Shown: piece by piece, positions 1 to 64,000 of the stretch
How the letters are laid out: each line of letters opens with the position of its first letter
How positions within the stretch are numbered: the first letter of the stretch is position 1
NCBI GenBank assembly: GCA_001002135.1
Contig: LCLP01000003.1
Location: forward strand, 41,198-105,197
Reading direction: 5' to 3'
Length of the DNA stretch: 64,000 nt
Origin: Candidatus Pacebacteria bacterium GW2011_GWA1_46_10
Lineage (GTDB): Bacteria > Patescibacteriota > Microgenomatia > UBA1400 > PJMF01
Made by a program: the position numbers and the translations under genes
The notes under the pieces: generated by a model
What the model was told of the DNA's origin: nothing
The model's database searches: none
Seen by the model: only the letters and a program-made list of their open reading frames with translations

Positions 1-300
1 CAAAAAACGCTTGATCAGCTGGCTACTCGACCACTCACCGCCAAGAACCTTGATGATACTGCCCGTCAATACATTACCAAGCAGGGTTTTGGTGACCAAT
101 TTATTCATACCACTGGCCATGGGCTTGGGATCGAAATTCACGAACCACCTTCACTGTCATGGCAAAACAATGCTGTTATTCAACCTGGCACTACCATCAC
201 CATTGAACCCGGCATTTACCTGCCAGGTGAGTTTGGTTATCGTCATGAAAACACCATTGTGATCAACCCTAAAAGCATTACAATCTTGACCGAGCTATGA
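1..300 (+). CDS. M24 family metallopeptidase (Xaa-Pro aminopeptidase/Map-like), C-terminal fragment; 5' end outside window
   Basis: Frame-1 translation ...FIHTTGHGLGIEIHEPPSLS...TIEPGIYLPGEFGYRHENTIVI matches the C-terminal metal-binding region of M24 pita-bread peptidases; stop TGA 298-300 overlaps next ATG. Confidence 0.8.
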   Translation, partial: QKTLDQLATRPLTAKNLDDTARQYITKQGFGDQFIHTTGHGLGIEIHEPPSLSWQNNAVIQPGTTITIEPGIYLPGEFGYRHENTIVINPKSITILTEL

Positions 301-806
301 TTATTCGTTTGCTCACCACCGATGATGTCGCCCAATATCGAGCGCTGCGGCTTAAGGCTTTGCAAACCAATCCGGAAAGTTATCTTTCCACCTATGAAAG
401 TGAGAAAAATAAGCCGCTTGATTCATTTGCTTGGGAACTGCGGTATGCCACCAGCCAGCCAGTGAATGGGTATTATGGGGTGTTTATTGATGATCAATTA
501 GTTGGCTATACACAACTAGAACGCTCATACTTGGCCAAACAACAACACATTGCCTACCTGTACAGTCTCTATGTCGACCCAGCTTACCGCGGAAAGGGTC
601 ACGCCTCCAAGCTTTTGACCTATCTTGGCCAATTGGCTAAGGAAAAGGCTGGTATTGAACGTCTTTTCATCACCTGCAACCGCAAAAATCTCCCCGCCCA
701 GGAGCTTTATAAAAAGCTGGGGTTCAAGCAATACTCCATTCGCGAAAAAAGTGTCAAGTGGGGTAATGAATATGATGACGAGATTGAGATGGTGAAAGAG
801 CTTTGA
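297..806 (+). CDS. GNAT family N-acetyltransferase
   Basis: 169 aa; acetyl-CoA binding motif region YVDPAYRGKGHASKLL...ELYKKLGF typical of GNAT fold. Confidence 0.8.
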   Translation: MIIRLLTTDDVAQYRALRLKALQTNPESYLSTYESEKNKPLDSFAWELRYATSQPVNGYYGVFIDDQLVGYTQLERSYLAKQQHIAYLYSLYVDPAYRGKGHASKLLTYLGQLAKEKAGIERLFITCNRKNLPAQELYKKLGFKQYSIREKSVKWGNEYDDEIEMVKEL

Positions 807-857
807 GTTGACGACATTTCCAACCCTTCCTTGGCCATTTACCACAAGTGAAATTTC

Positions 858-1409
858 TTATTTACAGTTGCCACTGGTGTCTCTCATATTAGGAGCGACA
901 CATTTATATGATCCTTCTGAGAATTCTTTTTCTATCCAACATGTGACTTGACCTTCCAAACAACAGTTAAATAAGTCTTCATTTGCCACGTCATCCCCCG
1001 CCCAATTCTTTGTTTGACGACAATAGCCAGTATAAGGAGGGTCCACAAACTCATATACCCAGGACCCGCCGCCAGAGTCAACCGGCCGACAGGTAGTAGG
1101 ATTTGGGCAATAGACTACTTCAGCTCCTCCTTCTCCCCCTTCCCCACCTCCTCTAACTCCTGTGGCGGAGCCGCAACAGATGGCTCCTTTTTTCGCACAC
1201 GAGCCGGAGATATTAGCTTTATTCACCTCAAGACAGCTTTCAATCCCCTGCTCGCAAGTACCTGGGCAGGTTTCGGTAAAACTGTTTTGACGACTACCAC
1301 AACTAGCGTCATATCTCTTTTTACACTCTCCGGCTTTTTTATCCCAAGTCCAGCGGTATTTGCTGGAACAACCAGTACACTCTGCTTCAGTTGAAGGTGG
1401 TTTGGCCAA
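858..1409 (-). CDS. Cys- and Gly-rich hypothetical protein (start uncertain; called start is TTG)
   Basis: 183-aa ORF with >20 Cys, GGGEGGEGG run, CC and CxxC pairs; no recognisable family; no obvious signal peptide from the called start. Confidence 0.35.
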   Translation of the reverse strand: MAKPPSTEAECTGCSSKYRWTWDKKAGECKKRYDASCGSRQNSFTETCPGTCEQGIESCLEVNKANISGSCAKKGAICCGSATGVRGGGEGGEGGAEVVYCPNPTTCRPVDSGGGSWVYEFVDPPYTGYCRQTKNWAGDDVANEDLFNCCLEGQVTCWIEKEFSEGSYKCVAPNMRDTSGNCK

Positions 1410-1603
1410 AGACCGGATATCAAAACTCCCTAACTGAATGTTGGTTCACTACCAAGCTAGAAAAAACTAAAATATTTTTCTTATTTTTAAACCGCTTATA
1501 CTTCATTTTGGTAAACATCAATGGTTTAGTTTGAAATAGCTGTGTAAAAACTGTCAAATAAGAAAATAAACCGCCGGCCGTGCCGTAATTTTTTCGCCAT
1601 TAG

Positions 1604-1676
1604 TGGACCGTAGGAGAGTCGAACTCCTGACCTTTGCAATGCGAATGCAACGCTCTACCAACTGAGCTAACGGCCC
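1604..1676 (-). tRNA. tRNA-Ala (anticodon CGC), no encoded CCA
   Basis: Reverse complement GGGCCGTTAGCTCAGTTGGTAGAGCGTTGCATTCGCATTGCAAAGGTCAGGAGTTCGACTCTCCTACGGTCCA folds as cloverleaf: 7-bp acceptor with G3:U70 Ala identity pair, D-arm GCTC/GAGC, anticodon loop TTCGCAT (CGC), T-loop TTCGACT. Confidence 0.9.
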
Positions 1677-1687
1677 GCGACAAACGT

Positions 1688-1716
1688 TATTGTAGCATCT
1701 GGACGATTCCAACTTG
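1688..1716 (-). promoter_or_regulatory. candidate tRNA-Ala promoter (-10 TACAAT at 1693..1688; weak -35)
   Basis: TACAAT hexamer ends about 11 nt upstream of tRNA 5' end; -35 region only weakly matches (TCAAGT/AAGTTG). Confidence 0.3.
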
Positions 1717-1750
1717 ACGAGAAGACCCCATAGTTATAGGATACTCTTAT

Positions 1751-1798
1751 ATGAAAACACCACCGATGAGCGCCAGTGCCCATCATGCCCTGCTGTAA
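1751..1798 (+). CDS. candidate 15-aa leader peptide (MKTPPMSASAHHALL) upstream of hisS
   Basis: ATG 1751 preceded by AGGA 10 nt upstream; two adjacent His codons (CAT CAT 1781-1786); stop TAA 1796-1798 immediately followed by GCGGGG that can pair with CCCGC of the downstream terminator. Confidence 0.3.
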   Translation: MKTPPMSASAHHALL

Positions 1799-1827
1799 GC
1801 GGGGTTGTGGTTGTTGTGCTTTTCAAT

Positions 1828-1848
1828 CCCGCTTCCGGCGGGTTTTTT
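1828..1848 (+). terminator. intrinsic terminator-like hairpin (CCCGC-UUCCG-GCGGG + U6) in hisS leader
   Basis: 5-bp GC stem 1828-1832/1838-1842 followed by TTTTTT 1843-1848, about 50 nt upstream of hisS ATG on the coding strand. Confidence 0.55.
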
Positions 1849-1896
1849 GTATCAAGAAACAAGTTAATGAATAGTTTATAGTTAAGAGCAAGAATC

Positions 1897-3147
1897 ATGA
1901 CTAAACCCACTCAACCTCTCCAAACTCTTAAAGGTTTTCGCGACCTGCTGCCGACAGAGAAGCGCGCCCGGGATTTTGTGACCAAAAAGATCATTGAGAC
2001 CTTTGAAAACTTTGGTTTTGCTCCCCTGGAAACACCGACTTTGGAGTACGCTTCTCTCCTGCTGGGTAAGTACGGCAAAGAAGCGGATAAATTACTATAC
2101 ACCTTCAAAGACCGGGGTAAGCGTGAAGTAGGTTTACGGTACGACCAGACCGTTCCGACCGCTCGGGTGCTCGCTCAATACCAAGGAAAACTACCCCAAT
2201 ATTTCCGCCGCTACCAGATTCAGAATGTTTTCCGCGCCGACAAACCTCAGCAAGGCCGTTATCGCGAGTTCACCCAGTGCGATGTCGATATTTTCGGCAG
2301 CACTTCCCCACTGGCCGACGCCGAGATCCTGGCCTGTGCTTACCAGGCATTTCAGAGTGTTGGCTTTAAACAAATGATACTCAAGATTAATGATCGCCAA
2401 ACCTTGATTAAAACCTTAGAACCATTCGCCACCGACCAAGTCAACGTCTATTCCATTATTCAAACCATCGATAAATTGGATAAGCAAACACCCGAACAAG
2501 TGACGAAAGAACTGGTGGCTAAAGGGCTTGCTAAACAACCAGCAAATGAGGCTTTATTGAGTATTAAAAAAGCTGAAAAATCAACTAATTTGGCTGAAAT
2601 TGAACAATTAACTATCTCATTGGGCGTACCGGCCGAAGCACTCGTTTACTCCTCGACCCTCGCCCGCGGCTTAGATTACTACACTGGCATGATTGCCGAG
2701 ATCATGGTGCCCGAATACCCTGGCGGATCGTGCGGCGGCGGCGGGCGCTTTGACAACCTCATTGGCGATATCGGCGGCCCTCAAACTCCAGCTGTTGGTA
2801 TCTCGTTTGGTTTTGATCGTATCGTCGAGGCCGCCACCCAACTTGGGTTAATCCCTCCCTCCGGCGGACCGCAAGTGCTGGCCGCGATGGTGAGTAAAGA
2901 TACTCAAGAGGCGACGCTCAAAGCCGCCGCCAAACTGCGAGCACAAGGCATTGCGGTTGAGGTTTACCCTGCTTTTGATAAACTCACCAAACAGCTGAAA
3001 TACGCCAACCAAGCCAAGATTCCCTATGTCTTGTTAGTTGGCGAAGAAGAGGTAAAAGCTGGCCAAGTCAGTCTGAAAAACATGGCTACTGGTCAACAAC
3101 AAACTACTACCCTTAAAAACCTGAAGACCTTTCAGTTTGAAAAGTAA
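1897..3147 (+). CDS. hisS: histidyl-tRNA synthetase
   Basis: 416 aa; class II aaRS motifs (..FRDLLP.., ..RYREFTQCDVDIFG.., GGGRFDNL) and HisRS anticodon-binding C-terminus. Confidence 0.95.
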   Translation: MTKPTQPLQTLKGFRDLLPTEKRARDFVTKKIIETFENFGFAPLETPTLEYASLLLGKYGKEADKLLYTFKDRGKREVGLRYDQTVPTARVLAQYQGKLPQYFRRYQIQNVFRADKPQQGRYREFTQCDVDIFGSTSPLADAEILACAYQAFQSVGFKQMILKINDRQTLIKTLEPFATDQVNVYSIIQTIDKLDKQTPEQVTKELVAKGLAKQPANEALLSIKKAEKSTNLAEIEQLTISLGVPAEALVYSSTLARGLDYYTGMIAEIMVPEYPGGSCGGGGRFDNLIGDIGGPQTPAVGISFGFDRIVEAATQLGLIPPSGGPQVLAAMVSKDTQEATLKAAAKLRAQGIAVEVYPAFDKLTKQLKYANQAKIPYVLLVGEEEVKAGQVSLKNMATGQQQTTTLKNLKTFQFEK

Positions 3148-3166
3148 AACCAGCCGCGGGGCATCA

Positions 3167-3676
3167 TTATAAGTAGCGAATCAAGATCCACCAGGGGGTA
3201 TTAATCGGACCCTCGCCCAACTCAAAGTTATTAGTATCAAGACTGAAAGTAATTTTTGCTACCTTTCCTCGGTGCACAACGCCCTGCCTGACCGGTGGTG
3301 GTAAAACATTTTCCAGCGCGCCAGCGTGGGTCTGCTCCATCAGCTGGAGCGAATAAACATGAATTTTATACTCAAGCAAATCGTCGATAAATTGTAAAAT
3401 GATGTTGCCAAAAACTCTCCAGTCAACCGTGACCTGTCCTTCACCATTTTCCATTTTTTCTGCCAATTGAAAAAACGATTTACCCTGACCCAAAACAACA
3501 GTCTCCGGCATCACTTCGTCCTCATAGATTTTCTTCTGATCTTGCTCAAAGTCGCGGACAAACTCATGCTCGCCTAGTATCTGTTGTAGACCAATCACAA
3601 ACATCCCCAGCTCGTTTTCATAGCCAATCTCAAGTACCGCTTTTTTCTCCAGTGAGTCACTTAATATATCACTCAT
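3167..3676 (-). CDS. hypothetical protein
   Basis: 169-aa ORF, no recognised motifs; fills gap convergent with hisS. Confidence 0.5.
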
Positions 3677-3718
3677 AATCGGTCGAATTATATCAGCAAA
3701 CAGTTCATTTTAGCTTCA

Positions 3719-3747
3719 TTGGCCTTTCCCCTACCCCATGCTATAAT
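3719..3747 (+). promoter_or_regulatory. candidate sigma70 promoter for rpmE (TTGGCC-17-TATAAT)
   Basis: TTGGCC 3719-3724, 17-nt spacer, TATAAT 3742-3747; predicted TSS only about 4 nt before the ATG (near-leaderless). Confidence 0.45.
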
Positions 3748-3757
3748 CGCCTCTCTG

Positions 3758-4096
3758 ATGAAAGCCAATATCCATCCTCAGTGGCATCATGACACAGTCG
3801 TGACCTGTAGCTGCGGCAATACTTTTACCACCGGCTCGACGAAGCAAGCGATTCACGTCGATATCTGTAGTGCCTGCCACCCATTTTTCACTGGTGAAAT
3901 GAAGTTTGTGGACGTCCAGGGCCGGGTCGATAAATTTATGGCCAAGGTCAAACATGCTCAAGTCACACAGACTCAAACCCAGAAAAAAGCTGCCAAGAAA
4001 AAAGCCGCTGAGGCCAAATCTTACCAACAGATTTTACGCGAACAAAAAGCCACCCTCCAAGGGGCTAAGCAGACTACTCCCGCTTCTCAAAATTAG
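3758..4096 (+). CDS. rpmE: 50S ribosomal protein L31 with Lys/Ala-rich C-terminal extension
   Basis: [28 protein letters not shown]...[11 protein letters not shown] matches L31 Cx2C...CxH zinc ribbon; extra ~40-aa [12 protein letters not shown] tail; ORF-track start 3719 is likely too early. Confidence 0.85.
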
Positions 4097-4115
4097 CTTT
4101 ACTCCAGAGGTGATT

Positions 4116-4138
4116 CACTCCCAACCCGGGAGTTTTTT
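4116..4138 (+). terminator. intrinsic terminator after rpmE
   Basis: ACTCCCAACCCGGGAGT hairpin followed by TTTTTT (4133-4138). Confidence 0.6.
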
Positions 4139-4172
4139 GCCGTCAGGGCATATATAATGAAGGGACCATCGT

Positions 4173-5114
4173 ATGCATAACCCATACAGTACTCAAATCA
4201 GCGAACTGGAAGAGAAAATTAAAGCCAACGAGCAACTCTTGGATGATCCTGAATTGGCTGAACTGGCCAAACAAGAACTGGAGAGCTTAAAAGCGCAAAA
4301 ACAAGTCTTGGAAGATGCGGCCGCTGAACTGACTCAAGACCACCCAATCGGCAGTGATCCCAGTGATACCACTCAGTCTAACGCGATCCTCGAGATTCGT
4401 GGCGGCGCAGGTGGTGATGAAGCCAAAATCTGGGCCAACGACCTGCTGCGGATGTACGTACGATTTGCTGAACGTATTGGGTTAAAATACGAATACCTTG
4501 ATGATACGGTCATTCAGTTTCGCGGCAAAGCAGAGCTAGACGGCCAAGTGTTGCACCCGTACGAACTGCTCAAATACGAATCAGGCGTGCATCGCGTTCA
4601 GCGAGTGCCGGTCACCGAGGCACAAGGTCGAGTCCATACCTCCACCGCCAGTGTGGCCGTCTTGCCTGAAATCGCCCAGAACACCATCGCCATTAAAGAC
4701 GAAGATCTGGAATGGCAGTTTATGCGCGCGAGCGGTGCCGGCGGGCAGTCGGTCAATAAAACTAGCAGTGCCGTCCGCCTCACTCACACTCCCAGCGGCA
4801 TTGTCGTGACCTCCAGCCGCGAGCGCAAACAGGCTCAAAACCGGCAAATCGCGCTGGCACTACTGCGAGCTCAGCTCTGGGAAATCGAGGAAGAAAAACG
4901 CCTGGAAAAGCTGGGGAAAGCGCGCAGTGTGATCGGCAGAGCGATGCGCGCCGAGAAAATCCGCACCTATAACTACCCCCAAAACCGCGTCACCGATCAT
5001 CGAATTGCGGTTTCGTGGCACGCGCTCGATACTATTATCGACGGTGATTTAGAAAAAGTACTCTTGGAAGTACGTCAAAAACTGGAAAATCCAGAAAAAC
5101 TGACCGAGGACTAA
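4173..5114 (+). CDS. prfA: peptide chain release factor 1
   Basis: 313 aa; GGQ motif (SGAGGQSVNKT) and PVT tripeptide anticodon motif (RVPVTEAQGR) = RF1 rather than RF2 (SPF). Confidence 0.9.
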   Translation: MHNPYSTQISELEEKIKANEQLLDDPELAELAKQELESLKAQKQVLEDAAAELTQDHPIGSDPSDTTQSNAILEIRGGAGGDEAKIWANDLLRMYVRFAERIGLKYEYLDDTVIQFRGKAELDGQVLHPYELLKYESGVHRVQRVPVTEAQGRVHTSTASVAVLPEIAQNTIAIKDEDLEWQFMRASGAGGQSVNKTSSAVRLTHTPSGIVVTSSRERKQAQNRQIALALLRAQLWEIEEEKRLEKLGKARSVIGRAMRAEKIRTYNYPQNRVTDHRIAVSWHALDTIIDGDLEKVLLEVRQKLENPEKLTED

Positions 5115-5171
5115 TATTTACTCCGAATACCTTTGAAAAGAGAATAGAGCAAATTTGCTATATGATAAAAA

Positions 5172-5201
5172 AAGGAAGGCTCGCTACGCCTTCCTTTTTC
5201 G
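5172..5201 (+). terminator. intrinsic terminator after prfA (possibly bidirectional)
   Basis: AAAAAAGGAAGGC-TCGCTAC-GCCTTCCTTTTTC: 9-bp stem with A-run upstream and T-run downstream. Confidence 0.55.
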
Positions 5202-5372
5202 TTATGGTACCGGCATTTGGTTGTCTGCTCCTGCCTGACTTTGCTCAATAACTTGAGGAGCTTCCTGCCTGTCAGGAACGGAGGGTTTAGTCAACACAAA
5301 CGTCAGCACCAACCGGACAACAATCATCACTTCCATGAAGAGGGTCGCCAGTTGAGTTCTGGAGAATTTCAT
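5202..5372 (-). CDS. small membrane protein (56 aa from internal ATG with strong SD)
   Basis: ATG at 5372 preceded by GGAAAGGAGAG 4 nt upstream; MKFSRTQLATLFMEVMIVVRLVLTFVL is one TM helix; upstream 11 codons of the called ORF lack an RBS. Confidence 0.4.
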   Translation of the reverse strand: MKFSRTQLATLFMEVMIVVRLVLTFVLTKPSVPDRQEAPQVIEQSQAGADNQMPVP

Positions 5373-5692
5373 GACTCTCCTTTCCCCGAGTAATTCAGGC
5401 AACAAGCCTGCGTACCACTTACGTTAGAACAAGCTCGTACTCGGTTTCACTTGCTCTCCTCAATTTTTTCTGCTGGAAAACACCAAAGACAACAAATCAC
5501 CCGCTCGTTTGACCGGGGTTGTGCCTTTGAGTTAACAAAAAGGAAATAACATCACTGCCCCGGCGTTAGAAACGACGGTGCCAATACTTGTTCGCCAGAG
5601 TAAAAGCAAACCAGCTGTGATTCATAAGACCATCATTTTAAAACAAAAGTGAAAAAAAGAAAGCTACAAACCCCCTCTTTAAGCTCGCTCAT

Positions 5693-7054
5693 TTACAATT
5701 CTTCAATCGCCTTTAACAAAACTTCATCCGCTTCCGTTTCCGGATCATCTTGGGCTTCAATATCCACCGGCAAACCAGTGTCATGAATCCACTCACCTTT
5801 GGGCATCAACCAGCGGCCAATCGTCACGTGCAATCCGCCACCGTTAGACAGTTCCCGGCGATCCTGAATCGTGCCTTTGCCAAAGGTTTTTTCACCCACC
5901 AATTTGGCGCCAATGTTGTCTTTGAGGGCTCCCGCCACGATCTCTGAAGCTGAGGCACTGCCGCGGTTAACCAACACTATCACCGGCATATTCACTAATC
6001 GGCCGCCGCCATTCACTTTGAAATCCTGAGTGTCCACCTTTCCTTGTTGAGAGACCACAATCCCATTGCGGAAAAAGTCGCCCGCCAGATCAATCGACAC
6101 ATCAAAAAATCCGCCTGGGTTGTTACGCATATCCAGCGCGATGCCGGTCAACTGATTCTTTTCTGCGGTAACTTGACTGACAATCTGATCCCATTCACTT
6201 TGCGTACGCTCACCAAATTTAGACAATTTAATATGCGCCACTCGTTTACCGGCCGACTCCACAAACTCCAGTTGTGCCGATTTAATAATGATCTCATCCC
6301 GAGCCACATCAACCACAAACGGATCCCGACCACTATCAGGCCGAAAGAGCGTCAAACTGACAATATCATTTTTGCCGCCGCGGATCTTGTTGACCGCCTC
6401 ATCCAAAGACCAGCCAGTGGTATCTTCATCCAAACCTTTTTTTTCATCTTTAACATGCAAAATCAGATCGCCAGCCAAAACGCCAGCTTTCTCAGCCGGA
6501 CTGTCCGGCAGCGGCGCTACCACCGCCAAAGTCCCATCAATGTACCCCAATTCAATCCCCACCCCGTAAAAAGAACCGGCCAGATCTTCGGCGCTGCGTT
6601 GATTTTCCTCTGGTGGTAAATACACTGTGTATGGATCCCCAAGCGAAGCAGTCATACCGGCGATCGCGCCGTCGACCATTTGCTCCGCATCCAGTTTCTC
6701 CGGCTCTAAGTAATCCCGCTCCAAGTACCCCCACACCTCCCAAAAAGTATCAAAGTTAATTTTCTCGTTACTGGGCTGGGCACTGCCAATCAATCGATCT
6801 GAAGGCTTGCTGATGCCCACCGTCATCAACGGCTGAACAAATGGCAAGCGCTCAAGTCCAAAAAACAGTTTGCCAGTGCGAGCATACCGCACCCCAATCA
6901 CTCCACCCAACCAAAAAAGCAAAATAATAGCGATAAACTTGGCCACGTTTTTGACCGTGACCAGGCGAAGACGAGGCGGTTTTTCCACCGGGAGAGTAAA
7001 TTCAGGCTCCTGCATCATGAGTTTCCATTGTAACTGAAGCCAAATGATGAGCAA
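5693..7054 (-). CDS. ctpA: carboxyl-terminal processing protease (S41, PDZ-containing)
   Basis: 453 aa; N-terminal TM, PDZ region, S41 catalytic region ..VLVNRGSASASEIVAGALKD.. with Ser/Lys dyad context. Confidence 0.85.
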   Translation of the reverse strand: MLIIWLQLQWKLMMQEPEFTLPVEKPPRLRLVTVKNVAKFIAIILLFWLGGVIGVRYARTGKLFFGLERLPFVQPLMTVGISKPSDRLIGSAQPSNEKINFDTFWEVWGYLERDYLEPEKLDAEQMVDGAIAGMTASLGDPYTVYLPPEENQRSAEDLAGSFYGVGIELGYIDGTLAVVAPLPDSPAEKAGVLAGDLILHVKDEKKGLDEDTTGWSLDEAVNKIRGGKNDIVSLTLFRPDSGRDPFVVDVARDEIIIKSAQLEFVESAGKRVAHIKLSKFGERTQSEWDQIVSQVTAEKNQLTGIALDMRNNPGGFFDVSIDLAGDFFRNGIVVSQQGKVDTQDFKVNGGGRLVNMPVIVLVNRGSASASEIVAGALKDNIGAKLVGEKTFGKGTIQDRRELSNGGGLHVTIGRWLMPKGEWIHDTGLPVDIEAQDDPETEADEVLLKAIEEL

Positions 7055-7214
7055 CCAGATAAATCGTTTTTACCCAGGTTAACGTAGTCCATTTACTGAG
7101 ATAGAATCACTTTTTTGACTTTTTCAACATATATAACAGATATATAAAAATTACATAACAGTTATATAGACTGCAAAACGCTCATTTTGACTATCAGTGG
7201 TGCTCAAATAAAAC

Positions 7215-8981
7215 TCATTTGACCGTCACGCTCTTGGCTAAATTTCGGGGTTTATCAGGGTTATTACCCAAATGAACTGCCAAGAAGTATGACAACAACT
7301 GGCACGGCACCACTTTGGTGATCACGTCCAAGTCGCCGCCATCTGGTGTCGGCACGTGAAGGTCAAAAAACTCATTGTTTTCGGCTGCGATGCCAATAGT
7401 CTTGGCTCCACGCGCTCGCACTTCTGCCAGGGCCACCAACAGATCGTTTTTATACTGGTCATCGCCCAAGATCCCAAACACCGGGGTGCCTTTTTTAATG
7501 AGCGTAATCACGCCGTGTTTCAATTCCCCGGCCGAAAAACTCTCACAGTGCATATAGACCGTTTCCTTGAGTTTCAAGGCCGATTCAAAACCGGTATAAA
7601 AGTGTTGACCTTTCCCCAACACAAACAAGTGTTGGTCTTTTTCCAACTCTGGAATGAGTTTTTTAATGGTGGTAAAGGTCTTTGGCTGAAAATACGTCTT
7701 AAGCTGTTTGGCGAGCGCATGAATCCGCTTTTGCGCCAGCTCGAAACGCCCGGCATAGGTCATCGCCAAAAGATACCCCCAAACTATTTGAGCAGTGTAA
7801 GCCTTAGTCGAGACCACACAAATCTCCGGACCAGAGCGGGAGAAGTAAGGGTAGTCAGAGATGCGGCTCAAGGTGGAACCGATCATATTGACAATGCTGG
7901 CAATCTTCACCCGCTCAATCTGGGCTTTGCGCACTGCCTCCAGTGTGTCGGCCGTTTCCCCGCTTTGGCTGACCACAATCAATAAGTCATGTGAATCAAA
8001 AAACGGCAAATAGCTGTCCACCTCATAAGCCCGCAGTTCCTGGGCAGGCAGGAGCGCGATGGTGCGCAGGAAGTAGGCTACCTGACCGGCCGCATAGGAA
8101 GCCGTACCGGAACCAATCGTATAGATGTTCCTGGCATGCTTCAAAGCCGCCACCAGCGGCACCAATTCCTTTTCCGAGTAACTGGCTGCCTCCACCACCG
8201 TGTGTTGCTGTTCGACGATTTCTTTGAGCATGAAGTGGTCATAGCCTTCTTTGTCGACTTTTTGTTCCACCAAATCAAGCTTTTGGCGTTTGGGATGGAG
8301 CGTTCTACCAGTCTTCACGTCGTAAAACGAAACATCACCATCGACCACCACCAGCTGCATATCATCAATATAGGTAACCGTCTCCGCTTTGCCGGCCAAT
8401 GGCAGAGTATCAGAGGCCAACAGCACTCCCTTGGGTAAATGACCCAGCACCAGTGGCGAACCATTACGGACCGCCACAATGCTTTTGGTTTGCTGATCTA
8501 AGACGATGATGGTGTTGCGGCCGGCCAGTTTTAAGAAAGCTTGCCTGACTGCTTCACGAAAACTGCTGGCTTGCTTGAGTCGATGATGAATGAGATGAAC
8601 AATCACCTCGGTATCAGTTGGAGTTTTAAACTGATACCCAACCTTGGTGAGCATCGCCTTTAATTCCAGGTAATTCTCGACGATACCGTTTTGAGCGACG
8701 ACAAACCGACCATCTGACGAGGCATGCGGATGCGCGTTTTCTTGCGTTACACCACCATGAGTGGCCCAGCGCGTGTGAGCAATCCCCATCGTGGCGTCAG
8801 CTGGCGGCCGGCTCAGTTTCCCTTCCCCGATCGCCCCGACTTTTTTCTCGAGGAAAATACCGTTTTTTGTCAGGGCTGCTACACCCCACGAGTCGTAGCC
8901 GCGGTACTCCATCCGCTTCAAGCCTTCAACTAACTGATCAGTGACTTTACCTTGTCCTTTAAAACCGATAATGCCGCACAT
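7215..8981 (-). CDS. glmS: glutamine--fructose-6-phosphate aminotransferase (isomerizing)
   Basis: 588 aa; N-terminal MCGIIG Ntn glutaminase Cys, two SIS domains, C-terminal ..KSVTVK. Confidence 0.95.
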   Translation of the reverse strand: MCGIIGFKGQGKVTDQLVEGLKRMEYRGYDSWGVAALTKNGIFLEKKVGAIGEGKLSRPPADATMGIAHTRWATHGGVTQENAHPHASSDGRFVVAQNGIVENYLELKAMLTKVGYQFKTPTDTEVIVHLIHHRLKQASSFREAVRQAFLKLAGRNTIIVLDQQTKSIVAVRNGSPLVLGHLPKGVLLASDTLPLAGKAETVTYIDDMQLVVVDGDVSFYDVKTGRTLHPKRQKLDLVEQKVDKEGYDHFMLKEIVEQQHTVVEAASYSEKELVPLVAALKHARNIYTIGSGTASYAAGQVAYFLRTIALLPAQELRAYEVDSYLPFFDSHDLLIVVSQSGETADTLEAVRKAQIERVKIASIVNMIGSTLSRISDYPYFSRSGPEICVVSTKAYTAQIVWGYLLAMTYAGRFELAQKRIHALAKQLKTYFQPKTFTTIKKLIPELEKDQHLFVLGKGQHFYTGFESALKLKETVYMHCESFSAGELKHGVITLIKKGTPVFGILGDDQYKNDLLVALAEVRARGAKTIGIAAENNEFFDLHVPTPDGGDLDVITKVVPCQLLSYFLAVHLGNNPDKPRNLAKSVTVK

Positions 8982-9321
8982 ACGTATCCTTTCGACACAG
9001 ATAGACTCTTAAAAGAGTTATTGTTACTGATAAAAATGGAAGTTTAAGACCGTGAGTGAGGGTCTTTGTATATTGGTTGTCAGACTTTGGTCAACCGTCA
9101 CCGGTTGGTTTCATCCCACAATTTATGGACGTATACTCGCCCAGAGGGTCTCCGTAGATGCTCCCCGCCATGGCGGGGGTCCGAGCTTCTCCCGATGTAT
9201 CGGGAGAAATCCCTCTTCCTCGTCTTCCCGATTTCGATTCCGTCTTATCGGGACCACACGCTCTAGTGATAGAGACTCTGCTCACCTCCTTTCGTTTAAT
9301 ACCAAGCTTAATATACCACAA
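8982..9321 (-). promoter_or_regulatory. long structured 5' leader of glmS (candidate cis-regulatory RNA; glmS-ribozyme-like GACGAGGA motif)
   Basis: 340 nt non-coding upstream of glmS on its strand containing several GC-rich hairpins (CCCGAU-N14-AUCGGG; UCUCCCGAUACAUCGGGAGA; CCCCGCCAUGGCGGGG) and AAGACGAGGAAGAGGG with downstream CCCUCU complement. Confidence 0.4.
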
Positions 9322-9352
9322 ACACCTCGTCTTTTCCCGAAAAACGAGGTGT
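9322..9352 (-). terminator. terminator hairpin after rpsR
   Basis: ACACCTCGT-N13-ACGAGGTGT 9-bp perfect stem 20 nt downstream of rpsR stop, followed on the minus strand by TTGTGGTATATT. Confidence 0.5.
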
Positions 9353-9371
9353 TGTTGTACTGCAAAACCGA

Positions 9372-9617
9372 CTACACGGTCTGCGTAAACGGTAGCATCG
9401 CTAGGTGTCGAGCGCGTTTCACGGCAGTCGCCAAGCGGCGTTGTTGCTTTTGTGATAAACCGGTCTTAGCCCGAGGCAGAATGCCACCCTGCTGGGAGAG
9501 GTATTTTTTCAGCTCCTCTGGTTTAGTATACGAAAACGTCAGGCTTTTGGGGGCCTTGGCCACGGGCTTGCGCTCATAGCGAGGTTTTCGTTCGTAGTCA
9601 GGTTTTTGATCGTACAT
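9372..9617 (-). CDS. rpsR: 30S ribosomal protein S18
   Basis: 81 aa; ..[24 protein letters not shown].. conserved S18 core. Confidence 0.9.
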
Positions 9618-9628
9618 GTGTATTCCTT

Positions 9629-10162
9629 CTAGAATGGAATGTCGTCAGAAACGTCTTCGACTGACTCAACTGCCTCATCAGCCGGCAGTTCCTCTTTTAC
9701 TTCAGCTTTCTTGCCGCGTTTTTTGCCTTTGCCTTTTTTGCTATCATCAGTCGCCGTGTCATCGGTTGAACTGACGCCTGCGCTGTCATCGGCAGGCAGA
9801 TCGCTCACCGGCGCGCCATTCCCCCTACTGGACAACAACATCATGTTGTCGATGACGATCTCGGTAATCCGACGATCATCGCCTTGTTCGGTTTTCCAGT
9901 CACGGGTCTGGATCCTGCCTTCCACAAAGACCTTGTCGCCTTTGTGTAACAGTTGACCACAAATCTCGGCCAACTTGGCCCAAGCCACAATGTTATGGAA
10001 ATCCACCCGTTCTTGTTTCTCGCCGCCATCAGCGGAGGTCCAAGATCGATTGGTGGCAATGCCAAATGAACAGACTGCAGTGCCATTCGGGGTAAACCGC
10101 AAATTGGGATCCCGAGTTAAGTTGCCGATCAGCATGGCTTTATTGAGTGAGCGTGCTGCCAT
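9629..10162 (-). CDS. ssb: single-stranded DNA-binding protein
   Basis: 177 aa; OB-fold N-terminus ([18 protein letters not shown]..), Gly/Asp-rich linker, acidic C-terminal tip DDIPF. Confidence 0.9.
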
Positions 10163-10244
10163 ATATTCCTTTCGTCTCTTTGAGAGAGCGTGTTTTGTAC
10201 TGTTTTTGACTATACGGAGTCAGTCGAACAGTATCTGTAACACC

Positions 10245-10592
10245 TTACTCTTTTGCTACTGGTTCCTCCCTTAAAACTGCTTCTACAAAGAGATGACGAA
10301 TGAGGTCATTATCCAAATGCACATCGCGCTCAAACAGCGGCGCTTGGTCAGTGGGAAACTCTAATACTAAATGAAGATAGTAGGCTTCAGTGTGGGTCTT
10401 GCCACCCTTGCGTAACGCATACGCCAGGGTTTTCTTCCCCCAACTGTCCTCAGAAGTCATACTACCTTTGTGTTTCTTGACCAGACCCTGCACTGTTTCC
10501 TGAACTGTTTTCAGTTCGCTGTCAGTCATATTGCCCGGAGCTAAGTAGGTCAGCTCATAGGCTTTGGTCTTGGCTGTGGTCACCAGCTTCAT
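10245..10592 (-). CDS. rpsF: 30S ribosomal protein S6
   Basis: 115 aa; first gene of the rpsF-ssb-rpsR arrangement; S6 fold signature ..YELTYLAPGNMTDSE.. Confidence 0.9.
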   Translation of the reverse strand: MKLVTTAKTKAYELTYLAPGNMTDSELKTVQETVQGLVKKHKGSMTSEDSWGKKTLAYALRKGGKTHTEAYYLHLVLEFPTDQAPLFERDVHLDNDLIRHLFVEAVLREEPVAKE

Positions 10593-10664
10593 GAGATTCC
10601 TTTGCTGTGCCTCCCGATTGTATCGGGAGAAACCAAGTTATTGTTAAGTGGTGGTATTATACCA
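10593..10664 (-). promoter_or_regulatory. rpsF promoter (extended -10 TGGTATAAT) and leader hairpin UCUCCCGAUACAAUCGGGAGG immediately 5' of the SD
   Basis: Minus-strand TGGTATAAT (10664..10656); leader contains 20-nt perfect hairpin (10608-10627) then AAGGA-5nt-ATG. Confidence 0.5.
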
Positions 10665-10708
10665 GATAGGTTTTTTCTATTCTTTTATTAACCTTTATAA
10701 TTTAAACC

Positions 10709-11653
10709 GTGGTGTTAAAAAATCGTTTTCCTCGTCCACGTAAGCGAGTCATTGACCAAGTCACCATTTCCAAATTTCTAAAAACGATCAATTTCAAACC
10801 AACTCAAGTTTTTCAAGAATGGCGACACCTACTGGCTTTTGGTGAATACCAGGGAAAACCGGCTGTTTTCAAACTCGCTTCAACCCTGAAAACTGCTCGC
10901 TATACCCAAAACGAATACCGCTGGAATGAGGCGGTCAACGCTGTTCCCAACCGTTACCGCCAACATTTCAAGGTTCCCAGCAACTATGCTCAAGGTACTT
11001 GGCAGCGGCTGTTCTGGTTTATCGCTGATTGGTTTACCCAACGACCATTCATCGAACGTGACAGTTCAAACACTTCACTAATCGCGCAGAAATTGGCGCT
11101 CATTACCCAAGCCAATCGGGAAATCAGTCTTTTGCCTCTCCCAGATCAAAGTGAATTCATGCAACAGCGGCGCTCGGATGAACCAATTGGTGAACGCCTA
11201 TTCCGTTCCGCTCGTGAGTGGGTTGACCATACTCCAGAGAACTTGACCGAGTTTCTCAATATTATCAAAAACAGACGCCACAACCTCAAAACCTGTGTCA
11301 ACCACGGTGATTTCGCGCCACGGCAACTGTATGACTTGGGCAGTGCCGTTGGCATAATTGACGGTGAACATGCTGGCGCCTTCGGCCCACTCTATTACGA
11401 CGTGGCCTATTTTTATATTCGCTTGCGCAACGATCATGACGCTCCAGAGTTAGCCCGCCAATACCTCAAGAAGTACCAAAAACTACTGCCTGCAACCGAG
11501 CAGAAAAGTTTCTGGTCAGAACTTAAACCGGTTTTATGCCAACGATATATTGGTGATTTGTGGGGCGACAGTCGCCACAAGCGAAAAGATCCGGTTAAAA
11601 TGAAAAAACTGTATCAACTGGGTCAAACAATTTTACAAGACACGGTTATTTAA
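10709..11653 (+). CDS. phosphotransferase family protein (APH/choline-kinase-like fold)
   Basis: 314 aa; catalytic-loop-like VNHGDFAPRQL and IIDGEHAG (IDxExxG) motifs of the aminoglycoside-phosphotransferase/protein-kinase-like superfamily. Confidence 0.6.
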   Translation: MVLKNRFPRPRKRVIDQVTISKFLKTINFKPTQVFQEWRHLLAFGEYQGKPAVFKLASTLKTARYTQNEYRWNEAVNAVPNRYRQHFKVPSNYAQGTWQRLFWFIADWFTQRPFIERDSSNTSLIAQKLALITQANREISLLPLPDQSEFMQQRRSDEPIGERLFRSAREWVDHTPENLTEFLNIIKNRRHNLKTCVNHGDFAPRQLYDLGSAVGIIDGEHAGAFGPLYYDVAYFYIRLRNDHDAPELARQYLKKYQKLLPATEQKSFWSELKPVLCQRYIGDLWGDSRHKRKDPVKMKKLYQLGQTILQDTVI

Positions 11654-11664
11654 TTGTTAGCCTA

Positions 11665-12759
11665 CTATTTGCCAATCGCAAACTCCACTACGTCACCTTC
11701 CCGCATTACGTAATCACGGCCTTCCTGGCGGATTTTACCTACTTCCTTAAGGCCATTCCAACCTTTGTATTGCACAAAATCCTCAAAACTGGCAACACGG
11801 GCCATAATAAAGTGTTTTGCAAAATCGGTGTGAATGACGCCGGCGGCCTGTGGCGCGGTGGTGCCTTGGCGAATGGTCCAGGCCCGGACTTCTTTCTCGC
11901 CGGCAGTGAGAAAGCTTTGCAGATGCAGGGTGTGATAAGCCACCGCGGCCAAGCGTGCCAAACCACTCTGTTTCAGGCCTAGCTGCTTGAGGTATTCAAC
12001 CTGGTCATCGGTCGACAATGCCGCGATTTCACTTTCAATCTTGGCGCTGATGATAACTATCTGACTGGGGTCAACGCCAAGCTTACTCCCCCACTCGCTC
12101 AAGCGGCCAAGTTCATTTTTCAAGTCGTTTTCACCGACATTAATGACGTAAATCTCCGGTTTAGCGGTCAATAAATTGAGTTCACGGGCGATTTGGTTGG
12201 CCATTTTACTATCCCCATAGTGCGATATATCAAAAATGATATTCCTTCCAGCCTGGAGGGTTTTTAAAAACTTTTCAATATACTCCCAGCGAATAAACGC
12301 CTCTTTTTCTACTCCCCCTTTCGGTGGTTTCTGTTTCTCTAATGTAGCTAAATCAGCTAGCTGCAACTCAGTTCTGATCGCGACCAAGTCCTCTGCCGGC
12401 GAAACTGCCCCTTCCCGTACCACGTTTTCATCATGAAAAGCCCGCAACACATGGCAAATGGCGTCGGTTTCTCGGATGTGGGAGAGAAATTGATTGCCCA
12501 AACCAGCGCCCTTGCTGGCGCCGCGCACCAGTCCGGCAATGTCGACGAACTCAACCGTCGCCGGCTTAATGACACTCGTGCCAACCAGCTTAGCTAGTAC
12601 CGCCAACCGGGCATCCGGTACCTCGGCAATCCCCGTGTTTGGCTCAATGGTGGCAAACGGATAATTGGCCGCCAGCGCCACTTGCTTTTGCAAGAGCGCG
12701 TTAAACAACGTGGATTTGCCAACGTTGGGAAAACCAACAATGCCAACTGCAAGATTCAT
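11665..12759 (-). CDS. ychF: ribosome-binding ATPase YchF
   Basis: 364 aa; P-loop GIVGFPNVGKST, TGS C-terminal domain; Obg-family GTPase layout. Confidence 0.9.
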   Translation of the reverse strand: MNLAVGIVGFPNVGKSTLFNALLQKQVALAANYPFATIEPNTGIAEVPDARLAVLAKLVGTSVIKPATVEFVDIAGLVRGASKGAGLGNQFLSHIRETDAICHVLRAFHDENVVREGAVSPAEDLVAIRTELQLADLATLEKQKPPKGGVEKEAFIRWEYIEKFLKTLQAGRNIIFDISHYGDSKMANQIARELNLLTAKPEIYVINVGENDLKNELGRLSEWGSKLGVDPSQIVIISAKIESEIAALSTDDQVEYLKQLGLKQSGLARLAAVAYHTLHLQSFLTAGEKEVRAWTIRQGTTAPQAAGVIHTDFAKHFIMARVASFEDFVQYKGWNGLKEVGKIRQEGRDYVMREGDVVEFAIGK

Positions 12760-12858
12760 GAGTAGGATTATAAATCAAGTTTCTCCAGCACCACCCGGCA
12801 AGCGCTGTTGAACGATAAACCATCTTTCAAATGAAACTAAAAAAGACATCAATTGTCT

Positions 12859-13596
12859 TTAACGCTTAGCCGCTAGCCTTCTAAGATTTGCTGCTAAGCG
12901 CCGCAGGAAAGTTTTATGTGCCGGTGTATAGTTTTTTCGCTCCAAAAAATCATCGATGCCAGGCAGAAGAGCTTTTACTTGCTCAATTCGCTCTAATTTT
13001 TCTGCTTTCGAAAGTCTGACAATACGAGTAGTAATACCATGTAAAGTGGTGGGATTATTCAAAATGTCACCAAAGACAAGAAAAGGATTAAATTTTAAAA
13101 CAGAGTAATAGTTTTTTTCCGAAAATCTATAATGACTACTAACTCTTAAAAAGAAAAGCAATTCATCTACTGAAAAGCTAAGCAAACGAGGAAAGTTTTC
13201 GACGAACGCCACCGGTTCATAATCAAGATTAAGTACCTTATTAATCACCCTTACCAGTCTAAGGTATTTCCTCACTCTGCCAATGTTATACCCTGCAAAT
13301 TGTGGAAATTCCGTAATTAAAGAAACAAGGTCATTGAAACCAGCTCCTTTTAAGTCTCCAACCACCCTCTTGATATCGAGAGCTATAAGGTTGGGAAATC
13401 TTTCAATCAATGAGGTGGGATCACCAAAACCAGCTTCTGTTAATAAACTTAGCTTTAACTCAAGTGTTTCCTCATTTTTGAAACGCTCCCGAAGGTAACG
13501 TTGCGTTTTCTCACTAAACTGAGAAAACGTGGACGATTGTGGTTCTTCTTCTGTTGATCCTGAGGTAAACTGCTTACTAGATTCGTTTTCTGACAC
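12859..13596 (-). CDS. hypothetical protein with tandem ~33-aa helical repeats (mTERF-like)
   Basis: 245 aa; repeats LSLLTEAGFGDPTSLIERFPNLIALDIKR / LKGAGFNDLVSLITEFPQFAGYNIGR / ...FVENFPRLLSFSVDELLFFL; region visibly AT-richer than flanks. Confidence 0.55.
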   Translation of the reverse strand: MSENESSKQFTSGSTEEEPQSSTFSQFSEKTQRYLRERFKNEETLELKLSLLTEAGFGDPTSLIERFPNLIALDIKRVVGDLKGAGFNDLVSLITEFPQFAGYNIGRVRKYLRLVRVINKVLNLDYEPVAFVENFPRLLSFSVDELLFFLRVSSHYRFSEKNYYSVLKFNPFLVFGDILNNPTTLHGITTRIVRLSKAEKLERIEQVKALLPGIDDFLERKNYTPAHKTFLRRLAANLRRLAAKR

Positions 13597-13708
13597 AGTA
13601 ACTCATTGTACATTAAAACCCTTACTTCGGGAAAAAAATGACCACCATTATTGACCAAACAAATCGAGACTGGTGCAACTTCCTAGTCAGTGAGTATACT
13701 GATGCAGT

Positions 13709-14245
13709 GTGACAGTTATCGAGTGGCTGGTGATCATCATTCTCAGTTTATTGTTGGCCGTAATTTGCCTTATTTTCGGGTACCAAATCTCATTTCTAAT
13801 TCCAATGTTTCACGGGCCGGTGTTTGTCCCCAGTGCCGACGATAAATTGGCAACGATGCTCTCCCTCCCCAAGTTGACTAAGCGCTCAAAAGTGATTGAT
13901 CTTGGTTCCGGCGACGGCAAGGTGTTGATTGCCCTGGCCGAAAAATTCGGCTTGCAGGGTGTTGGTGTCGAGATTAACGGTATTCTCGTTCGCCGCAGCC
14001 GCCGAAACATTGCTCGGGCAGGACTAACCAAAAAATTGACAATTCTCAAACAGAGTTTTTGGGACATCGACCTTTCTCAGTACGACGTGGTGTTTTTTTA
14101 TGGTACCAGCTATGTAATGCGCAGACTTGAGAAAAAAGTAAAAAAGGAGATGAAAAAAGGTTCGCAGTTCGTATCTAATTATTTTCAATTCCCCACTCTC
14201 AAACCAGTCAAAACCGTCAATGACGTGCGATTGTATCGACTTTAA
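13709..14245 (+). CDS. class I SAM-dependent methyltransferase with N-terminal TM helix
   Basis: 178 aa; motif I VIDLGSGDGKVLIALAEKFG, post-I acidic residue (GVEIN); N-terminal hydrophobic segment WLVIIILSLLLAVICLIF. Confidence 0.7.
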   Translation: MTVIEWLVIIILSLLLAVICLIFGYQISFLIPMFHGPVFVPSADDKLATMLSLPKLTKRSKVIDLGSGDGKVLIALAEKFGLQGVGVEINGILVRRSRRNIARAGLTKKLTILKQSFWDIDLSQYDVVFFYGTSYVMRRLEKKVKKEMKKGSQFVSNYFQFPTLKPVKTVNDVRLYRL

Positions 14246-14267
14246 ATTGTTCTTACAAAATTGATTT

Positions 14268-14606
14268 TTGGTGTGTATAATCGTGTGTATGAAAAAGCGA
14301 GCGACCTACAAAATTACTCCCCAGCAAGCGCTCGAACTGCGCGACATGGCTGAGGCCGCTCAGTATCATGCCTTACCTACTGATACACGCATCCAAGTCA
14401 AAATGCCCAAAGCCGTGGTAAAAACTCTCGATGCCCTATTTCCAGATGTAAACCGGAGTCAACTGCTGACGAAATTAGCCCTCGACGCCATTGTGCGAAA
14501 ACTGCGGTTTATTGATAACCCAGAATTGGATATGTTGGTGGACAGCGAGCAATCAGATCTGGATGATTTATGGGAGTACCTAGAGGAAAGAGAGCGAAAT
14601 GTATAA
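14268..14606 (+). CDS. putative antitoxin of MazEF/PemIK-like module
   Basis: ~106-112 aa, acidic C-terminus (DSEQSDLDDLWEYLEERE), stop overlaps toxin ATG by 8 nt; probable true start MKKRATYK at 14289. Confidence 0.5.
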   Translation: MVCIIVCMKKRATYKITPQQALELRDMAEAAQYHALPTDTRIQVKMPKAVVKTLDALFPDVNRSQLLTKLALDAIVRKLRFIDNPELDMLVDSEQSDLDDLWEYLEERERNV

Positions 14607-14931
14607 AGCTGGTCAAGTGTTGCTGATCAAATTCCATCCCAGTTCTGGTAACGAACTGAAAAAATACCGACCAGCAATAGTCGTCAGTGATGTCGCTCAA
14701 AATGCCGACAAACGCTTTGTCCTTATTTCGCCATTAAGTACTCGCCAACCACGCAAAAAAAACTCCTTAGAAATAGAGCTTACTGACGTTAATTTTTTAA
14801 GAGAAAAAAGCTACACCATGCTGTGGTACTTGAGAACTCTTGACACCAGACGCGTGAAATTTGTGCTTGGTTCTCTGCCACCGAAAACAATGAAAACTAT
14901 CCAAAAACGACTGCAAAAAATGTTTACCTAA
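14599..14931 (+). CDS. MazF/PemK-family toxin (mRNA interferase)
   Basis: 110 aa; MYKAGQVLLIKFHPSSGNELKKYRPAIVVSDV...FVLISPLST matches PemK/MazF SH3-like fold N-terminus (GD/Q-VxxVxF...KxRPxVVVS). Confidence 0.75.
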   Translation: MYKAGQVLLIKFHPSSGNELKKYRPAIVVSDVAQNADKRFVLISPLSTRQPRKKNSLEIELTDVNFLREKSYTMLWYLRTLDTRRVKFVLGSLPPKTMKTIQKRLQKMFT

Positions 14932-14946
14932 ACTTACTTGGCCAGC

Positions 14947-15153
14947 TTATGTAACACCACCTGATTGACCAGCAACAGTGTGAGAGTTTTCTTCCAGCTT
15001 TTTAATCGGTGCGGCAATTACAATTCTCTCTGCCGCTATCCTAGCTGTTTCTAACTCCTCACTCGCCTCCTGCAGCGCTTGATTGTATGCATCAGCAACT
15101 GCTCGTGACGGTCGCGAGTTCCCTAGTTCTGGATTTGGTTTTCGACCAAACAT
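14947..15153 (-). CDS. small hypothetical protein
   Basis: 68-aa ORF convergent with the toxin gene; no motif recognised. Confidence 0.3.
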   Translation of the reverse strand: MFGRKPNPELGNSRPSRAVADAYNQALQEASEELETARIAAERIVIAAPIKKLEENSHTVAGQSGGVT

Positions 15154-15224
15154 GTTTATTACTATACATCAAAATAGTTCAAAGTAAAGCAAAAATTCTG
15201 TTTTTGATCACTTTATTACAAAGT

Positions 15225-16205
15225 TTACTTATAGTCTGCAACCACTTTTTTCAAGACAGTTAGCTGCTCTTCTGTACCAATGGAAATTCGCACAAACGAC
15301 TCGTCCAAACCAATATTGCTGTTGCCATTACCATGACTAATGACAAAGTGATTTTGTTTTAAAAACTCTGCAAAGCGCGTGCCCTTTTCTTTAGAAGAAA
15401 AAGTAATTAATACCGCGTTAATCCTTGAAGGCAGTAAAGCAAAACCTTTTTCCTCAAGAAATTTGGCTAAATCCTCTCGCCTACTATTAAGATCCTCCCT
15501 GATTTCCTTAAAATATGCTTCATGATCTAAGACAACCATCGCCGCCCCAACTGATAAATACGACACATTGGCCCACTGGGTTTTGTTTTTCACCACATTA
15601 ATAATGTTTGGGTGCGCAACGAAATACCCGATCCTATTACCAGCCATGGCGTAATCTTTAGAAAAACTTCTAAAGACTGCCAGGTGTGAATACTTTTGCA
15701 CTTGATCCATTACCGATAATTCAGGCGCAAATTCACTGTAGGCTTCATCAACACAAACAATTGCTTGAGAGTTATTTTCAATCAGCTCAATCACCTTTTC
15801 TTTTGAGGTAAAACCAGAGGGATTATTGGGGTTTGCCAAGTAAATCAGGCTAGCGTCAGCAATCTTGCCGGTTGGAATAACATACTGATCATTTTTTACA
15901 ACATTAATCCGCGTCAACTTGCCACCAAATTCCTCTACATCTTTGTAAACGCTATACGTTGGCGTAAAAACATACGCATTACTGCCATACGCCAGGGCAA
16001 AAATCTGGATAGTTTCATCCGTGCCAGCGGTTAAGTAAACCATTTCCCTGGGAACGTGATGTTTTTTGGCTAGTTTCTCAATCAATTCTGGTGGTTGTGG
16101 TCGATAGGTATTCGCGCCGGCGGAATAGTGCTTGAGACCTTCATAAATAAAATCAGGTAAAGGGGTCTTGATTGTGGTGTATTGGAGATTTATTTCATCA
16201 GGCAT
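15225..16205 (-). CDS. PLP-dependent aminotransferase, class I/II (HisC/CobD-like)
   Basis: 326 aa; ..YLANPNNPSGF.. and ..VFRSFSKDYAMAGNRIGY.. (SxSK PLP-lysine motif) typical of histidinol-phosphate aminotransferase family. Confidence 0.8.
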   Translation of the reverse strand: MPDEINLQYTTIKTPLPDFIYEGLKHYSAGANTYRPQPPELIEKLAKKHHVPREMVYLTAGTDETIQIFALAYGSNAYVFTPTYSVYKDVEEFGGKLTRINVVKNDQYVIPTGKIADASLIYLANPNNPSGFTSKEKVIELIENNSQAIVCVDEAYSEFAPELSVMDQVQKYSHLAVFRSFSKDYAMAGNRIGYFVAHPNIINVVKNKTQWANVSYLSVGAAMVVLDHEAYFKEIREDLNSRREDLAKFLEEKGFALLPSRINAVLITFSSKEKGTRFAEFLKQNHFVISHGNGNSNIGLDESFVRISIGTEEQLTVLKKVVADYK

Positions 16206-16249
16206 GATGTTACGTGCATTTTAGCAGATAGTCAGTTTATACTTTTGGT

Positions 16250-16711
16250 ATGGATCCGTTTATTGCCAAATGGTTGCTTTCACTACTTGTCGGTATCGTT
16301 TGGGTAGCGGTTGCCACCACAATTGCTGAGCGGGTGAGTGGTAAATTGGGTGGTTTAATCGTTGGGTTACCTTCCACCGCCGTAGTCAGCCTGCTTTTTA
16401 TTGGTTTAACCCAAGGCGTTCCTGCCGCGATGACGGCCGCGGTCATCATGCCATACAGTAGTGGTTTATACTGCACTTTTTTTCTAACATATTTATGGCT
16501 CACAAAAAAGAGTTTTAGTGTCGGACTCATTTTTTCACTGATTATCTGGCTTCTTTTCGCCAGCTTGGCCGCTGCTTTCCCAGTCAGGGATATTTATCTT
16601 TCTGCTTTTGTTTGGTTGGTATTAGTTACTCTAAGTATTGTTTATGCTGTTAAAAAACTGCCAATCAATCATCAACTCATTCCAGCCAAAATTGTCAAAA
16701 CACCACTGTGA
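16250..16711 (+). CDS. membrane protein (4-5 TM), N-terminal part of a possibly interrupted gene
   Basis: 153 aa hydrophobic; ends at TGA 16709-16711; same frame as next ORF. Confidence 0.5.
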   Translation: MDPFIAKWLLSLLVGIVWVAVATTIAERVSGKLGGLIVGLPSTAVVSLLFIGLTQGVPAAMTAAVIMPYSSGLYCTFFLTYLWLTKKSFSVGLIFSLIIWLLFASLAAAFPVRDIYLSAFVWLVLVTLSIVYAVKKLPINHQLIPAKIVKTPL

Positions 16712-16735
16712 CTTAAAGCCACATTAAGCGGTGCG

Positions 16736-17044
16736 GTGATCAGCGCCATCGTGTTGATCAGTAAACTAGCTGGACCCACTTGGGGTGGTATCTTCGGCAC
16801 CTTCCTCGCCCTAACTGTTTCTACTTTCTTGGTCACTATTAAATCAGGCGGCACAGAATTCACCAGGCTCATTGCCAAAAATGTTCTTATTAGCACCACT
16901 ACTACTATTGGGATATATGCCATTTTGAATTACTTCTTGCTGCCAGCGTTTGGCATTATCTTAAGCACGATATTGGCTTACATCGGCTTACTACTCATCA
17001 GCCTGCCACTGTATTTTGGGGTGTTTGAAAAAATCAAAGATTAG
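16736..17044 (+). CDS. membrane protein (3 TM), same frame as preceding ORF
   Basis: 102 aa from GTG; only one in-frame TGA separates it from 16250..16711. Confidence 0.45.
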   Translation: MISAIVLISKLAGPTWGGIFGTFLALTVSTFLVTIKSGGTEFTRLIAKNVLISTTTTIGIYAILNYFLLPAFGIILSTILAYIGLLLISLPLYFGVFEKIKD

Positions 17045-17242
17045 TTAATCGATCTAAATATTTATATCGATCAGTTTGCGAGCCGCCGCGACATACTCTT
17101 GCCCATCATGCCCTCTGGACAAATCTTTTAAAACCTTCACTTCGTACCCTAAATCAAACGCTTCATACGCCGAGGCCAGCACACAGGCATCGGTGTCAAT
17201 GCCACACAAAAGGAGTTTACTTACTTGATTGTTTTGGGGAAA

Positions 17243-17890
17243 CTATTCCGATTGATTCTGCCTGTGAAACAAAATATCAAATAAAATAATGGTGTCGGTT
17301 TGAGGATCGTAAGCCATATTGACCGGGCCATAGTCATAAAAACCAGCTTGCTCAAGTTGTCGGGCGATCTCATTTACCCTACTTCCCAAATCTTTAACAT
17401 GTTTTTGGAGTGCAGTATTATCAGCAGTTTGTTGACTGGTTTCCGCCAGTTCTCTCAGATAAGTGTTTAAATTCTTAACCAAACGATCATCCCACTCGGC
17501 CACAAAGTAATTTTCATTCCAGCTAGTAAAAGCCAGTTGAAAATTCACTACTTCCACTTTGGGATTATCCTTGTACATTTCCTTCAGTCGAGCCAAAGCC
17601 CGAAACTCTTCCAAATTCTCTCCCGTCATAATATGGCGCCGAACTTTCACAAAAAAGCTTTTATCTGCCAAAGTCACCTTAAAATACGGGGACGGCTGTA
17701 CTTTCTCCACCACAATGCCAGATTCCTCTGCTCGTGCGCCCTTTTTATCATGTAGTAAAGCCTTAATCATCACCCGCACTTTTGTCAGTGTACCAGGATG
17801 ATCCCCAACAAAACTTTTAAACTCAGCGGTATAAGCCAACTGCCTGCTAATGCTTTCTTTACTGGTGATTTCTGATTGGTCTGGCGACAT
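17243..17890 (-). CDS. hypothetical protein
   Basis: 215-aa ORF, no confident family assignment. Confidence 0.5.
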   Translation of the reverse strand: MSPDQSEITSKESISRQLAYTAEFKSFVGDHPGTLTKVRVMIKALLHDKKGARAEESGIVVEKVQPSPYFKVTLADKSFFVKVRRHIMTGENLEEFRALARLKEMYKDNPKVEVVNFQLAFTSWNENYFVAEWDDRLVKNLNTYLRELAETSQQTADNTALQKHVKDLGSRVNEIARQLEQAGFYDYGPVNMAYDPQTDTIILFDILFHRQNQSE

Positions 17891-17949
17891 CAGGAAAATT
17901 ATACAAGGAAAATTGCCTCACCGCTCCTTCACGCCTACAATGGAAAGAA

Positions 17950-18789
17950 ATGCTTTCCACTTTCCTTATTCTCTCCGCTGCTGGGCTATCCAAAGGTTTC
18001 TCCGTCATCATCAACAAAACCTTGTCTGCCAAAGGGTTCCGGGCTACTACCTATACTGCGGCCATTCAGCTGCTCAGTGCGATTGTCGCCACTCCACTGC
18101 TGTTTATCGACTTTCACATCACCACTAACCCTATTTACTGGCTGCTAATTGCCATCTCAGTAGTCGCCTACGCGTTCACTGTCTACTTCACTTTCAAAGC
18201 GTACAAGCTGGAGGATGCTTCCACAGTGGTAATCATTCAGCGGTTGACGGTAGTGCTGGCTTCGCTGGGGGCGATCGTGGTGCTACACGAACCATACTCG
18301 ACTAAATCGCTGCTAGGCCTACTGTTGGTATTTCTTGGCAGCTTGGTGGTCTCGGTCAGAAAGATGAAGCTCACGCTTAGTCTTGGTCTGATTTTTGCTT
18401 TACTGTCCACGGTGATGGGCGCTCCTACCATGATTTTGGACAAAATTATCCTGCAGGATTTTTCGCCGTTTACTTATGTATTCATCAACAACTTGCTGGT
18501 AGGGTTGGTGTTTGCCCTCAGAAAAGGGCTGCCGACAGAAACCAAATTACTGATGAAAAAACATCCCAAAGAGCTCTGGTTGACTTCCATTTTAAGTACT
18601 TTGAGCTTTGCTTTAATTCTCCTAGCATTAAAGAGCGGCAGTGTCTCGATCGTGATGCCGATGTACAAAAGCCTGTCCTTCATCACGCCGGTTTTCCTAG
18701 GAATTCTGCTGCTGAAAGAACGCCATCACCTCAGCCAAAAACTTCTCGGCGCCGGGTTGGGGTTGGCGGGGATATTGTTGTTAACCTGA
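17950..18789 (+). CDS. DMT superfamily transporter (EamA-like, 10 TM)
   Basis: 279 aa; two EamA-like halves of 4-5 TM each. Confidence 0.7.
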   Translation: MLSTFLILSAAGLSKGFSVIINKTLSAKGFRATTYTAAIQLLSAIVATPLLFIDFHITTNPIYWLLIAISVVAYAFTVYFTFKAYKLEDASTVVIIQRLTVVLASLGAIVVLHEPYSTKSLLGLLLVFLGSLVVSVRKMKLTLSLGLIFALLSTVMGAPTMILDKIILQDFSPFTYVFINNLLVGLVFALRKGLPTETKLLMKKHPKELWLTSILSTLSFALILLALKSGSVSIVMPMYKSLSFITPVFLGILLLKERHHLSQKLLGAGLGLAGILLLT

Positions 18790-18795
18790 AAAAAA

Positions 18796-19059
18796 CTATT
18801 TTGATTTATTCAACCTGTTGTAAAGCTCAGCTCCTACATAGCCTAAAAACCAGAAAACCAAAACTTCCAAAAACCAAAACACAAAAAATTTCGGTGTAAA
18901 TTGCTCCGTTACTCGTAACTGCCAACCAATCACAAATTCTGACATCACCATCTCGTACGATTGAGGAGCCAACCATCCCCAGAGGTGAAAAAGCGGATGT
19001 AGCACTAAATCAATCAAAGCAAAAGTATTGGCGAGAGCTAAAGAATTGATTTTCACCAA
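18796..19059 (-). CDS. small membrane protein (start uncertain)
   Basis: 87-aa hydrophobic ORF; a TATAAT (19069..19064) sits only 5 nt upstream of the called start, so the true start may be downstream. Confidence 0.35.
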   Translation of the reverse strand: MVKINSLALANTFALIDLVLHPLFHLWGWLAPQSYEMVMSEFVIGWQLRVTEQFTPKFFVFWFLEVLVFWFLGYVGAELYNRLNKSK

Positions 19060-19074
19060 GGAAATTATACAGGG

Positions 19075-19099
19075 AAAAGGAAGATGCAGGCTTCCTTTT
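19075..19099 (-). terminator. cassette A 3' hairpin AAAAGGAAG-CCUGCAU-CUUCCUUUU (minus-strand RNA)
   Basis: 9-bp perfect stem; loop CCUGCAU complementary to the loop of the 5' hairpin at 19558-19580; near-identical hairpin at 21598-21622. Confidence 0.5.
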
Positions 19100-19116
19100 G
19101 GTTGGAACTCTATTCT

Positions 19117-19323
19117 TTATGAAGAGTTTACTTTCCGTTTTATCTGCCAGGTTATCAGGAATAGAATTAAAATCGCTAATCCTGAAAAACCAAGCCTCAA
19201 CGCAAAGCTGTCTTTTGAAGACAATCCCATCACTATGAAAAATACTCCTGCAGCTAAAACGCCTGCAAAAGTTTCTCTCATAGAGTATCCCTTGCCATCT
19301 CTAGGGTGCAATCCCATGATCAT
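19117..19323 (-). CDS. cassette A small ORF2, 68-aa two-TM peptide
   Basis: ATG 19323 lies 1 nt after ORF1 stop (translational coupling); MIMGLHPRDGKGYSMRETFAGVLAAGVFFIVMGL...LAILILFLITWQIKRK. Confidence 0.4.
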   Translation of the reverse strand: MIMGLHPRDGKGYSMRETFAGVLAAGVFFIVMGLSSKDSFALRLGFSGLAILILFLITWQIKRKVNSS

Positions 19324-19324
19324 T

Positions 19325-19525
19325 TTAGTGAATATTGTGGCGTTCAGGGTCGTAGGAACTGTCAGCAACTCTGCTGACAAAAACCCGACCTAAACCATCA
19401 CCGTCATCATGACCCACTGGCATCGGTCCGCCAACTGCTGAACGTTTTCCAGGTTGTTTTTGAGTCACTTGGTCGTCATTGGCTTTTTTAACACCAAACG
19501 ACAACTTGAGAAAAATCGTAATCAT
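19325..19525 (-). CDS. cassette A small ORF1, 66 aa
   Basis: ATG 19525 preceded by CTAGGAGGCTCACAA (AGGAGG SD, 7-nt spacer); no family recognised. Confidence 0.5.
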   Translation of the reverse strand: MITIFLKLSFGVKKANDDQVTQKQPGKRSAVGGPMPVGHDDGDGLGRVFVSRVADSSYDPERHNIH

Positions 19526-19557
19526 TTGTGAGCCTCCTAGGCTGATAGTGGGTTAAC

Positions 19558-19816
19558 TAGAAAAGCCTGCATCTTCTCTATTAAAGAGCGAACCTGTCAG
19601 AGCTTATTCTGATGGTTCACCAGAGCTCAAACTTGTGAAAAGTTTTTTGCTCTCTCTAATAGCTAGTTACTAGAGACAACAAAAAACAGCCATCAAAAAA
19701 CCCGCCGAAGCGGGGTGATGACTGTTTGACTTTTTATTTTTACTGCACGTTAAATCACCCCGCTCTTAGAGAGGGTGTGATAGCTGACTAAAACTTGCGC
19801 ATCTTTATTTAACATG
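19558..19816 (-). ncRNA. cassette A ~290-nt structured leader (paralog of 21910-22160)
   Basis: Between predicted TSS (~19816) and SD: 5' GCGCAU..AUGCGC hairpin, CCCGC-UUCG-GCGGG + U6 terminator-like hairpin (19703-19717), nested stems gaacc/ggttc and agagc/gctct, 8-bp hairpin with loop AUGCAGG; covarying stems versus copy B. Confidence 0.55.
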
Positions 19817-19822
19817 CGCCCT

Positions 19823-19850
19823 ATTATAGGGGAAATTAATTGTATGTCAA
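19823..19850 (-). promoter_or_regulatory. sigma70 promoter TTGACA-16-TATAAT driving cassette A
   Basis: Minus strand TTGACA (19850..19845), 16-nt spacer, TATAAT (19828..19823). Confidence 0.6.
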
Positions 19851-19871
19851 TATGTTAATACGTTAATATAT

Positions 19872-20174
19872 TTATCTCTTTGACTTGCCGTACATTCTCT
19901 CCAGTACGGTTGAGTAACCTTGCCACGACTCACGATATAACCACTGCGCTACTCTCGTCACTGTTGTTGTACTAGTGCCAACTTCTTTCGCAATCTCCAG
20001 ATACGATTTCTCCGTCGTCCACAGCAACTTGGCAATCTGAAAACGTCGGGAAAACTCTTCAATCTCTGCTGGCGTCAGCAAATCCCTCAAAAAACCAGCA
20101 ATTTCTCGCTCACTCTTTAATTTTGTGAGAGCATTAACCAACTCTTTATCTTGTTTAGAGGGATATTTGGGCAT
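19872..20174 (-). CDS. TrpR-like/YerC-family DNA-binding protein
   Basis: 100 aa; ..LLTPAEIEEFSRRFQIAKLL...SYLEIAKEVGTSTTTVTRVAQ.. Trp-repressor-like HTH. Confidence 0.65.
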   Translation of the reverse strand: MPKYPSKQDKELVNALTKLKSEREIAGFLRDLLTPAEIEEFSRRFQIAKLLWTTEKSYLEIAKEVGTSTTTVTRVAQWLYRESWQGYSTVLERMYGKSKR

Positions 20175-20196
20175 GTTAACAGTTTAACATTTTTGC

Positions 20197-20688
20197 TTAA
20201 ACAATCTCCGTAATTTCTGGTTTTACTATTTTTCGATAATCTTCTGCCTTCATCGCCACCGAAAACCGCCGATCGCCGGCGTTAAAAACAATTTTTTCCA
20301 GCTTCATGAGACTGGGATCCACAATCACTTTTAAGTCAAACAGATTGCCAAACGGTGGAACACCTCCTGGTTCAACTCCATCAGTGAGCTTCCCCACCTC
20401 TTCTGTGGTGGCAAAACGGATGTCCTTGGCACCCAGCAAGGCTTTGAGTTTGACTCCATCAAAACGCTTATCTCCAGGCAATACTAGCATCAGAAACTCT
20501 TTATCCTGCTGACTGCGTTTTACCCGAATAATGATCGCCTTAGCGCCCTGCTCCAGTGAGTAACCTGTGCGCACCTTAGCTGCCTCCTCACTCGTCCTCA
20601 CTGGCTCATGCTCAAAAGTCTCAAACCAGTAACCGCCAGCCTTGAGCAAATCTAGAATTTTTGAGGTAACGGGGTGGTATTGTGGCAT
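20197..20688 (-). CDS. aminoacyl-tRNA deacylase, YbaK/ProX family
   Basis: 163 aa; ..DGVEPGGVPPFGNLF.. signature of YbaK/prolyl-tRNA editing domain. Confidence 0.75.
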   Translation of the reverse strand: MPQYHPVTSKILDLLKAGGYWFETFEHEPVRTSEEAAKVRTGYSLEQGAKAIIIRVKRSQQDKEFLMLVLPGDKRFDGVKLKALLGAKDIRFATTEEVGKLTDGVEPGGVPPFGNLFDLKVIVDPSLMKLEKIVFNAGDRRFSVAMKAEDYRKIVKPEITEIV

Positions 20689-20694
20689 GAAGTT

Positions 20695-21639
20695 TTACTT
20701 TCTCGCAAAAACCAGCAAAATAATGCCAATAATGGCCAATATCAATCCCAAGCTTACTTTTCCATAATGCTTTTTTAAATCAATTTCTTTAAATACTAAA
20801 ATGCCGATGGCGATTGTCCATAAGGCGCTGGTTTGAATCATGGTAAAAGCAATTGAGGCGGCTAAATGTTGATATGAGAAAAGTTGAAACAAGCTTGCAC
20901 CCAGATATAGAACGCCAGCTGACAAACCTACCCATACTTCTCTTTTTACTGCTCTTCGCAATTCACTAATTTTTCCTCTCAATAAAATATAGGTAGCAAT
21001 ACTGCCGGCAATAGCCAAACTCCAAACGACTTGTTGCAAGTACACGCCGACATGAGAGGTGACGTATTTCTGAATGACAGCAACTGACCCAAACCCTAAG
21101 GCTGAGAGTAATGCCAAAGATACTCCTCTGATATTAATTTTCTTTGCTGTCTCGGATGAAGTAGTGAAAAATATCGCTGATAGAAAAATTGCTACAGCGG
21201 CCAGTAAAGCAAATACAGGATTGGTGGTAGCAAATTCCTTTAAAACCACCAGGCTCAACACTGCTCCTACTGGTCCTTGTAAATTTTTCCATTGATTGGA
21301 TCTAGAAAGACCAATTAAATCAATCGAACCGACAAACAATACAAATGATCCTGCCCAGATCAAGCCAGCCAAGACTGACCACCATAAAATAGGCGAAAAT
21401 GATTCTTGAAAACCTAACAATGGTTTAAAGAGATATAAAACCAATGAACAAACCGAAAAACCCACAGCCATAAAAAAACTGAAAACCACCGGGGAAAGTT
21501 TGCTGAGTTTTCTGGGAACAACGTAGAGGCTAAAAAAAACCGAACTGATAAGTGCAAATAGATAACCGCTCACGAAGGAGATTATAACAACAAAAGGAAA
21601 AGGAAGATGCAGGCTTCCTTTTTTTGTAATACTACTCAA
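20695..21639 (-). CDS. DMT superfamily transporter (EamA-like); N-terminus as called is probably too long
   Basis: 10-TM protein; first ~12 codons of the called ORF overlap the cassette B 3' hairpin (21598-21622), so the true start is likely downstream. Confidence 0.6.
   Translation of the reverse strand: MSSITKKGSLHLPFPFVVIISFVSGYLFALISSVFFSLYVVPRKLSKLSPVVFSFFMAVGFSVCSLVLYLFKPLLGFQESFSPILWWSVLAGLIWAGSFVLFVGSIDLIGLSRSNQWKNLQGPVGAVLSLVVLKEFATTNPVFALLAAVAIFLSAIFFTTSSETAKKINIRGVSLALLSALGFGSVAVIQKYVTSHVGVYLQQVVWSLAIAGSIATYILLRGKISELRRAVKREVWVGLSAGVLYLGASLFQLFSYQHLAASIAFTMIQTSALWTIAIGILVFKEIDLKKHYGKVSLGLILAIIGIILLVFARK
21598..21625 (-). terminator. cassette B 3' hairpin AAAAGGAAG-CCUGCAU-CUUCCUUUU, bidirectional terminator-like
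   Basis: Same 25-nt hairpin as 19075-19099; followed by T-rich tract on both strands (TTTTTTTTG on +, CCTTTTGTTGTT on -). Confidence 0.5.
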
Positions 21640-21653
21640 GATTATTGAACGTT

Positions 21654-21881
21654 TTATGGTTGTCTGATTTGAATTGAATCCACTTTTTTATCCCCATCAA
21701 AAACATCCAGAAAATACTGAGTCTTTGGAGGTTGTACTTCAATATGAGCTCCACCCCATTGCCCCCTACACCCAGTGGCTGAGTAAAGTGTGGCAGTTGT
21801 AACTTCAAAACGGCAACCAGGATATTTAGCTTGTAATTGATCCAACGCCTCTTTTTGGGTCGGTAGTCTGTTTTCTGCCAT
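21654..21881 (-). CDS. cassette B small ORF, 75 aa
   Basis: ATG 21881 preceded by TATAAGGAGATGAA (AAGGAG SD); protein MAENRLPTQKEALDQLQAKYPGCRFEV... unrelated to cassette A ORFs. Confidence 0.55.
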   Translation of the reverse strand: MAENRLPTQKEALDQLQAKYPGCRFEVTTATLYSATGCRGQWGGAHIEVQPPKTQYFLDVFDGDKKVDSIQIRQP

Positions 21882-21909
21882 TTCATCTCCTTATACAAGA
21901 AAATTTGGT

Positions 21910-22160
21910 CAGAAAAGCCTGCATCTTCTCTGTGAAAGAGCGAACCAATCCGAAGCAATTTCGGCGGTTCACTAGAGCAAATAAAACTTTTTCAAGGTTG
22001 TTTGCTCTCCTCAATTCTCTGAAAAATACTTAAGACAACAAAAAACCCCGAAGACTTCGGGGTATTGCTGTTTGATTGTTTGTTGAAAATAAATCACTTC
22101 CCCGAAGTTAGACTTGGGGATAACAATAAGCGCTAGACTTAAATTGAACGTGATTCATTG
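21910..22160 (-). ncRNA. cassette B ~280-nt structured leader (paralog of 19558-19816)
   Basis: Alignable with copy A across ~240 nt; shared blocks agaaaagcctgcatcttctct, aaagagcgaacc, ggttcac-agagc, gctctc, acaacaaaaaac; stems differ by compensatory changes (ccgaagcaatttcgg vs tcagagcttattctga; ccccgaagtcttcgggg vs cccgcttcggcggg). Confidence 0.55.
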
Positions 22161-22166
22161 GGGGAG

Positions 22167-22195
22167 ATTATAACAGATTGTACGAGGGGGTTGTG
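22167..22195 (-). promoter_or_regulatory. candidate promoter for cassette B (TATAAT 22172..22167; weak -35)
   Basis: Minus-strand TTATAAT with upstream TACAAT; -35 poorly conserved compared with copy A. Confidence 0.35.
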
Positions 22196-22317
22196 ATTCG
22201 TTTTAGAACTTACGGGTAAAAATAACTAAAAGTAAAAACTAGTATTTATGTATAATCAGAACTAGCTCTGGCCGTCAGTATTTTCATTGGGTATCTCGGC
22301 TTCCGAGTGGAGAAGAA

Positions 22318-22569
22318 ATGATCAATCCATCCCCTGAAGAAAGCTCAGCAAAAGAGATCGAATTGTATAGAGTTGATTATTATTACTGTCCCCAAAAATA
22401 CACCGCTGGTTGTCAAGAAATGGCTCCAGGAAGAACCTTCGAAATCGAAGTTAAACAGGATTCAGACATGAAAACGTACTACAACGCCTTTCAAAGCGCT
22501 GCTGAAAAAAACGCTCCCCTCTGCCCAGTTCACTCAGAAAAAATGCTTCCTTTATTAAGGAAAGTTTGA
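22318..22569 (+). CDS. small Cys-containing hypothetical protein (83 aa)
   Basis: Divergent from cassette B; YYYCPQKYTAGCQEM...LCPVHSEKM suggests possible metal-binding. Confidence 0.45.
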   Translation: MINPSPEESSAKEIELYRVDYYYCPQKYTAGCQEMAPGRTFEIEVKQDSDMKTYYNAFQSAAEKNAPLCPVHSEKMLPLLRKV

Positions 22570-22706
22570 TTTTCCCAAGAATTTTGCTTACTTCCAAGTA
22601 TAACCTCGTAGTTTATTTAGTTTATATCGCTCACCAAGCTGTACCCTCGGCCGACGCTCCAGCTTGTATCATCACCCCACAACTTTTACACTGATAAATA
22701 CAGTAA

Positions 22707-23678
22707 ATGAACGAAACTTCCGCTACTCAACCAGCAGCTGAAAAATATCAAGCCAAAACACCAGAAAAAGCTTGGGGGTTTCCGCGAAAAGGCAGAGTTT
22801 TAAGACTCAAACCGAAAGAGGTTATGCCTCTGGAAATAACTCCAACAGAAAGAGATAAACGAATTAAGGAAAAGTATGGTACCGAGCCTCAAACCGGATT
22901 AGTAGAGAGGGGTGTACGCTTTGATGGACCAGAGGGACCAGCTTGGGCAGTAGAAGCATATATCCCCATCTCTAAGACCATTAGAAAAATTGTAAAACGA
23001 GCGTATGGTGTAAGAATAGATATTCCAGAGAGAATTGCCGGCATTATTTACCTTGATCTTGCCCCTCAGCAATCTATATACCCTATCAAGTACAGAACAA
23101 TAAAAACCGACTGGCGAACCAAGTCTCGGTTACTGGCCAGACAACCCCTTGATAGACTCAGAACAGCCAGTCAAAAAGACAATCTATTAGATTTCTTTGC
23201 CTTCCTTCACTCCATCAATATGGGTGGTCCAAACAACTCACCAGAGGAAAAAAAGGCTCGAGTCTTCACGGACATCCTTCAAAACATCTTTTCAGAACGA
23301 AAAGAACTGCAAGAGGAATTTAATGAACTTCTAGCTCAAGGAAAAGGCACTGAATTGGTCATTGTCGATGGCCACGGCGGCGGGAAACCAGAACATATTA
23401 TGGGCGAGCAGTACTACGATACCGTTAAAAAGGGCGATTATACAGTCCAAAGAGCTGGCAATCGGGTCTTTACCAAAGAAATAGTTGAGATGTACAACGA
23501 TCCAAAAACTTACGCCGCTGTTATCTTCCACGCCTGTAACATCGAGGGAGTGGACGTTCCTGTTAAAGACGTCCCAATCATTCATCCTCTTGGAGCGTCA
23601 ACAACAGGGGATTCTCTTCTCGCTGATGTAATTCCTGCATACAAAAATCGGTCATTTATCAAAACTCCCGAAAAATAG
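22707..23678 (+). CDS. hypothetical protein with caspase-like His/Cys dyad arrangement
   Basis: 323 aa; hydrophobic strand + HG (ELVIVDGHGGG) then ~55 aa later hydrophobic strand + HAC (AAVIFHACNIEG), the order and spacing used by clan CD (C14-like) peptidases. Confidence 0.5.
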   Translation: MNETSATQPAAEKYQAKTPEKAWGFPRKGRVLRLKPKEVMPLEITPTERDKRIKEKYGTEPQTGLVERGVRFDGPEGPAWAVEAYIPISKTIRKIVKRAYGVRIDIPERIAGIIYLDLAPQQSIYPIKYRTIKTDWRTKSRLLARQPLDRLRTASQKDNLLDFFAFLHSINMGGPNNSPEEKKARVFTDILQNIFSERKELQEEFNELLAQGKGTELVIVDGHGGGKPEHIMGEQYYDTVKKGDYTVQRAGNRVFTKEIVEMYNDPKTYAAVIFHACNIEGVDVPVKDVPIIHPLGASTTGDSLLADVIPAYKNRSFIKTPEK

Positions 23679-23743
23679 CTGCTCTTTTTCTCATTACTGA
23701 TAGTTTCCTCCTTGAATTTCTGTGTTACACTTACCCCGTCCCG

Positions 23744-24316
23744 GTGAGAAAGCCACGATCACACGTCTCACAAGTCGCCTTTGAAAACGAGTGGGTCACA
23801 GTTAAAGTCGATACCCTCACCTTCGGTCAAAATCGCCAATACTCGTACAGCTATGTGGCCAAACGCCATCCCGGCGTGATGGTCGTGCCATACTTCACCA
23901 AAAACGATTCGATCTTAATGACCCAACAGTACCGTCACCCAGTGCACAAAATAGCGCTCGGGTTTCCCGGTGGCGCCATCGAAGACGGTTTCACACCTGA
24001 AGCAGCCGGGCGTAAAGAAATGCTGGAAGAAACCGGTTACCAGGCGAAAAAACTGATTGATTTAGGACCGTTCATGCCCGACATTGGTATTCAATCCGAC
24101 ATCGGCCGCATCTTTTTGGCCATCGATCCAGTAAAGGTTGCCGAGCCAACTCAAAACACTGATGAAGAAACCACTATCCCCATTATTAAAACCGTGAACG
24201 AAATCAAACAGCTTATTGACGACGGGCAGATCCGAGACGGCTGGTCACTCGGACCGCTGCTCCTCTTTTTGCTCTGGAGAGAAAGTCAAAAGTTAAAAGT
24301 TGAAAGTAAAAAGTGA
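23744..24316 (+). CDS. NUDIX hydrolase
   Basis: Nudix box GFPGGAIEDGFTPEAAGRKEMLEETGY (GX5EX7REUXEEXGU). Confidence 0.8.
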   Translation: MRKPRSHVSQVAFENEWVTVKVDTLTFGQNRQYSYSYVAKRHPGVMVVPYFTKNDSILMTQQYRHPVHKIALGFPGGAIEDGFTPEAAGRKEMLEETGYQAKKLIDLGPFMPDIGIQSDIGRIFLAIDPVKVAEPTQNTDEETTIPIIKTVNEIKQLIDDGQIRDGWSLGPLLLFLLWRESQKLKVESKK

Positions 24317-25731
24317 TGGTAAAAACAATCGTCAAATCTTCCAGTTGGGAAAAAACCGCACCCAACTTCTTGGCTATCTCGCCGCTGGATGGTCGTAACT
24401 ACCACAAAGTTGCACCCCTTTCGCAGTATTTTTCCGAATATGCACTCAACCGTGCCCGCGTCTATGTGGAGCTCACTTACTTACTCTATTTGGTAAAAAT
24501 TCGGGTCGCCCCCAATTTGACTAAAAGACAGTCACAAAAGTTACTCAATATCCATAAAAAATTTGATGAATCAGCGATAAGAGAGGTGCGTACCATCGAG
24601 CATTCCACCAACCACGACGTCAAAGCCGTGGAGTATTACCTCAAAATTAAGCTCCAAAAACTTGGCCTCAAGTCCCACCAGGAGTGGTTGCACTGGGCCT
24701 TGGCTTCAGAAGATGTTAATAACCTGGCTTACGGCCTACTCCTACGGGACTATCATCGAGAAGTTTTACTCCCACTGGTTAAGAAAGCCCTCGATCAATT
24801 AGCTCGAGTAGCCGAGAAAGCAAATATCCCGATGCTTGGCCGCACCCACGGACAACCGGCCAGCGTCACGACATTGGGAAAAGAATTAGCCGTATATCTT
24901 TCACGATTCCAGATTACCCTCGATCAGTTCAAGTCAACCAAGTTTTATGGCAAACTCGGTGGCGCCGTTGGTTCGTATGCCGATCAGGCTGCGCTGGACC
25001 AAAGTAAAAACTGGCCCAGCTTGCTGGCTGCCTACATCAAATCACTGGGGTTTGAACCCATCCCCATCAGTACTCAAATTGCCCCTTACGAACACCTCGC
25101 TTCATACTTCAGTCAACTGAAAATTCTGCAGGAAACCGCCGTGGATCTTACCCAAAACCTCTGGTGGTACATCAGCTTTGAGTATTTTGTCCAAACCAAA
25201 AAAACCGGCGAGGTCGGTTCTTCCATCATGCCGCATAAGATTAACCCCATTTACTTGGAGGGAGCCGAGGGTGGCTTTCAACTTGCCAACGCTCTTTTGG
25301 GTTTTTACAGCCAGAAATTTCTTCATTCCCGCCTGCAGCGCGACCTGTCCGACACCACTGTGCGCCGCAGCTTCGGCATCGCTTTTGGCTATTCATACCT
25401 GTCTTGGCAAAGCTTGATCGAAGCCCTGGAGCGACTGACACCAAACCGAGTAACACTCGAGCGAGACCTTGATCAACATTGGGAGATTTTAGCCGCACCA
25501 GTGCAAAATTACCTGCGCACCAAAGGGTATCTAAAACCCTATGAACTGCTGAAAAACAAAACTCGCGGCCAGCGCTTTACCAGAGAAGAATGGGTTAAAT
25601 TAATCGGTTCGCTGAAACTGGAGACCGCTGACCAAGTCTATGTGTTGTCACTAACTCCACAGACACTCGCTAAAACTTCGACCAAACTGGCTAAACAAGC
25701 TATTGCTCGCTACCAAAAGGCATACCAATGA
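24313..25731 (+). CDS. purB: adenylosuccinate lyase
   Basis: 472 aa; fumarate-lyase superfamily signature GSSIMPHKINPI; ATGA overlap with previous gene. Confidence 0.9.
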   Translation: MMVKTIVKSSSWEKTAPNFLAISPLDGRNYHKVAPLSQYFSEYALNRARVYVELTYLLYLVKIRVAPNLTKRQSQKLLNIHKKFDESAIREVRTIEHSTNHDVKAVEYYLKIKLQKLGLKSHQEWLHWALASEDVNNLAYGLLLRDYHREVLLPLVKKALDQLARVAEKANIPMLGRTHGQPASVTTLGKELAVYLSRFQITLDQFKSTKFYGKLGGAVGSYADQAALDQSKNWPSLLAAYIKSLGFEPIPISTQIAPYEHLASYFSQLKILQETAVDLTQNLWWYISFEYFVQTKKTGEVGSSIMPHKINPIYLEGAEGGFQLANALLGFYSQKFLHSRLQRDLSDTTVRRSFGIAFGYSYLSWQSLIEALERLTPNRVTLERDLDQHWEILAAPVQNYLRTKGYLKPYELLKNKTRGQRFTREEWVKLIGSLKLETADQVYVLSLTPQTLAKTSTKLAKQAIARYQKAYQ

Positions 25732-26927
25732 AACCAACCTTGATTACCGGCCTGCAGTGGGGTGATGAGGGTAAGGGTAAGGTGATCGACCTATTGGCCG
25801 ATAAGTTCGACGTCACCATTCGCTTTAATGGCGGCAACAACGCCGGCCACACCGTCAAGGTCGGTGACACCACCCTGCACTTCAAACTGATGCCCTCCGC
25901 AGCGCTCCATGGCAAAAAGGTCCTAATCGCTCAAGCCGTCGTTATCAACCCCAAAGTCATGCTCCAAGAAATTGACCAAATCAAACAATTGGGCGTCAAA
26001 CTCGACCTTGGCATCGACCCTCGCTGTCATGTGGTCCTCCCTTACCACCAGGCGTTAGACGGCGCTTCTGAAGCCAGCAAAGGCAAAGCCAAGACCGGCT
26101 CACTGGGACTAGGGATTGGTTTTTCGTTTGAGGACCGCACCAACCGCGCCGGCATCCGGATGGAAGAGCTTGTCCAACCGACAGTGTTACGGGAAAAGTT
26201 AAAAGCCAACTGGGACTTGAAGAAGCGCCGAGTGGTTAACGCCTACCAGCAGCAATTCCCACTCCAGTTTGAAAAAGTTTACCAAGAATATGTGGCCTAC
26301 GGGCGGAAACTCAAGCCATACTTGCTGTCAGTGGCCGAGTACACTCTTGATCATCTCCCCAAAAAGCGTTTTCTCCTCGAGACCGCTCAAGGCTTTTCCC
26401 TCGACTTTGTCTTTGGCACCTACCCGTATACCGTCGCCTACCACACTCTTGCTTCTTCGGCGCTGCCCGACATTGGCCTACCACCGATGGCGCTCAACGT
26501 CGTCGGCATCGTCAAAGCCTACACAACGCGGGTTGGTAACGGCCCCTTCCCCACTGAACTTAAAACCAAAATTGGCGATTACCTCCAGGAAAAAGGCCAT
26601 GAATTTGGCACTGTTTCCGGCCGACGTCGCCGTTGTGGTTGGCTCGATTTGCCAATACTCCAACACGCTGGCCGCCTGAGTGGTATCAACTCGATTATCC
26701 TGACTAAATTGGACGTGTTAAGCGGCTTGAAAACCCTCAAAATCAAGACTGCCAAAGGCTACGTCAACTTCCCCGGCTGGCAGGAGGACATCAGCACTGT
26801 GAAGCGCTGGGACAAACTCCCTGTCAACTGTCGACGTTATGTTTTGTACCTTGAAAAACAGTTGTACGTTCCGATAAAGTACGTGTCTGTCGGACCAGAC
26901 CGACGACAAACCATTAGCAGGAAATAA
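25728..26927 (+). CDS. purA: adenylosuccinate synthetase
   Basis: 399 aa; QWGDEGKGKVID P-loop, GGNNAGHTV, C-terminal GTP-binding elements; start overlaps purB stop. Confidence 0.95.
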   Translation: MKPTLITGLQWGDEGKGKVIDLLADKFDVTIRFNGGNNAGHTVKVGDTTLHFKLMPSAALHGKKVLIAQAVVINPKVMLQEIDQIKQLGVKLDLGIDPRCHVVLPYHQALDGASEASKGKAKTGSLGLGIGFSFEDRTNRAGIRMEELVQPTVLREKLKANWDLKKRRVVNAYQQQFPLQFEKVYQEYVAYGRKLKPYLLSVAEYTLDHLPKKRFLLETAQGFSLDFVFGTYPYTVAYHTLASSALPDIGLPPMALNVVGIVKAYTTRVGNGPFPTELKTKIGDYLQEKGHEFGTVSGRRRRCGWLDLPILQHAGRLSGINSIILTKLDVLSGLKTLKIKTAKGYVNFPGWQEDISTVKRWDKLPVNCRRYVLYLEKQLYVPIKYVSVGPDRRQTISRK

Positions 26928-28370
26928 ATGCCCACCCAATCCAATATTCCACTCGCCCTGGCTTACGACGATGTCTTACTCGTGCCCCAGCGCTCGCGCA
27001 TCAAACACCGCGCTGATACCAATACCGCCACCTACTTGACCAGTAAAATCAAACTGGCCTTGCCTTTCCTGTCCGCCAACATGGACACCGTAACAGAAAG
27101 CCAGATGGCGATCGCCATGGCTCGCGCCGGAGGCTTGGGAGTCATTCACCGCTTTATGACTATTAAAGATCAGGTAAAAGAGGTTGATAAAGTGGCTCGC
27201 TTCGAGGGCTTTTTTATCGACAATCCTTACACTACTCATCCCGACAAACCAGTTCGTCACATCATTGAGAACATTGCCCTTAATGGGGTCAGCAGTTATT
27301 TGGTGGTCGATCAGAAAAATAAACTGCTGGGTTTAGTCAGCCGCCGCGATGTCATTTTTGAGACTGATCACAGCCAAAAGGTTTCACAAGTAATGACGCC
27401 CCTGAAAAGCTTAATTACCGTCCCTCCAGGCACCACCAAAGACAAAGCTAAAAAACTCTTTGCCAAGTACAAGATTGAGAAACTGCCGGTTATCAAGCGT
27501 GATGGCACCCTGGCCGGCCTGATTACCGCTAAATCAATCGAAAACTATGAACTACAGCCACTGGCCACCAAGGACGAACTCGGTCGCCTGCGCTGCGGGG
27601 CCGCCGTTGGGGTGGTTGGTGACTACTTGGAACGCGCTGGCGCCTTGCTCACGGCCGGCGCTGATGTCCTGGTCGTCGACGTCGCTCATGGCCAAAACGC
27701 CGCCTCACTAGAAGCCATCGCCGCGCTGCGTAAGACCTACCACCAAGCCCAAATTATCGGCGGCAACGTTGCCACACCCCAAGGAGTCAAAGACCTCATT
27801 AAGGCTGGTGTCGACGCCGTCAAAGTCGGCATCGGCCCGGGCGGCATTTGTTCCACCCGCATGGTCACTGGCGTTGGTGTCCCGCAGTTCACGGCCGTAA
27901 TGCAGTGCACCGCGGCCGCCAAAGGCACCAAGGTCAAGGTCATTGCCGACGGCGGCACCAACTACGCTGGCGATATCGCCAAGGCCCTGGCCGCCGGCGC
28001 TTCCACCATCATGCTGGCTGGTTGGTTTGCTGGCACCAACGAGAGTCCAGGTGAGATTATCGTCCGCAACAACCGCAAATTTAAGGTTCACCGCGGCTCA
28101 GCTTCTTTCAGCTCACAGGTGGATCGGGGTGCGCGCACCGGTACGCTCAAAAACGGGCTGAATACCATCGTGCCAGAAGGAGTGGAATCACTCATCGAAT
28201 ACAAAGGTGGGGTTTCAGACATTATTTACCAACTACTGGGCAGTCTGCGCTCCGCCATGAGTTACTGCAACGCTACTACTATCAAGGAGTTACAGCAAAA
28301 CGCCAAATTCGTGAGGATTACCTCTGCCGGGTTCAGAGAATCAAAAACGCATAACGTCGATGAGATTTAG
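26928..28370 (+). CDS. guaB: inosine-5'-monophosphate dehydrogenase
   Basis: 480 aa; tandem CBS insert, catalytic loop [20 protein letters not shown], ..GGVSDI.. ; begins 1 nt after purA stop. Confidence 0.95.
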
Positions 28371-29260
28371 CGCGCCGGTTCTTGGCGAGGATTCGCGGGA
28401 TCTTTGTAAAAAATGATACTGTGGTCAGGCACACCCCCTCTGATGCGAGTGCCGTTCCTGGGATTGTTCTCATCAAACGGTTCACCTTTTAAGATTGAGT
28501 TAATACTGGGAAAATTGGTCTGTTGACCATCAGTGTAATAGACTACTGGCACGTGGCCTGCTTCTTCCAATTCCAGCAGATCGTGAACTGCCACCGGGTC
28601 AATCGGCACACTCATCCCTGGCCTAAAATCGTCGGTGTTTTTCGATAAAACACCTCTCTCAATCAAAGCTGGAAAAGTGGCAAAACTAATCGGTCGAGCA
28701 TTTTTATCCAATTTTGGGTCAGCCGTGCAGATAAACAACACATTGGACAAAATCATTGCCAATAACTCAATGTCTTTCGGGTCTGTGGTTCGAGCTAGTT
28801 CTTGAGCAAACAACTGTAATAACAAAACCGCCGAGGTATCGGAAGACTGCCCCTCTTTAAGCCAACTGGCGCTGATCACATCGTGAGTGTGGTCGCGGGC
28901 CAAAGCGGCAGCCCTCGCAGGACTGTTAGGCACTGCCGATGCCACCTTTAAACCATGTGAGCCGGCCAGCTGACGCAACACCTCAGCATTCTCAAGCATC
29001 ATATGCTTAGCCAACCGATCTTTGGCACCCGAAGAAATATCGCCAGCAGCCCTTTGGTCTCGGCGAACCCTTGGCCCACCACCAATAATCAAACCAATTT
29101 TGGCATAGTGCTCAAGCAAAACCGAGGCAAAGGTGCGGAAAAAATCCTCAAAATAGTCCTGCTTGATTACTCCTGTTTCTGGATCGGTAGCAAACGAACC
29201 ACCAAACTTCACCACGGCAATGCGCTGTTTTTCTGTCTGCTCGCTGGTATTCGTACTCAT
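28367..29260 (-). CDS. amino-acid-kinase fold protein, UMP-kinase (PyrH)-like
   Basis: 297 aa; IAVVKFGGS nucleotide-binding start, ..IGLIIGGGP.., ..ICTADPKLDKNARPI.. pattern of the aspartokinase/UMP kinase family. Confidence 0.55.
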   Translation of the reverse strand: MSTNTSEQTEKQRIAVVKFGGSFATDPETGVIKQDYFEDFFRTFASVLLEHYAKIGLIIGGGPRVRRDQRAAGDISSGAKDRLAKHMMLENAEVLRQLAGSHGLKVASAVPNSPARAAALARDHTHDVISASWLKEGQSSDTSAVLLLQLFAQELARTTDPKDIELLAMILSNVLFICTADPKLDKNARPISFATFPALIERGVLSKNTDDFRPGMSVPIDPVAVHDLLELEEAGHVPVVYYTDGQQTNFPSINSILKGEPFDENNPRNGTRIRGGVPDHSIIFYKDPANPRQEPAR

Positions 29261-29359
29261 ACTTTACTTTGCTTGGCCGCCTCAAAGCATAGTGGTTAAA
29301 CCACCAGATCCCACCTACTTCATCACGGTCGGGCAGATGATACTGTTATCGGTAATAGC

Positions 29360-30613
29360 TTGACTAATCGGTCAAATTACTACGATAGAAAACTTACTCG
29401 GCGAATTCTACTATTTTATAGGACGCATAGCAAGCCTAAAACTTACTTTATCATTGCTATAATGACCCCTGAGTTTATGAAAATCCTGATGGTCACCACC
29501 ACCTACTCTCCCAGCCTCAACGGGGTGGCTATCTCCACGTACCGCACCGTCCAAGAATTGCGTCGGAAAAAGCACCGAGTCACCGTTATCATGCCTCATC
29601 ACCCGCAACGAAAGAAAAAACACCCAGACGACATCGAGCTCCCTGCGCTTCCCAATCCGATTCAGAAAGATTACCCCATTCCAGTCCCTGCCAGGTTTTC
29701 TATCCCACAACTGGCAAAAAAACGCTTCGATATTGTGCACTTTCATCAACCGGTGTTGATCGATGTTTTGGCTCAATCGATCGCCAAAGACCAAAACATT
29801 CCCCTCGTTTTTACCTACCACACCAGATACGAAGACTATGCCAAACAATACGCTTCGTTCCTGCCTAAAAAATTCTTAAGCCAGATCGTCAAAGCCAAAA
29901 TCCAAACCATCCTCAATCGGTGTGATGGACTAATCGCTACCACCCAAACCTACCAACAACAATTGCAAAAAACTTTCCAGAAACCGGTCTTTTACGTTTC
30001 TACTGCCGGTTTGACCAAGCGCATGAAAGTCAGAGTGAGTAAACAAACCCTGCGCCAGCACCATCAAATCCCGTTGGATAAAACGGTGTTACTCAATGTT
30101 TCGCGCCAAGTACCCGAAAAAAACCTCCCGCTCATCATCAAAACATTTGCTCTTTTGCCAACCAAATATTTCCTGGTCATGGTTGGTGGTGGTATCAGCA
30201 CCGAGCCGCTCAAAAAATTGAGTCAGCAACTCAAGGTTAATAGCCGCGTGCTCTTTACCGGTCCTCTCCCCCAAGAAAACCTGCCTGATTGGTTTAGTCT
30301 GGCTGATTTTTTTATCTATTCTTCAAAGACCGATACGATCGGCATCAACATTCTGGAAGCGCTGTCTGCCGGTCTGCCGGTGTTTGCTGTCCAAGACCCC
30401 AATGTAGCAGAAGTCATCAAACACGGCAGCAATGGCTTTGTGCTGCCAGCCAAGCCAAAAGCCTTCGCTAAAGCCATTCAACAGTTTCCCTGGCGGCGCT
30501 ATGCCAGTTTCTCGCGCCAAGCGACTACCAGCGCGCATCACTTTTTGATCTCTGAAACCACCAAACAACTAGTTGAGGTATATAAAACCATCATCGCTAA
30601 CAAACATGTTTGA
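29360..30613 (+). CDS. glycosyltransferase family 4 (GT-B fold)
   Basis: C-terminal EX7E-type motif ..GINILEALSAGLPVFAV..; likely true start MKILMVTTTYSP at 29477. Confidence 0.8.
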   Translation: MTNRSNYYDRKLTRRILLFYRTHSKPKTYFIIAIMTPEFMKILMVTTTYSPSLNGVAISTYRTVQELRRKKHRVTVIMPHHPQRKKKHPDDIELPALPNPIQKDYPIPVPARFSIPQLAKKRFDIVHFHQPVLIDVLAQSIAKDQNIPLVFTYHTRYEDYAKQYASFLPKKFLSQIVKAKIQTILNRCDGLIATTQTYQQQLQKTFQKPVFYVSTAGLTKRMKVRVSKQTLRQHHQIPLDKTVLLNVSRQVPEKNLPLIIKTFALLPTKYFLVMVGGGISTEPLKKLSQQLKVNSRVLFTGPLPQENLPDWFSLADFFIYSSKTDTIGINILEALSAGLPVFAVQDPNVAEVIKHGSNGFVLPAKPKAFAKAIQQFPWRRYASFSRQATTSAHHFLISETTKQLVEVYKTIIANKHV

Positions 30614-31727
30614 CATCGTCGTCATCGGGGCCGGTATTTCCGGAGCAACACTGGCTGAGCGCTATGCTTCGCTTGACAAAAAAGTGCTGGTGATCGAAAA
30701 GCGTGACCACATCGGCGGCAACTGCTACGACTTTTACAACCAAGACGGCATCCTTATCTCCAAGTACGGCGCGCACCTGTTTCACACCAACTACGAAGAC
30801 GTCTGGGAATACGTCAATCGCTTCGCTGACTGGTATTTTTACGAGCACCGAGTGTTGGCCAAAGTCGACGGTCAACTTGTGCCGATTCCGGTCAACATCA
30901 CCACGGTTAATAAAGTCTTTGGCTTGAAACTCAAAACCGAACAGGAAATGAAACAATGGCTCAAAAAACACCAGCTCCCCAACCAAAATCCCAAAAACGG
31001 TGAGGAGGCGGCGCTGGCTCGGGTTGGCAAAGTGTTATACGAAAAAATGTTTAAAAACTACACCAAAAAACAGTGGCACAAAGATCCATCAGCACTTGAT
31101 GCCTCGGTCCTCAATCGGATTCCGGTGCGCACCACCTTTGATGACCGCTACTTTAGCGACAAGTATCAATATTTACCGACCGGCGGTTACACTAAGCTCT
31201 TTGAAAAAATGCTTGACCGCCCTCATATTACAGTGCGACTCAACACCGATTATTTTGATGTCAAAAACGAGTTGAAAGGATACCAAAAACTCTTTTTCAC
31301 CGGCCCGATTGACCGGTTTTTCGAGTTTAAATACAGTCTGGAACACCAACTGGAGTACCGCTCACTCAACTTTGTTTGGGAAACACACGATCAAGAGTTT
31401 TATCAGCAAAACGCCGTCATTAATTATCCCTCATCTGTCGACGGTGACTTCACGCGGATCGTGGAGTACAAACATTTTACCAAGCAAAAACACCCCAAAA
31501 CTACTATTTCCAAAGAGTATTCTACCGACTACATTCCAGGCGAAAATGAACCATACTACCCTGTGCCAAATCCCCAGAACCGAGCACTCTACGAAAAATA
31601 CCAACAGGAGGCCAGTCAATTAACCGACATTTACTTTGTTGGCCGACTGGCTAATTACAAGTATTTCAACATGGACGAAGCCTTCAAAAATGCACTGGAT
31701 TTATTCACTAGACTAGAAGAAAAATGA
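30573..31727 (+). CDS. glf: UDP-galactopyranose mutase
   Basis: FAD-binding MFDIVVIGAGISGATLAERYA (true start probably 30606), ..HIGGNCYD.., ..RYASLDKKVLVIEKRDH..; full-length match to Glf layout. Confidence 0.9.
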   Translation: MRYIKPSSLTNMFDIVVIGAGISGATLAERYASLDKKVLVIEKRDHIGGNCYDFYNQDGILISKYGAHLFHTNYEDVWEYVNRFADWYFYEHRVLAKVDGQLVPIPVNITTVNKVFGLKLKTEQEMKQWLKKHQLPNQNPKNGEEAALARVGKVLYEKMFKNYTKKQWHKDPSALDASVLNRIPVRTTFDDRYFSDKYQYLPTGGYTKLFEKMLDRPHITVRLNTDYFDVKNELKGYQKLFFTGPIDRFFEFKYSLEHQLEYRSLNFVWETHDQEFYQQNAVINYPSSVDGDFTRIVEYKHFTKQKHPKTTISKEYSTDYIPGENEPYYPVPNPQNRALYEKYQQEASQLTDIYFVGRLANYKYFNMDEAFKNALDLFTRLEEK

Positions 31728-31884
31728 GTTCGCAACCTTGGTGAGTTTGAAACAATAATAAAAAACTACAACATATGTTTCTGAAAATGACCCCCAAAAT
31801 CTGCCATGCATTTGCCATGCAAATATGGGGTATCACTTTCAGAAAACGTATATCTTGGTTTCCTTAAAGTAGGTTAATTAAAAG

Positions 31885-32976
31885 ATGAAACAACTCAATG
31901 TTGGTGACCACCGCTACACCCTACCCCTGTTTCTACCTGATGCCACCCGCGGGGTGGTGCGGGGATTGTCCAGCCAACAAGTTCAAGAGGTGGGCATCCA
32001 AGGAGTAGTGGTTAATACTTACCATTTGCTGGAACGGCCAGGAACAGTGGTGCTGAAAAAGCTCGGCAGCGTGGGGGCATTGATGAGCTGGCGCGGTTTG
32101 ATCGTTTCTGATTCCGGCGGTTTTCAACTATTTTCCCTCATTCATAAACATCCCAAACTCGGCAAAATCACCGACGAAGGCGTGGTGCTCTACTCCAGTG
32201 AAAAACAACGGCGAAAAACCCTTTTTACTCCCGAAGATTCCATTAAAACCCAGTTTGCCATCGGGGCGGACATCATGATTTGTTTAGACGATTTTTCCCC
32301 CGTAAGTGGCTCGGCCAAACGCTTACAGGAAAGTGTGGAAAGAACTACCGCGTGGGCCAAGCGTTGTAAAACCGAGTTTGAAAAACAGTGTCGGAAAAAA
32401 GGGTTAAGCAAGCGTAATCGCCCATTGTTGTTTGCCGTCATCCAAGGCCACGACCAACCGGCGCTGCGCCAACAAAGTGCTCAGGAACTAATCGAGCTTG
32501 GTTTTGATGGGTTCGGTTTTGGCGGCTGGCCACTTGATAGTAACGGTGATTTTGACTATCATATCGCCCGAGTGATAGCCGACGCCACTCCTAATGATAA
32601 GCCCCGCTTCGCCCTGGGAGTCGGCTCACCGGCCAACATCGTCAAACTGCGCTTGATGGGGTACGACCTGTTTGATTGCGTCCTGCCCACCAGAGACGCC
32701 CGTCATCAACGGTTGTATGTCTTAAACCAACCACTCAACCAAGTAAATTTCTCCGGTAAAAGACCGTGGTATCAACACCTGTATATAGACCGCGGGCGGT
32801 ATGTTGCTGATCCCACGCCGGTCGATCAATACTGTGATTGTCCAACTTGTAAAAATTACTCGAAAGCTTACCTCCACCATCTCTTTAAAATTCAGGATAG
32901 TTTAGCTTTTCAGCTGGCCATCACCCACAACCTCTGGTTTTATGCCCAATTGATGAAAAAGCTCCAACAAATGTAA
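31885..32976 (+). CDS. tgt: queuine tRNA-ribosyltransferase
   Basis: 363 aa; TIM-barrel TGT with zinc subdomain CDCPTCKNYSKAYLHHL (CxCxxC...H). Confidence 0.9.
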   Translation: MKQLNVGDHRYTLPLFLPDATRGVVRGLSSQQVQEVGIQGVVVNTYHLLERPGTVVLKKLGSVGALMSWRGLIVSDSGGFQLFSLIHKHPKLGKITDEGVVLYSSEKQRRKTLFTPEDSIKTQFAIGADIMICLDDFSPVSGSAKRLQESVERTTAWAKRCKTEFEKQCRKKGLSKRNRPLLFAVIQGHDQPALRQQSAQELIELGFDGFGFGGWPLDSNGDFDYHIARVIADATPNDKPRFALGVGSPANIVKLRLMGYDLFDCVLPTRDARHQRLYVLNQPLNQVNFSGKRPWYQHLYIDRGRYVADPTPVDQYCDCPTCKNYSKAYLHHLFKIQDSLAFQLAITHNLWFYAQLMKKLQQM

Positions 32977-33011
32977 CGCTTTTTGTCAGTTTCCCTTTTC
33001 ATCATAAGATC

Positions 33012-33659
33012 ATGAAGCATCGACCCAATATTCGAGAGAAACTGCGGTCTTTTGGACCGCAAAACTTAAGTAACCAAGAATTGTTGGCCTTGATTTTGGG
33101 CAGCGGCACTCTTAATCTTTCGGTCATCCAGTTAGCAGCCCAGATCCTGCGCCAGTTTCCACTGGCAATACTTCACCAGCCATCACTCAAAAAACTGACT
33201 ACAATCAGCGGTCTAGGTCCAGCTAAAGCGGCCCAAATCATGGCCGCGCTGGAACTGGGGAAACGAAACCATCAACCCACTCCAACACCCATCAGAAATC
33301 CTCACAGTGTTCTGCCGCATCTAGAAGAAATTCGCCGTAAACGGCGAGAACATACCATCTGTTTATACCTGAATGCCCGCCACGAACTGCTGCATAAAGA
33401 GACCGTCGCCGTTGGCGGTTTGAACTACTCTCTCCTAGAGGCTAGAGACGTTTTTGGCCCCGCGCTGCGGCTGCCGGCCGTATCCATTATTTTGGCTCAC
33501 AATCACCCATCAGGCTCGACTAAACCAAGTCAAGAAGATCTGAGTGTGACTGACAAATTGGCGAAAGCCGGTACATTACTCGGTGTGACTCTCCTCGATC
33601 ACTTGATTGTTACAAGAACTGCCTATACCTCACTGCGCGAACAAGGGAAGTTAGAGTAA
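33012..33659 (+). CDS. radC: RadC-family JAB/MPN domain protein
   Basis: 215 aa; N-terminal HhH, C-terminal JAMM motif ..ILAHNHPSGSTKPSQEDLSVT.. Confidence 0.85.
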   Translation: MKHRPNIREKLRSFGPQNLSNQELLALILGSGTLNLSVIQLAAQILRQFPLAILHQPSLKKLTTISGLGPAKAAQIMAALELGKRNHQPTPTPIRNPHSVLPHLEEIRRKRREHTICLYLNARHELLHKETVAVGGLNYSLLEARDVFGPALRLPAVSIILAHNHPSGSTKPSQEDLSVTDKLAKAGTLLGVTLLDHLIVTRTAYTSLREQGKLE

Positions 33660-33882
33660 TGCTCAATTTATTTCTTTATTTTCGCAGCAACACTTCAAAT
33701 GAATCAATAAAATCTGACAAAAAAAACCTTTGAAAAATCGTCATTGGTTTTTTGAGAGACTTCAAATTTTCGAGTAGATTTTTCACAGAGCTGGTGGAGG
33801 TGCCAGCGCGTTTTGAAGACAGATTTTGTTGATGAATTTCGAGATTCGAGAATGAAAAAATAAAGAAATATATTTGATAAAA

Positions 33883-35316
33883 TTATTGTTTTTTTACTCG
33901 CTGCTCACCCGATGCTTCATCAATTACCTGAAAACCAGCTTTTTCAATCTGCTGACGCAGTGTATCTGCTGACTGCCAATCTTGCTTTTCACGAGCAACT
34001 TGCCGCTGATCAAGCAACTGCTGAATCTCTGTTGGCACCTCAACCGGTTCAACCTCATGAATCTTGGCTAACCCCAGTCCTAGCACTTCATCAAACTCAA
34101 GGAGTAAGTGGTACTTTTGCTCATCAGTGACATTACTCCCTCCCACTAAGTCCCACATCACGGCCAACGCTTCTGGCGTCTTAAGATCATGCTCAATTTG
34201 ACCAAAGAAACGATGTCGATAGTTTTCGACTGCCGCCAGCTGTGCTTCAGTTGGTTCCGGCGCTTGACCCTTAGTCTCCAAAAATCCCTGAATACGGTCA
34301 ACTAATTTTTCCCAGGACACTTGTGCGCCCTCCATATTTTCCCAAGTAAAGTTCATTTCTGAGCGGTAGTGAGCCGACAAGAGCAATAAGCGAAACGCCA
34401 TCGGGTCATACTCTTTTTTCAAAAGGTCATCGATGGTGTAAAAGTTATTGAGCGACTTACTCATCTTCTGGCCATCAACCAGCAAAAAGTTGTGATGAAC
34501 CCAAAACCGCACAAACGGTTTTCTACCGGTAATTGCTTCACTTTGGGCAATTTCATTGGTGTGATGCACTGGAATGTGGTCGAATCCACCGGTGTGAATA
34601 TCAAGTTGGTCGCCCAAATGTTCCATGCTGATGGCTGAACACTCGATGTGCCAGCCAGGGAAACTGCGCTGGTGCCAAGGGCTTTCCCAGACCATGGCTC
34701 GGTTTTCGCCTGGTCGTTCAAACTTCCAGAGCGCAAAGTCGGCGGGGTGACGTTTACCCACCACCTTCTCAATCCGCGCCCCCTCTTCCAATCCTTCGAT
34801 GTTCAACCGAGCCAATTTGCCGTAATTAGGTAGTTTACTAGTGTCAAAGTACACCCCGTCTTCCGGAATAACATAGGTATAGCCTTTTTCCTCCAGTTTT
34901 TTAACAAGGTCAAGCTGATACGGCACACTTTCCGTCGCTCGCGCCGTGACATTGGGGCGCAAGTTATTCATCAGATCCAAAGAGTAGTGAAAGTAGTCCT
35001 CAAACTTCTGGGCTATCTCCCAAGCCGTACCACCATATTTTTTGGCGCTCTTCTCCATTTTGTCCTCACCAGTATCGGCGTCTGAAGCCAGGTGCCCAAC
35101 GTCAGTCACATTGCGCACAAACTTCACCTCGTACCCTGTATGCCGCAGCGTGCGCACTAGCACATCATCCATGGTGTATTTCCTGAGGTGCCCGATGTGG
35201 GTGTAGTCATAGACGGTCGGTCCGCAGGTATAGAGCTTGACCAAACTGGGATCCAGTGGCACAAACTCTTCGATCTGGCGAGAAAGGGTGTTATAGAGTT
35301 TCATCAAGCCAACCAA
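33883..35316 (-). CDS. cysS: cysteinyl-tRNA synthetase
   Basis: Class I HIGH (TVYDYTHIGHLR) and KMSKS (KMSKSLNN) motifs; probable true start MKLYNTL at 35301. Confidence 0.95.
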   Translation of the reverse strand: MVGLMKLYNTLSRQIEEFVPLDPSLVKLYTCGPTVYDYTHIGHLRKYTMDDVLVRTLRHTGYEVKFVRNVTDVGHLASDADTGEDKMEKSAKKYGGTAWEIAQKFEDYFHYSLDLMNNLRPNVTARATESVPYQLDLVKKLEEKGYTYVIPEDGVYFDTSKLPNYGKLARLNIEGLEEGARIEKVVGKRHPADFALWKFERPGENRAMVWESPWHQRSFPGWHIECSAISMEHLGDQLDIHTGGFDHIPVHHTNEIAQSEAITGRKPFVRFWVHHNFLLVDGQKMSKSLNNFYTIDDLLKKEYDPMAFRLLLLSAHYRSEMNFTWENMEGAQVSWEKLVDRIQGFLETKGQAPEPTEAQLAAVENYRHRFFGQIEHDLKTPEALAVMWDLVGGSNVTDEQKYHLLLEFDEVLGLGLAKIHEVEPVEVPTEIQQLLDQRQVAREKQDWQSADTLRQQIEKAGFQVIDEASGEQRVKKQ

Positions 35317-35959
35317 TCATTTCTTCTACAGCATTAATTTTTGCTTGATAATCGTTGGGGTCTGCTTGTTGTAAATCACTGCCCAACAAATCTGCATAAA
35401 CAAACAGCAACAATCCTGGAGCTAAATCGCCCATGGCGTACAAAAGTTCGGCAAAGAAGTCTCGGTCAGATCTTTGCAGCTTTACACTCACCAAACCATG
35501 CATATAACCGTGAGCCAACACAAATTGATAAATCCACTCCTTTTCTACTTCAGTCAAATCAACCTGTTGTAAACAGCGCCTGGCCCAACTCACTCCGGTT
35601 AATTCATGACCAGGAGCACTAAAATTTCCCAGAGCGGTCTCTATCAGAACTTCTGCTTTGCCCATATCATGAAAAACCGTGGCTAGGAAAATCAGCGTTT
35701 GGTGCGAAACTTTATCTAGTTTACTAACTAAATAGGTTTGCAATTTGGCTTTTAATGATTCATTTTTAATAAATGCCAAGGCAAACAACTTTTCCAACCC
35801 CTCCAAAACTGCTATCACATGATCATACACTGACTGGTGATTATGATAGGCGCTGTTTTCTTTGGTGTTTTTCAATCGATAAAACTGAGGAAAGACATCG
35901 GTAAAATCACCGTCTTTAAGGGATTTGAGGGTAATCGCCTGCGGAGCAAGTTTTACCAT
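35291..35959 (-). CDS. HD-domain phosphohydrolase
   Basis: 222 aa; ..HNHQSVYDHV.. and ..VFHDMGK.. His/Asp metal ligands of HD superfamily. Confidence 0.6.
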   Translation of the reverse strand: MVKLAPQAITLKSLKDGDFTDVFPQFYRLKNTKENSAYHNHQSVYDHVIAVLEGLEKLFALAFIKNESLKAKLQTYLVSKLDKVSHQTLIFLATVFHDMGKAEVLIETALGNFSAPGHELTGVSWARRCLQQVDLTEVEKEWIYQFVLAHGYMHGLVSVKLQRSDRDFFAELLYAMGDLAPGLLLFVYADLLGSDLQQADPNDYQAKINAVEEMIGWLDETL

Positions 35960-35995
35960 TAGTTCATTATAGCGATCCTGACAATCTGGCGGTGA

Positions 35996-36649
35996 TTAAT
36001 TCGCCCCGGCCACCCGGCCGATTGATTGACGGTCGCGTTCCAGCATCTGTGTCGCCAATTTTTTGCGAGAGAGCGTCCCACCTCCTGGCCCGCCTGGGCC
36101 AATCGGGCCTTTGCGCGGTGAACTTGGGGGTGCAATGTCTTGCTGTTCTTTTAGTTCCAGTTCCCGTTTCTTTTTTTCCTTCTCCTCTTCCTCTGCCTTT
36201 TCTTTGACCATTTTTGCCTCAAATTTCTTTCTGGCTACTGCCTGCTGGTCTTCGGTTAGTTTTCCAAACCGTTCATTGAGTGCTTTTTTGCGCTGTTGTT
36301 CCTCAGGTGTATCTTCTGGATTGATATTCAACAAAGCATGGAGATCAAAAATGCCCGTCAAACCCTTTTTCACGTCTTGTACTGGTCGCTTAATCAACTC
36401 ATCTTTGACCGTACTGACTTCACGGGGTGGCGACGACTGTTGAGCAGGTGTCCGGCTCGAGTCGCCGGGCTGAGTAGCTGAACCACCAGCACTGTGTTGA
36501 GCATTCTGGGTGGTTTGTTGAGTTAATTGTTTTTGCCCAACAGCCGAGGCGGCAGCATTTTGCTCCAAATGCTCTTCGTCAAAGTGACCAAAACCTTGGC
36601 GAAACCCGCCGCCTTGGCGCGCCGCTACTCCGGGCAGTGCTGCTTTCAT
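35996..36649 (-). CDS. low-complexity (Gln/Glu/Lys/Pro-rich) hypothetical protein
   Basis: 217 aa, predicted disordered; KE-rich coiled segment EEEEKEKKKRELELKEQQ. Confidence 0.4.
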   Translation of the reverse strand: MKAALPGVAARQGGGFRQGFGHFDEEHLEQNAAASAVGQKQLTQQTTQNAQHSAGGSATQPGDSSRTPAQQSSPPREVSTVKDELIKRPVQDVKKGLTGIFDLHALLNINPEDTPEEQQRKKALNERFGKLTEDQQAVARKKFEAKMVKEKAEEEEKEKKKRELELKEQQDIAPPSSPRKGPIGPGGPGGGTLSRKKLATQMLERDRQSIGRVAGAN

Positions 36650-36990
36650 GGACCTTTCTGAATTTTAGTGTGATCGACTTGACGAATCTCAAACCCCGAT
36701 TGTTCACTCTCTTGAGTGGTCGGTGGTGTTTCTTCCGCTGGCGCCGGCGGTGAGGTTTTGGCCGCGGCCGCACTCGTCACTTGGTGTAAATCCGCCAATT
36801 GCGCTTGCAGTGCCGTTTCATCCTCCTGTTGCTGTTTGGCTTCCAAATCAGCCAACTGCTGGCGCTGTTTGGCTTCTTCCGCCGCCGGATCAACCTCTGG
36901 CTCAGCTCCAGTCGCAGCATTCCCCGGCTGTTTTTCTTTAATCACATCTTGCAAAGCAGCCAGAGGATCTTGGGTGGTATCGTCAGTCAT
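36646..36990 (-). CDS. low-complexity (Ala/Gln/Glu-rich) hypothetical protein
   Basis: 114 aa; ATGA overlap with downstream low-complexity ORF. Confidence 0.4.
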   Translation of the reverse strand: MTDDTTQDPLAALQDVIKEKQPGNAATGAEPEVDPAAEEAKQRQQLADLEAKQQQEDETALQAQLADLHQVTSAAAAKTSPPAPAEETPPTTQESEQSGFEIRQVDHTKIQKGP

Positions 36991-37036
36991 CTCTTACACA
37001 ATAACAATCTCAGGCAGACGAAGCAAGCGCAAGCCG

Positions 37037-37390
37037 TTACCACAGTTTGCCGCGATGGCGTTTCCGGCGGGAAATGGAGATGCGTTTCTCTTTTTCTTTA
37101 CGCACGTGACGCATGAGAGAGCGCACAGCTTCATTGACAGCCAGGTATAAATCGTGGGCTTGGCTTTTGACCGTCACCTTGCCTTTACCAGGGATATTAG
37201 CCTCCATTTGCACCGAAGCGCGGTGGGGATCGCTGTCTTTGCGGGTGATGTTTTCCAGGAAAACTCGCAGGCGCGCAATCGGTACCCCCAACCGTTGTAC
37301 TTTGTTAACCTGTTCGTCAATAAACCGCCGCAGTGCTCGGGTAGGCTTCATGTTTTTCGCTTGAATAAGAGTCTTCATGCGGGGAACCAT
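37037..37390 (-). CDS. hpf: ribosome hibernation promoting factor / RaiA-like (start uncertain)
   Basis: ..RFIDEQVNKVQRLGVPIARLRVFL...GKGKVTVKSQAHDLYLAVNEAVRSLMRHVRKEKEK matches YfiA/HPF beta-alpha-beta-beta-beta-alpha fold pattern. Confidence 0.65.
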   Translation of the reverse strand: MVPRMKTLIQAKNMKPTRALRRFIDEQVNKVQRLGVPIARLRVFLENITRKDSDPHRASVQMEANIPGKGKVTVKSQAHDLYLAVNEAVRSLMRHVRKEKEKRISISRRKRHRGKLW

Positions 37391-37426
37391 GCTGGTATTA
37401 GTGTACCACGAGTCATTTTGGGCGAG

Positions 37427-38038
37427 TTACATTTCCCGCCGGCCTTCTAGGGCGCGGGCCAAGGTCACCCCGTCAGCGTATTCGATGTCGGCCCCGATCG
37501 GCAAACCATGGCCAATCCGGGTGATTTTCATTTCCTTCAAATGGGGATCTTTGCTTTGCTTGAGCATTTCAGTGATATACAGTGCCGTCGCTTCCCCTTC
37601 CAGTGTTGGGTTAGTAGCCAAAATCAGTTCATCAACTGTCTTTAGACGTTTCAGAATGTCCTTCAAATACAACTGATCAGGCCCAATATTATTTAAGGGT
37701 GAAATCGCGCCGTGTAGCACGTGATAGCGGCCGTGATAGGTATCTGACCGTTCTAGTGCCAAGAGATCAAGTGGCTGTTCCACCACGCACAGCATTGTTT
37801 CGTCACGTGACTGATCACTACAAATCCCACAAGGATTGTGTTCTGCCACGTTGTGACAGTTATCACACATCACGGTTTCCTTTTTGAGCGCTGTTAATTT
37901 GTCAGCAAAGTCAGTCAGTTCATGATCTGGGTTATGAAGCAAGTAAAACACCAAACGCTGGGCAGATTTTGGGCCAATACCAGGCAAGCGTTCAAATTTT
38001 TCGATTAGGCGTGTGACTGCCTTGGGCAACTTCTGCAT
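37427..38038 (-). CDS. recR: recombination protein RecR
   Basis: 203 aa; HhH N-terminus, C4 zinc finger CDNCHNVAEHNPCGIC, Toprim domain. Confidence 0.9.
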   Translation of the reverse strand: MQKLPKAVTRLIEKFERLPGIGPKSAQRLVFYLLHNPDHELTDFADKLTALKKETVMCDNCHNVAEHNPCGICSDQSRDETMLCVVEQPLDLLALERSDTYHGRYHVLHGAISPLNNIGPDQLYLKDILKRLKTVDELILATNPTLEGEATALYITEMLKQSKDPHLKEMKITRIGHGLPIGADIEYADGVTLARALEGRREM

Positions 38039-38081
38039 ACATCAACCTTACAAAGACAAACTCCATCAAACAATAGGAAAA

Positions 38082-38732
38082 TTATAATCCCAGTTTCTCC
38101 TCTACGGTCTGCCAAACGGCTTGCTCAACGTCTGTCACTGGTTTGTTGGCGTCAATCATGACCCAGCGCTCACCTTTATTTTCTTTGGCCAGTTGTACAT
38201 ATGCCTCTCTGACTTTTTGGTGAAAACCGTCATTCTGCATATCCAGCCGATCAACCTTAGCTGTGCCGTTGCGCCGTTTCAGACCGACTTCCACCGGTGC
38301 ATCAAGTAAAATCGTCAAATTCGGCACAGTCTTTTTGGTCGAAATGTCATTCAACTGTTCAATTAACTCTCGACCAAAACCCCTAACCATCCCTTGATAG
38401 ACCACACTGCTATCGCGGCTGCGATCCATTAACACAATCTTCCCCTCTTCAAGCGCCGGAATCACTACTTCCCGGTAAATTTGTGCCCGTGCGGCCTGAA
38501 ACAACAGCACCTCGGTCGTGTCTTTCATGCCGGTATTTTTAGCTGATAACACCACTGCTCGGATCTGCTCACTAATCACTGTGCCGCCTGGTTCACGAAC
38601 CGCTACCACGTCTTTACCCGCGGCTTGCAGACGCTTCATCAAGAGACCTGCCTGAACTGTTTTCCCGACACCTTCACCACCTTCTAGGGCGATCAGAAAT
38701 CCTGGTTGAGAGTGGTTGGTTGATGGCTGCAT
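38082..38732 (-). CDS. tmk: thymidylate kinase
   Basis: P-loop ALEGGEGVGKTVQA, DRSRDSSVVYQG (DRx), LID region. Confidence 0.85.
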   Translation of the reverse strand: MQPSTNHSQPGFLIALEGGEGVGKTVQAGLLMKRLQAAGKDVVAVREPGGTVISEQIRAVVLSAKNTGMKDTTEVLLFQAARAQIYREVVIPALEEGKIVLMDRSRDSSVVYQGMVRGFGRELIEQLNDISTKKTVPNLTILLDAPVEVGLKRRNGTAKVDRLDMQNDGFHQKVREAYVQLAKENKGERWVMIDANKPVTDVEQAVWQTVEEKLGL

Positions 38733-38826
38733 GAAACTGACTGTCTTATTTCATACCGCAATCGCGACCAACACTCAACCAGCAAAAAGACTGGGTGAAG
38801 CGATCGGCAATGGATTAGGCAAGGAT

Positions 38827-39309
38827 TTAGTGACGACCGGTGCTGCCAAAACCACCGCGATTTTTGGTGTTAAACTTCGTTTTCTCCACAAACTGGACTG
38901 GCTCACGCTGGAGAATAATCGCCTGGACAATGCGCTCGCCTTTTTTGATTGTCACGGCTTTATTGGTAAAATTGAAGAGCACGGCGTGGTACTCGTCACT
39001 GTCACCGCGGTAGTCAAAATCCCCCACGCCGATGCCGTTGGGCATCATTAAGCCTTTCTGGTGCAAAGAACTGCGAGCGACGATCAGCACCCAATGATCG
39101 GCGGGGATTTGTAAAGCAATGTTGAGTGGGACAAGGGCCGTTTTTTTCGGACCGATAGTGGTTTCTTGCCTGGCATAGAGATCAAAAGCGGCCGCCCCGC
39201 TGGTTTTGTACTCTGGTAAAGGTAAATTTTTATCAAAACGCTTAATGGTAATTTTCATCATTCTAGTAATATACCCTACTTCGCAGCAGTCACCTCTCGT
39301 TCTTGTCAA
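38827..39309 (-). CDS. dut: dUTP diphosphatase
   Basis: dUTPase motifs ..SGAAAFDLYA.., ..GVGDFDYRGD.., C-terminal RGGFGSTG; probable start MMKITIK at 39264. Confidence 0.85.
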   Translation of the reverse strand: MTRTRGDCCEVGYITRMMKITIKRFDKNLPLPEYKTSGAAAFDLYARQETTIGPKKTALVPLNIALQIPADHWVLIVARSSLHQKGLMMPNGIGVGDFDYRGDSDEYHAVLFNFTNKAVTIKKGERIVQAIILQREPVQFVEKTKFNTKNRGGFGSTGRH

Positions 39310-39367
39310 ATATTGTCCGACAGACTTAAAAAGTCATTTTCTGAAACATATCTCTCTTTTCCAAAAC

Positions 39368-39417
39368 GACTCTCAATTTTTGTAATACAATGTATTACAG
39401 ATTTAAGGAGTCATTTC
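39368..39417. repeat. 50-nt palindromic element (copy 1), GACTCTCAATTTTTGTAATACAATGTATTACAGATTTAAGGAGTCATTTC, upstream of dut
   Basis: 49/50 identical to 47091-47140; core perfect palindrome TGTAATACA-A-TGTATTACA flanked by GACTC/GAGTC. Confidence 0.6.
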
Positions 39418-39429
39418 CAAAAACCGACA

Positions 39430-40233
39430 TTACTTCCCACCCTTTTTCCATTGACCATTCATTAGCACCGGCGCATAGACATCATCAGCAGGTTCGATCA
39501 AGAGAGCCCTTAACTCGATCTCAGTCGGCGGTCGATCTTGCCAAACCACTGGTTGATTGACATCCGTTACCACGGCGAGCGGTCGACGTTCATCGCTCTC
39601 TCCCATCTCGAGTGCCGCGGCAATGCCGACTGCCTCGGCCACATTAACCTGCGTCATCTCGAGTCTTTTGCCAAATAAATCCGGCTGACCAATTTTATTA
39701 ATCAACACTTCAAACCCACAACTAGCGATCGCCGTACCTGTCACTCCCCACTTGAGCGGTACCGTTTTACTGTCGGTGACAATCACCCCCAACTCCCTAA
39801 CCTTGAACTGCTGGCGGAGAAACTGCCAAATATTATTGGTGGTCACTTGTAGCTTTTCCGGCCACAGTACGTAATGGTTGTCGGCGTTTGACTGATCAAT
39901 GCCGGCGTTGACCGCGAGAATCGAGTTTTTGATGGTTAACATCAAATCATATTTAGATTGAGTTGGCTCCAAATACAAATCAGCTTCTCTGCGCACTAAG
40001 TCGTGTTTTAGATCTCGATCACTGCCGTCAACCGGCACCAGTCTGTTTTGCGCAAAACTGATGATTTTGGAAGTGATGACGACAAAACTTTTCTCTGGCA
40101 GTTGAGCAATATTTTGGGCCAAAAATTGGTGGAGGTCTTCACCTGGTTGAAACAGCGGTGTGTGAATGGCAGTCACGTGCATTGGCGGTATTGTACCAAT
40201 CAAACTGATTACTGGTACAATCTGACCATTCAT
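39430..40233 (-). CDS. CofE-family (F420-0:gamma-glutamyl ligase-like) protein
   Basis: 267 aa; ..VVITSKIISFAQNR.. and ..AVNAGIDQSNAD.. resemble CofE/PF01996 signatures. Confidence 0.55.
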   Translation of the reverse strand: MNGQIVPVISLIGTIPPMHVTAIHTPLFQPGEDLHQFLAQNIAQLPEKSFVVITSKIISFAQNRLVPVDGSDRDLKHDLVRREADLYLEPTQSKYDLMLTIKNSILAVNAGIDQSNADNHYVLWPEKLQVTTNNIWQFLRQQFKVRELGVIVTDSKTVPLKWGVTGTAIASCGFEVLINKIGQPDLFGKRLEMTQVNVAEAVGIAAALEMGESDERRPLAVVTDVNQPVVWQDRPPTEIELRALLIEPADDVYAPVLMNGQWKKGGK

Positions 40234-40816
40234 GATTGACGCAGCTAATGGCCATAAGGTCGCTACTAGCTACCAAGCGGTGAAGCAGTTTATCAAAAAC
40301 GCTCGACGACTGAAGAAAAAAATCGTCCTCACTCAGGGTTCATTCGACATGCTCCACATTGGCCATGCCCGCTATTGTCGTGAGGCGAAAAAGCACGGCG
40401 ACACACTGATTGTTGGTGTTGATAGCGACGAGAAAATTCGCGCCCGCAAAGGCGAGGGGCGACCAATCGTGCCTCAAGCAGAACGCTTAGAAATGCTCAC
40501 TCACCTGGAGTACGTCGACCTCGTTGTCCTCAAAGAACTCAACACCCCCAAATGGGAACTGATCAAAATTGTCCGACCTGATGTCTTGATTGCCACCGCG
40601 CAGACATATACCCAACCTCAAATTGAAGAACTCGAGCAAATCTGTGGCCAGGTAGTGGTGTTACAGCCGATGGCGACTACCTCCACCAGCGCCAAGTTGC
40701 GCCTGATGCAGATCGAGGCGGCCCAAAAAATTCAGCAGACACTGACGAGCAAATTAATTAGTACCATCGAGGAAACTCTGCGTGAGCTTAAAGGCGAAAA
40801 AAAACCAGCCCGTTAA
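40232..40816 (+). CDS. cytidylyltransferase-like nucleotidyltransferase
   Basis: 194 aa; (H/T)xGH-type motif TQGSFDMLHIGHARY as in TagD/RfaE-II/NMNAT-like Rossmann nucleotidyltransferases. Confidence 0.6.
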   Translation: MIDAANGHKVATSYQAVKQFIKNARRLKKKIVLTQGSFDMLHIGHARYCREAKKHGDTLIVGVDSDEKIRARKGEGRPIVPQAERLEMLTHLEYVDLVVLKELNTPKWELIKIVRPDVLIATAQTYTQPQIEELEQICGQVVVLQPMATTSTSAKLRLMQIEAAQKIQQTLTSKLISTIEETLRELKGEKKPAR

Positions 40817-41666
40817 AATTCAATCCAAGAAACAACGGCAAGTCTTGGTGGTCTACGTACCGGTAGTCCATGAGGGGTATCATCAGTTTTTCAGTCGTTT
40901 CCCAGATGCAAAAGAATTGTGGCTGATTGGCCGTGATTTGGCCCACGAATTGAGGGCGTTGCAAAAAGATTTACGGGCGCTGGAACCAACTCAAGTGAAA
41001 AAACTGCTTGATGCTTGGCAAAGGTTTAACAAAATCGAGGTCCTCACCCCCCAAAACTTACTCCGTTTGCAACAGACTCCTGCTCAACTCGTCTTTGCCA
41101 ACGATGAAATCAGTCGTCACTTAGTGAAAAAATACTTCGCTGGTCATCGGGTTTTATTCGATACTACTTTTCTGATGTGGGATGAAAAAAGCTCACTGAA
41201 AGAGAATGAATTACAGGAATATATCACCATTTCGAGTAAAGAATTTGATCAAAAAATGCTCCAACTGGCGGTGGCCGAGTCAGTTAAAAGCGGTGACTGG
41301 TGGCGGCATGTCGGCGGGGTGATTTTAAAAGACGGCGCGGTCCTCCTTAAAGCACACAACCAACATGTGCCAACCGAGTACGAAGTCTATTATGAGGGCG
41401 ATCCCAGAGCCAACTTTCATAAAGGTGAGTACTTAAAGGTCTCCACCGCTATTCATGTTGAGGCGTATTTGATCGCTCAGGCGGCCAAACAAGGTATTTC
41501 CCTCGAGGGGGCCGATCTATACGCTACCCACTTCCCCTGCCCTGTCTGCGCCAAACAGGTGGCCTATAGTGGCATTAAGCGGGTGTTTTTTCGTGAGGGC
41601 TACAGTGTCTTAGACGGCGAAAAAGTGCTGCGCGCCAATGGCGTTGAATTGATTAAAGTGAGCTAA
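40782..41666 (+). CDS. dCMP/cytidine deaminase-family protein with N-terminal extension
   Basis: C-terminal zinc motif HVEAYLI...THFPCPVCAKQV (H-x-E ... PCxxC); ~150-aa N-terminal region of unknown function. Confidence 0.65.
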   Translation: MSLKAKKNQPVKIQSKKQRQVLVVYVPVVHEGYHQFFSRFPDAKELWLIGRDLAHELRALQKDLRALEPTQVKKLLDAWQRFNKIEVLTPQNLLRLQQTPAQLVFANDEISRHLVKKYFAGHRVLFDTTFLMWDEKSSLKENELQEYITISSKEFDQKMLQLAVAESVKSGDWWRHVGGVILKDGAVLLKAHNQHVPTEYEVYYEGDPRANFHKGEYLKVSTAIHVEAYLIAQAAKQGISLEGADLYATHFPCPVCAKQVAYSGIKRVFFREGYSVLDGEKVLRANGVELIKVS

Positions 41667-42147
41667 CTTCCCCTTTACCAATTTTGAAACGGGTGGGTTT
41701 GAAACCAGGCTTACCAATGTCCGGAATAATCAGTTGGGCGTGCAGATGTTTAACGGTACCAGCGGAGTAACTGGTATCCCCAAACCGCATCGCCAACCCA
41801 CCACCGGGAATGTCGAACTCCTTTTCTGCCCAAGAAAGCATCGTAAAGTAATCTGCTCCCTCCTCTGGTGAAAGTTCACTGAGACGCTCTTTGTGGGTTT
41901 TGAGAATCAGCATGAAATGATCGCGCGTGTTTTCGTACGGCCAAGCGTTGCGGGTAAACACCCAGTGCTTGGTTTCTTTCAAAATCGGGGTACGGTGATA
42001 CTTTTTGAGGACATCAAAACAAAATGGACATTCTCCCGCCTCAATGATTTCCTCCATCACTTTGACCTGTTCTGGTTCGCGAGTGTTGTCGATGTCCACG
42101 AATTGACTGGGACCGGTAAACTTGGTGGATTTGGCTAATGGTGACAT
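41653..42147 (-). CDS. HIT-superfamily protein, GalT/Ap4A-phosphorylase-like branch (HxHxQ)
   Basis: 164 aa; N-terminal CxxC (CPFCFD), C-terminal VKHLHAQLIIP (H-x-H-x-Q) nucleotide-binding motif. Confidence 0.5.
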   Translation of the reverse strand: MSPLAKSTKFTGPSQFVDIDNTREPEQVKVMEEIIEAGECPFCFDVLKKYHRTPILKETKHWVFTRNAWPYENTRDHFMLILKTHKERLSELSPEEGADYFTMLSWAEKEFDIPGGGLAMRFGDTSYSAGTVKHLHAQLIIPDIGKPGFKPTRFKIGKGEVSSL

Positions 42148-42197
42148 ATTTATTTTTGGCCTATATCAAAATTGATATCTCCATTTTTCGATCTATT

Positions 42198-43100
42198 TTA
42201 AACTGAAACAGGGAAATCCCAAATCCCCGGGTGTGGATCATAATCGCTTAACTCAAAATCCGTCGCCCGGTATTGAAAAATGTCCTGGTGTTTTTTCTTC
42301 AAGGTCATGGTCGGAAACGCTCGATCTTCGCGCTTCAGCATTTCCTCTACTCTAGAAATCTGGTCTACGTAAATATGAGCATCAGAAATGGTGTGGACGT
42401 ATTCATAGGGCTCAACCCCCAACACCTGTGCCACAGCGATCAGCAAAGCGGCGTACTGGACCATATTGGCTGGCACACCGACCGGCACGTCACCGGAGCG
42501 CTGGAACATGTGGAGAGTGAGTTTGCCATCAAGGATTCGGAAATGAATCCAGCCATGACAGGGACAGACCACCACTTTTTGGGTCTTGCCCTTCCGTTTT
42601 CGACGCGCAATATATTGCGGTACCCAAGGAGTAATAAAATGCGTACGCAGATGCGGCAACACTTTCATTTCTTCAATGATGTCCTTAAATTGATTGTGTG
42701 TCGGGCCTTCACTGGTCGGAAAATCATGAAACGCCGCACCATAAGAGCCGGGCCCTAAGTCACCTGGAGCCAAACCACGCTTTTTGGTTTTGCGCTCCAC
42801 CCCCCATGGCGCCCACCAGTAGCAGCCAAACTCCTCGAGTTGTTTGAGCGTTCTGGCGCCATTGATGAAGGCGAAAATCTCACCAATAGCCTGCGTCCAC
42901 ATCTTCTCACTAATCTTGCGTTCAGTGATCATCGGGAAGCCATTAGCAAGCTTAAAGTGCATTGGTTTGGGGCCGATGAGTGTCAATGCGTCAGTTTCTA
43001 GTTGAGTGCCAGTGCGCACGCCCTTTTCCAGGATTTCCCGCAACAAATCCTTGTATTGATGATCGGGGGTGCGTTGATTGATGGGAAGATGCTCAAGCAT
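42198..43100 (-). CDS. thyA: thymidylate synthase family protein (ThyA-like, with insertions)
   Basis: 300 aa; catalytic-Cys motif VVVCPCHGWIHF and ..FQRSGDVPVGVPANMVQYAALL.. align with ThyA PCH and QRS(C)D...YALL blocks; ~35 extra residues in two Lys/Arg-rich inserts. Confidence 0.7.
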   Translation of the reverse strand: MLEHLPINQRTPDHQYKDLLREILEKGVRTGTQLETDALTLIGPKPMHFKLANGFPMITERKISEKMWTQAIGEIFAFINGARTLKQLEEFGCYWWAPWGVERKTKKRGLAPGDLGPGSYGAAFHDFPTSEGPTHNQFKDIIEEMKVLPHLRTHFITPWVPQYIARRKRKGKTQKVVVCPCHGWIHFRILDGKLTLHMFQRSGDVPVGVPANMVQYAALLIAVAQVLGVEPYEYVHTISDAHIYVDQISRVEEMLKREDRAFPTMTLKKKHQDIFQYRATDFELSDYDPHPGIWDFPVSV

Positions 43101-43105
43101 AGCGC

Positions 43106-43843
43106 CTATTCTAACGTATATGGCACGACGTGCTTGAACCGCGTGCGGTTAATTTGATCGATCACTTGTTTGACTATTTTTTTATCCACACCGGTGACTT
43201 CGTCGGGTTTTTTGCTCTGGTCTATGAGTTGCGTCATTACTTTGTCCGCGTCTTCGTACGTAAACCCCAGCTCTTTTTCATCAGTTTGACCGGTCCAAAG
43301 ACCAGCTGAGGGCACTTGAGTGATGAACTTCTCAGGGATCTTGAGCTTGCGGGCTAACTCTCTCACCTGAGTTTTATAGAGGCCAACAAGTGGTTCCACA
43401 TCCGAAGCACCATCACCGTAGCGGGTAAAGTACCCAAGATAGTGCTCCGATTTATTCTCTGTGCCACACACCAGTGCAGCCATTTTTTTAGCCAGATCAA
43501 AGACCGCGATCATTCTCACCCGCGCCATCACGTTACCTAGTCTGATTTTGTCCGCGGCGTCAATCAAGAGAGTCGCTTGGAACTGATCCACCGTGGAACC
43601 AATATTAATCTCACGCCAATTTTGTTTGGGAATTTCATTCCAGGCTGCTATTTCCTTGGCGTCTGTCGTATCTTGCTCGTGGTAAGGCAGAAAAACCGGA
43701 TACACGTCACCCGCGCCCAGCGCTTGAGTTAATAGCGTTAATGACACCGCGCTATCAATCCCACCAGAAACGGCAATCACTCCCCTCGTTTTTCCAGCCT
43801 GCTGATAGGTTTGCTGTAAAAAGCGAACTAACTGGTCACTCAT
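43106..43843 (-). CDS. nadE: NH3-dependent NAD+ synthetase
   Basis: 245 aa; PP-loop GVIAVSGGIDSAVS, ..GTENKSE.. Confidence 0.9.
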   Translation of the reverse strand: MSDQLVRFLQQTYQQAGKTRGVIAVSGGIDSAVSLTLLTQALGAGDVYPVFLPYHEQDTTDAKEIAAWNEIPKQNWREINIGSTVDQFQATLLIDAADKIRLGNVMARVRMIAVFDLAKKMAALVCGTENKSEHYLGYFTRYGDGASDVEPLVGLYKTQVRELARKLKIPEKFITQVPSAGLWTGQTDEKELGFTYEDADKVMTQLIDQSKKPDEVTGVDKKIVKQVIDQINRTRFKHVVPYTLE

Positions 43844-43869
43844 ACTGGTTATTATACGGGTCTAACAAA

Positions 43870-44448
43870 TTATGGCTGGTAAAGTTGGTGCTTTTGAATA
43901 TACTTGGCCACTTTTGGATTAACCAACCGGTCGATCTCTTCACCTCTTTTCACTTTCTCTCGCACCTCTGTCGAGGAGTACATCCATTCCGGCGCGTCTT
44001 TTAACGGCATCATGTTCTGGTAAAGTGGTTTAAAAGATGAACCTTCACGAGGATAGACGTAGAAACGGTATTTTTTGAGCATATCAAGGTACGTTCTTTC
44101 CTGACTATCCACCCACCGGTGAAAATCCGGCAGTCGATCAGAACCAACGATCCAAGAGAACGTATGCTGTGGGTATTTGGCCGAAAGATAATCAAGCGTC
44201 TCGTGCGAGTAGCTTACCCCCTCTTTTTCTTGCTCGTACATCTCTACTTTCACTCGCGGATCATCAACCATTAGCTGAACCATCGCCACCCGGTGCTGCG
44301 CCAGACTCATCGGTTTGGCGAAGGGATGCTGTTTGGCCGGCACGTACCGGACTTCGTCGGCGATTTTGTGCTCCAGAAGATAGTGCGTAATTTCCTGATG
44401 GCCGCGGTGAGGTGGATCAAAAGCACCACCAAATAAAATGATATTCAT
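43870..44448 (-). CDS. nadD: nicotinate-nucleotide adenylyltransferase
   Basis: 192 aa; GGAFDPPHRGH (HxGH) motif. Confidence 0.85.
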   Translation of the reverse strand: MNIILFGGAFDPPHRGHQEITHYLLEHKIADEVRYVPAKQHPFAKPMSLAQHRVAMVQLMVDDPRVKVEMYEQEKEGVSYSHETLDYLSAKYPQHTFSWIVGSDRLPDFHRWVDSQERTYLDMLKKYRFYVYPREGSSFKPLYQNMMPLKDAPEWMYSSTEVREKVKRGEEIDRLVNPKVAKYIQKHQLYQP

Positions 44449-44542
44449 AGTTTCATCTTTTCACTTTTTTCTTGGCAAGCCGAACTCGTCCCGCCACGGC
44501 GGGACTCAAACATTCGTTTGCGGTAGAAAAAAGGAAAAGATT

Positions 44543-46714
44543 TCACTCTTTCTTTTTTTCTGCAATCTTCTTTTTCTTTCGCTTGGCTAGAGTCGCCTCT
44601 CGTTTCGCCTTGCGCTCAGCGCGCTTCTTTTGCATTGCCACCCACTGAGCCTTAGTCAACTTAAAACCTGGCTCCGGTTTACTCCAACTGGCCCAATCAC
44701 AATCCGGATAGCGGCTGCAGCCGTAGAAATTGCGGCGCCAACGGGTGGGCTTAATGACAATGTCACCATCACCACACAACGGGCATTTTTGGCCCGCCAG
44801 TTTCTCGATAATGTTTTCCGTAAACTTGCAATCTGGGAAGCGACTACAGCTTCTGAATTTCCCAAACTTGCCTGCTCGAATAACCACTTCCCCACCCTCA
44901 CTCTTACCACACAGCGGGCACTGCTCACCAGTTTTTTCGACCGGAATTTCTGCTCGATCGGCATGCTTCTCAACGTCAGTGATTTTCTTGGCCAGTGGCG
45001 TGAAAAAGGTTTTGACAACTTTGCGCCACTCTTTCTCTCCCCTGGCAATACGGTCCAAGTCCTCTTCCATCTCAGCCGTGAAGTCGTAGTCCACAATGTC
45101 GGGGAAGTGTTTCAGTAAGAAATCGCTGACTACTTTGCCGATCGTGGTGGCCCAAAAACGTTTTTCGAGCCGCTCCACGTAACCCCGTTCCACAATCACC
45201 GAGATAATGCTGGCATAGGTACTCGGGCGACCAATCCCCCGCTTTTCCAATTCTTTGATCAGTGAGGCATCGTTATAACGAGGGGGTGGCGCAGTAAACT
45301 TCTGCATGGGATTGAGGTCAGCCCAATACACTGTTTGCCCTTTCTGTAGTGCTGGCACAATGACATCCTGTGAGTTTTTAAAGAGCACTGTCCAACCAGG
45401 AAACTGCTGAACCGAACCACCGGCGGTTAATTCAACTATTTCCGCCTGGTGCCTGGCTTCAATTGTGACTTTTGTTTGCTTGTACTGAGCCGGGCTCATC
45501 TGGCTGGCAATAAACCGGCGCCAGATCAGATCATAGATTTTCTGGTGCCGCTCAGTTAAACCAACCGCTTTAGTCAGCAATTGATCAGGTTTGAGGGCGG
45601 CGGTGGTGGGCCGGATAGCCTCATGAGCTTCTTGGGCGTTTTTCGAACGGTTTACAAACACCCGCGGTTGGTCAGAAAGATATTCCTTGCCAAAGTCCGC
45701 TTCGACCACTTTGCGAGCCGCCTCAATTGCCGAGCTGGCCAACGTAAACGAATCGGTACGATGGTAAGTAATTAAACCTTCTTCGTACAGCTGTTGGGCT
45801 AAACTCATAGTTTGGCGCGCCGAATAGCCATACCGATTGGCCGCGGCTTGTTGTAAACCAGCAGTCGCAAACGGCGGTAGGCTCTGGCGCTCGCGGTCTT
45901 TTTGTTCAACACCGGTGACGGTATAACTTGCTTTCTTCAGTATCTCAACAATCGGGGTAACGTCTTTTTCCGTCTTCGGTTCGTATTTTTTGGCCTTTAC
46001 CACGGTCACTTGAGCAACAAACGTCCCCTCGGGGAGTTTTTCCAACACCTTACCGTCTTTAAAGATGGTGGCTTTTTCATCTGTTATGTTAAGACCAACC
46101 TCAATTTCCCAATATTCGGCCGGCTGAAACGCCTCAATCTCCCGTTCACGCTCCACGATCAGCCGCAAGGCCACTGACTGCACCCGACCAGCCGACAAGC
46201 CGCGGCGCACTTTCTTCCACAACACTGGGGAAAGCTTGTAGCCAACCAAACGATCAACCACACGGCGAGCTTGCTGTGCGTCTACCAAAGCCATCGAGAT
46301 TTTGCCAGGGTGTTCAATCGCCTTGAGCACGGCGCCCTTAGTAATTTGATGGAAAACTGCTCTCAAAAATTCCGGCGCGCCGCCTTTTTGACTGAGTAAA
46401 TGTTTGACGTGCCAAGCAATCGCCTCCCCTTCACGATCAGGGTCCATAGCCAGATACACTTTGTTTACCTTGGCCGCTTGTTTTTTCAGTTGTGAAACCA
46501 CTTTTGACTTACCGGGAACCAATTCATACTCTGGTTCAAAGTCATGCTCAAGGTCGATTCCCAAACTGCTTTTGGGTAAATCACGCACGTGCCCGACTGA
46601 GGCCTCAACTACATACGTGTCAGCTAAATAACTTCTCAGTTTACGGGCTTTGGTGGGAGATTCCACCACTACTAAGCTGGTTTGCTGGCTAGCCATACTG
46701 GAACGACTATACAC
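44543..46714 (-). CDS. topA: DNA topoisomerase I
   Basis: 723 aa; Toprim N-terminus, active-site Tyr region, C-terminal Cx2C...Cx2C zinc ribbons and Lys-rich tail. Confidence 0.95.
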   Translation of the reverse strand: MYSRSSMASQQTSLVVVESPTKARKLRSYLADTYVVEASVGHVRDLPKSSLGIDLEHDFEPEYELVPGKSKVVSQLKKQAAKVNKVYLAMDPDREGEAIAWHVKHLLSQKGGAPEFLRAVFHQITKGAVLKAIEHPGKISMALVDAQQARRVVDRLVGYKLSPVLWKKVRRGLSAGRVQSVALRLIVEREREIEAFQPAEYWEIEVGLNITDEKATIFKDGKVLEKLPEGTFVAQVTVVKAKKYEPKTEKDVTPIVEILKKASYTVTGVEQKDRERQSLPPFATAGLQQAAANRYGYSARQTMSLAQQLYEEGLITYHRTDSFTLASSAIEAARKVVEADFGKEYLSDQPRVFVNRSKNAQEAHEAIRPTTAALKPDQLLTKAVGLTERHQKIYDLIWRRFIASQMSPAQYKQTKVTIEARHQAEIVELTAGGSVQQFPGWTVLFKNSQDVIVPALQKGQTVYWADLNPMQKFTAPPPRYNDASLIKELEKRGIGRPSTYASIISVIVERGYVERLEKRFWATTIGKVVSDFLLKHFPDIVDYDFTAEMEEDLDRIARGEKEWRKVVKTFFTPLAKKITDVEKHADRAEIPVEKTGEQCPLCGKSEGGEVVIRAGKFGKFRSCSRFPDCKFTENIIEKLAGQKCPLCGDGDIVIKPTRWRRNFYGCSRYPDCDWASWSKPEPGFKLTKAQWVAMQKKRAERKAKREATLAKRKKKKIAEKKKE

Positions 46715-46759
46715 TATCTGCCCAGTCGGCGGCAGTTTCTGGTGAAGAGAAAACTTGAC

Positions 46760-47041
46760 CTAAATTTTTTTGGATTTCTCCCGACTCTCGAGAAATTCAA
46801 GCATCTTTTGACGAATAAAAGGAGTGACGCCTCTCTTTTTTTGAGCGGCAATTTTCCGCAACCGAGCCAAATCAACTACTGAAAAGCGAATAGCCACCAC
46901 CTTTTCAAGATTCTTGGCATAAACACTTTTAGGCCGCTGGTTAAAATCGATGTAATCAGAAAGGTTGTGAGTCTGCCAAAAACTTTTTTCCTCCTGATAA
47001 TTTTTGAATTTTGGAATTTGTTTGAAACTCTTCTTGGGCAT
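46760..47041 (-). CDS. BrnA-like RHH antitoxin-family protein (COG3514-like), no cognate toxin adjacent
   Basis: 93 aa; EEKSFWQTHNLSDYIDF...KVVAIRFSVVDLARLRKIAAQKKRGVTPFIRQKMLEFL matches BrnA pattern (FWxTHDxxDY ... RL/K..A...G.pY). Confidence 0.6.
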   Translation of the reverse strand: MPKKSFKQIPKFKNYQEEKSFWQTHNLSDYIDFNQRPKSVYAKNLEKVVAIRFSVVDLARLRKIAAQKKRGVTPFIRQKMLEFLESREKSKKI

Positions 47042-47078
47042 CTAAACTTTCTCCAAACTTTTAGTTCGCAACACCTTT

Positions 47079-47147
47079 GTTTGTAGAAATGACTCTCAAT
47101 TTTTGTAATACAATGTATTACAAATTTAAGGAGTCATTTCTACAAAC
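47079..47147. repeat. palindromic element (copy 2) with extended outer arms GTTTGTAGAAAT / ATTTCTACAAAC, 50 nt upstream of the BrnA-like gene
   Basis: Core 47091-47140 identical to 39368-39417 except one A/G; whole element is a ~69-nt nested palindrome. Confidence 0.6.
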
Positions 47148-47215
47148 AGATATCCCTCTCAACCGAAACACCCCGCTAAACCGAGTAACTCATAAAGCAA
47201 CATCACCCGATGAGA

Positions 47216-48310
47216 TTATTTCAGCGACCATCTATTACCAACTTGCTCGATCAAACCAAGCATCTCGAGTTCAACCAACTGAATAGCCAGTTCCGACGAG
47301 TTACAAGCCAGCTTTTCCTGTAAAATATCGGTTGTCATCGACTCGTTCCAGAGTAACTCACACACTTTTCTTTTCAACTCAGGCAGTTGTGCCCAAGTCT
47401 GGCGCTGGACTTCAATTTTGCGAAACTGTCGCTTGGTCAAGCCAAACATTTCTCCTGCACTATTCACCAACTGCGCCCCCTCATTGAGGAGTTGTTGCGT
47501 TCCTACCGAAAACCGGCTGTAAATCGAGCCTGGGACCGCCCAAACATCTCGGCCTAACTCTGCAGCACAATGAGCGGTAATTAAACTGCCGCTATCCTCA
47601 GCTCCCTCAATCACCAGCACTCCTTCACTCATCCCTGCCACCACGGTGTTACGGGCCGGAAAATTACCTGGTTTAGCTGGTACATGTGGTGCAAAAGGAC
47701 TGAAAAAAGTCGCTCCTCGATCCAAAAACCAATACAGTAAAGCTCGCTGTTCGGGCGGATACATATGATCAAAGCCAAAACCCAAAACCCCCACTGTTTT
47801 ACCACCAGCTGCCAAGGTGGCACGCTGAGCCGCTACGTCTACTCCATACATAAAACCGGAAACGATCGTTTTGCCAAACTGCACGAGTGGTGGAATAAAG
47901 TCTCGCACCACTCGCCGCCCATAATCAGTGATGCTTCTGGTTCCCACCACCGCTAAAAAAGCCTCTTTCCCACTCAGTTGCGGACCGCGCGCGAACAAAA
48001 GCGGCGGATGACGGGGCAACTGTTCTAAAAGTGGCGGAAACTCCCCCTCTGCTGGCAATACTACCCGAATACCTTTTTCACTCAAAGACTCAAAATATGA
48101 ACTACTGGTGTACTCTTTTTTAAACTTTCTAATTGATTGAACAACCTTTTCTTGTAGCTTTATTTTTTGCCAGATATTACCTTTTCCGACCCAAAAATCA
48201 GCTTCCGTGCCTTCGGCTTCTGTCAGGGTTTTTAAAACCTGATGAAACGTCACCGCTCCGACGCCATCTAAAGCATAGAGAGCTGTTTGAAATTCCTTTA
48301 ACCATTGCAC
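47216..48310 (-). CDS. dprA: DNA processing protein DprA (Smf)
   Basis: 364 aa; Rossmann-like DprA core ..GVLVIEGAEDSGSLITAHCAAELGRDVWAVPGSI..; upstream of topA as is common. Confidence 0.85.
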   Translation of the reverse strand: MQWLKEFQTALYALDGVGAVTFHQVLKTLTEAEGTEADFWVGKGNIWQKIKLQEKVVQSIRKFKKEYTSSSYFESLSEKGIRVVLPAEGEFPPLLEQLPRHPPLLFARGPQLSGKEAFLAVVGTRSITDYGRRVVRDFIPPLVQFGKTIVSGFMYGVDVAAQRATLAAGGKTVGVLGFGFDHMYPPEQRALLYWFLDRGATFFSPFAPHVPAKPGNFPARNTVVAGMSEGVLVIEGAEDSGSLITAHCAAELGRDVWAVPGSIYSRFSVGTQQLLNEGAQLVNSAGEMFGLTKRQFRKIEVQRQTWAQLPELKRKVCELLWNESMTTDILQEKLACNSSELAIQLVELEMLGLIEQVGNRWSLK

Positions 48311-48389
48311 TTTTTCAGTGTACTAAGAGCGTGCCAACACTAAGCGTAACAAACCACGTGCAGGGGTTGTTTGGTGTAAAACGTTTTAT

Positions 48390-50342
48390 TTAAGGGGGAG
48401 TCGGTCGGCCAACTAGCCAATCCAAGATCGCGCGCGCCACTGGGGCCGCATCTGCCGAACCTTCTCTGAATGGCTGTTCATCATCACTTTCCACCAGCAC
48501 CAAAATTGTCAGCGTTTCTGGTAAATCGGCGGCTTTCACCTTCCTTAACCAACGCTGGCGTTCTTGATTAAGATCAAGTGCTGTTTCATCGGTCACCATG
48601 GCTGAAGTGGTAGCTTCAACTACCTCAGCATCCTCGGTCTTAGCGATTGCCGCTAAATCAGCTTGAATCAAATCATTAATACCCCCGATCACCATGCCAA
48701 ACCAGGCGTGAGTGCGGCGGCGGCCTTGCGCATCCTCACTGCCAAACTCGGCTGTGCCAGTTTTACACGCCGCCATTCCCCGCCGAATCCGTTCGGCCGG
48801 CGACAAACTTATCGGCGACAAACTGACCGGTGATACGTCAGCCGACTGGGGTGATGACTCATCTCTCAATTGGTTTTCAAGTTGTCCCTGGCGAGCGCTG
48901 TTCCAGTCAAACAACGGAAAGGCCGTTCCGCCGGCCGAACAAGCCCCAATCATCCCCTCTTGAATCGCCGCCACCGCCTGCTCTGTCAGTCCCAGCGAGC
49001 CACACCGAGCGGCCGCCGCCGCCCGATTCTCCGGTGCCACCACCGATAATTCGCAAATCGCCCCCTCATTGCCAAACACACTGACCATTCGCGCCAACTG
49101 AACTGGTGTCACCAGTAAATCCCCCTGCCCAATTCCCAAGTGATAGGTATTTCCTAGAAACCAGCGCTCACCCAACGTTTTCTCTTTCCACTCTGGATTT
49201 GGCACCAAACCCACTGCTTCACCTGGCACCTCAATCCCGGTTGACTCACCAAAACCAAACTCATGAGCCTTTTGTACTAACGCTTCCACTCCAGTCCATT
49301 CTGCTGCCTTGTAAAAGAAAGTGTCATTACTCCTGGTAATAGCTCGCACTAAGGAAATTACCCCCTCTACTCGACCGTATTGGGTGTAATACCAATTAGC
49401 AAATTGTGTTCCACCGGCCTCAATAAACCCTTGATCATCGACCAGTGTGTTGAGGTCAAAAGCCCCACTGTCCAAACCAGCCGAGGCCGTGACCAGTTTA
49501 AACATCGAACCTGGGGCATATTGACCACTCATCGCCCGATTAAAAAAGAGCTGTCGCTCATCAGTTAATGCCTGTTGTAGAGCGGTTTGACGCTCTTGCT
49601 CCTCCAGTATGCTGGTCGAGGCAAAAAGATTGCTGTTGAAACTGGGTGAACTGAGTAGAGTGAGGACCGCCCCCGTTTGCGCATCAAGAATAACCACCGC
49701 CCCTTTTTTATCCCCCATCGCCCGCCAAGCAGCTGAAGAAAGGTATGGATCAATGGTCGTCTTCACCGGCTGACCAACCTTGGGTGGTTGACTAAACTCG
49801 ACAGTCTGCTTTTCTCCCACCGAATTAATCTCAAATTCTTGGTAGCCATCAGTCCCCCGCAGTAAGTTATCGTAGCGTTGCTCCAACCCCATTCTCCCCA
49901 CTAAATCAGTCATTTTAAGCGAACTGTCTTCAGATAAATCGTCGTTATTGACCACTGAGATGTATCCCAGTAAATGAGCCAGAGAAAAGGGCCTGACGTA
50001 CTTTCGCTCCAGCGTCCAGCCGATTGAAAATGGGTCGCTCACTTGCGCCGAAAGCGCTTCTTCTTGAGAAACAGGTGTCGTAACCGAAAACAGCTTTAAA
50101 GGTTCGGTGTAACGATAGTACTGACGGGTGTTGATCACCAATGGATCGCCAAAACGATCCAAAAACACTCCTCGTTCAGCCGGTATATCTAACCGAAACT
50201 GCCGATTTTCTTCAGAAATAAGCCGAAACAGCTGACCGCGCACCACTTGGAGATCCACTACTCTGACCAACAGTAGTCCTAAGCTTAAAAGAGCTGTAAT
50301 TTTTAAGAAATTGATGAACGTTTGACGTTTGTCATTTGCCAT
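48390..50342 (-). CDS. mrdA: peptidoglycan D,D-transpeptidase, class B PBP (PBP2-like)
   Basis: 650 aa; N-terminal TM, SxxK (GSMFKLV), SxN (RSND), KTG (ACKTGTAEF) motifs; ~80-aa Ser/Pro/Asp-rich insertion before KTG; C-terminal extension. Confidence 0.9.
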   Translation of the reverse strand: MANDKRQTFINFLKITALLSLGLLLVRVVDLQVVRGQLFRLISEENRQFRLDIPAERGVFLDRFGDPLVINTRQYYRYTEPLKLFSVTTPVSQEEALSAQVSDPFSIGWTLERKYVRPFSLAHLLGYISVVNNDDLSEDSSLKMTDLVGRMGLEQRYDNLLRGTDGYQEFEINSVGEKQTVEFSQPPKVGQPVKTTIDPYLSSAAWRAMGDKKGAVVILDAQTGAVLTLLSSPSFNSNLFASTSILEEQERQTALQQALTDERQLFFNRAMSGQYAPGSMFKLVTASAGLDSGAFDLNTLVDDQGFIEAGGTQFANWYYTQYGRVEGVISLVRAITRSNDTFFYKAAEWTGVEALVQKAHEFGFGESTGIEVPGEAVGLVPNPEWKEKTLGERWFLGNTYHLGIGQGDLLVTPVQLARMVSVFGNEGAICELSVVAPENRAAAAARCGSLGLTEQAVAAIQEGMIGACSAGGTAFPLFDWNSARQGQLENQLRDESSPQSADVSPVSLSPISLSPAERIRRGMAACKTGTAEFGSEDAQGRRRTHAWFGMVIGGINDLIQADLAAIAKTEDAEVVEATTSAMVTDETALDLNQERQRWLRKVKAADLPETLTILVLVESDDEQPFREGSADAAPVARAILDWLVGRPTPP

Positions 50343-50743
50343 GGAAAGCTCCGTATTCTCCCGCCTAAAAGTTTGAAAAAGAGTCCAAAACTAATCAGCG
50401 TTGAAATGATAGTTAAAGAATGAAGCGAGGGTTGAGTCAACACCCCCACTACAATAGCCCCAAACCAGGAAGGTGCCAAGCGCTGCCAAGTATTTTTCCG
50501 AGTACGCTCGGTCACCTGCCAAATCAAGATGACCAGTCCCGCCGAGACGCTCAAGGGGAGCGAGTAAGCAACCGAGATCATGATACTGACCACTCCTACA
50601 CTCACTACGATCGGTGATGGCCGGAAACCGATTAACCATTCTCCCGCCACGTAAAAACTAATCCAAGGTAAACCGACCACCGACTCCAATGTGAGGAGTA
50701 AAACCCACACTAGCCAGCGAAAAACCAGCGTGAGCATACTCAT
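50303..50743 (-). CDS. mreD: rod shape-determining protein MreD (inferred from position and topology)
   Basis: 146-aa polytopic membrane protein between mreC and the PBP gene. Confidence 0.55.
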   Translation of the reverse strand: MSMLTLVFRWLVWVLLLTLESVVGLPWISFYVAGEWLIGFRPSPIVVSVGVVSIMISVAYSLPLSVSAGLVILIWQVTERTRKNTWQRLAPSWFGAIVVGVLTQPSLHSLTIISTLISFGLFFKLLGGRIRSFPWQMTNVKRSSIS

Positions 50744-51528
50744 CAGCGCACCTCCACTATGCTAGTGGTAAAAAACGACGCATATTGCTCAATGACCGCC
50801 GTCTGCACCGACGAGGCTGGTTCATTGATGACACTGACAATCCGGCCAATCGGTAAGTTCTGCTCTATCTGCGGCTGCCCAAGCGTCACTACCCTGTCAC
50901 CTACTCTGATCACGTCTTCCTTAGACACTTGAGTAAAAAGCACTTTTTTTCCATCGCCCACCACTAAACCTTTCACTCCAGATTCTGTCTGTGCGAGTAC
51001 CGGCAACGCATTTGCTGTCAAAAGCAGAGTGACTTGTGATTCATAGAGACTCACTCGAGTGACCTGTCCCAACAGAGTGTTTCGACTTAACACGATCGCC
51101 CCAACCTCAACACCTGCTTGAGAACCAGCGGCAATCGCTGGTTTTGAAAAGGCAATAATCGGCGCCGCGACCACCGTTCGTTCACTTGGTCGATCAGTGT
51201 TCGTCAGTAAAAACCTCAGTTCCTCGTTCTCGCGCCGCAGGGTGGCTAACTCAGCCAAGGACGCTGAAGCCTCGGCTAACCTCAGCTCCAAGTCTTGAAT
51301 TCTGGCCGCTGATTTGGGCAGTTTTAAGGCACTTTGCCAAATCAAATAGGCTTGGTTTAGCCCCACCACCCACACTTGCCTCACCGGCACCAAGCCCCGG
51401 CCGATGACACTATTGACTGACTGAGAAAAACCGGTCACATCCAATACCGCCAAACAGGCAATCAGAAACAGCACCTGCTGCCACCGCGTCAGTCGAAAGC
51501 TCATTTTCGTTCGCTCTATGGCATCCAC
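50743..51528 (-). CDS. mreC: rod shape-determining protein MreC
   Basis: 261 aa; N-terminal TM, coiled-coil (..LELRLAEASASLAELATLRRENEELR..), C-terminal beta-rich domains with ..GLVVGDG.. Confidence 0.7.
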   Translation of the reverse strand: MDAIERTKMSFRLTRWQQVLFLIACLAVLDVTGFSQSVNSVIGRGLVPVRQVWVVGLNQAYLIWQSALKLPKSAARIQDLELRLAEASASLAELATLRRENEELRFLLTNTDRPSERTVVAAPIIAFSKPAIAAGSQAGVEVGAIVLSRNTLLGQVTRVSLYESQVTLLLTANALPVLAQTESGVKGLVVGDGKKVLFTQVSKEDVIRVGDRVVTLGQPQIEQNLPIGRIVSVINEPASSVQTAVIEQYASFFTTSIVEVR

Positions 51529-52439
51529 TGTACCCCTCCAATCAACTCAAACTCCGAGTGTAAATACACGGTATTTACTTGATATTTTTCTTGTACTAAT
51601 TGGTTTAAAAACGCATCACCAATCACCACCCAGTGATTGGGTTGAGCTTGAACAAATAAAGGTAAAGCCATGAGTGGCTGAAGTTCACGCATTAACTGCT
51701 GGGTGAAAAATTCTCTGAGAGTTTCAACCATCGATGCTTTCAGAGCAAGGGTGGTCACTTGCTGTGTCTGAATGCTTCTGCCTCGCACCACGTGAGACTG
51801 AATCTCTTTTCTTCTACCCATCAACTGATACAGCTCGCGCGCTGTTTCCAAAGAGACCTCGATTTTTCCCTCTTCACGAAGAAACAGCTGGATTTCATGG
51901 TCTGCTGCCAACAGCGAGTGTGCCAGCACTACGCCAGCCTGATCTTGAGGGGAAAAGACAACTCCTTCACCAACGTCACTGCCCACATAAAGACCCAGAC
52001 CGGTGTGGATCGCTTGGCGTTCCCCAAACGCTCTCATCGCCGTAGCGTATGAAACAAGCGTCACTTTTTGAAACCCTGCCTTTTGAAAAACCTCACGAAC
52101 CACTTTTCGCTCCAAAGGTGAACTGTCAGTCGCCACAAAAACTACGGCCGCGCGAAAAACAAAAGGTTGAGTGGTAGTAAGGCCTTCTTGCTCACCAGTG
52201 CTGGTAATGGTAGTAACGGCCTCATGAAAATCACTGACTTGACCATGAGTAAAGCCGGCGTGATGTGTGAGGAGTAAGCGTCTCTTTTTCTTTCGCCAAA
52301 TAAAGAGTAGTTCCTGACTAGAAAACCAAAAAACGGCTTGCTCCTGGGAGAAAAAAGCGGTAATGAACTTTGGGACACGCAAGAGTTTCATACTATATAC
52401 CCTCGAGCCTAACAAAAGCTGTTCACAAATACCAGTCAA
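51516..52439 (-). CDS. hypothetical protein in the mreB position; possible degenerate actin-fold protein
   Basis: ~290 aa upstream of mreC; weak echoes of actin phosphate-2/adenosine motifs (LYVGSDVGEGVV; HWVVIGDAFLNQL) but canonical MreB DLGT / DIGGGTT motifs absent. Confidence 0.4.
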   Translation of the reverse strand: MTGICEQLLLGSRVYSMKLLRVPKFITAFFSQEQAVFWFSSQELLFIWRKKKRRLLLTHHAGFTHGQVSDFHEAVTTITSTGEQEGLTTTQPFVFRAAVVFVATDSSPLERKVVREVFQKAGFQKVTLVSYATAMRAFGERQAIHTGLGLYVGSDVGEGVVFSPQDQAGVVLAHSLLAADHEIQLFLREEGKIEVSLETARELYQLMGRRKEIQSHVVRGRSIQTQQVTTLALKASMVETLREFFTQQLMRELQPLMALPLFVQAQPNHWVVIGDAFLNQLVQEKYQVNTVYLHSEFELIGGVQWMP

Positions 52440-52447
52440 AGTGAAAC

Positions 52448-53455
52448 TTAGGTAGTCAAAGTATTGAGAAGCTGAGCGCCAGTCTTCCAGCGGCCATGCA
52501 AAATGTGCTGTTCAGCCTGCTGGATTTTGGTCATCTCATCAGGCTTAGTGGCGTAATACTCTTTCATCCCAGCCAATCGCTCTTTGACCATGTCTTCCTT
52601 GAGCTCTAAGGCTTTTTCTAACATGATTTCTTCGATATCCGGCACCAATTGCTCGACTTTTTGAATTAACTGTTCTTGGCGAGCAGTGTCAGTCAGGTCA
52701 GTCTTCTTTCGGAGAGCCTGAATTTCTTTAAGTTGGTTGTCATCAATCAACAATGCCAGATCCTTATCCAAAAAATCTTCCCATAACGCTTGCTGTAATT
52801 CATCTAAAAAGGCTTCTTTTTCGTGCTCGTCAGCCTTCATCACCCCCAACAGCTCAAAGATATTTTGTTCTTCAATCGCTTCTTTATCAGCGGCAGGGAA
52901 GTCCTTGCCTGCGTCAGACGAGGTCGAGGAACCGGCCACCGGCTGAGCCACTGGCATCGTGTTTGCCGGTGAATTGGGGTGTTTGAGCATGTACTTAAAT
53001 TCATCCGCCGTCATGGTCTTGTCATCATCTTTCGGCTGAGGCGTCGATTGAGCGGGGGCTGCTGATTGAACAGAGGTTGATCGAGTAGTAGTTGATTGAG
53101 CACCCGGCTTTTGCCTGTATTTACGATCGTACTCATCCAACACCCGTTCCAACTCAGCCAAAGGATCTTCTTTCAAATCAGTTGAGGGAATAGTCCCAGC
53201 CTGCTTAACGACCGCTTGATGCTTGGCTTGGTTTTGTTTTTGCCTGGCTTCGTATTCACTCAGCGCTTTTTCCAGCTCGGCTAAAGGGTCACTGGTGGTG
53301 GAAGAAGTTGGAACTGACCCAGCAGGTTGAGGTGGGGTTGAGGAACCACCAACCGGCTTAACGCTCCCTGAGGCCGGCGGTGAGTACGAATCAACGTATG
53401 AGTTTTGAGCAGAAGATTGGTGGTTGGGCAGGCTGGTGTCAGTCATGAATGGCAA
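52448..53455 (-). CDS. hypothetical protein with internal repeat and disordered N-terminal half
   Basis: 335 aa; duplicated segment DPLAELEKALSEYEARQKQ / DPLAELERVLDEYDRKYRQK; acidic helical C-terminal half. Confidence 0.5.
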   Translation of the reverse strand: MPFMTDTSLPNHQSSAQNSYVDSYSPPASGSVKPVGGSSTPPQPAGSVPTSSTTSDPLAELEKALSEYEARQKQNQAKHQAVVKQAGTIPSTDLKEDPLAELERVLDEYDRKYRQKPGAQSTTTRSTSVQSAAPAQSTPQPKDDDKTMTADEFKYMLKHPNSPANTMPVAQPVAGSSTSSDAGKDFPAADKEAIEEQNIFELLGVMKADEHEKEAFLDELQQALWEDFLDKDLALLIDDNQLKEIQALRKKTDLTDTARQEQLIQKVEQLVPDIEEIMLEKALELKEDMVKERLAGMKEYYATKPDEMTKIQQAEQHILHGRWKTGAQLLNTLTT

Positions 53456-55580
53456 TAATTATATGCTGCTTTTGAGCAAATATACTATAACAGAAATTGA
53501 CCCATCAGCTGTAGATGTAAAACGGTACAATAAAAAAATCATGAGTTTTGTTGCCGCCATTACTTTCGCTTTCCACGCCCTTCTCCTTACGCTTCCCTTC
53601 GTCTTTACTTGGTCCAACAGTGAGTTGTTTGAGTTTAATAAAATGCTGGCAGTGTATGGCTTTACCGTCGTCATTGGCAGTCTCTGGTTAGCACGGATGA
53701 TCCGGGAGAAACGTTTTATTTGGCGACAAGATCCAATAGCTCTTTTGGTACTGATCTTTTTAACTGGTCAAGCAGTGGCCACCCTTTTTTCCATTCATTT
53801 TCGCACCTCAATCTTTGGCTTTTACAGTCGTCTCAATGGCGGGTTTCTTTCTTCACTCTCGTACACCATATTGGTGCTGGCATTAATTAATAATGTCTCC
53901 AAAAAACAAACTTTGCCGTTGCTTCTCACCACGCTGGTCGGAGCTTTTTTGGCTGCACTCTACGCTCTGCCGGAACATTTCGGCGTTTCCCCCAGCTGTT
54001 ACCTCATTCAAAAAAAATGGGATGTTGCTTGCTGGAAACAAGACGTTCAAGCGCGAGTATTTGGCACCTTCGGCCAACCAAACTGGCTGGCGATGTACCT
54101 GATCGGCTCGATACCAATCGCCTGGGTTTTTCTGCAAAAACAAGGTAAGGCCAAAAATTTCTGGCTGGGAACACTAGCAGTATTCCTGCTCGTTTTGTGG
54201 TTTACCCAATCACGCTCGGGCTTCGTAGCCTTGGCGGCAGGAGTGGCTACTTTGGCTCTCTTTCACTGGCAAGCCGTCTGGCTTAAGAAAATGAAAGCCC
54301 TGCTTCGACCACGCTGGTTAAGAGCAACTGGAGTGGTTGGTATCATTGGCGTACTGCTGGCTGGCGGCGTGCTGTTGGGGAAGGTCATTCCTTCCAGTGA
54401 AGGCGGTGAGTCCTTTGACCTGTCGCAAGGCACTGGGTCTGGGTCAATTCGCTTGATTGTTTGGCGTGGGGCGCTCAAGGTATGGCAGCGCGCTCCATGG
54501 TTTGGCTCAGGGCCTGGCACTTTTGCTTACAGTTACTATCAAGACCGACCGGTCGAACATAACCTCGTCTCGGAATGGAACTTCCTTTATAACAAAGCTC
54601 ACAACGAATTCCTTAATTACCTGGCCGAAACCGGTTTAGTTGGTTTGACTACCTATCTAACTTTCCTCATTGGTCTCTTTTGGCTCTTGCAGGTCAAGCA
54701 AACCAGAAAATCACCCGTCGTCACTGTTCATCAAGCTGTTTTCGCCAGCTTGGTCGGTCTGTCAGTCACTCACTTCTTCGGCTTCTCCACGGTCACCAGC
54801 AACCTGCTACTCTTTCTCCTGCCGGCCATCGCTTTGCTCCAACCGAAAACTGACACTGCCAATTTTCCCAAAAGACTAAAGCCTTGGCAAAAACTGTCAT
54901 TTGGTGGCTTGGCTTTGGTGGTCATCGCTCTTTTTTGGCAGCTACTGGCCATCTGGGAGGCTGATTGGTGGTACACCAATGGCAAGAAGTTACAAACAGA
55001 ACTTGAATATGCCGAGGCTGTCACCGCTTTGCAAACAGCGACAAAAATCAAACCAACCGAGGCGCTCTACTATGATGAATTGGCCAATCTCTATTCAAAA
55101 CTGGCCTTAGAATATTCGCTGGTTGGTGAGACCACTGCCAGTGCACAACTGACTGAGGCAGCCCTGCAAAACACTGACTTCACCTTGCTTTTGAATCCAC
55201 ACCACCTTAACTTCTATAAAACCAGAGTGCGGGTGCTTTTTATGCTGGCCCAAATCGACCAGCAATACCTGGCCCAGGCAGAAAAAACACTCAAAGCTGC
55301 CCTAGAGCTTGCCCCGACCGACGCTCAGCTTTGGTATAACCTGGGCATTGTCCAGCAAGAGTTAAGTAAATATGACGAAGCAGTGCAGACGTTACAGTAC
55401 ACTGTTAATCTCAAACCCAATTATGTTCGCGCTCGCTCACAACTAGGGGACCTCCTCATTCAGCTTGGCCGCATTGAAGAAGGCAAAGCCCAGTACCAAT
55501 TCATCCTCGAAAAACTGTCTTCCACTGACGAAGAAGTGAGAACCAAGTTAAACGCGCTGGAAACACCAACCACAGAATGA
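53424..55580 (+). CDS. O-antigen ligase-like (Wzy_C) polytopic membrane protein with C-terminal TPR repeats
   Basis: ~10-12 TM region with long periplasmic loop, then TPR-like repeats (..YDEAVQTLQYTVNLKPNYVRARSQLGDLLIQLGRIEEG..); probable start MSFVAAITF at 53541. Confidence 0.6.
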   Translation: MGRLVSVMNGNNYMLLLSKYTITEIDPSAVDVKRYNKKIMSFVAAITFAFHALLLTLPFVFTWSNSELFEFNKMLAVYGFTVVIGSLWLARMIREKRFIWRQDPIALLVLIFLTGQAVATLFSIHFRTSIFGFYSRLNGGFLSSLSYTILVLALINNVSKKQTLPLLLTTLVGAFLAALYALPEHFGVSPSCYLIQKKWDVACWKQDVQARVFGTFGQPNWLAMYLIGSIPIAWVFLQKQGKAKNFWLGTLAVFLLVLWFTQSRSGFVALAAGVATLALFHWQAVWLKKMKALLRPRWLRATGVVGIIGVLLAGGVLLGKVIPSSEGGESFDLSQGTGSGSIRLIVWRGALKVWQRAPWFGSGPGTFAYSYYQDRPVEHNLVSEWNFLYNKAHNEFLNYLAETGLVGLTTYLTFLIGLFWLLQVKQTRKSPVVTVHQAVFASLVGLSVTHFFGFSTVTSNLLLFLLPAIALLQPKTDTANFPKRLKPWQKLSFGGLALVVIALFWQLLAIWEADWWYTNGKKLQTELEYAEAVTALQTATKIKPTEALYYDELANLYSKLALEYSLVGETTASAQLTEAALQNTDFTLLLNPHHLNFYKTRVRVLFMLAQIDQQYLAQAEKTLKAALELAPTDAQLWYNLGIVQQELSKYDEAVQTLQYTVNLKPNYVRARSQLGDLLIQLGRIEEGKAQYQFILEKLSSTDEEVRTKLNALETPTTE

Positions 55581-56230
55581 AAATCGACGAAATTTACCGC
55601 CGGTACCACCTCCCACCCGGACTCCAGCAACACCAGCTCACTGTGGCCGCGGTGGGTAAATACCTTATCGACTATTGGCAAGGACCAGCAATTGATGAGT
55701 CAGCGATTGTCACCGCTTTACTCGTCCATGATCTTGGCAACTTGGTGAAATTTGACCTGACTGGGAGTACAAAGGCGCTCGACCCTACTTTGCTGACCAA
55801 TGAGTGGCGTGAACAACAAACCCAACTGCGCGCCAAATATGGCTATCACTCACACCAAGCCACTTTACAAATGTTACAAGAACTAGGTCTACCCGAAAAA
55901 GTCAGACAACTGGCCGCCAAAATGAACGCTGCCGATGTTTGTCAGATCGCCGAGGACTCACTGGCACAACAAATCTGCGAATACGCCGATCTGAGAGTGA
56001 TTCCAACTGGCGTAACATCATTACACGATCGATTAGTAGATCTGCGGCACCGCTACTCGCACCATCCTGGTTGGGACAACGAAATAAACTTTCAACAAAA
56101 TGTCACCTGTGCCAAACAAATCGAAGATAGACTCCAACAACACACCAGTGTCGACATCACTCAGATTCCGCCAGAGAAAATTCAGGCCCTTCTGGTAAAA
56201 TTACCCCAGTTTGCAATCCAAACAAACTAG
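55577..56230 (+). CDS. HD-domain protein
   Basis: 217 aa; ..HQLTVAAVGKYL.. and ..LLVHDLGN.. His/HD metal-ligand motifs. Confidence 0.55.
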   Translation: MKIDEIYRRYHLPPGLQQHQLTVAAVGKYLIDYWQGPAIDESAIVTALLVHDLGNLVKFDLTGSTKALDPTLLTNEWREQQTQLRAKYGYHSHQATLQMLQELGLPEKVRQLAAKMNAADVCQIAEDSLAQQICEYADLRVIPTGVTSLHDRLVDLRHRYSHHPGWDNEINFQQNVTCAKQIEDRLQQHTSVDITQIPPEKIQALLVKLPQFAIQTN

Positions 56231-56233
56231 GGT

Positions 56234-56794
56234 ATGAAGATTATCACCATTCCCCACCCTACTCTCCGCCAGACGGCCACGAAAGTGACCAAGTTTTCTG
56301 ATGATCTTCAACGGTTTGTAAAAAACCTGCAAACCACCCTCCAGCAAACCAACAATCCGCGCGGGGTGGGACTAGCCGCTCCGCAAGTTGATCGTCTCAT
56401 CAGGGTCTTTGCCACTCACATCGAAGAAGACGCTCAAGTCATGCCGCGCATCTTTATCAACCCAGTGGCCACCAAACAGAGTAAAAAACACACCTTTGGC
56501 GCTGACCCGGAAAACCCTCGGTTGGAAGGGTGTTTATCAATGCCGCTTTTATACGGTCCTGTACCCCGCTGGGAATGGGTCGAAGTGGAGTATCAAACCT
56601 ACCAAGACAATCAATTAGTGGAAAAACGAGAGCGTTTCGATGGTTTCCATGCTCGGGTAATCCAACATGAAATCGATCACTTAAACGGCATTCTTTTTAC
56701 CGATTACTCACTCAAATACGAGCTACCGGTTTACCGCGAAGTAAAAAATGAGCTCGTCGAACTCACCGATCGCAGTATTTTAGAACTCTATTAA
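56234..56794 (+). CDS. def: peptide deformylase
   Basis: Motifs GVGLAAPQV, EGCLS, HEIDHLNG. Confidence 0.9.
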   Translation: MKIITIPHPTLRQTATKVTKFSDDLQRFVKNLQTTLQQTNNPRGVGLAAPQVDRLIRVFATHIEEDAQVMPRIFINPVATKQSKKHTFGADPENPRLEGCLSMPLLYGPVPRWEWVEVEYQTYQDNQLVEKRERFDGFHARVIQHEIDHLNGILFTDYSLKYELPVYREVKNELVELTDRSILELY

Positions 56795-56842
56795 CTACTC
56801 ATTTAACTATTAACTTTAAACTACTAACTTTTTAAACCGACC

Positions 56843-57751
56843 ATGTATACCATCGCTGTCGCCGGCTCAACTCAACGCACCGCCAAGGTAGCACAAACAC
56901 TGCTGAACGATCCCCGATTCCAGGTTTCTTTAGTAGTCACCCCTTCACCAAAACCGGTGGGTCGCAAACAAGTCTTGACTCAAAACCCGCTCCACGAACT
57001 AGCGGAAAAGCACCAATTGCCGATTATTTTAGTCAAGGCAAAACTGGATAACGATATTCGCCAACAAATCAAACAAATTCACCAACCAACCCCATTTGAT
57101 TTTTTCTTGGTGGTCGATTTTGGTTTTCTTGTTCCCCAATGGTTGTTGAACCTGCCCACAATTGCTCCACTTAATATTCACCCTTCCGCGCTTCCCCGCT
57201 GGCGCGGCGCCTCACCCGGACAATACGTGCTCTTACACGGCGAAAAAGAGTCAGCGGTTACCTTGATGGTGATGAACGCAAAAATGGACACGGGCCCGAT
57301 CATCGCTCAACTGGAGTTTAAAGTCGAACCAACTTGGACCCAAACCGAATATTACCAACACAGTTTCGATTTGATCTGCAGCGGTTTGGGCGATCTTCTG
57401 GAGCAATTTGCCACAGGCAAACTCACTGCTCGCCCACAACCGGACACCTCGCCAACCCCACTGGCCGACCGACTGAATAAAGCGGAAGCTTTCCGCGACT
57501 GGCAAACTATCAAACAGGCCATGAACACAGGCCAGCAAGCCACCGAACTCGAACAAGCCTGTCGCGCTTACTCCCCCTGGCCAAAACTGTGGACAAAACT
57601 GCCCACCAAGCAAGGTGAACAGCGGATGATTATCCATCGCTGCCAGCTTAATCAAGCAGGCCAGCTCGAACTTTTAGAGGTACAATTGGCAGGCAAAACC
57701 AAGACCACTTGGCACGAAATTAAATCCGTCCTAAAAACGCACCATGACTAA
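56843..57751 (+). CDS. fmt: methionyl-tRNA formyltransferase
   Basis: 302 aa; formyltransferase N-domain ..NIHPSALPRWRGASP.. and C-terminal tRNA-binding domain; follows def. Confidence 0.9.
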   Translation: MYTIAVAGSTQRTAKVAQTLLNDPRFQVSLVVTPSPKPVGRKQVLTQNPLHELAEKHQLPIILVKAKLDNDIRQQIKQIHQPTPFDFFLVVDFGFLVPQWLLNLPTIAPLNIHPSALPRWRGASPGQYVLLHGEKESAVTLMVMNAKMDTGPIIAQLEFKVEPTWTQTEYYQHSFDLICSGLGDLLEQFATGKLTARPQPDTSPTPLADRLNKAEAFRDWQTIKQAMNTGQQATELEQACRAYSPWPKLWTKLPTKQGEQRMIIHRCQLNQAGQLELLEVQLAGKTKTTWHEIKSVLKTHHD

Positions 57752-57831
57752 AAAGAGTAGGTCATTGACCTCTCAGTCATAAACTGCAAACGGCCTTTTC
57801 TTTGTCCTGATAAATAGGATAAGATTTAAGT

Positions 57832-59052
57832 ATGGAAAAATCTGATACTTGGCCACTAGCTCCTCAAGAACATAAACCTTGGGCCGGCCCTCCGAGCATT
57901 AAAAGAGCTATTAGAATGATCTTTAATAAAGGAGGTTATGATTTTTCACTGCCCGATCAACCAGGGCAACAGCAAAACACTCAACCGCTAGTTGATAAAA
58001 ATAAAAAACCCAAAGAACCTTCCATTAAGCCAGCAGAAACAATAGAGGTTGTTGGTGAAGAACGTCGTAATGAAGAACCACGGCTTGAAACATTGGTTGG
58101 CCTAGACCCAACCATCGAAAAACTTGGCGAAAAAGTTTTTTCGTACACTTACAGCGGTTTAGAACTTGTCAAGAAAGGCGCAACCAAGGGTTCTGTGCAC
58201 CTAGCCAGAATTGATCTCCCTTGGAATGGGAAGGCTCTCTTACTCGAGCGTACTTCCCCCAATCACGAGGCACAAGACTCGATTACGCTGGTGGTTGATT
58301 GGCAAAAACAAGTAGTAACCTGGGTCAGAGCTGACGGGGTAACTAAGATTAGACATACGAACCCTGATCAAGCCCGCAAAAATGACTCTGCCACCTTCGC
58401 CACTGCCTTGACCAAAAAAGTAGCTACCATTTACCCTCCAAGTGACAAAGACACCTTGGCGGATTGGGAGAAAGAGGAGCAAAAATGGCAAGCCGCTGCC
58501 ACACAGGGAATCCACAATCTTTCTCAAGTTTTCAACAACCGAGGGTTAGAAGCGGCGGCATCGGTTGACTGTGGGCTCTTAATGAAATATCAAAGCGAAG
58601 CGGGAAAATCGTACCGAATTAATAGCCTCCGCATCGGTTCGACGGCTAAAATCGACCAAAAAACCGGCCAGATGAAAACCGGTGATTACGGCGGTCGAGA
58701 AGTTTGGGTCCAAATAAACAATCAGTTCCAAAGAGTGCCCACTTGGCCAGTAGATCTCGAGAGAAACTTTGCCGGCTCTGTCGAGAATCAATCAGCAAAG
58801 GCCAGACAAAAAAGCGAAAGCTACTCTGCCGACAACGGACTGACTCTGACCAGCTTTACAGACGGCTTAAAACCCATTTCTCAAGGAGTGGAACAAGGAG
58901 TAATGGACCGACTGGTAACAATTTTCTCCGGTAATGATATCAGTGGCGAACTTAATAAGGTCGAACTGCAAAAACTCCTCGGGGATGGGCGGTATATTAA
59001 CAGTGCTGATGATGCTTCGCTGATCGCGATTAGTTTGCCGTCAGCCAGCTAA
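57832..59052 (+). CDS. hypothetical protein
   Basis: 406-aa ORF, hydrophilic, no recognised motifs. Confidence 0.55.
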   Translation: MEKSDTWPLAPQEHKPWAGPPSIKRAIRMIFNKGGYDFSLPDQPGQQQNTQPLVDKNKKPKEPSIKPAETIEVVGEERRNEEPRLETLVGLDPTIEKLGEKVFSYTYSGLELVKKGATKGSVHLARIDLPWNGKALLLERTSPNHEAQDSITLVVDWQKQVVTWVRADGVTKIRHTNPDQARKNDSATFATALTKKVATIYPPSDKDTLADWEKEEQKWQAAATQGIHNLSQVFNNRGLEAAASVDCGLLMKYQSEAGKSYRINSLRIGSTAKIDQKTGQMKTGDYGGREVWVQINNQFQRVPTWPVDLERNFAGSVENQSAKARQKSESYSADNGLTLTSFTDGLKPISQGVEQGVMDRLVTIFSGNDISGELNKVELQKLLGDGRYINSADDASLIAISLPSAS

Positions 59053-59064
59053 AGCCCAGCAAAA

Positions 59065-59436
59065 TTACTGCTTAGCTTTTTTCCGAGTGGCTTTCTTTGG
59101 CGCCACTTTCTTTTCCACCTTTGCCTCAACCTTGGCTTTCGCCTCAGTCTTAGCTTTCTTTTCAACTGGTTGAGGCACTGGTTGAGCCACCGGTTGAACT
59201 ACAGGAGCCGCCTTTTTTCTCTGTTTCTCTTCGGGCTTGTAGTGTGTAGTCATACCTGACTTTTTCAGCATCCGTAAAATTTTAGTGGGCACACGCATCC
59301 GCTGCTTTTTGCCGTCAACCACGATTGTCACGGTATGTAAGTTGTATTTGAACGCGCGCTTTTTGCGATTCTTGGCGTGGGACACTGTGTGACCAATGTG
59401 TGAAACTTTGGGGAATTTATATGAGAAGCCTTTCAT
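59065..59436 (-). CDS. rpmB: 50S ribosomal protein L28 with Lys/Ala/Pro-rich C-terminal extension
   Basis: N-terminal ~60 aa ..VSHAKNRKKRAFKYNLHTVTIVVDGKKQRMRVPTKILRMLKK.. matches L28 core; ~55-aa KKAAPVVQPVAQPVPQPVEKKAK tail. Confidence 0.7.
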   Translation of the reverse strand: MKGFSYKFPKVSHIGHTVSHAKNRKKRAFKYNLHTVTIVVDGKKQRMRVPTKILRMLKKSGMTTHYKPEEKQRKKAAPVVQPVAQPVPQPVEKKAKTEAKAKVEAKVEKKVAPKKATRKKAKQ

Positions 59437-59509
59437 AGATAAGTGGGAATTGTAACATTTCCCCCTTTGTTGGGCAAACTACAGTTTAGCAACTGACTCA
59501 CGTTATAAT

Positions 59510-60136
59510 GTGAGACAGATGTTACAACTCTTAGCCACCAATCCATTGGCTTTCGTGATTATTTTCGGTGGCTTACTGCTCTCCGTCACCATCCACGAGT
59601 ACGCCCACTGCCTGATCACCGACAAACTGGGTGACCCCACTCCTAGGTCAAAAGGCCGACTGACACTCGATCCGCGAGCTCACCTCGATCCCCTTGGGAC
59701 CCTGATGATTCTCTTTGCCAATTTTGGCTGGGGCAAACCAGCGCCCTTTGACCCATACAACCTCAAAAACCCCGTTCGCGACACGGCGCTGATTGCGGCC
59801 GCCGGACCGGTGACAAACTTGGCCGCTGCCTTACTCTTGGCACTGCTTCTCAACCTTGGGTTAATCCCATTTCTTTGGCTGCAAGTGGCAGTGTTTCAAA
59901 TCATGGCCATCAACGTGATGCTGGCCGTTTTCAACTTAGTGCCGGTCTATCCCCTGGACGGCAGTAAAATTTTAACCGCGATCTTACCCAAAGAAACAGC
60001 CATGGAATATGAAGCCACCATGATGAGGTACGGCACCCTAATTCTTTTGTTCCTCATTTTTCCGTGGAACGGTATCTCGCCAGTTGCCAGACTACTTTCG
60101 CCGGTGATTAATATGGTGCTGACTTGGTTAATTTAG
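59510..60136 (+). CDS. M50 family (site-2 protease-like) membrane metalloprotease
   Basis: HEYAH zinc motif in TM1, downstream NLVPVYPLDGSKIL (LDG motif) typical of M50B. Confidence 0.75.
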   Translation: MRQMLQLLATNPLAFVIIFGGLLLSVTIHEYAHCLITDKLGDPTPRSKGRLTLDPRAHLDPLGTLMILFANFGWGKPAPFDPYNLKNPVRDTALIAAAGPVTNLAAALLLALLLNLGLIPFLWLQVAVFQIMAINVMLAVFNLVPVYPLDGSKILTAILPKETAMEYEATMMRYGTLILLFLIFPWNGISPVARLLSPVINMVLTWLI

Positions 60137-60269
60137 TTTTTTTTCTAAATTTTCCGCTTCAAATCAAACCTCCAACCTAAAAGTTACACTTTTTGTCAAA
60201 TTCCTACCGTACAATCAGTTTAAAGTAAAGCACATTGTTACTTGCAAAATGTGACATATATGGAACAAT

Positions 60270-60581
60270 ATGAAGAAAATAATTCACTACGATCAAAAAG
60301 CAAAAAAGGAATTTTTAAAATTACCTAACAGCGTACAAAAATATTTTAATTTTGCTTTTGATGTTCTTAGAAAAACCGGCAAGTTGGATTTTCCATTAGG
60401 GAGAAGGTTGTAAAATAATCTATTTGAAGTAAGAGTTATAGGAACAACCCAGTGGAGAGCTATCTATGCATACCTGCCAAAAAATATAATCATCATCCTA
60501 ACTTTCTTTGCCAAGAAAACTCAGAAAACACCCAAAAGAGAGATTGAGCTGGCAATAAAGAGAAGAAGAAAGTATCTATGA
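60270..60581 (+). pseudogene. HigB-like (RelE/ParE superfamily, Gp49-like) toxin gene interrupted by an in-frame TAA at 60411-60413
   Basis: Single frame reads MKKIIHYDQKAKKEFLKLPNSVQKYFNFAFDVLRKTGKLDFPLGRRL*NNLFEVRVIGTTQWRAIYAYLPKNIIIILTFFAKKTQKTPKREIELAIKRRRKYL; both halves match HigB-like toxins; stop TGA overlaps next ATG (ATGA). Confidence 0.65.
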
Positions 60582-60901
60582 AAAACAAAACCAGAAACAA
60601 ACCACTCACTTTAGAGGAAAAACTTAAGAAATACGCAGTCCCTTTTGAAGATATGCTGGCTGAACTTTCTCCCAAGGAAAGAAAAGAAATTGATTCGCTT
60701 TCTAACTATTACATTGCTCTCATGGACATTTTTTCCCTAAGGAAAAATCTTAACCTCACTCAGGCGGAATTAGCCAAAAGGTCATCAGTCCCTCGTAGTA
60801 CTATTAGCAAAATAGAGTCCGGCGAGAGAAACGCCACCATTCATACATTGATGAAAATTGCTGCAGGTATGGGAAAAGAACTGAGAGTAACCCTAGTTTA
60901 A
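60578..60901 (+). CDS. HigA-like XRE-family HTH antitoxin
   Basis: 107 aa; C-terminal HTH_XRE ..LNLTQAELAKRSSVPRSTISKIESGERNATIHTLMKIA.. Confidence 0.65.
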   Translation: MKNKTRNKPLTLEEKLKKYAVPFEDMLAELSPKERKEIDSLSNYYIALMDIFSLRKNLNLTQAELAKRSSVPRSTISKIESGERNATIHTLMKIAAGMGKELRVTLV

Positions 60902-60912
60902 TCTAGTCGCTA

Positions 60913-62364
60913 CTATCCTCCCCAAAATGTCACCGTCACCAAAATCGCAAAGAAAGCAAATGCCAACAACATTAGGAGCTTGCGCAACCAGTGCGGTTGA
61001 TAGGCTTTGGGCAGATGCTTTTTATTAAGCCAATACAACAGTGGAAACGACACCATCATCGCCGCCGCGTTTAAGACCGCCGACAAAGTGAGTAGAAATC
61101 GTGGTTCCTGCCAACCGACTAAATAAATCACCACTCCCAAAGCAATTTGTAGCCATAAGGCCGTATAAAACCCAAAAGAAAGATTAGCTTTCCTTTGGTT
61201 ACTAAAAAACAGAAAAATATTTTCAGAGATAATTCTAGACGAGGATTCCAAAATCCCTAGGTGAGTGGAAAACAACATTGCTCCAGCTACAATCAAGAAA
61301 GTATTGCCAAAAAGCGCGTTTGAACGAGCGCCAATCATTTTGGCCTCTGTATAGAGAAATGCCAACCCCTCCCCTACCTCACCACCATAAACCAAGACCT
61401 TAGCCAACACTGCCAACACCACGATAGTCAGAAATCCCAACAGCCAAAACACCAGACCATGCTCAATGTTGACCAACCGCCACCACGCTCGCCACAACCG
61501 GCGGTTGTGAGCCGTATCGGCAAAACGCTCGCCAACCACGGTCACTCGAGCCGAACCAGCCGCAAACAACGATTTAATCTTAGTGGCGTACTGACCCATA
61601 CCAAACCCTTTTTCCTTGATGTAATAAGATTGAGCTAAGTTGAGGTTGCCACCACCCCCAGAATAGGCAAAAGCGCCCAAGAAAGCGGTCAGCGCGATGC
61701 CTGGTGGAAAAAACCACCAACCATTGCCCTGACCGATCAACCCCCACCCTAGTTCTTGCCACTCACCAACACCAGCTAACAAAATCACCAACAAGGCAAT
61801 AAAAGGGAGACTAAAAAAGATAATCGTTTTTTGCACTCCTTCCACTGTCTTATACAAAGTTTTCCCTAAGCTCAGTATTACTCCCACCAACAAGAGCAAG
61901 CCAATGGCGACCCATTTCTCTGGTAAAAACGGTAGGAAACTGACCGCGATTTGCGCCGCCGCCGAGGAAAAACCCGGCAAAGACCAAGGAATAAAAGTCG
62001 AAAAAATAAACCATAACGGAATCAGCCGCGTTAATTTCTTAAAGCCAACAAAGACACTTTCTCCCCAAGCCAAGGTATAGCGCATGGCCTCCGTATTCAG
62101 CACAAACTGGAGCGTAATCCCCAGTAGTCCACCCCACAAGAGCCCCAAACCATACTGTGCGGTCAAGTACGGCCATAAAATCAGCTCACCACTGCCCAGC
62201 GCCAAACCAAGCAAGATAAACGAAGGACCGAGGGTACGTACAATACTGGGAGGAGTCGGCAAGTTACGCGGCCGGTTGGGCATAGCTCTTACTATACCGA
62301 TGATTGCAGGCGAAACCAAGTAAGATAAGCCGCTCAACTTTGTCAATGCGCCTTGGTGACTCAT
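60913..62364 (-). CDS. polytopic membrane transporter, Nramp/MntH-related (divergent)
   Basis: 483 aa, ~11-12 TM; N-terminal ..GPSFILLGLALGSGELILWPYLTAQYGLGLLWGGLLGITLQF.. parallels Nramp TM1-TM2 but DPGN motif is replaced. Confidence 0.5.
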   Translation of the reverse strand: MSHQGALTKLSGLSYLVSPAIIGIVRAMPNRPRNLPTPPSIVRTLGPSFILLGLALGSGELILWPYLTAQYGLGLLWGGLLGITLQFVLNTEAMRYTLAWGESVFVGFKKLTRLIPLWFIFSTFIPWSLPGFSSAAAQIAVSFLPFLPEKWVAIGLLLLVGVILSLGKTLYKTVEGVQKTIIFFSLPFIALLVILLAGVGEWQELGWGLIGQGNGWWFFPPGIALTAFLGAFAYSGGGGNLNLAQSYYIKEKGFGMGQYATKIKSLFAAGSARVTVVGERFADTAHNRRLWRAWWRLVNIEHGLVFWLLGFLTIVVLAVLAKVLVYGGEVGEGLAFLYTEAKMIGARSNALFGNTFLIVAGAMLFSTHLGILESSSRIISENIFLFFSNQRKANLSFGFYTALWLQIALGVVIYLVGWQEPRFLLTLSAVLNAAAMMVSFPLLYWLNKKHLPKAYQPHWLRKLLMLLAFAFFAILVTVTFWGG

Positions 62365-62404
62365 TGAGAATTAAAAAGTAATTTTGTAGTTTACTCCCCC
62401 GGCC

Positions 62405-63070
62405 ATGAAAATTCTGGTGGTCGGAGTGTCACCACTGCCCGCAATATTACAACAAGCGCTCACAAAGCGGTGCTTGATCACTACGTGTTCTCCAAAAGAC
62501 AACCTCCTTTCCATCATCGCCACCAAAGAATATGACTGTCTCCTCATCTGGTCGGAGCAAATATCGTATCTCACTTTGAAAAAAATCGTCAAACATCTTT
62601 TGGCTCGTTTCCCATCATTGAAAATACTCGTCTGCGGCCAAACCTACTCTTCACCAGCCAGAGCGATGATGTTGATGTTGGGAGTCAAAGACTGTATCGC
62701 CGGCAGAATCTGCCCTGACGAGCTAATCGCCAAACTCGCTCTTGTTTGCCAAAACGGTCAAGCCGAACAAAAAACTATTTTTACGAAAGAAGATTTTGCT
62801 TTTGATTTCACTCAAGACTTAGCTTCCTATCGCGGTGTTACTATCCCACTCAATAAAAAAGAGTCGCTGATTTTAGGAGCGCTGTTGCGCCGCCGCAACA
62901 GTGTGTTAACCAAACAACTGCTCTACAACTTGGTTTGGAGCAGCGCCAGTCCCCCTACTTCAAACAGTTTGGAAGTGTATATCAGCTCGCTGAGAAGGAA
63001 AGTCGAGAAACCGTTCGGCTTGAAATTAATCGAGTCGGTTAAAGGCGTTGGCTACCGAGTCAGAGATTAA
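62405..63070 (+). CDS. OmpR/PhoB-family winged-helix regulator with atypical receiver-like domain
   Basis: C-terminal ..EVYISSLRRKVEKPFGLKLIESVKGVGYRVR wHTH; N-terminal domain lacks acidic pocket (MKILVVGVSP) and phospho-acceptor Asp (..YDCLLIWSEQ..). Confidence 0.6.
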   Translation: MKILVVGVSPLPAILQQALTKRCLITTCSPKDNLLSIIATKEYDCLLIWSEQISYLTLKKIVKHLLARFPSLKILVCGQTYSSPARAMMLMLGVKDCIAGRICPDELIAKLALVCQNGQAEQKTIFTKEDFAFDFTQDLASYRGVTIPLNKKESLILGALLRRRNSVLTKQLLYNLVWSSASPPTSNSLEVYISSLRRKVEKPFGLKLIESVKGVGYRVRD

Positions 63071-63956
63071 AACTGCTATACTTTTTCTCATGTCTTGGCT
63101 GGTATACGCTTTCCTTGCGACTGCTATTTACTCTCTCCAAATAGTGCTCCAACGCGGCACGGCAGTCGAAAGTAGCAATCCCCGTGTGACCGCTTTTATT
63201 TTCAGTTCTTTTGCCATCCTCATCACTGCTTTGATCGTCATCACTAAAGGCACTTATCAGGCCGGCTTTCCCACTGACCCACTCGCTTGGTTGGTGCTCG
63301 CTTTTGGTGCTACTACCTACGGTCTTTTTGAGCGCCACCGGTTTAAAGCGGCCAAACTACTTGAGGTGTCGGTCTTTGATACCATTCTCAACTTCGGTGT
63401 GGTGATTGCTTTTTTCGGCGGCGCCATTTTGTACCATGAGCCACTAACTCTGGAAACTCTCAGTGGCGGCTTGTTGATTATTACTTCGCTTTTTATTGTT
63501 TCATATCAAAAAAAACAAGCGATTACTATCCCGCTCAAAAACATTATTTTTGGCGTTTTAGTCAGCACTGCTCTTGGTTTGGGTTGGCTGGTTGACAAAA
63601 TGGGCGCGACCTACTTCAACTCTGAGATGTACGGTTTATTAGTTTGGTTTTTCCCCTTACCGCTGATTGCTTATCCCTCGATCACGCTGAGAGATTTTAA
63701 AAATGAACCAAAAACAGTCTGGTGTGAGACACTGCTACTGGCTACCCTTAACGCACTGGCCTACTACGCCATGCTCGAAGCTTTGCGGCTCGCGGGAACG
63801 CAGTCGGATTCCACAGAAAATTTTAGCCAGTGTACTTGGGGTAATTGGGGTCTATCTATTAGTGTGAGGTCGCGCTACCACTCTGCTCACTGGCACTACC
63901 GACTTCTTTGTCACTACCAGTTGTTTAGTACTCTCCACCTCTACCATTGTCATTAA
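63048..63956 (+). CDS. DMT/EamA-like membrane protein; 3' end probably frameshifted
   Basis: TM-rich until ~63810; called frame then yields His/Cys-rich non-membrane tail, while the +1 frame reads ..QKILASVLGVIGVYLLV* (stop 63865-63867), a typical EamA C-terminus. Confidence 0.5.
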   Translation: MATESEIKTAILFLMSWLVYAFLATAIYSLQIVLQRGTAVESSNPRVTAFIFSSFAILITALIVITKGTYQAGFPTDPLAWLVLAFGATTYGLFERHRFKAAKLLEVSVFDTILNFGVVIAFFGGAILYHEPLTLETLSGGLLIITSLFIVSYQKKQAITIPLKNIIFGVLVSTALGLGWLVDKMGATYFNSEMYGLLVWFFPLPLIAYPSITLRDFKNEPKTVWCETLLLATLNALAYYAMLEALRLAGTQSDSTENFSQCTWGNWGLSISVRSRYHSAHWHYRLLCHYQLFSTLHLYHCH

Positions 63957-64000
63957 TACCTGCCGGCAAAGGTTCTGCTCCTGGCAACGCCCGATACTCA

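Follow-up and report, generated by a model that had tools for sequence, protein, structure and literature searches.

The glmS leader at positions 9067-9273 of the minus strand is most probably a glmS ribozyme-riboswitch working by the known GlcN6P mechanism, a reading to which we assign a probability of roughly 0.88. Positions are those of the window, that is, the whole stretch of 64,000 nt of DNA that was analysed, and the source genome belongs to the CPR/Patescibacteria. In an Rfam covariance-model search the leader matched RF00234 (glmS ribozyme) with 58.7 bits against a gathering score of 37, at an E-value of 5.5e-11 over the whole window and of 4.7e-13 in a local search, and the match covers all model positions (1-167 of 167). 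The element immediately precedes a genuine glmS gene and shares its strand, the right position for this family, and its sequence and structure together establish its membership: cleavage site, core, all three pseudoknot strands (P2.1, P2.2 and P3.1), P3 and P4/P4.1 are present, and the nested helices were all recovered by an unguided MFE fold. The score itself is moderate, and the Rfam alignment shows a G-G mismatch in place of one P4 pair. A standard Rfam annotation would suffice to label the element.

An earlier note on this DNA had suggested that the leader may be a divergent glmS ribozyme and had proposed the RF00234 search, the positive outcome of which, above the gathering score and over the full model, upholds that reading and makes its alternative of some other GlcN6P-responsive element superfluous. 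The 390 nt that it counted between rpsR and glmS are intergenic (8982-9371), and the sequence elements that it picked out there have their places in the ribozyme: CCCGAU-N14-AUCGGG is P1, the core sequence AAGACGAGGAAGAGGG stands at 9226-9211 of the minus strand, and the CCCUCU tract, complementary to AGAGGG, completes P2. The family consensus that it quoted, GACGAGGA followed by a GGAGG that pairs with CCUCC, is consistent with Rfam's consensus line. Its perfect hairpin UCUCCCGAUACAUCGGGAGA and GC hairpin CCCCGCCAUGGCGGGG are both real, but they lie outside the canonical core, as P2-loop insertions (H1 and H2 in Table 1) that recur at two sites in relatives.

Table 1. Positions of the glmS ribozyme, its parts and its flanking features in the window
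Feature	Position	Strand	Evidence or remark
rpsR (ribosomal protein S18)	9372-9617	-	NCBIfam TIGR00165, 63.8 bits
13-bp hairpin directly 3' of rpsR stop	9321-9352	-	RNAfold -16.7 kcal/mol
Candidate extended -10 element TGgTATATT	9310-9318	-	read from sequence; no -35 element
Stand-alone Shine-Dalgarno (SD)-like motif GAAAGGAGGUGA	9282-9293	-	12-nt perfect complement to canonical 16S 3' end
glmS ribozyme	9067-9273	-	full-length Rfam RF00234 match
Predicted self-cleavage site	between A9262 (A-1) and G9261 (G1)	-	Rfam alignment, between model positions 12 and 13 (A↓GCG)
P1 hairpin CCCGAU / AUCGGG, 14-nt loop	9227-9252	-	Rfam alignment and fold
Core strand GACGAGGA	9217-9224	-	identical to Rfam consensus
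P2.1 5' strand C9222, G9221, A9220	within 9217-9224	-	pairs with UCG 9182-9184
P2 5' strand AGAGGG	9211-9216	-	pairs with 9143-9148
H1 insertion hairpin	9188-9207	-	between P2 5' and P2.1 3' strands; perfect 8-bp stem, -12.3 kcal/mol
P2.1 3' strand UCG	9182-9184	-	pairs with C9222, G9221, A9220
H2 insertion hairpin	9163-9178	-	between P2.1 3' and P2.2 3' strands; 6-bp GC stem, -11.1 kcal/mol
P2.2 3' strand UACG	9153-9156	-	pairs with C9260, G9259, U9258, G9257, just 3' of cleavage site
G9152, A9151	directly after UACG 9153-9156	-	equivalents of B. subtilis G67, A68
P2 3' strand CCCUCU	9143-9148	-	pairs with 9211-9216
P3 hairpin	9126-9143	-	Rfam alignment and fold
P3.1 pseudoknot	GUAUA 9132-9136 (P3 loop) with UAUAC 9068-9072	-	strand complementarity
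P4/P4.1 peripheral domain	9077-9121	-	purine-rich internal loop; 6 of 7 P4 pairs and 6 P4.1 pairs in Rfam alignment
GUGA (GNRA) tetraloop	9098-9101	-	in P4/P4.1
Hairpin AAGACC-CUCACUCAC-GGUCUU	9046-9066	-	directly after ribozyme; -5.8 kcal/mol, z -2.89
Pyrimidine-rich tail ACUUCC-A-UUUU-UAUCAG	9027-9043	-	sequence and MFE fold
glmS own weak SD AAAGGA	8987-8992	-	sequence
glmS ATG	8979-8981	-	protein start MCGIIG common to all relatives
glmS (glutamine--fructose-6-phosphate aminotransferase)	7215-8981	-	NCBIfam TIGR01135, 533 bits against a cut-off of 418

Catalytic core, helices and P2-loop insertions

Around the predicted cleavage site, A↓GCG or G↓GCG is found in 30 of 30 CPR ribozymes parsed, and the ACGAGG of the core strand is invariant across all those examined. 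Within this strand, G9218 corresponds to the general base, which is G42 in B. subtilis and G40 in T. tengcongensis (numbering mapped from PMC11602151). The pseudoknot P2.1, whose pair identities are C38-G55 and G39-C54 (PMC11602151), has 95.8% of its cells paired in 16 relatives, and every type B or type C relative has the motif UCG(A/G)A at the place of its 3' strand. P2.1 has no covariation support because it never varies in relatives, and absent P2.1 covariation has also been reported for the glmS ribozyme family at large (PMC2258182). In P2.2, CGUG (C2-G5) and UACG form four contiguous pairs in the canonical register; the cells of this helix are 100% paired in the 16 relatives, with U:G, C:G and U:A all occurring at one pair. 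The exact register is presumably that of the crystal structures. P2.2 begins at the scissile phosphate (PMC8495972, PMC11744100).

P3.1 covaries extensively, with many compensatory variants across relatives, the inner pairs of P1 show changes on both sides among the 16 relatives, and one P2 pair changes from G-C to A-U on both sides. Taken over the 16 window-type relatives, standard pairs make up 92.5% of pair cells, compared with 24-45% when the partners are slid. The P4/P4.1 domain has an RNAfold energy of -16.3 kcal/mol, and its GNRA loop is typical of the glmS ribozyme family (PMC2258182).

The P2 loop measures 53 nt here, where the RF00234 model has 13 positions. At the H1 site relatives carry hairpins of 15-77 nt with unrelated sequences, H1 being missing in three of them (L026, L040 and L059); H2 is nearly identical in locus L001, from a 'Pacebacteria' MAG that holds the best GlmS relative (70% identical), and other relatives have hairpins of 15-151 nt at its site, again unrelated in sequence. 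Ribozymes were compared by motif-anchored parsing and by alignment with H1 and H2 excised, the parsing being adopted because the insertions misalign the 5' halves in a direct full-length MAFFT alignment. H1 and H2 are lineage-specific P2-loop insertions at two fixed sites, typical of the clade; they are predicted to be peripheral and should leave the ribozyme core unchanged. Since the sites are fixed and every insertion forms a hairpin, of unrelated sequence, selection appears to keep the core foldable.

Candidate transcription signals, predicted mechanism and a possible leader-tail pairing

The leader lies downstream of an rpsF-ssb-rpsR cluster (rpsF 10245-10592, ssb 9629-10162), of which rpsR is the last gene and whose order is the same in L001. 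The hairpin directly after rpsR reaches -19.7 kcal/mol in a 48-nt context (z -4.58; 0 of 200 shuffles as stable) and, although its U tract is imperfect, probably terminates the ribosomal-protein operon; in L001 the equivalent place is taken by a canonical terminator. A simple scan for promoters and terminators made no call on the minus strand of the leader, not even for this hairpin. The candidate extended -10 element, at which a sigma-70 scan made no call, may drive a separate glmS transcript starting near 9303; alternatively, transcription that reads through rpsR may produce the leader. In type A relatives, clear promoters of the form TTGACC-N17-TAATAT stand about 20 nt 5' of the cleavage sites. 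At the place of the hairpin that directly follows the ribozyme, L001 likewise has a hairpin, AACC-AACUCC-GGUU.

Once transcribed, the RNA would fold into P1, P2 with the P2.1 and P2.2 double pseudoknot, P3 with P3.1, and P4 with P4.1. It would bind GlcN6P, which the GlmS pathway makes, as its catalytic cofactor and cleave itself between A9262 and G9261, dropping a 5' leader of about 40 nt and leaving a 5'-OH on the glmS-coding fragment, following the published glmS ribozyme mechanism (PMC3997798, PMC8495972, PMC5473149). In Bacillus, the cleaved glmS mRNA is inactivated by RNase J1 through 5'-to-3' degradation from this 5'-OH (PMC3997798). Inactivation of the coding fragment after cleavage would here result in less GlmS synthesis when GlcN6P is abundant. 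A scan of ten large ORFs of the window turned up neither RNase J nor RNase Y.

The SD-like motif stands 20 nt upstream of the cleavage site. Its energy of -20.6 kcal/mol with the canonical anti-SD, the organism's own 16S 3' end lying outside the window, makes it the best site on both strands of the window (next best -16.9) and was reached by no shuffle (p = 0.003). No ATG, GTG or TTG follows it at usable spacing, and apart from it the window's genes are not enriched in SDs. L001 keeps the motif as AAAAGGAGGUGG with identical 21-nt spacing and a diverged spacer, and strong versions also occur in L062 and L068; the motif is missing in L030 and L044. Two other explanations of this stretch were rejected: service to an upstream small ORF, as there is no well-placed start codon and the frame is not kept in L001, and a weak second Rfam match to the CC2171 sRNA (20.6 bits against a gathering score of 75), which involves only the SD-like string and H1.

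The unguided MFE fold pairs the pyrimidine-rich tail with 9284-9293 and 9300-9305, enclosing the ribozyme. Family-wide, with tails starting from the ends of the Rfam matches and of those to a second covariance model (R1, described below), leader-tail complementarity is genome-specific: the own pairs sum to -339.7, against -270.5 +/- 15.3 for mismatched ones, and 0 of 7329 derangements reached the own sum. The window's own pairing is no better than that of shuffled or foreign leaders (rank 8 of 18, p = 0.40), and its register is ambiguous.

These properties could be explained by a different expression platform, in which the SD-like motif pairs with the tail or binds the 30S subunit, protecting or activating the uncleaved mRNA until cleavage severs the motif; the freed tail would then mask glmS's own weak SD, which has CGAAAGGA in common with the leader motif, or the mRNA would be exposed to decay. 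Such a platform would account for an anti-16S complement stronger than any other in the window and without a start codon, where genes otherwise lack SD enrichment, for its retention and spacing in L001 and its strength in L062 and L068, for the MFE pairing with the tail and for the family-wide complementarity. There is also a precedent for 5' stabilisers in the STAB-SD elements of Bacillus (Agaisse and Lereclus 1996, as cited in PMC3997798), which are likewise strong 5'-UTR SDs without a start codon, the likeness being one of sequence alone, and which share with the window motif a setting where 5'-to-3' decay matters; however, the window motif may instead be one strand of a leader-tail helix. 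The window's unremarkable rank, the ambiguous register and the absence of the motif in L030 and L044 weigh against the platform, which we consider unlikely, and which in any case would be an addition to the ribozyme explanation and not its replacement. More doubtful still is the broader proposal that CPR glmS ribozymes form a distinct subclass. Here leader sequence upstream of the cleavage site would pair with the tail downstream of P3.1 in a genome-specific helix, which would enclose the ribozyme and couple cleavage to a built-in expression platform. In the window's lineage the leader strand would be a super-strong SD mimic, and cleavage would sever a protective or anti-anti-SD element; the platform would link cleavage to translation or stability beyond RNase J attack on the 5'-OH alone, and the two P2-loop hairpins would belong to the clade-specific elaboration.

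Distribution and maintenance among relatives

Returning to the ribozyme itself, its conservation in relatives is established. Both the closest relative and about 32 of 80 related CPR loci carry it upstream of glmS, many of them with the same two-insertion layout, and it is therefore a conserved though patchy clade feature; the conservation that the earlier note had suggested examining was thus found, and its remark that the element would be notable in this type of genome did not hold, as it is common, if patchy, in related CPR lineages. L001 keeps the ribozyme architecture while its flanks have diverged, from 53% to about 40% GC. The fairly close relatives L002-L007 and L010 have lost the ribozyme from the region in front of glmS; in relatives without it there is no ACGAGG within 800 nt, and no relics were found. 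The covariance model R1, built from 18 compact relatives and biased toward the Dojkabacteria type, scores the true window ribozyme at only 17.9 bits and added four ribozyme loci (L060, L061, L063 and L068). An R1 match at 15083-15220 was rejected as a second ribozyme, as it has neither the ACGAGG core nor an Rfam match at E <= 0.1, and another at 10646-10776 was spurious. In the literature searched, we found no report tying glmS ribozymes to CPR.

The losses in this clade, together with the moderate Rfam score of 58.7 bits, the P2-loop insertion of 53 nt against 13 model positions and the P4 mismatch, might suggest a decayed relic, still recognisable as a glmS ribozyme but no longer cleaving, in a leader that is only a structured UTR. 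We regard this as very improbable: no core nucleotide and none of the three pseudoknot strands has been lost, L001 retains the same architecture despite its diverged flanks, the insertions are always hairpins at two fixed sites, which points to selection for a foldable core, and where relatives have lost the ribozyme the loss is complete. A small protein or antisense gene encoded in the leader, with RNA structure that is incidental, is extremely unlikely in spite of overlapping ORFs at 9091-9321 (minus strand, 76 aa) and, on the plus strand, at 9052-9579 (175 aa), 9158-9388 and 9066-9266, since none of them matches Pfam at E <= 0.01, in L001 the minus-strand frame ends after only three codons, the 175-aa ORF lies antisense across rpsR and the RNA-family match accounts for the conservation.

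Comparison with known glmS ribozymes and significance

Compared with the RF00234 ribozymes of B. subtilis, B. anthracis and Thermoanaerobacter tengcongensis, the glmS ribozyme described here occupies the same site in the glmS 5' UTR and has the same A↓GCG, GACGAGGA, P1, P2 with P2.1 and P2.2 strands, P3/P3.1 and P4/P4.1, including the GNRA tetraloop and the purine-rich internal loop. It differs in its additional P2-loop hairpins of 20 and 16 nt, in a substrate strand GCGUG instead of GCGCC, with the partner UACG instead of GGCG, and in its host, which is a member of the CPR/Patescibacteria and not of the Firmicutes or the other usually cited groups. Another difference is the strong SD-like motif upstream of the cleavage site.

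The compact ribozymes of the Dojkabacteria type in CPR (e.g., L012-L018) belong to the same family (Rfam 40-64 bits), lie at the same site upstream of glmS and have the ACGAGG core, the P2.1 UCG and P3.1 in common with the window ribozyme. Unlike it, they lack both P2-loop hairpins and the P4.1 hairpin, where 1 nt replaces 18 model positions, and their substrate strand GCG(G/A)CUGG allows only two P2.2 pairs in the canonical register; they also stand closer to the start codon, at about 30 nt versus 85 nt in the window.

A classic metabolite-sensing ribozyme for amino-sugar synthesis can now be placed, as predicted from these comparisons, in bacteria of the CPR, a huge uncultured group in which gene regulation has hardly been studied. 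The clade offers natural variants for ribozyme work, among them P2-loop insertions at two sites, loss of P4.1 in a sister subtype, changes in the otherwise near-invariant P2.2 helix and the putative leader-tail helix, and such variants indicate where in the fold change is tolerated. As a ligand-responsive RNA, the ribozyme could become a genetic tool or reporter for CPR biology.

The element between rpsR and glmS

The spacer separating rpsR from glmS carries all the motifs that an earlier note had listed there, on the minus strand and where it had placed them (see the table of features). That note had read them as a possible divergent glmS ribozyme, a reading borne out when all 4227 Rfam families were run over the entire window at their gathering thresholds: two matches came up, a tRNA and RF00234 (glmS). 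The latter lies at 9067-9273 (minus) with 58.7 bits, above the gathering score of 37 (E 5.5e-11), and spans model positions 1-167 of 167. In this alignment the A|GCG consensus cleavage site places the predicted scissile bond between A9262 and G9261, the core strand GACGAGGA equals the consensus with no differences, P1, P2 (GAGGG/CCCUC) and P3 are present, P4 has one G-G mismatch, and the P4.1 cap is the consensus GUGA tetraloop, while in the P2 loop 53 nt take the place of 13 model positions as a local gap. A match to CC2171 (20.6 bits, gathering score 75), made up of the SD-like string and one hairpin, was dismissed.

Features of the rpsR-glmS region and its surroundings in the window
Feature	Position	Strand	Remark
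glmS	7215-8981	minus	TIGR01135, 533 bits
Weak SD AAAGGA	8992-8987	minus	
rpsR-glmS spacer	8982-9371	minus	390 nt
ACUUCC-A-UUUU	9043-9033	minus	downstream of ribozyme
Small hairpin downstream of ribozyme	9066-9046	minus	z = -2.89
P3.1, GUAUA/UAUAC	9136-9132/9072-9068	minus	
CCCUCU	9148-9143	minus	complement of AGAGGG, 9216-9211
P2.2, C2-G3-U4-G5/UACG	9260-9257/9156-9153	minus	
Hairpin 2, CCCCGCCAUGGCGGGG	9178-9163	minus	
P2.1 UCG	9184-9182	minus	
Hairpin 1, UCUCCCGAUACAUCGGGAGA	9207-9188	minus	perfect hairpin
AAGACGAGGAAGAGGG	9226-9211	minus	
CCCGAU-N14-AUCGGG	9252-9227	minus	
SD-like motif GAAAGGAGGUGA	9293-9282	minus	20 nt upstream of cleavage site
Hairpin directly after rpsR stop	9352-9321	minus	13 bp, -16.7 kcal/mol
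rpsR (S18)	9372-9617	minus	TIGR00165
ORF of 112 aa	14268-14606	plus	no Pfam match
PemK/MazF-type toxin gene	14599-14931	plus	PF02452, 67.9 bits

Pseudoknots were checked by hand, because the Rfam model cannot encode them. In B. subtilis numbering the core runs from G36 to C75 and includes the pairs C38-G55, G39-C54 and G48-C72 (PMC11602151); GACGAGGA thus maps to G36-A43, and P2.1 therefore needs a UCG inside the P2 loop, which is found flanked by the two inserted hairpins. P2.2 begins at the scissile phosphate (PMC8495972; PMC11744100). In the window its first strand is able to pair with UACG, directly followed by G9152 and A9151, the equivalents of G67 and A68. The exact register of the P2.2 pairs is taken here from the crystal structures. 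P3.1 pairs as well, and an unguided MFE fold of the putative transcript 9306-8979 (-103.5 kcal/mol, z = -2.55) recovers P1, P2, P3 and P4/P4.1, with both inserted hairpins inside P2 and an extra hairpin immediately 3' of the ribozyme. On all features open to in silico testing, the element belongs to the glmS ribozyme family.

Two side observations concern other genes of the window. S18 matches its family model only from residue 29 on; it seems to have an N-terminal extension of ~28 residues, rich in K/R/E/P, or translation may in fact start further downstream. The PemK/MazF-type toxin gene and the overlapping ORF ahead of it (14268-14931, plus) probably form a type II toxin-antitoxin pair.

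Relatives and comparative support for the fold

The GlmS protein, used as query against 185,579 species-representative genomes, yielded 80 loci, nearly all from MAGs of the Candidate Phyla Radiation (CPR; Pacebacteria, Dojkabacteria, Saccharibacteria-labelled bins, Daviesbacteria, Roizmanbacteria, Levybacteria and Woesebacteria) and a few from DPANN archaea. The closest GlmS, at locus L001 ('Candidatus Pacebacteria'), is 70% identical, and the next ones are at most 57% identical. Directly upstream of glmS, 24 of the 80 loci score at or above the RF00234 gathering score; a custom covariance model trained on 18 compact relatives contributes four more (L060, L061, L063 and L068, each E < 1e-8) and motif-anchored parsing further loci (L051, L052, L055 and L069), for a total of about 32 among the 78 loci having upstream sequence. 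L001 shares with the window the gene order rpsF-ssb-rpsR-leader-glmS, the ribozyme layout and the terminator-like structure after rpsR.

In cores of the window type, the P2 loop reads ACGAGG, A(A)GAGGG, hairpin 1, (A/G/C)UCG(A/G)AC, hairpin 2 and then AG(C/U)AUCU(G/A)CGGA(A/G)ACCCUC. The substrate strand is GCGUGUGG in the window and in L001, L026, L030, L040, L044, L049, L051, L059, L060, L062, L063 and L069, with GCGCAAUG as a sub-variant in L052, L055 and L061. The hairpins, wholly different in sequence between genomes and 15-77 nt (hairpin 1) or 15-151 nt (hairpin 2) long, always occupy the same two sites; both are missing from L026, L030, L040 and L059 and the first from L063, and the Rfam alignment of L001 has a 107-nt insertion at the same point as in the window. 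Since the sites are fixed and the sequences unrelated, the window hairpins are clade-typical peripheral insertions and not core elements.

After removal of the two variable hairpins, 16 window-type cores were aligned, and a structure comprising the outer P1, P2, P2.1 and P2.2 was scored on this alignment. Standard pairs fill 92.5% of cells versus 24-45% with the 3' partners slid by 1-3 columns, and none of 500 column shuffles reaches the observed covariation score; excision of the hairpins and the self-chosen structure bias the count somewhat toward the fold, which makes the comparison with slid partners the more informative one. In these cores pairing is complete in P2.2 (100% of cells), one pair varying as U:G (11), C:G (3) and U:A (2, window included), one P2 pair changes on both sides from G-C to A-U, and P2.1 is invariant; according to Barrick and Breaker, P2.1 and P2.2 are too conserved family-wide for covariation (PMC2258182). 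Compensatory variation is clear at P3.1, where GUAUA/UAUAC of the window corresponds to AUUAC/GUAAU (L044), AGUUG/CAACU (L049), AUGGC/GCCAU (L055 and L061), AUUGC/GCAAU (L059) and GUUGU/ACAAC (L069). The analysis shows that the element belongs to the family by sequence and structure, stands in the right genomic setting and is under purifying selection among relatives.

Sequences flanking the ribozyme

The hairpin following the rpsR stop (z = -4.58 in its 48-nt context, with 0 of 200 shuffles as stable) is succeeded by an imperfect U tract, and in L001 a canonical terminator occupies this position; the hairpin probably terminates the rpsF-ssb-rpsR operon. This points to a separate glmS promoter in the ~60 nt before the ribozyme, where TGgTATATT (9318-9310, minus) resembles an extended -10 element and may be that promoter; the site has no -35 element and was not called by a consensus promoter scan. 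The extended -10-like element is also the first of two copies of a TGGTAT(A)TTAA direct repeat (9296-9318, minus).

The SD-like motif is a 12-nt perfect complement of the canonical 16S rRNA 3' end and the strongest anti-16S site on either strand of the window (-20.6 kcal/mol, next best -16.9), a value matched by no shuffle of the 60-nt leader (p = 0.003). No start codon follows it at usable spacing, and anti-SD complementarity is not enriched at window gene starts, a result that is only indicative as start sites were ORF-derived. Its counterpart in L001, AAAAGGAGGUGG, is likewise spaced exactly 21 nt from the cleavage site, across a fully diverged spacer; strong versions occur in L062 and L068, and none in L030 and L044. 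In the window, the motif might bind ribosomes and stabilise the 5' end in the STAB-SD manner, for which there is precedent (PMC3997798), form part of an enclosing helix, or do both.

In the MFE fold, such a helix joins the SD-like motif to ACUUCC-A-UUUU downstream of the ribozyme (segments 9284-9305 and 9027-9043, minus). Among 18 relatives, leaders (60 nt upstream of the cleavage site) are more complementary to their own tails (60 nt after P3.1) than to foreign ones: own pairs sum to a duplex energy of -339.7 kcal/mol and mismatched pairs to -270.5 +/- 15.3 kcal/mol, and none of 7329 derangements comes as low. Long leader-tail helices of unrelated sequence are found in L055 (-31.6 kcal/mol, p = 0.003), L008, L040, L044 and L059, and complementarity is also seen in L030, L049, L068 and others. 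The signal being family-wide, while the pairing of the window alone is not distinguishable from chance (rank 8/18, p = 0.40) and ambiguous in register, we report as a lead a family-level leader-tail interaction, a helix within which the entire ribozyme would lie.

The small hairpin downstream of the ribozyme precedes 60 A/U-rich nt, the weak SD and the ATG. In both L001 (2385-2398) and the window, a small hairpin immediately after the ribozyme has a loop with CUC(A/C)C. The loop complements a stretch of the upstream SD-like region, GUGAG in the window and GGAGU in L001, which could be a loop-leader contact or coincidence.

Mechanism, variants and distribution

The best-supported reading is the mechanism established for the glmS ribozyme family. 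In the CPR cell, cofactor-dependent self-cleavage would leave a glmS-carrying downstream fragment with a 5'-OH, which would then be inactivated; in B. subtilis this inactivation proceeds through RNase J1 (PMC3997798; PMC5473149; PMC8495972). Neither RNase J nor RNase Y is among the ten large ORFs scanned in the window.

The window element differs from textbook Firmicutes glmS ribozymes in its two P2-loop hairpins, its GCGUG/UACG version of P2.2, its upstream SD-like motif and its host lineage. A compact CPR subtype (~138 nt) was observed in L011-L018, L020-L025 and L036 (e.g. L012:2829-2967). This Dojkabacteria-type form lacks the P4.1 hairpin and GNRA tetraloop, 1 nt replacing 18 model positions; its substrate strand, GCG(G/A)CUGG, allows two P2.2 pairs only in the canonical register and five in a register with one bulged base, and clear promoters (TTGACC-N17-TAATAT) lie ~20 nt upstream of the cleavage site.

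Standard Rfam annotation already picks up the window element above threshold. The literature searched, with the main family survey outside it, links no glmS ribozyme to CPR, Patescibacteria or Saccharibacteria; CPR members or P2-loop insertions may already have been catalogued. In L002-L007 and L010, fairly close relatives whose GlmS is 51-57% identical, ACGAGG is missing from the 800 nt upstream of glmS and neither Rfam nor the custom model finds a match there, whereas more distant relatives carry the ribozyme, a patchy distribution across the CPR that implies repeated loss or transfer. For specialists, the interest lies in this distribution, together with the fixed insertion sites, the Dojkabacteria-type loss of P4.1 and the leader-tail complementarity.

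Follow-up and report, generated by a model that had tools for sequence, protein, structure and literature searches.

The YerC protein is known as HisR, the histidine repressor (PMC9413887). Pacebacteria are ultra-small CPR bacteria, and the window analysed here, a stretch of 64,000 nucleotides from Candidatus Pacebacteria GW2011_GWA1_46_10, contains a hisR/yerC-type gene (source annotation "TrpR-like protein YerC/YecD") directly upstream of the first of two related cassettes, named A and B. The front end of cassette A includes a histidine-type leader-peptide attenuator, an established type of element, and has the following features.

19872..20174, minus strand: hisR/yerC-type TrpR-family regulator gene (Pfam Trp_repressor, E 8e-19)
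19852..19869, minus strand: 18-bp imperfect palindrome ATATTAAC-GT-ATTAACAT adjoining the -35, candidate HisR operator
19823..19850, minus strand: sigma-70 promoter TTGACA-16-TATAAT
19750..19815, minus strand: leaderless leader-peptide ORF, MLNKDAQVLVSYHTLSKSGVI then stop, its ATG 7 nt after the -10
19687..19775, minus strand: attenuator (complementarity, MFE fold, terminator scan 19714-19701)

The promoter, which a sequence-only reading of this DNA had called a consensus one, matched the consensus at 12/12 positions. The attenuator is made of segment 1 (CACACCC), segment 2 (GCGGGGUGA), segment 3 (UCACCCCGC) and segment 4 (GCGGG followed by U6), and its terminator is nested inside a longer helix, AACAGUCAUCA/UGAUGGCUGUU. 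The same architecture is present in relatives, where the same palindrome and promoter follow hisR, together with a leaderless ORF of 20-21 codons with 2-4 His codons, and where the 1:2, 2:3 and 3:4 pairings are those of cassette A. The palindrome shows the consensus ATGTTAAC-GT-GTTAACAT at the same position in 8 orthologous loci. The orthologous leader peptides read ..SHHTPSKSGVI, ..IHHHHALSGVI, ..LIHHHHAICGVI, ..VLHHHHAISGVK and ..LHHPHGIGGVI, with unchanged spacing from the -10. With its single His codon (SYH), the leader in the window may no longer sense histidine; by its sequence the ORF is a degenerate His leader. Relatives also carry the HisR-type front end without the core, before hutH and other genes. 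In one relative the same place is taken by tRNA-His, the his operon and a T-box match that is weak, at 43 bits against a gathering score of 93. The comparison shows that entry into cassette A would be gated by the candidate HisR operator and the consensus promoter, together with the attenuator and its leaderless His leader peptide. The sequence-only reading had taken the internal terminator for the expression platform of a riboswitch, which was rejected, as this terminator precedes the core and in cassette A belongs to the separate His-type attenuator downstream of hisR/yerC (PMC9413887).

The corresponding front end of cassette B is degenerate.

22167..22175, minus strand: putative extended -10 TGTTATAAT, placed by the A/B alignment; not called by the scan for want of a -35
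22108..22158, minus strand: possible leaderless leader ORF (degenerate), MNHVQFKSSAYCYPQV then stop, read from the sequence
22045..22125, minus strand: attenuator-like region (fold; terminator scan 22063-22045)

Upstream of the -10 lies a degenerate copy of the cassette A promoter, from which the palindrome and the -35 are gone. The possible leader ORF has its ATG 8 nt after the -10 and its stop in the loop of hairpin 1:2. The attenuator-like region reads CCCCAAG / CUUCGGGG / CCCCGAAG / CUUCGGGG and then U6, and the identity of segment 2 with segment 4 gives a perfect 2:3 alternative pairing. On this comparison, cassette B is a duplicate with a decayed front end.

When the regions 19520-19870 and 21870-22215 (minus strand) were aligned, the mean column identity was 77% and the blocks named in the sequence-only reading were invariant; the cassettes, hairpins, promoter and ORFs it had described were all found at their places. 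The search for more copies in related sequences, which were metagenome contigs, yielded five extra intact cassettes and one remote cassette (D), giving seven intact cassettes (window A, window B, L073 A′, L073 F, L061 A″, L039 C and L071 E). Judged by alignment, A and B are paralogous copies of one small-gene transcription unit found so far only in a few Pacebacteria. Each unit comprises a terminator/antiterminator switch at the upstream end; a structured 5′ UTR core of ~127 nt with U6-GUUGUCU, P1/P2 around GAGAGC and a covarying P3; a 5′ element AGA(G/A)AAGAUGCAGGCUU; an SD followed by one or two small ORFs; and an invariant intrinsic terminator AAGGAAG-CCUGCAU-CUUCCUU, with a 5′ arm and loop perfectly complementary to the 5′ element. 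The parts in the window are as follows.

19559..19686, minus strand: conserved leader core A (CM R1 141.6 bits, E 2e-30), with U6-GUUGUCU, P1/P2 alternatives around GAGAGC, two-tier P3 hairpin and 5′ element
19588..19620, minus strand: P3 of A, GUGAACC-A-UCAGA-AUAAGC-UCUGA-CA-GGUUCGC (fold -15.9 kcal/mol, z = -2.9)
19559..19579, minus strand: 5′ element and weak hairpin of A, AGAGAAG-AUGCAGG-CUUUUCU
19325..19525, minus strand: ORF1 of A, 66 aa, preceded by an AGGAGG SD
19117..19323, minus strand: ORF2 of A, 68 aa, two hydrophobic segments, start 1 nt after the ORF1 stop
19075..19099, minus strand: 3′ terminator hairpin of A, AAAAGGAAG-CCUGCAU-CUUCCUUUU, complementary to the 5′ element (fold -8.1 kcal/mol)
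21911..22045, minus strand: conserved leader core B (CM R1 122.7 bits)
~21944-21976, minus strand: P3 of B (fold -16.7 kcal/mol, z = -3.9)
21911-21931, minus strand: 5′ element of B, within core B
21654..21881, minus strand: ORF of B, 75 aa, member of the LPTxQEA small-protein family
21598..21622, minus strand: 3′ terminator hairpin of B, identical to that of A (terminator scan)

The terminator scan of the window placed terminator-like hairpins at 19714-19701, 22063-22045 and 21622-21598. The leaders fold better than their shuffles (A, z = -5.6; B, z = -3.5), and the claim of two paralogous units on the minus strand, with an RNA leader that is structured and functional, was supported. In 8 copies the core helices pair in 93% of cells versus about 45-49% when partners were slid, and 13 pairs show two-sided changes, a number reached by 0/500 shuffles; in P3, 10/13 pairs changed on both sides across the 8 copies and 97% of cells pair, all these counts being inflated by relatedness because the compared sequences belong to one narrow clade. 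The compensatory differences noted between A and B are real, and the covariation holds in the 6 further Pacebacteria copies. Since a U-G pair is kept in 8/8 core copies and reading the opposite strand would turn the G-U of the 5′ hairpin into an A-C mismatch, it is the sense strand that folds, and the functioning of the leader core as RNA is well supported by these comparisons.

The core (P1/P2/P3) might be a ligand- or factor-sensing aptamer, an orphan riboswitch in which the P1/P2 switch signals to the 5′ element and SD. The stretches U6GUUGUCU, GAGAGC, GCUCU and CUCUUU, invariant yet unpaired or alternatively paired, would fit such a function, as would P1 and P2 being mutually exclusive helices, each about 90-100% compatible with the aligned copies; the Rfam search, proposed earlier for excluding known families, matched no family with the leader core. 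However, neither P1 nor P2 covaries decisively, the core is very narrowly distributed, its cargo, which differs in window A behind the same core, lacks a metabolic identity, and the terminator lies upstream and is thus not the expression platform of the core. We regard an aptamer as decidedly unlikely.

The complementary elements claimed for the window were present in every intact copy (7/7, on several distinct Pacebacteria contigs). In the 17-nt 5′ element only one position varies, by one change in one cassette, whereas the terminator AAGGAAGCCUGCAUCUUCCUU never varies, the 21-nt 3′ element being 100% identical in 7/7 cassettes. The 3′ repeat stood as a hairpin but not in its extent, the identical block being 27 nt, more than the hairpin alone; the 5′ hairpin is also present, but weak on its own (-5 to -6 kcal/mol) and missing from the MFE of one relative. 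The elements bracket one ORF or two (two in window A and L073 F) and so delimit the coding part. In the full-length MFE of 7/7 cassettes, 14-18 positions of the 5′ element pair with the 3′ element, and the local 5′ hairpin is absent from all 7 folds. The long-range duplex has 18 pairs in the cassette A MFE and appears in both the MFE and the centroid of the cassette B mRNA, and its energy is -28 to -34 kcal/mol versus -6 and -8 for the two separate hairpins.

The best explanation, in which we place slightly less than even confidence, is that of a duplicated unit regulated by pairing of its 5′ and 3′ UTRs. The terminator hairpin would form first and end the transcript, its loop would dock on AUGCAGG, and the contact could spread to a 14-18 bp duplex of both UTRs around the whole coding part. 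This duplex would close the mRNA and set its fate, through either exonuclease protection or a new RNase III site, which in turn would set the small-protein output. As the 3′ element and both loops never vary, the 7 cassettes show no covariation between the 5′ and 3′ elements, and hence complementarity, thermodynamics and co-occurrence are what argue for the pairing. The fourth stem pair of the 5′ hairpin is seen as G-U, G-C and A-U, which supports the local hairpin and hence a loop-loop state rather than the full duplex. The single change in L071 (G to A) costs the long-range duplex one pair and strengthens the local hairpin.

A chance match of loops on generic terminators, combined with a low-complexity repeat, is barely credible. 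The stems are indeed A/U- and purine/pyrimidine-rich, and shuffled RNAduplex controls reach about -20 kcal/mol. But the 14-mer GAAGATGCAGGCTT occurs exactly 4 times in the window, as had been counted (19080+, 19563-, 21603+ and 21915-), and a count of 4 or more was reached in 0/100 shuffles even with 2 mismatches allowed; the same element pair recurs in the 5 further cassettes on other contigs, and other terminators of the region have different loops. The 14-mer shuffles, the metagenome cassettes and the full-length folds all contradict chance.

The invariance of the elements across paralogues is unlike a purely intramolecular pairing and suggests an extra sequence-specific partner or cross-talk between units. 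Both elements could be bound by a trans-acting partner such as an RNA-binding protein, RNase or small RNA, the complementarity being secondary; one possibility is a double-stranded or palindromic recognition motif reused in both orientations. They are near-invariant in seven cassettes whose neighbouring helices changed freely, and in a cross matrix all combinations of 3′ and 5′ elements pair equally well. Against this, no candidate partner was found, the 14-mer in the window is confined to the cassettes, as are all genuine metagenome matches, and the opposite-sense loops are not readable as the same RNA motif by one protein. A trans partner is unlikely, though not far-fetched.

Pairing of the UTRs might also act by long-range antitermination, in which the 5′ element, when free, captures the 5′ arm and loop of the terminator (AAGGAAGCCUGCAU) as they emerge, while the 3′ arm has yet to be transcribed, so that termination is suppressed and transcription reads through into transporter-ybaK-hisR after B and an 87-aa ORF after A. 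Twelve pairs are possible before the 3′ arm, versus a terminator of 9 bp and -8 kcal/mol with a short U tract, and the P1/P2 alternatives could decide if the 5′ element is free. However, the genes downstream of A and B have their own -10, 7 nt before leaderless starts, every relative has something else downstream (toxin-antitoxin genes, trpR2 or the contig end), and the distance of 280-580 nt is kinetically unfavourable, all of which makes antitermination quite improbable.

The three small ORFs were as the sequence-only reading had given them, and the products of the two cassettes are unrelated inside the window; in relatives the claim fails, as the cassette A orthologue encodes a homologue of the cassette B protein. 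Most cassettes carry LPTxQEA, a tiny orphan protein family for which the two protein databases searched yielded only about 5 members, and window A has unrelated ORFs between the same flanks. ORF1 had no homologue among the sequences compared and did not convincingly resemble the ORF of remote cassette D (E 0.34), all reading frames lacked any trace of the LPTxQEA family, and ORF2 had no match in Pfam.

An arm-spacer-arm arrangement is the layout of tyrosine-recombinase core sites. The repeats, 20-25-bp imperfect palindromes with an inverted asymmetric 7-bp spacer, resemble it and could be sites of recombination or inversion, or could delimit a mobile cassette by which small genes are exchanged. 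Consistent with this, the window A ORFs are unrelated to those of orthologues A′ and A″, and the homology breaks off directly behind the SD, to return at the 3′ hairpin. Of the earlier suggestion of a mobile gene-capturing cassette, the swapping of cargo between conserved flanks stood, but no recombinase was present within about 6 kb in the gene lists of the locus contigs, no dispersed copies were seen, and locus contigs from several samples were 99.9-100% identical with no inverted or excised variant. Moreover, the G-U pairs and the U-G kept in 8/8 copies fit the RNA sense strand only, the repeat pair does not include the conserved 127-nt core, and the 3′ hairpin is a terminator of the ordinary sort, T tract included. 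A DNA-level role is very unlikely.

Remote cassette D (L065) has other sequences at both positions, again complementary (AGAAAAAAGAGGG..CUAGUUA versus UAACUAG..CCCUCUUUUUUUCU); this complementarity, in low-complexity sequence, was equalled by 19/500 shuffles (p about 0.04), and its backing for the 5′-3′ pairing is weak. The window also contains a decayed third copy.

5190..5500, minus strand: decayed copy, syntenic with intact cassette C of L039

The CM search (E<=10, default filters) did not recover it, and its 5′/3′ duplex was not better than shuffles. It keeps GUUGUCU and GAGGAGAGCAA, its terminator is AAAAAGGAAGGC-GUAGCGA-GCCUUCCUUUUU, and its ORF is shortened to 56 aa; P3, the AUGCAGG/CCUGCAU pair and most of the ORF were lost together.

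Cassettes A and B, the two minus-strand small-gene units of the window that the sequence-only reading had regarded as paralogous, were found to be 77% identical on alignment, and the sequence blocks singled out in that reading are invariant. The 14-mer GAAGATGCAGGCTT, counted there four times with two sites in each orientation, is present exactly so (19080, 19563, 21603, and 21915); all four sites in the 64 kb fall within the two cassettes, and this count was reached by 0 of 100 shuffles with two mismatches allowed. The promoter at 19850..19823 matched the consensus at 12 of 12 positions, and the small ORFs were found in both cassettes as listed earlier, the cassette B protein being UX28_C0003G0072. 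Both leaders, described as structured, were more stable than shuffles on folding (z = −5.6 and −3.5). The terminator scan agreed with the terminator-like reading of the internal hairpins and of the cassette B 3′ hairpin (21622–21598), which was called as an intrinsic terminator; the cassette A 3′ hairpin is present with a sequence identical to that of B, has the tail TTTTCCCT and was not listed by the scan.

Further copies were searched by a metagenome pattern scan and among the relatives of the neighbouring regulator and of the cargo small-protein family (LPTxQEA). The expectation of more copies in relatives was borne out by five additional intact cassettes and a remote one, and a decayed copy was found in the window itself:

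L056/L073, intact cassette A′
L061/L062, intact cassette A″
L039/L042 (Pacebacteria RIFOXYB1_FULL_39_46), intact cassette C
L071, intact cassette E
L073, intact cassette F
L065/L066, remote cassette D (33 bits)
Window 5190–5500 (approximately), minus strand, decayed third cassette, in synteny with intact cassette C (L039)

The decayed cassette is flanked by an unannotated gene (stop ~5693) and a convergent gene, and a second TrpR-family gene that is present in L039 beside cassette C is absent from the window. The metagenome pattern scan returned 31 loci, of which only L039/L042, L045, L056, and L059 were genuine, all in cassette contexts. Scanning of genome contigs with GTGAACC..GGTTCGCTCTT....GAG gave only chance matches in unrelated phyla, the source species being unmatched there, and two pattern scans of viral contigs gave nothing beyond chance matches; a viral match, L020, was rejected because it falls within a coding region. 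A fourth window copy suggested by the inverted repeat I1 (5454–5494 versus 35854–35894) was rejected because its arm at 35.8 kb is coding-like, and a 172-bp insertion in contig L004 proved to be an N-filled scaffold gap. The contigs encoding identical small proteins were 99.9–100% identical to the window locus and collinear, and were uninformative because they represent the same clone.

The core, here meaning the leader of about 127 nt that begins at the U tract and ends at the 5′ element, was modelled from five copies (covariance model R1), and its pairs were counted on eight. R1 recovered every intact copy at 114–144 bits and cassette D at 33 bits; two other loci, L046 and L050 (E ~1e-3), were rejected, since the first encodes a GNAT protein and the second is unrelated. 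In line with the covariation argued from the first two copies, standard pairs occupied 93% of the cells as compared with 38–49% when the partners were slid, and 13 pairs changed on both sides, which 0 of 500 shuffles matched, these being counts on few and related sequences in an alignment fitted to the model. The helix P3 (GUGAACC-A-UCAGA-loop-UCUGA-CA-GGUUCGC) covaries at 10 of 13 pairs and is paired in 97% of cells, with the inner helix variants UCAGA/UCUGA, UCGGA/UCCGA, CCGAA/UUCGG, UUGGA/UCCAG, and ACAAG/CUUGU. A U-G pair kept in all eight copies, together with other G-U pairs, indicates that the folding strand is the mRNA sense strand. The GAGAGC segment may choose its partner between the upstream U6GUUGUCU (P1, 90% paired, with one U-G to C-G change, in F) and the downstream GCUCU (P2, 100% paired, with an AAA/UUU extension in B), and decisive covariation was absent from both P1 and P2 in the eight copies. 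Comparison of the copies shows the core to be a conserved predicted RNA structure on the sense strand.

When the whole window was compared with Rfam (4227 families) at gathering score, only a tRNA and glmS were obtained and none on the core; between 18900 and 22400 at E ≤ 10 the core had no match except cow-rumen-4 at 21.5 bits (E 3, 21880–21933, the B 5′ hairpin). Because the core, as the Rfam check proposed with it has now shown, matches no family, the RNA motif comprising the core and its self-complementary ends is called undescribed, and it would be a variant of bacterial 5′-3′ UTR regulation. The glmS ribozyme (58.7 bits, above gathering score) lies at 9067–9273 and the tRNA gene at 1604–1676, both on the minus strand. 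Three known RNAs were dropped as readings of the core, each with no Rfam match: group II intron domain V, for which the catalytic AGC triad is missing, the hammerhead, for which the CUGANGA core is missing, and the T-box, for which the T-box sequence is missing. A core that senses a ligand is improbable. The terminator precedes the core, and the cargo consists of an orphan family or unrelated ORFs and not of genes from a single pathway, both of which speak against a riboswitch.

The internal hairpin had been proposed as the expression platform of the core. This was not supported; the hairpin instead terminates a leader-peptide attenuator, an element of known type, lying directly downstream of the following gene:

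19872–20174, TrpR-family YerC/YecD gene upstream of cassette A (Pfam Trp_repressor and source naming)

YerC is HisR, a histidine repressor (PMC9413887). The palindrome ATATTAAC-GT-ATTAACAT by cassette A is a candidate HisR operator. The orthologous hisR loci compared were the Pacebacteria loci having the attenuator, L068 being excepted as a T-box-like leader takes its place. They conserve an 18-bp palindrome, ATGTTAAC-GT-GTTAACAT, which abuts the −35, differs from the published HisR consensus cacTTTAnnnnnnTAAAgtg (PMC9413887) and is likewise a candidate operator. The promoter TTGACA-17-TATAAT lies 3′ of it, and the leader ATG is only 6–10 nt past the −10, which therefore implies leaderless translation of the leader peptide. 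The leader ORFs have 20–21 codons including His codons (e.g., MFVSVQQFSAIHHHHALSGVI, ..LIHHHHAICGVI, and ..VLHHHHAISGVK), with HHHH in L063, L067, and L070, HHPH in L064, and HH in L056 and L061. In the window, leader A reads ..SYHTLSKSGVI with a single His left (YH), and leader B has one His, at codon 3. Three pairings exclude one another in both A and B, namely 1:2, the antiterminator 2:3, and the terminator 3:4 with its U tract. In cassette A, GCGGGGUGA is complementary to both CACACCC.. and UCACCCCGC, and in the orthologous loci it pairs with either CAYCACC.. or UCACCCCGC; in cassette B segment 4 repeats segment 2 exactly (CUUCGGGG), and the four-segment topology is kept while the operator, −35, and leader peptide have decayed.

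The genes behind this switch differ among relatives. The window attenuator leads into the core and orphan small ORFs, without histidine biosynthesis, uptake or utilisation genes, and in L063 and L064 it precedes unknown genes plus a nucleoside hydrolase. The hutH-type lyase (Lyase_aromatic) downstream of it in L070 makes this the only relative with predicted control of a histidine gene by the attenuator. L068 has at the same position (3815–4240) a T-box-like leader (43 bits, E 2.6e-8, under gathering score), and its hisR orthologue and this leader are followed by tRNA-His(GTG) and a complete his operon running from hisG through hisE, and CPR genomes do not usually encode the full histidine pathway. 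Searched at E ≤ 10, the window and contigs L070 and L063 had no match to Rfam His_leader RF00514, and the attenuator part matched rimP (24 bits), Phe_leader (22.6 bits), and Trp_leader (17.5 bits) weakly, the gathering scores being 41–55.

The likeness to amino-acid leader-peptide attenuators (his, trp, and phe; RF00514, RF00513, and RF01859) covers the 5′ half of A and the decayed one of B. A short ORF with His codons, alternative terminator and antiterminator, and hisR directly upstream are shared with his-type attenuators and the HisR regulon (PMC9413887). Unlike the known his, trp, and phe attenuators, the leader peptide here is predicted to be leaderless and the terminator lies inside an additional long-range helix; unlike the known his attenuators, the window has one His codon and the controlled genes are not histidine genes. 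Comparison of the loci shows the front end of cassette A to be a putative HisR-linked His-type attenuator, in which the leaderless translation, the CPR host, and the re-use before non-histidine genes are unusual.

Cassettes C, E, and F sit behind a second TrpR-family paralogue of 85–86 aa, and their switch is a CCCAGGG/CCCUGGG/CCAGGG terminator. The promoter of this paralogue contains a 20-bp palindrome, TGTATCATTG-TACTATTACA (L073 1020–1320; L039 2343–2640), whose resemblance to the proteobacterial HisR/TrpR motif TGTAnTA......TnTTACA (PMC9413887) suggests autoregulation. The genes after both 3′ hairpins of the window (~19059 and ~21570, minus strand) have a GTG start exactly 7 nt past TATAAT, and since the leader peptides have the same spacing, leaderless mRNAs are suggested to be common in this organism.

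The 3′ terminator AAGGAAGCCUGCAUCUUCCUU (loop CCUGCAU) showed zero changes across the seven intact cassettes, and the 5′ element AGA(G/A)AAGAUGCAGGCUU (loop AUGCAGG) was found in 7 of 7 with its sole change in L071, the adjoining helices having diverged freely in the same seven. The pair encloses a single ORF, or two in the case of window A and of F in L073, and comparison shows that the two elements always co-occur and are complementary in sequence. Two observations lend the pairing indirect support. The decayed window copy has lost the two elements along with P3 and the larger part of its ORF, and cassette D carries other sequences at both element positions that are still complementary; the latter is weak, as the sequence is of low complexity and 19 of 500 shuffles equalled it. 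Coincidence can be given next to no probability as the explanation of this complementarity. A trans-acting partner would explain the invariance of the elements and is rather unlikely.

The complementarity between the 5′ and 3′ UTRs comprises 14 Watson-Crick pairs and 2 G-U pairs. The 3′ element has a perfect 9-bp stem, a 7-nt loop and a T tract after it, and its hairpin alone is weak (−8.1 kcal/mol), as is the 5′ hairpin (−5 to −6 kcal/mol), which is missing from the MFE structure of C; the 5′/3′ duplex, calculated as intermolecular, reaches −28 to −34 kcal/mol. Full-length MFE structures of all seven units had 14–18 long-range 5′-3′ pairs and the local 5′ hairpin was absent. This pairing does not occlude the SD, as the 5′ element ends 17–35 nt upstream of it. 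Covariation cannot prove the pairing, as neither loop varies and the 3′ element does not either. At its fourth stem pair the 5′ hairpin does vary (G-U, G-C, and A-U), and so the local hairpin is probably of importance as well, in keeping with a pathway in which a loop-loop contact grows into the duplex.

In the reading that we prefer, and to which we give not quite an even chance, the 3′ hairpin would dock on the 5′ element after termination, the docked elements would form a duplex closing the mRNA, and this duplex would govern mRNA stability or translation. Long-range antitermination by the elements finds little credence with us.

The closest analogues of such closure may be the 5′-3′ pairing of icaR (PMC3868564) and the fold-back inhibition of hok (PMC9841398). 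The icaR mRNA of Staphylococcus aureus and the cassettes have in common a 3′-terminal sequence complementary to the mRNA's own 5′ UTR, a predicted duplex of sufficient length for RNase III, and a proposed effect on translation or stability (PMC3868564). The cassette duplex in this comparison is predicted from sequence and folding. The icaR 3′ motif pairs with the SD itself (PMC3868564), whereas the cassette target lies upstream of it, and unlike icaR, the 3′ partner in the cassettes is the terminator hairpin itself, and the pair has been copied along with entire units and does not vary among paralogues. With hok (fbi/tac), a type I toxin-antitoxin system, the cassettes share the pairing, predicted in their case, of the ends of a small-ORF mRNA into a closed form (PMC9841398) and a hydrophobic segment in some cargo (window A ORF2 and the C, E, and F proteins). 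They differ from hok in that most cargo (B, A′, and A″) is soluble, 75–79 aa and not toxin-like, and in the addition of a structured core and an upstream attenuator. No antisense RNA gene was found, and no antisense promoter of the hok/Sok kind over the 5′ UTR was convincing (9 of 12 matches, a background frequency). Kissing-loop antisense pairs of the ColE1 RNA I/RNA II type have, as here, two hairpins with fully complementary 7-nt loops whose contact is extendable to a duplex; unlike in those pairs, the cassette hairpins share one transcript and the 5′ hairpin is marginally stable.

The motif LPT(E/Q)xEA...C is common to the proteins of B, A′, A″, C, and E and to both ORFs of F. This LPTxQEA family is predicted to form a helix followed by three strands, with an N-terminal membrane anchor in some members, and has ~5 members in databases of 5.8 billion clusters and 1.84 billion representatives. 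A profile search of the latter added one new member, P0125; P0126 from this search was rejected as a low-complexity false match. The family is without a Pfam match, and a first impression of PepSY-domain likeness had no Pfam support. The AlphaFold model showed the helix plus three strands at a pLDDT of 58, because of which it was too poor for a fold search.

The leader and flanks of window A are orthologous to those of A′ and A″ (81% identity), and its ORFs, of 66 aa and a translationally coupled 68 aa with two transmembrane segments, are unrelated to the family. A hidden frameshifted LPTxQEA gene was rejected as no family remnant occurs in any frame, and kinship of A ORF1 to the cassette D ORF was unconvincing (E 0.34). 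Unrelated ORFs between orthologous flanks, with no remnant, show that the coding part in window A was exchanged between conserved flanks; comparison also shows the units to be duplicated whole.

Small ORFs, unrelated and mostly orphan, and conserved flanks around them with an imperfect palindrome on the 3′ side are features shared with integron cassettes (attC) and MITE-like repeats. Unlike integrons, the cassettes have no integrase, attC R/L boxes (R″-L″/L′-R′) or array, and unlike both, their 5′ flank is a transcribed structured RNA and the copies are not dispersed. No recombinase domain was present in the gene lists within ~6 kb of the cassettes, no inverted, excised or rearranged variants occurred among the contigs compared for this locus, all being collinear, and no REP/MITE-type dispersed copies were found, as the four 14-mer sites of the window lie within two cassettes and the genuine metagenome matches are cassette-only. 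Recombination or mobility at the DNA level as the role of the elements is a slim chance. We also regard as speculative and unlikely an “expression socket,” in which the core and invariant ends would form a self-pairing UTR frame, unrelated small genes would be recombined in at the flanks, and the duplex would give all inserts equal post-transcriptional control, the whole being wired to amino-acid-sensing TrpR-family regulators and attenuators; if true, this cargo system of CPR bacteria would resemble an integron but lack the integrase and be defined by RNA.

Intramolecular 5′-3′ UTR pairing is documented in just a handful of bacterial mRNAs, and the regulatory RNAs of CPR bacteria have scarcely been explored, as these organisms are uncultured. 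The cassettes, with a 127-nt covarying leader and two short complementary elements, offer a compact, clearly delimited, and testable case. Pacebacteria appear to use a HisR-linked leaderless His leader-peptide attenuator and to re-use it before non-histidine genes, which bears on the rewiring of amino-acid sensing in reduced genomes. The narrow distribution limits the general importance.

Directly downstream of A″ (L061 8684–10089) are a PhdYeFM/PIN pair and MazE with an unknown partner, and these toxin-antitoxin pairs place the cassettes in a region of variable, accessory genes. A 51-aa isochorismatase-family fragment near the cassettes (17054–17209, minus strand) is apparently a truncated gene remnant. 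Elsewhere in the window, a 78-nt direct repeat (39364–39441 and 47087–47164, 86% identical) contains the palindrome TGTAATACA-a-TGTATTACA right before an AAGGAG SD, its copy at 47.1 kb also being part of a 35-nt inverted repeat, and resembles an operator/promoter region that two genes have in common.

Follow-up and report, generated by a model that had tools for sequence, protein, structure and literature searches.

The BrnT/BrnA type II system of Brucella abortus (PF04365 and PF12441) was reportedly described by Heaton et al. in 2012. In ordinary brnTA loci, TGTA..TACA palindromes are located between the -35 and -10 boxes, and brnT lies directly upstream of brnA and overlaps it; BrnT was found upstream of brnA in the ordinary loci L141, L143, L144 and L081. 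For the RHH antitoxin CopA_SO, part of CopA_SO/ParE_SO of the Shewanella oneidensis prophage CP4So (PDB 6iya), the operator is GTANTAC(N)3GTANTAC, bound with a KD of ~16 nM, and a second, similar motif in the pemKI promoter is bound and repressed by CopA_SO as well (PMC8706911). In Streptococcus pneumoniae, the palindromes footprinted by RelB span the -10 box, and its contacts recur at intervals of 10-11 bp along a single helix face (PMC8071376). Control of genes outside toxin-antitoxin systems was proposed for MqsA (csgD and rpoS; PMC4894380) and SavRS (PMC5913840), where the antitoxin palindrome recurs upstream of such genes; the MqsA site at csgD is located 78 bp upstream of the transcription start (PMC4894380).

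In the 64-kb stretch of DNA from Ca. Pacebacteria GW2011_GWA1_46_10 analysed here (the window), a 50-nt element is present twice, at 39368-39417 (copy 1, site B) and 47091-47140 (copy 2, site A), with 49/50 identity and a single A/G difference (R), as described in the initial annotation. The genes downstream of site B encode dUTPase, thymidylate kinase, RecR and an S30AE/HPF protein, that downstream of site A a PF12441 (CopG_antitoxin) protein, all on the minus strand (Table 1). The suggested search for further copies covered the 64-kb window and found the 50-mer restricted to its two sites, even with up to three mismatches allowed (0 of 100 shuffles matched). A looser likeness spans 78 nt with 86% identity (39364-39441 versus 47087-47164). 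The core, TGTAATACAATGTATTACA, is a perfect 19-nt palindrome as had been reported, and TGTANTACA is confined to the two elements. Identical in both copies, the core reads T-GTAATAC-AAT-GTATTAC-A, and its halves are two 7-bp GTANTAC sub-palindromes with centres 10 bp apart. The extension of copy 2 into a nested palindrome was also confirmed, with 35-nt arms that are 86% complementary. Complementary flanking pairs amount to 20/25 at this copy versus 14/25 at copy 1. Site A scored 79.5 bits and site B 73.9 bits with a covariance model, and the predicted folding energies are -38.8 kcal/mol for site A (minus strand, z = -9.6; plus strand, z = -12.0) and -23.1 kcal/mol for site B (z = -3.9). An Rfam scan returned only tRNA and the glmS ribozyme, with no match at the elements. 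Copy 1, and copy 1 alone, is flanked by TTCCAAAAC and TTCCAAAAAC, a possible 9-nt direct repeat. Small plus-strand ORFs starting inside the core (39390-39560 and 47077-47286) were discarded, since their likeness is limited to the repeat and they are antisense to real genes.

Table 1. Positions of the genes and elements discussed (window coordinates)
Feature	Position	Strand	Remark
Toxin-less BrnA-family RHH protein, 93 aa (UX28_C0003G0100)	46760..47041	-	PF12441; proposed core binder
dut-tmk-recR-hpf string	37037..39261	-	Candidate regulated unit, downstream of site B
dut	38827-39261	-	Likely ATG start at 39261
tmk	38082-38732	-	
recR	37427-38038	-	
hpf	37037-37390	-	
F420-ligase-like (cofE-like) gene	39430..40233	-	Immediately upstream of site B, co-directional
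dprA	47216..48310	-	Immediately upstream of site A, co-directional
Conserved ATAGTGTATAGTCGTT motif, -10-like TATAGT	46702..46717	-	9 nt before likely topA ATG at 46696
Site A core	47104..47122	none	Matches published CopA_SO operator motif (PMC8706911)
Site B core	39381..39399	none	Identical to site A core
Site A full nested palindrome (hairpin scaffold)	47078..47148	none	Outer arms GTTTGTAGAAAT/ATTTCTACAAAC, inner arms GACTC../..GAGTC, core
Site B full element	39356..39424	none	Inner arms and core of site A; outer arms degraded
Third hairpin-scaffold member (window C)	31777..31846	none	Core TGCCATGCA-TT-TGCCATGCA; between glf and tgt

The core is an exact instance of GTANTAC-N3-GTANTAC, i.e. 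two 7-bp inverted repeats with a 3-bp gap. The initial annotation had taken it for an RHH-antitoxin operator, which is borne out by the exact CopA_SO motif and by the position of the core before RHH antitoxin genes in most genomes listed. The exact core was detected in more than 119 species from many phyla. Among the matches listed, most cores lie 7-25 nt upstream of RHH antitoxin genes and overlap the -10 box, the median distance to the start codon at toxin-antitoxin loci is 13 nt, and the next gene usually encodes a RelE/ParE toxin, sometimes a PIN or Doc protein. Many core-bearing loci among these matches are from Patescibacteria and comprise a 71-aa RHH gene and a RelE/YafQ-like toxin. At no fewer than 80 loci the flanking ORF belongs to one RHH cluster. 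DUF6290, the counterpart of the RelB antitoxin family in NCBIfam, matched 60 of the 91 sequences scanned among the matches listed (90 flanking ORFs and the window protein). In 35 of the 89 loci listed, exactly 12 nt separate the core from the end of a preceding TTGACA (with up to one mismatch), which indicates that TACAAT within the core serves as -10 box. In L081, the same core precedes a brnT-brnA operon. A simple beta-strand recognition code was rejected, since proteins with different DNA-facing residues have the same core. None of the motifs considered in view of the neighbouring dNTP and DNA metabolism genes (NrdR, LexA/SOS, the TACAnnTGTA boxes of CopY/BlaI and MerR-type spacer palindromes) fits the sequence, and other regulators are unnecessary given the genome-wide RHH-antitoxin association and the CopA_SO motif.

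The 93-aa protein scored 43 bits against PF12441 (cutoff 28), which places it in the BrnA family, and in an alignment with 30 PF12441 proteins I9, P10, K11, F12, K13, E18, F21, W22 and H25 were nearly invariant. BrnA of L081 matched it by tblastn with E = 4e-5. An AlphaFold2 model contains helices at residues 55-67 and 72-91 after an extended segment (block-mean pLDDT >90 for residues 51-80). The best Foldseek match in the PDB was the DNA-binding domain of CopA_SO (6iya; probability 1.0, rmsd 1.1 Å), and the top matches were all RHH domains (6iya CopA_SO, Arc, PutA, CopG, ORF56 and NikA). The modelled fold is thus that of an RHH protein. Family score, alignment, tblastn match and fold model agree with the earlier description of a BrnA-family RHH protein without BrnT. 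No BrnT-like ORF is present between dprA and the RHH gene, as stated previously: the sole ORF between dprA and the RHH start (69 aa, plus strand, antisense to dprA) is unlike BrnT, and a tblastn search for BrnT across the 64-kb window gave nothing, with a best E value of 1.3. With no BrnT adjacent, the locus is not a BrnT/BrnA system. The protein is listed in 57 index blocks; 24 contigs from these were read, and all of them carry the same, intact 93-aa ORF. A homologue search with the single sequence returned only the protein itself, and a profile of four homologues retrieved more.

Copy 2 ends 49 nt before the RHH start at 47041 (given as 50 nt before). For copy 1, the reported position 50-100 nt before dut holds for the mechanically assigned TTG start (58 nt), but not for the likely ATG start (~106-119 nt). 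Measured from the core, the start codon is 62 nt away for the RHH gene and ~119 nt for dut. On the upstream side, the distance between the preceding stop codon and the element is ~5 nt for site B (cofE-like gene) and ~65 nt for site A (dprA). Neither by scan nor by eye was a sigma-70-type promoter recognisable in or beside either element, although the lineage's own promoters may differ. The window elements lack a -35 box on either strand, and a promoter inside the element was rejected since no acceptable -35/-10 pair is found on either strand. The centre base of the window core is T on the coding strand and the AAGGAG-like arm faces away from the genes, so that the orientation of the module is opposite to the usual arrangement, to site A of the related lineage L130 and to L140. 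The ATAGTGTATAGTCGTT motif before topA is shared by the window and all relatives, those with and those lacking the RHH gene, and topA appears to be served by a separate promoter that does not depend on the RHH gene. The label "RHH-topA operon" was dropped because topA retains this conserved promoter-like motif. Between site B and dut, TGTCCGACA (39314-39322) equals the core of the lineage with a 58-aa homologue; it was set aside as a chance-level occurrence (2 observed versus 0.79 expected, a count reached in 20 of 100 shuffles).

Six related Pacebacteria with conserved gene order have neither the RHH gene nor the element, and their dprA-topA gap measures 11-60 nt, with no RHH gene between. 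The dut-tmk-recR-hpf order is conserved in all relatives, and in element-free ones the cofE-like gene overlaps or abuts dut or DHFR. An RHH homologue occupies the same slot between dprA and topA in three lineages, each with its own, different core; overall, the RHH module is patchy among close relatives (4 of 10 lineages), and RHH residues are conserved over four diverged lineages at 38-47% identity. L130 harbors a homologue together with elements at the same two sites, which carry a different core. The cores of the two sites agree at 21/25 positions in L130 and at 22/23 in the window; between window and L130, core identity is 28-40% and the arms are 60-71% identical. By this comparison, the two L130 sites have undergone a concerted change of core. 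In viral contigs, no antitoxin association was seen for the alternative cores of L140 and of the 58-aa lineage. The N-terminal half is lost in the homologues of two relatives, which fits domestication; the shortened homologues measure 58-62 aa. In the 58-aa lineage, no second site was found near dut. The homologue in L130 lacks a clear ribosome-binding site and is missing from the gene calls. Other toxin-antitoxin-type insertions are located in the same region in L133 and L137.

The reading preferred here, to which a probability of about 0.55 is given as a whole, is that the 19-bp core is the operator of the neighbouring toxin-less BrnA-family RHH protein. Each 7-bp GTANTAC palindrome would be suited to one RHH dimer, and the spacing of 10 bp would bring two dimers onto one helix face, as for CopA_SO, Arc and RelB. 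Through site A, the 93-aa protein would regulate itself, and it would also occupy site B, before dut-tmk-recR-hpf. Binding of the ex-antitoxin to both sites is likely. A two-site arrangement has precedent, since CopA_SO also binds and represses the pemKI promoter, and so has a distal operator position, given the MqsA site at csgD. Since there is no promoter overlap and both sites follow the stop codon of a co-directional gene, the likeliest action would be to block readthrough from the cofE-like gene or dprA, or to repress a nearby weak promoter. The earlier proposal that the second copy brings dut-tmk-recR-hpf under the RHH regulator goes further than the absent promoter overlap, the inverted module and the post-stop position permit; the 93-aa protein may regulate these genes.

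The main competitor is a family of small intergenic palindromic repeats (REP- or MITE-like) acting mainly as hairpins, i.e. as terminators, transcript-end stabilisers or insulators. The two copies would then be nearly identical through a recent duplication or gene conversion, and any RHH binding to site B would be incidental. The third scaffold member (24.2 bits, E = 0.013) has the same arms, which align, and another core, which does not; the scaffold is thus a repeat family independent of this RHH protein, and since the 50-nt identity includes it, part of the similarity could stem from duplication or gene conversion. Window A is inverted relative to L130 A and yet forms a direct repeat with window B, the outcome expected of a conversion of A by B, and the sequences flanking copy 1 resemble a target-site duplication. 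Each of the six full elements is preceded by a co-directional gene and lies after its stop codon. Four of them (window B, both L130 elements and L140) overlap the stop or start at most ~5 nt away, and window A and C lie 50-65 nt after it. The palindromy extends over 47-71 nt, far beyond the need of two RHH dimers, and is maintained through compensatory changes in 10 of 22 pairs, which a hairpin function would explain just as well. The hairpins are strong (-23 to -39 kcal/mol, z = -3.9 to -12). Every stem is followed by a short U-rich run (AUUUCU, GUUUUGG or AUUUUU). However, the hairpins are A+U-rich (26-42% G+C) with just 3-5 U after the stem and were not called by a consensus terminator scan, whereas ordinary terminators of this genome have short G+C stems between A and T runs. 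An intrinsic terminator alone was rejected since it leaves the core unexplained. The repeat family likewise does not account for an exact, experimentally defined RHH operator as apical core beside an RHH gene, nor for a core that is best conserved within the genome and most divergent between window and L130. Furthermore, scaffold members number three in the 64-kb window and two in 22 kb of L130, but none was found in ~150 kb from relatives without the RHH gene. Altogether, this explanation is considered unlikely.

Two further explanations accept the core as an operator or former operator. The sites might be bound chiefly by another RHH antitoxin encoded elsewhere in the genome, e.g. in a RelB/ParD-type module, with the local protein as bystander or competitor. 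The same exact core is used by RHH antitoxins of several families, including the 71-aa Patescibacteria type among the matches listed, and CopA_SO cross-binds the promoter of another module (PMC8706911). Such a module is absent from the 64-kb window, though, in L130, L140 and the 58-aa lineage a change of core accompanies that of the local RHH homologue, and the usual rule of an operator beside its own antitoxin favours the local protein, which makes a foreign binder improbable. Even less probable is a decaying remnant, in which a toxin-antitoxin module between dprA and topA lost its toxin, its promoter-operator was copied once and no function is left. Orphan antitoxins are common (PMC7192599), and the patchy module, the shortened homologues, the uncalled L130 gene and the insertions in L133 and L137 would suit such a history. 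Decay does not, however, yield 49/50 identity or two perfectly palindromic cores; nor is it expected from an ORF intact and identical in all contigs read, from RHH residues kept in four diverged lineages or from the concerted core change at the two L130 sites.

Beyond the preferred operator reading, three broader statements can be put forward, which taken together are doubtful. The ex-antitoxin might be the regulator of a two-site mini-regulon in some Pacebacteria, tying dTTP synthesis, recombination and ribosome hibernation (dut-tmk-recR-hpf) to its own expression. The operator might be a swappable tip on a conserved hairpin scaffold that co-evolves with the protein at both sites (four cores in four lineages). 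Finally, GTAATAC-N3-GTATTAC might be a portable cross-phylum operator of at least five antitoxin families (RelB/DUF6290, ParD-like, BrnA, RHH-PIN and MazE-Doc), and if so, the potential for cross-talk between toxin-antitoxin modules would be widespread. If both sites are bound, a toxin-less antitoxin has been kept as transcription factor for housekeeping genes in a reduced-genome candidate-phyla bacterium, a setting in which almost no regulators are characterised; if binding has no effect at the dut site, what is left is the ordinary case of an orphan antitoxin whose operator has been duplicated. The 93-aa protein, its 19-bp site and the natural specificity variants in sister lineages provide a simple test system for the co-evolution of RHH proteins and operators. 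One operator that is exact across phyla and antitoxin families suggests that DNA-binding module and site travel as a unit, which bears on cross-regulation between toxin-antitoxin systems.

Compared to the known systems, the locus shares most with CopA_SO, an RHH antitoxin with the same operator motif and the best structural match of the modelled protein. In CopA_SO, however, the RHH domain is N-terminal and the partner is ParE, whereas the window protein belongs to the BrnA family, has its RHH domain at the C-terminus and lacks a toxin. CopA_SO sites are found in promoters, while the window core is positioned at the tip of a 47-71-nt hairpin scaffold with no recognisable promoter, and the second site concerns another toxin-antitoxin module in the former and housekeeping DNA-metabolism genes in the latter. 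With BrnT/BrnA, the protein shares the family, the N-terminal IPKFK..EE..FW..H motif and the C-terminal RHH domain, but dprA is located upstream in place of brnT and the window contains no BrnT. The contact spacing of RelB matches the 10-bp half spacing of the core, and the RelB family (NCBIfam NF046040, Pfam DUF6290) adjoins the exact core in most genomes listed; unlike the window protein, RelB is of a different RHH subfamily, has its toxin as co-repressor and an operator overlapping the promoter. MqsA and SavRS antitoxins keep their toxins and have helix-turn-helix folds, in contrast to the toxin-less RHH protein described here. How much the MqsA regulon matters physiologically is disputed. 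REP, Correia and MITE-like repeats share with the elements the 50-70-nt imperfect palindromes in several copies, the position just after stop codons between co-directional genes and the ability to form hairpins. In contrast to these, the window has just three copies in 64 kb, and their apical core is swapped between copies and is, in two of them, a defined protein operator.

The element is present twice in the window as a 50-mer with a single A/G difference, before dut-tmk-recR-hpf (site B) and before the gene of a ribbon-helix-helix (RHH) protein (site A). No third copy was found in the window at up to 3 mismatches, and 0 of 100 shuffles matched. A weaker similarity between the two copies extends over 78 nt (86% identity), and their core, TGTAATACAATGTATTACA, is a perfect palindrome of 19 nt. 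The arms of site A are lengthened to 35 nt (86% complementary), and the outer arms of site B are degraded. The initial annotation, which had described two near-identical copies of a palindromic element, was correct in this respect. Site B follows a cofE-like gene; site A lies between dprA and the gene for the 93-aa PF12441 protein, behind which topA-nadD-nadE-thyA-HIT are located, with all genes at both sites on the minus strand. The core of site B is located approximately 119 nt upstream of the likely ATG start of dut, that of site A 62 nt from the start of the RHH gene. On either side of site B lie TTCCAAAAC and TTCCAAAAAC, a near-direct repeat resembling a target-site duplication; no such flanks were seen at site A, where the flanks are inverted repeats.

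Coordinates of the features (window positions unless a contig of a relative is named)
Feature	Position	Strand	Remark
tRNA-Ala(CGC)	1603-1676		
glmS ribozyme/riboswitch	9067-9273	minus	58.7 bits, gathering score 37
Repeat pair, exact, 27 nt	19073-19099 / 21596-21622		GGAAAAGGAAGATGCAGGCTTCCTTTT
Repeat pair, 68 nt	19559-19626 / 21911-21978		79% identity
glf	30573-31727		
Third scaffold member	31777-31846		covariance model, E = 0.013
tgt	31885-32976		
dut, likely start	39261		ATG
9-bp palindrome	39314-39322		TGTCCGACA
Near-direct repeat at site B	39352-39360 / 39414-39423		TTCCAAAAC / TTCCAAAAAC
Site B, 50-mer	39368-39417		copy 1
topA, start fitting relatives	46696		ATG
Signal before topA	46702-46717		ATAGTGTATAGTCGTT
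topA, mechanical start	46714		GTG
RHH gene	46760-47041	minus	93 aa
Site A, lengthened arms	47078-47148		
Site A, 50-mer	47091-47140		copy 2
RHH homologue, L130	9801-9986		62 codons
DUF6922 + AbiEii module, L133	15870-16756		
PhdYeFM + ParE module, L137	12302-12829		

The sequence of the 93-aa protein (UX28_C0003G0100, Candidatus Pacebacteria GW2011_GWA1_46_10) was identical in 24 of 24 contigs read, while 57 index blocks list it. It matches PF12441 with 43 bits (cutoff 28), and aligns end to end with members of the BrnA family, whose N-terminal IPKFK..EE..FW..H segment and invariant strand arginine it shares. The AlphaFold2 model (mean pLDDT 80.5, block means >90 at residues 51-80) consists of an extended segment followed by two helices. 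Among PDB structures, the CopA_SO DNA-binding domain matches it best (6iya, 27% identity, with a probability of 1.0 and an rmsd of 1.1 A), followed by Arc, PutA, ORF56, NikA and CopG. In ordinary brnTA loci, brnT immediately precedes brnA and the promoter contains TGTA..TACA palindromes. No relative of BrnT or RelE/ParE was detected in the window by single-sequence tblastn, a search of limited sensitivity. The protein thus belongs to the BrnA family, as had been proposed, but its locus does not qualify as a BrnTA system.

The core, T-GTAATAC-AAT-GTATTAC-A, conforms exactly to 5'-GTANTAC(N)3GTANTAC-3'. In the ParE_SO/CopA_SO module of the Shewanella prophage CP4So, this is the binding motif of the RHH antitoxin CopA_SO (PMC8706911). 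CopA_SO binds a 25-bp duplex with a KD of ~16 nM, binding is lost once the palindromes are destroyed, and the protein also binds a closely similar motif in the promoter of pemKI, which lies on a megaplasmid, and represses it (PMC8706911). Pneumococcal RelB likewise leaves a footprint on palindromes lying over the -10 box and touches one helix face at intervals of 10-11 bp (PMC8071376), a spacing matching the 10 bp between the GTANTAC halves of the window core. The exact 19-mer was not found printed in the text of the literature searched, figures being outside the search.

The palindrome TGTAATACA-N-TGTATTACA is found exactly in more than 119 species of many phyla (loci L011-L129) and in viral contigs (L148-L166). 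A scan for exact matches with TGTAATACANTGTATTACA, covering one genome per species (596 Gb), yielded at least 119 loci, compared to an estimated 10-20 expected by chance under uniform base composition. The matches listed include Clostridia, Veillonella, Patescibacteria, Verrucomicrobia, Actinobacteria, Proteobacteria, archaea and others. In 80 of the loci listed, the ORF starting beside the palindrome belongs to one BLAST-connected cluster of small proteins. Among 91 sequences scanned for families (90 flanking ORFs from the matches listed and the window protein), DUF6290 was matched by 60 and RHH_1 by 46, MazE, RelB or TacA by few and BrnT by one; the DUF6290 example tested (L022) also matches NCBIfam NF046040, 'RelB family antitoxin'. 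The following gene mostly encodes a RelE/ParE toxin of ~88 aa, sometimes PIN, Doc or HEPN, among the matches listed. In these, the median distance from the end of the palindrome to the start codon is 13 nt, and 71 of 89 loci have A at the palindrome's centre on the coding strand. Since TTGACA (up to 1 mismatch) ends exactly 12 nt upstream in 35 of these 89 loci, TACAAT within the core is the -10 box of a standard promoter, and among these matches the palindrome usually forms the -10 region of RelB/DUF6290-RelE operons. It also precedes ParD-like RHH with YafQ-like toxin, RHH with PIN, MazE with Doc, and brnT-brnA, so that the same operator appears to be common to several antitoxin families; one brnT-brnA operon of Dehalococcoidia carries the identical 19-mer. 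The same arrangement of core and antitoxin gene is seen in 6 of the 19 viral contigs. In ~13% of the loci listed (0.6% at control positions), the palindrome is extended by a further 8-12 bp per side (L040, L048, L056, L071, L091 and other Veillonella; also L046, L047, L073). In the extended Veillonella and related loci, the ribosome-binding site AAGGAGG forms one arm and its complement the other; the arms in the window, GACTCC../..GGAGTC, resemble the remains of an arm pair of this type.

Ten related lineages were gathered via TopA homologues (75-79% identity), all of them near-identical in gene order between PBP2 and hpf. Neither RHH gene nor element was found in six of them (L131, L132, L133, L134, L136, L137), where dprA and topA are separated by 11-60 nt; in the four RHH-less lineages whose contigs reach dut, this gene overlaps or abuts the cofE-like gene or DHFR. 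An RHH homologue with 38-47% identity to the window protein occupies the same dprA-topA slot in three lineages. It is full-length in L140 (95 aa), an intact ORF uncalled as a gene in the source assembly and without obvious ribosome-binding site in L130 (62 aa), and 58 aa long in the L135/L138/L139/L146 group; the two short forms are without the N-terminal half of BrnA. Short RHH genes like that of L130 are probably under-annotated, which would explain why a single-sequence homologue search found only the 93-aa protein itself. All contigs read for the 58-aa lineage (L135, L138, L139, L146, L147), which come from four sequencing runs, break off within the palindrome that directly precedes the gene, the part retained being in the first 40-45 nt of the contig, and a complete element was therefore never seen there; this suggests that assemblies break at a perfect palindrome or at a repeat. 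The conserved thyA-to-dCMP-deaminase stretch harbors the modules of L133 and L137 listed in the table and seems to be a recurrent landing place for toxin-antitoxin-type modules.

Each RHH-bearing relative has an element built to the same plan, in which the inner arms and a 3' flank (ATTT(C/T)(T/G)ACAA(A)C) are conserved and the core differs: TGTAATACA-T-TGTATTACA in the window, TGAACCACA-A-TGTGGTTCA in L140, AGGACCC-TTTT-GTTGGCCT in L130 and TGTC(C/T)GACA in the 58-aa lineage. The interval from site B to the start of dut also contains the 9-bp core of the latter, as TGTCCGACA, beside a TTGACA; two occurrences in the window versus 0.79 expected (20 of 100 shuffles reach two) are no excess over chance. 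As in the window, L130 has a second element between the cofE-like gene and dut, its two copies forming a 62-nt inverted repeat (85% complementary). Sites A and B of the window agree at 22 of 23 core positions (96%) and at 34 of 42 in arms and flank (81%), those of L130 at 21 of 25 (84%) and 33 of 42 (79%). Between the window and L130, identity amounts to 28-40% in the core and 60-71% in arms and flank (all between-genome pairs: 28-70% and 52-71%). In this comparison the core is best kept within a genome and most changed between genomes; the cores of the window and L140 are 65-70% identical, no lower than the arms. The pattern of window and L130 would be expected of a specificity determinant common to two sites, and this alignment of two genomes is the main evidence that both sites may answer to one factor. 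Gene conversion between the copies is the neutral alternative.

With a span of 47-71 nt, the palindrome is far above the need of two RHH dimers. All variants fold as long hairpins (-23 to -39 kcal/mol, z -3.9 to -12) with compensatory double changes at 10 of 22 consensus pairs, which fits a symmetric protein site and an RNA or DNA hairpin alike. A covariance model built from five full elements identified a third member between glf and tgt. Its arms match and resemble those of L130 (GATACCCC..GGGGGTC, then ATTTTCAGAAAC), its core is a direct repeat (TGCCATGCA-TT-TGCCATGCA) unrelated to that of sites A and B, and no regulator gene adjoins it. No match was obtained in ~150 kb from relatives without the RHH gene. 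The scaffold is a repeat family. Every full element comes after an upstream gene of the same direction: in four cases it overlaps the stop codon or begins no more than ~5 nt behind it, in two it lies 50-65 nt behind it. A short run rich in U succeeds each element. The clear terminators of this genome look different, a short G+C stem being bordered by A and T runs, and a terminator consensus scan did not call the elements. Two further pairs of non-coding-looking repeats, the exact one with the look of a terminator hairpin, have their members ~2.4-2.5 kb apart and likely reflect tandem duplication of a gene with its flanks. A glmS ribozyme/riboswitch and a tRNA-Ala(CGC) were also identified.

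The sequence ATAGTGTATAGTCGTT, 9 nt before the topA ATG, is conserved in every genome (L130-L140), with or without RHH gene, and lies partly within the 3' end of dprA or of a short RHH gene. It resembles a -10 box (TATAGT), from which the topA mRNA would start almost without a leader; the ATG fits the relatives, and the mechanical GTG start is probably wrong. topA keeps its own signal irrespective of the RHH gene and is better left out of any RHH operon.

The best reading, to which a probability of about 0.55 is assigned, combines binding at both sites, self-control at site A and a position before the dut string: the toxin-less BrnA-family protein would bind the GTANTAC-N3-GTANTAC core at sites A and B, control its own expression at the former and sit before dut-tmk-recR-hpf at the latter. 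Binding at both sites is predicted with good confidence, while a real effect on the dut string is a tentative proposal. Judged by where the sites lie, the protein would more probably hinder transcription that reads through from the gene upstream, or repress a promoter that escapes recognition, than act by classical -10 occlusion. The operator and regulator roles proposed in the initial annotation are partly supported. The known RHH motif in the core and the BrnA-family protein, with no BrnT found in the window, speak for them; against them stand the repeat-family scaffold, the lack of a visible sigma-70-type promoter in or beside either window copy, and the inverted orientation of the window module compared with the usual arrangement and with both L130 site A and L140, with the centre A and an AAGGAG-like arm on the plus strand.

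The third scaffold member is what a hairpin repeat might leave, the similarity of sites A and B arising from conversion and binding at site B being incidental; the core, kept within but changed between the genomes of the window and L130, speaks for a shared factor, and this explanation is considered unlikely. The sites might also be bound by another RHH antitoxin encoded elsewhere, given the range of families behind the same operator; with an RHH gene adjoining site A, this is improbable. A non-functional remnant is very improbable in view of the intact palindromic core in both copies.

The operator motif, RHH autoregulation, action of an antitoxin at a second similar site (CopA_SO at pemKI; MqsA at csgD, PMC4894380; SavRS, PMC5913840) and orphan antitoxins (PMC7192599) are all known. 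That one 19-bp operator is kept exactly in many phyla and before several families of antitoxins has, as far as checked, not been described with such breadth. In contrast to the known antitoxins with second sites, that of the window is without a toxin and of the BrnA family. Its operator differs from those of known systems in lying at the apex of a conserved hairpin scaffold, with a core that varies from lineage to lineage, and its second site lies before housekeeping genes of DNA metabolism in a candidate-phyla bacterium.
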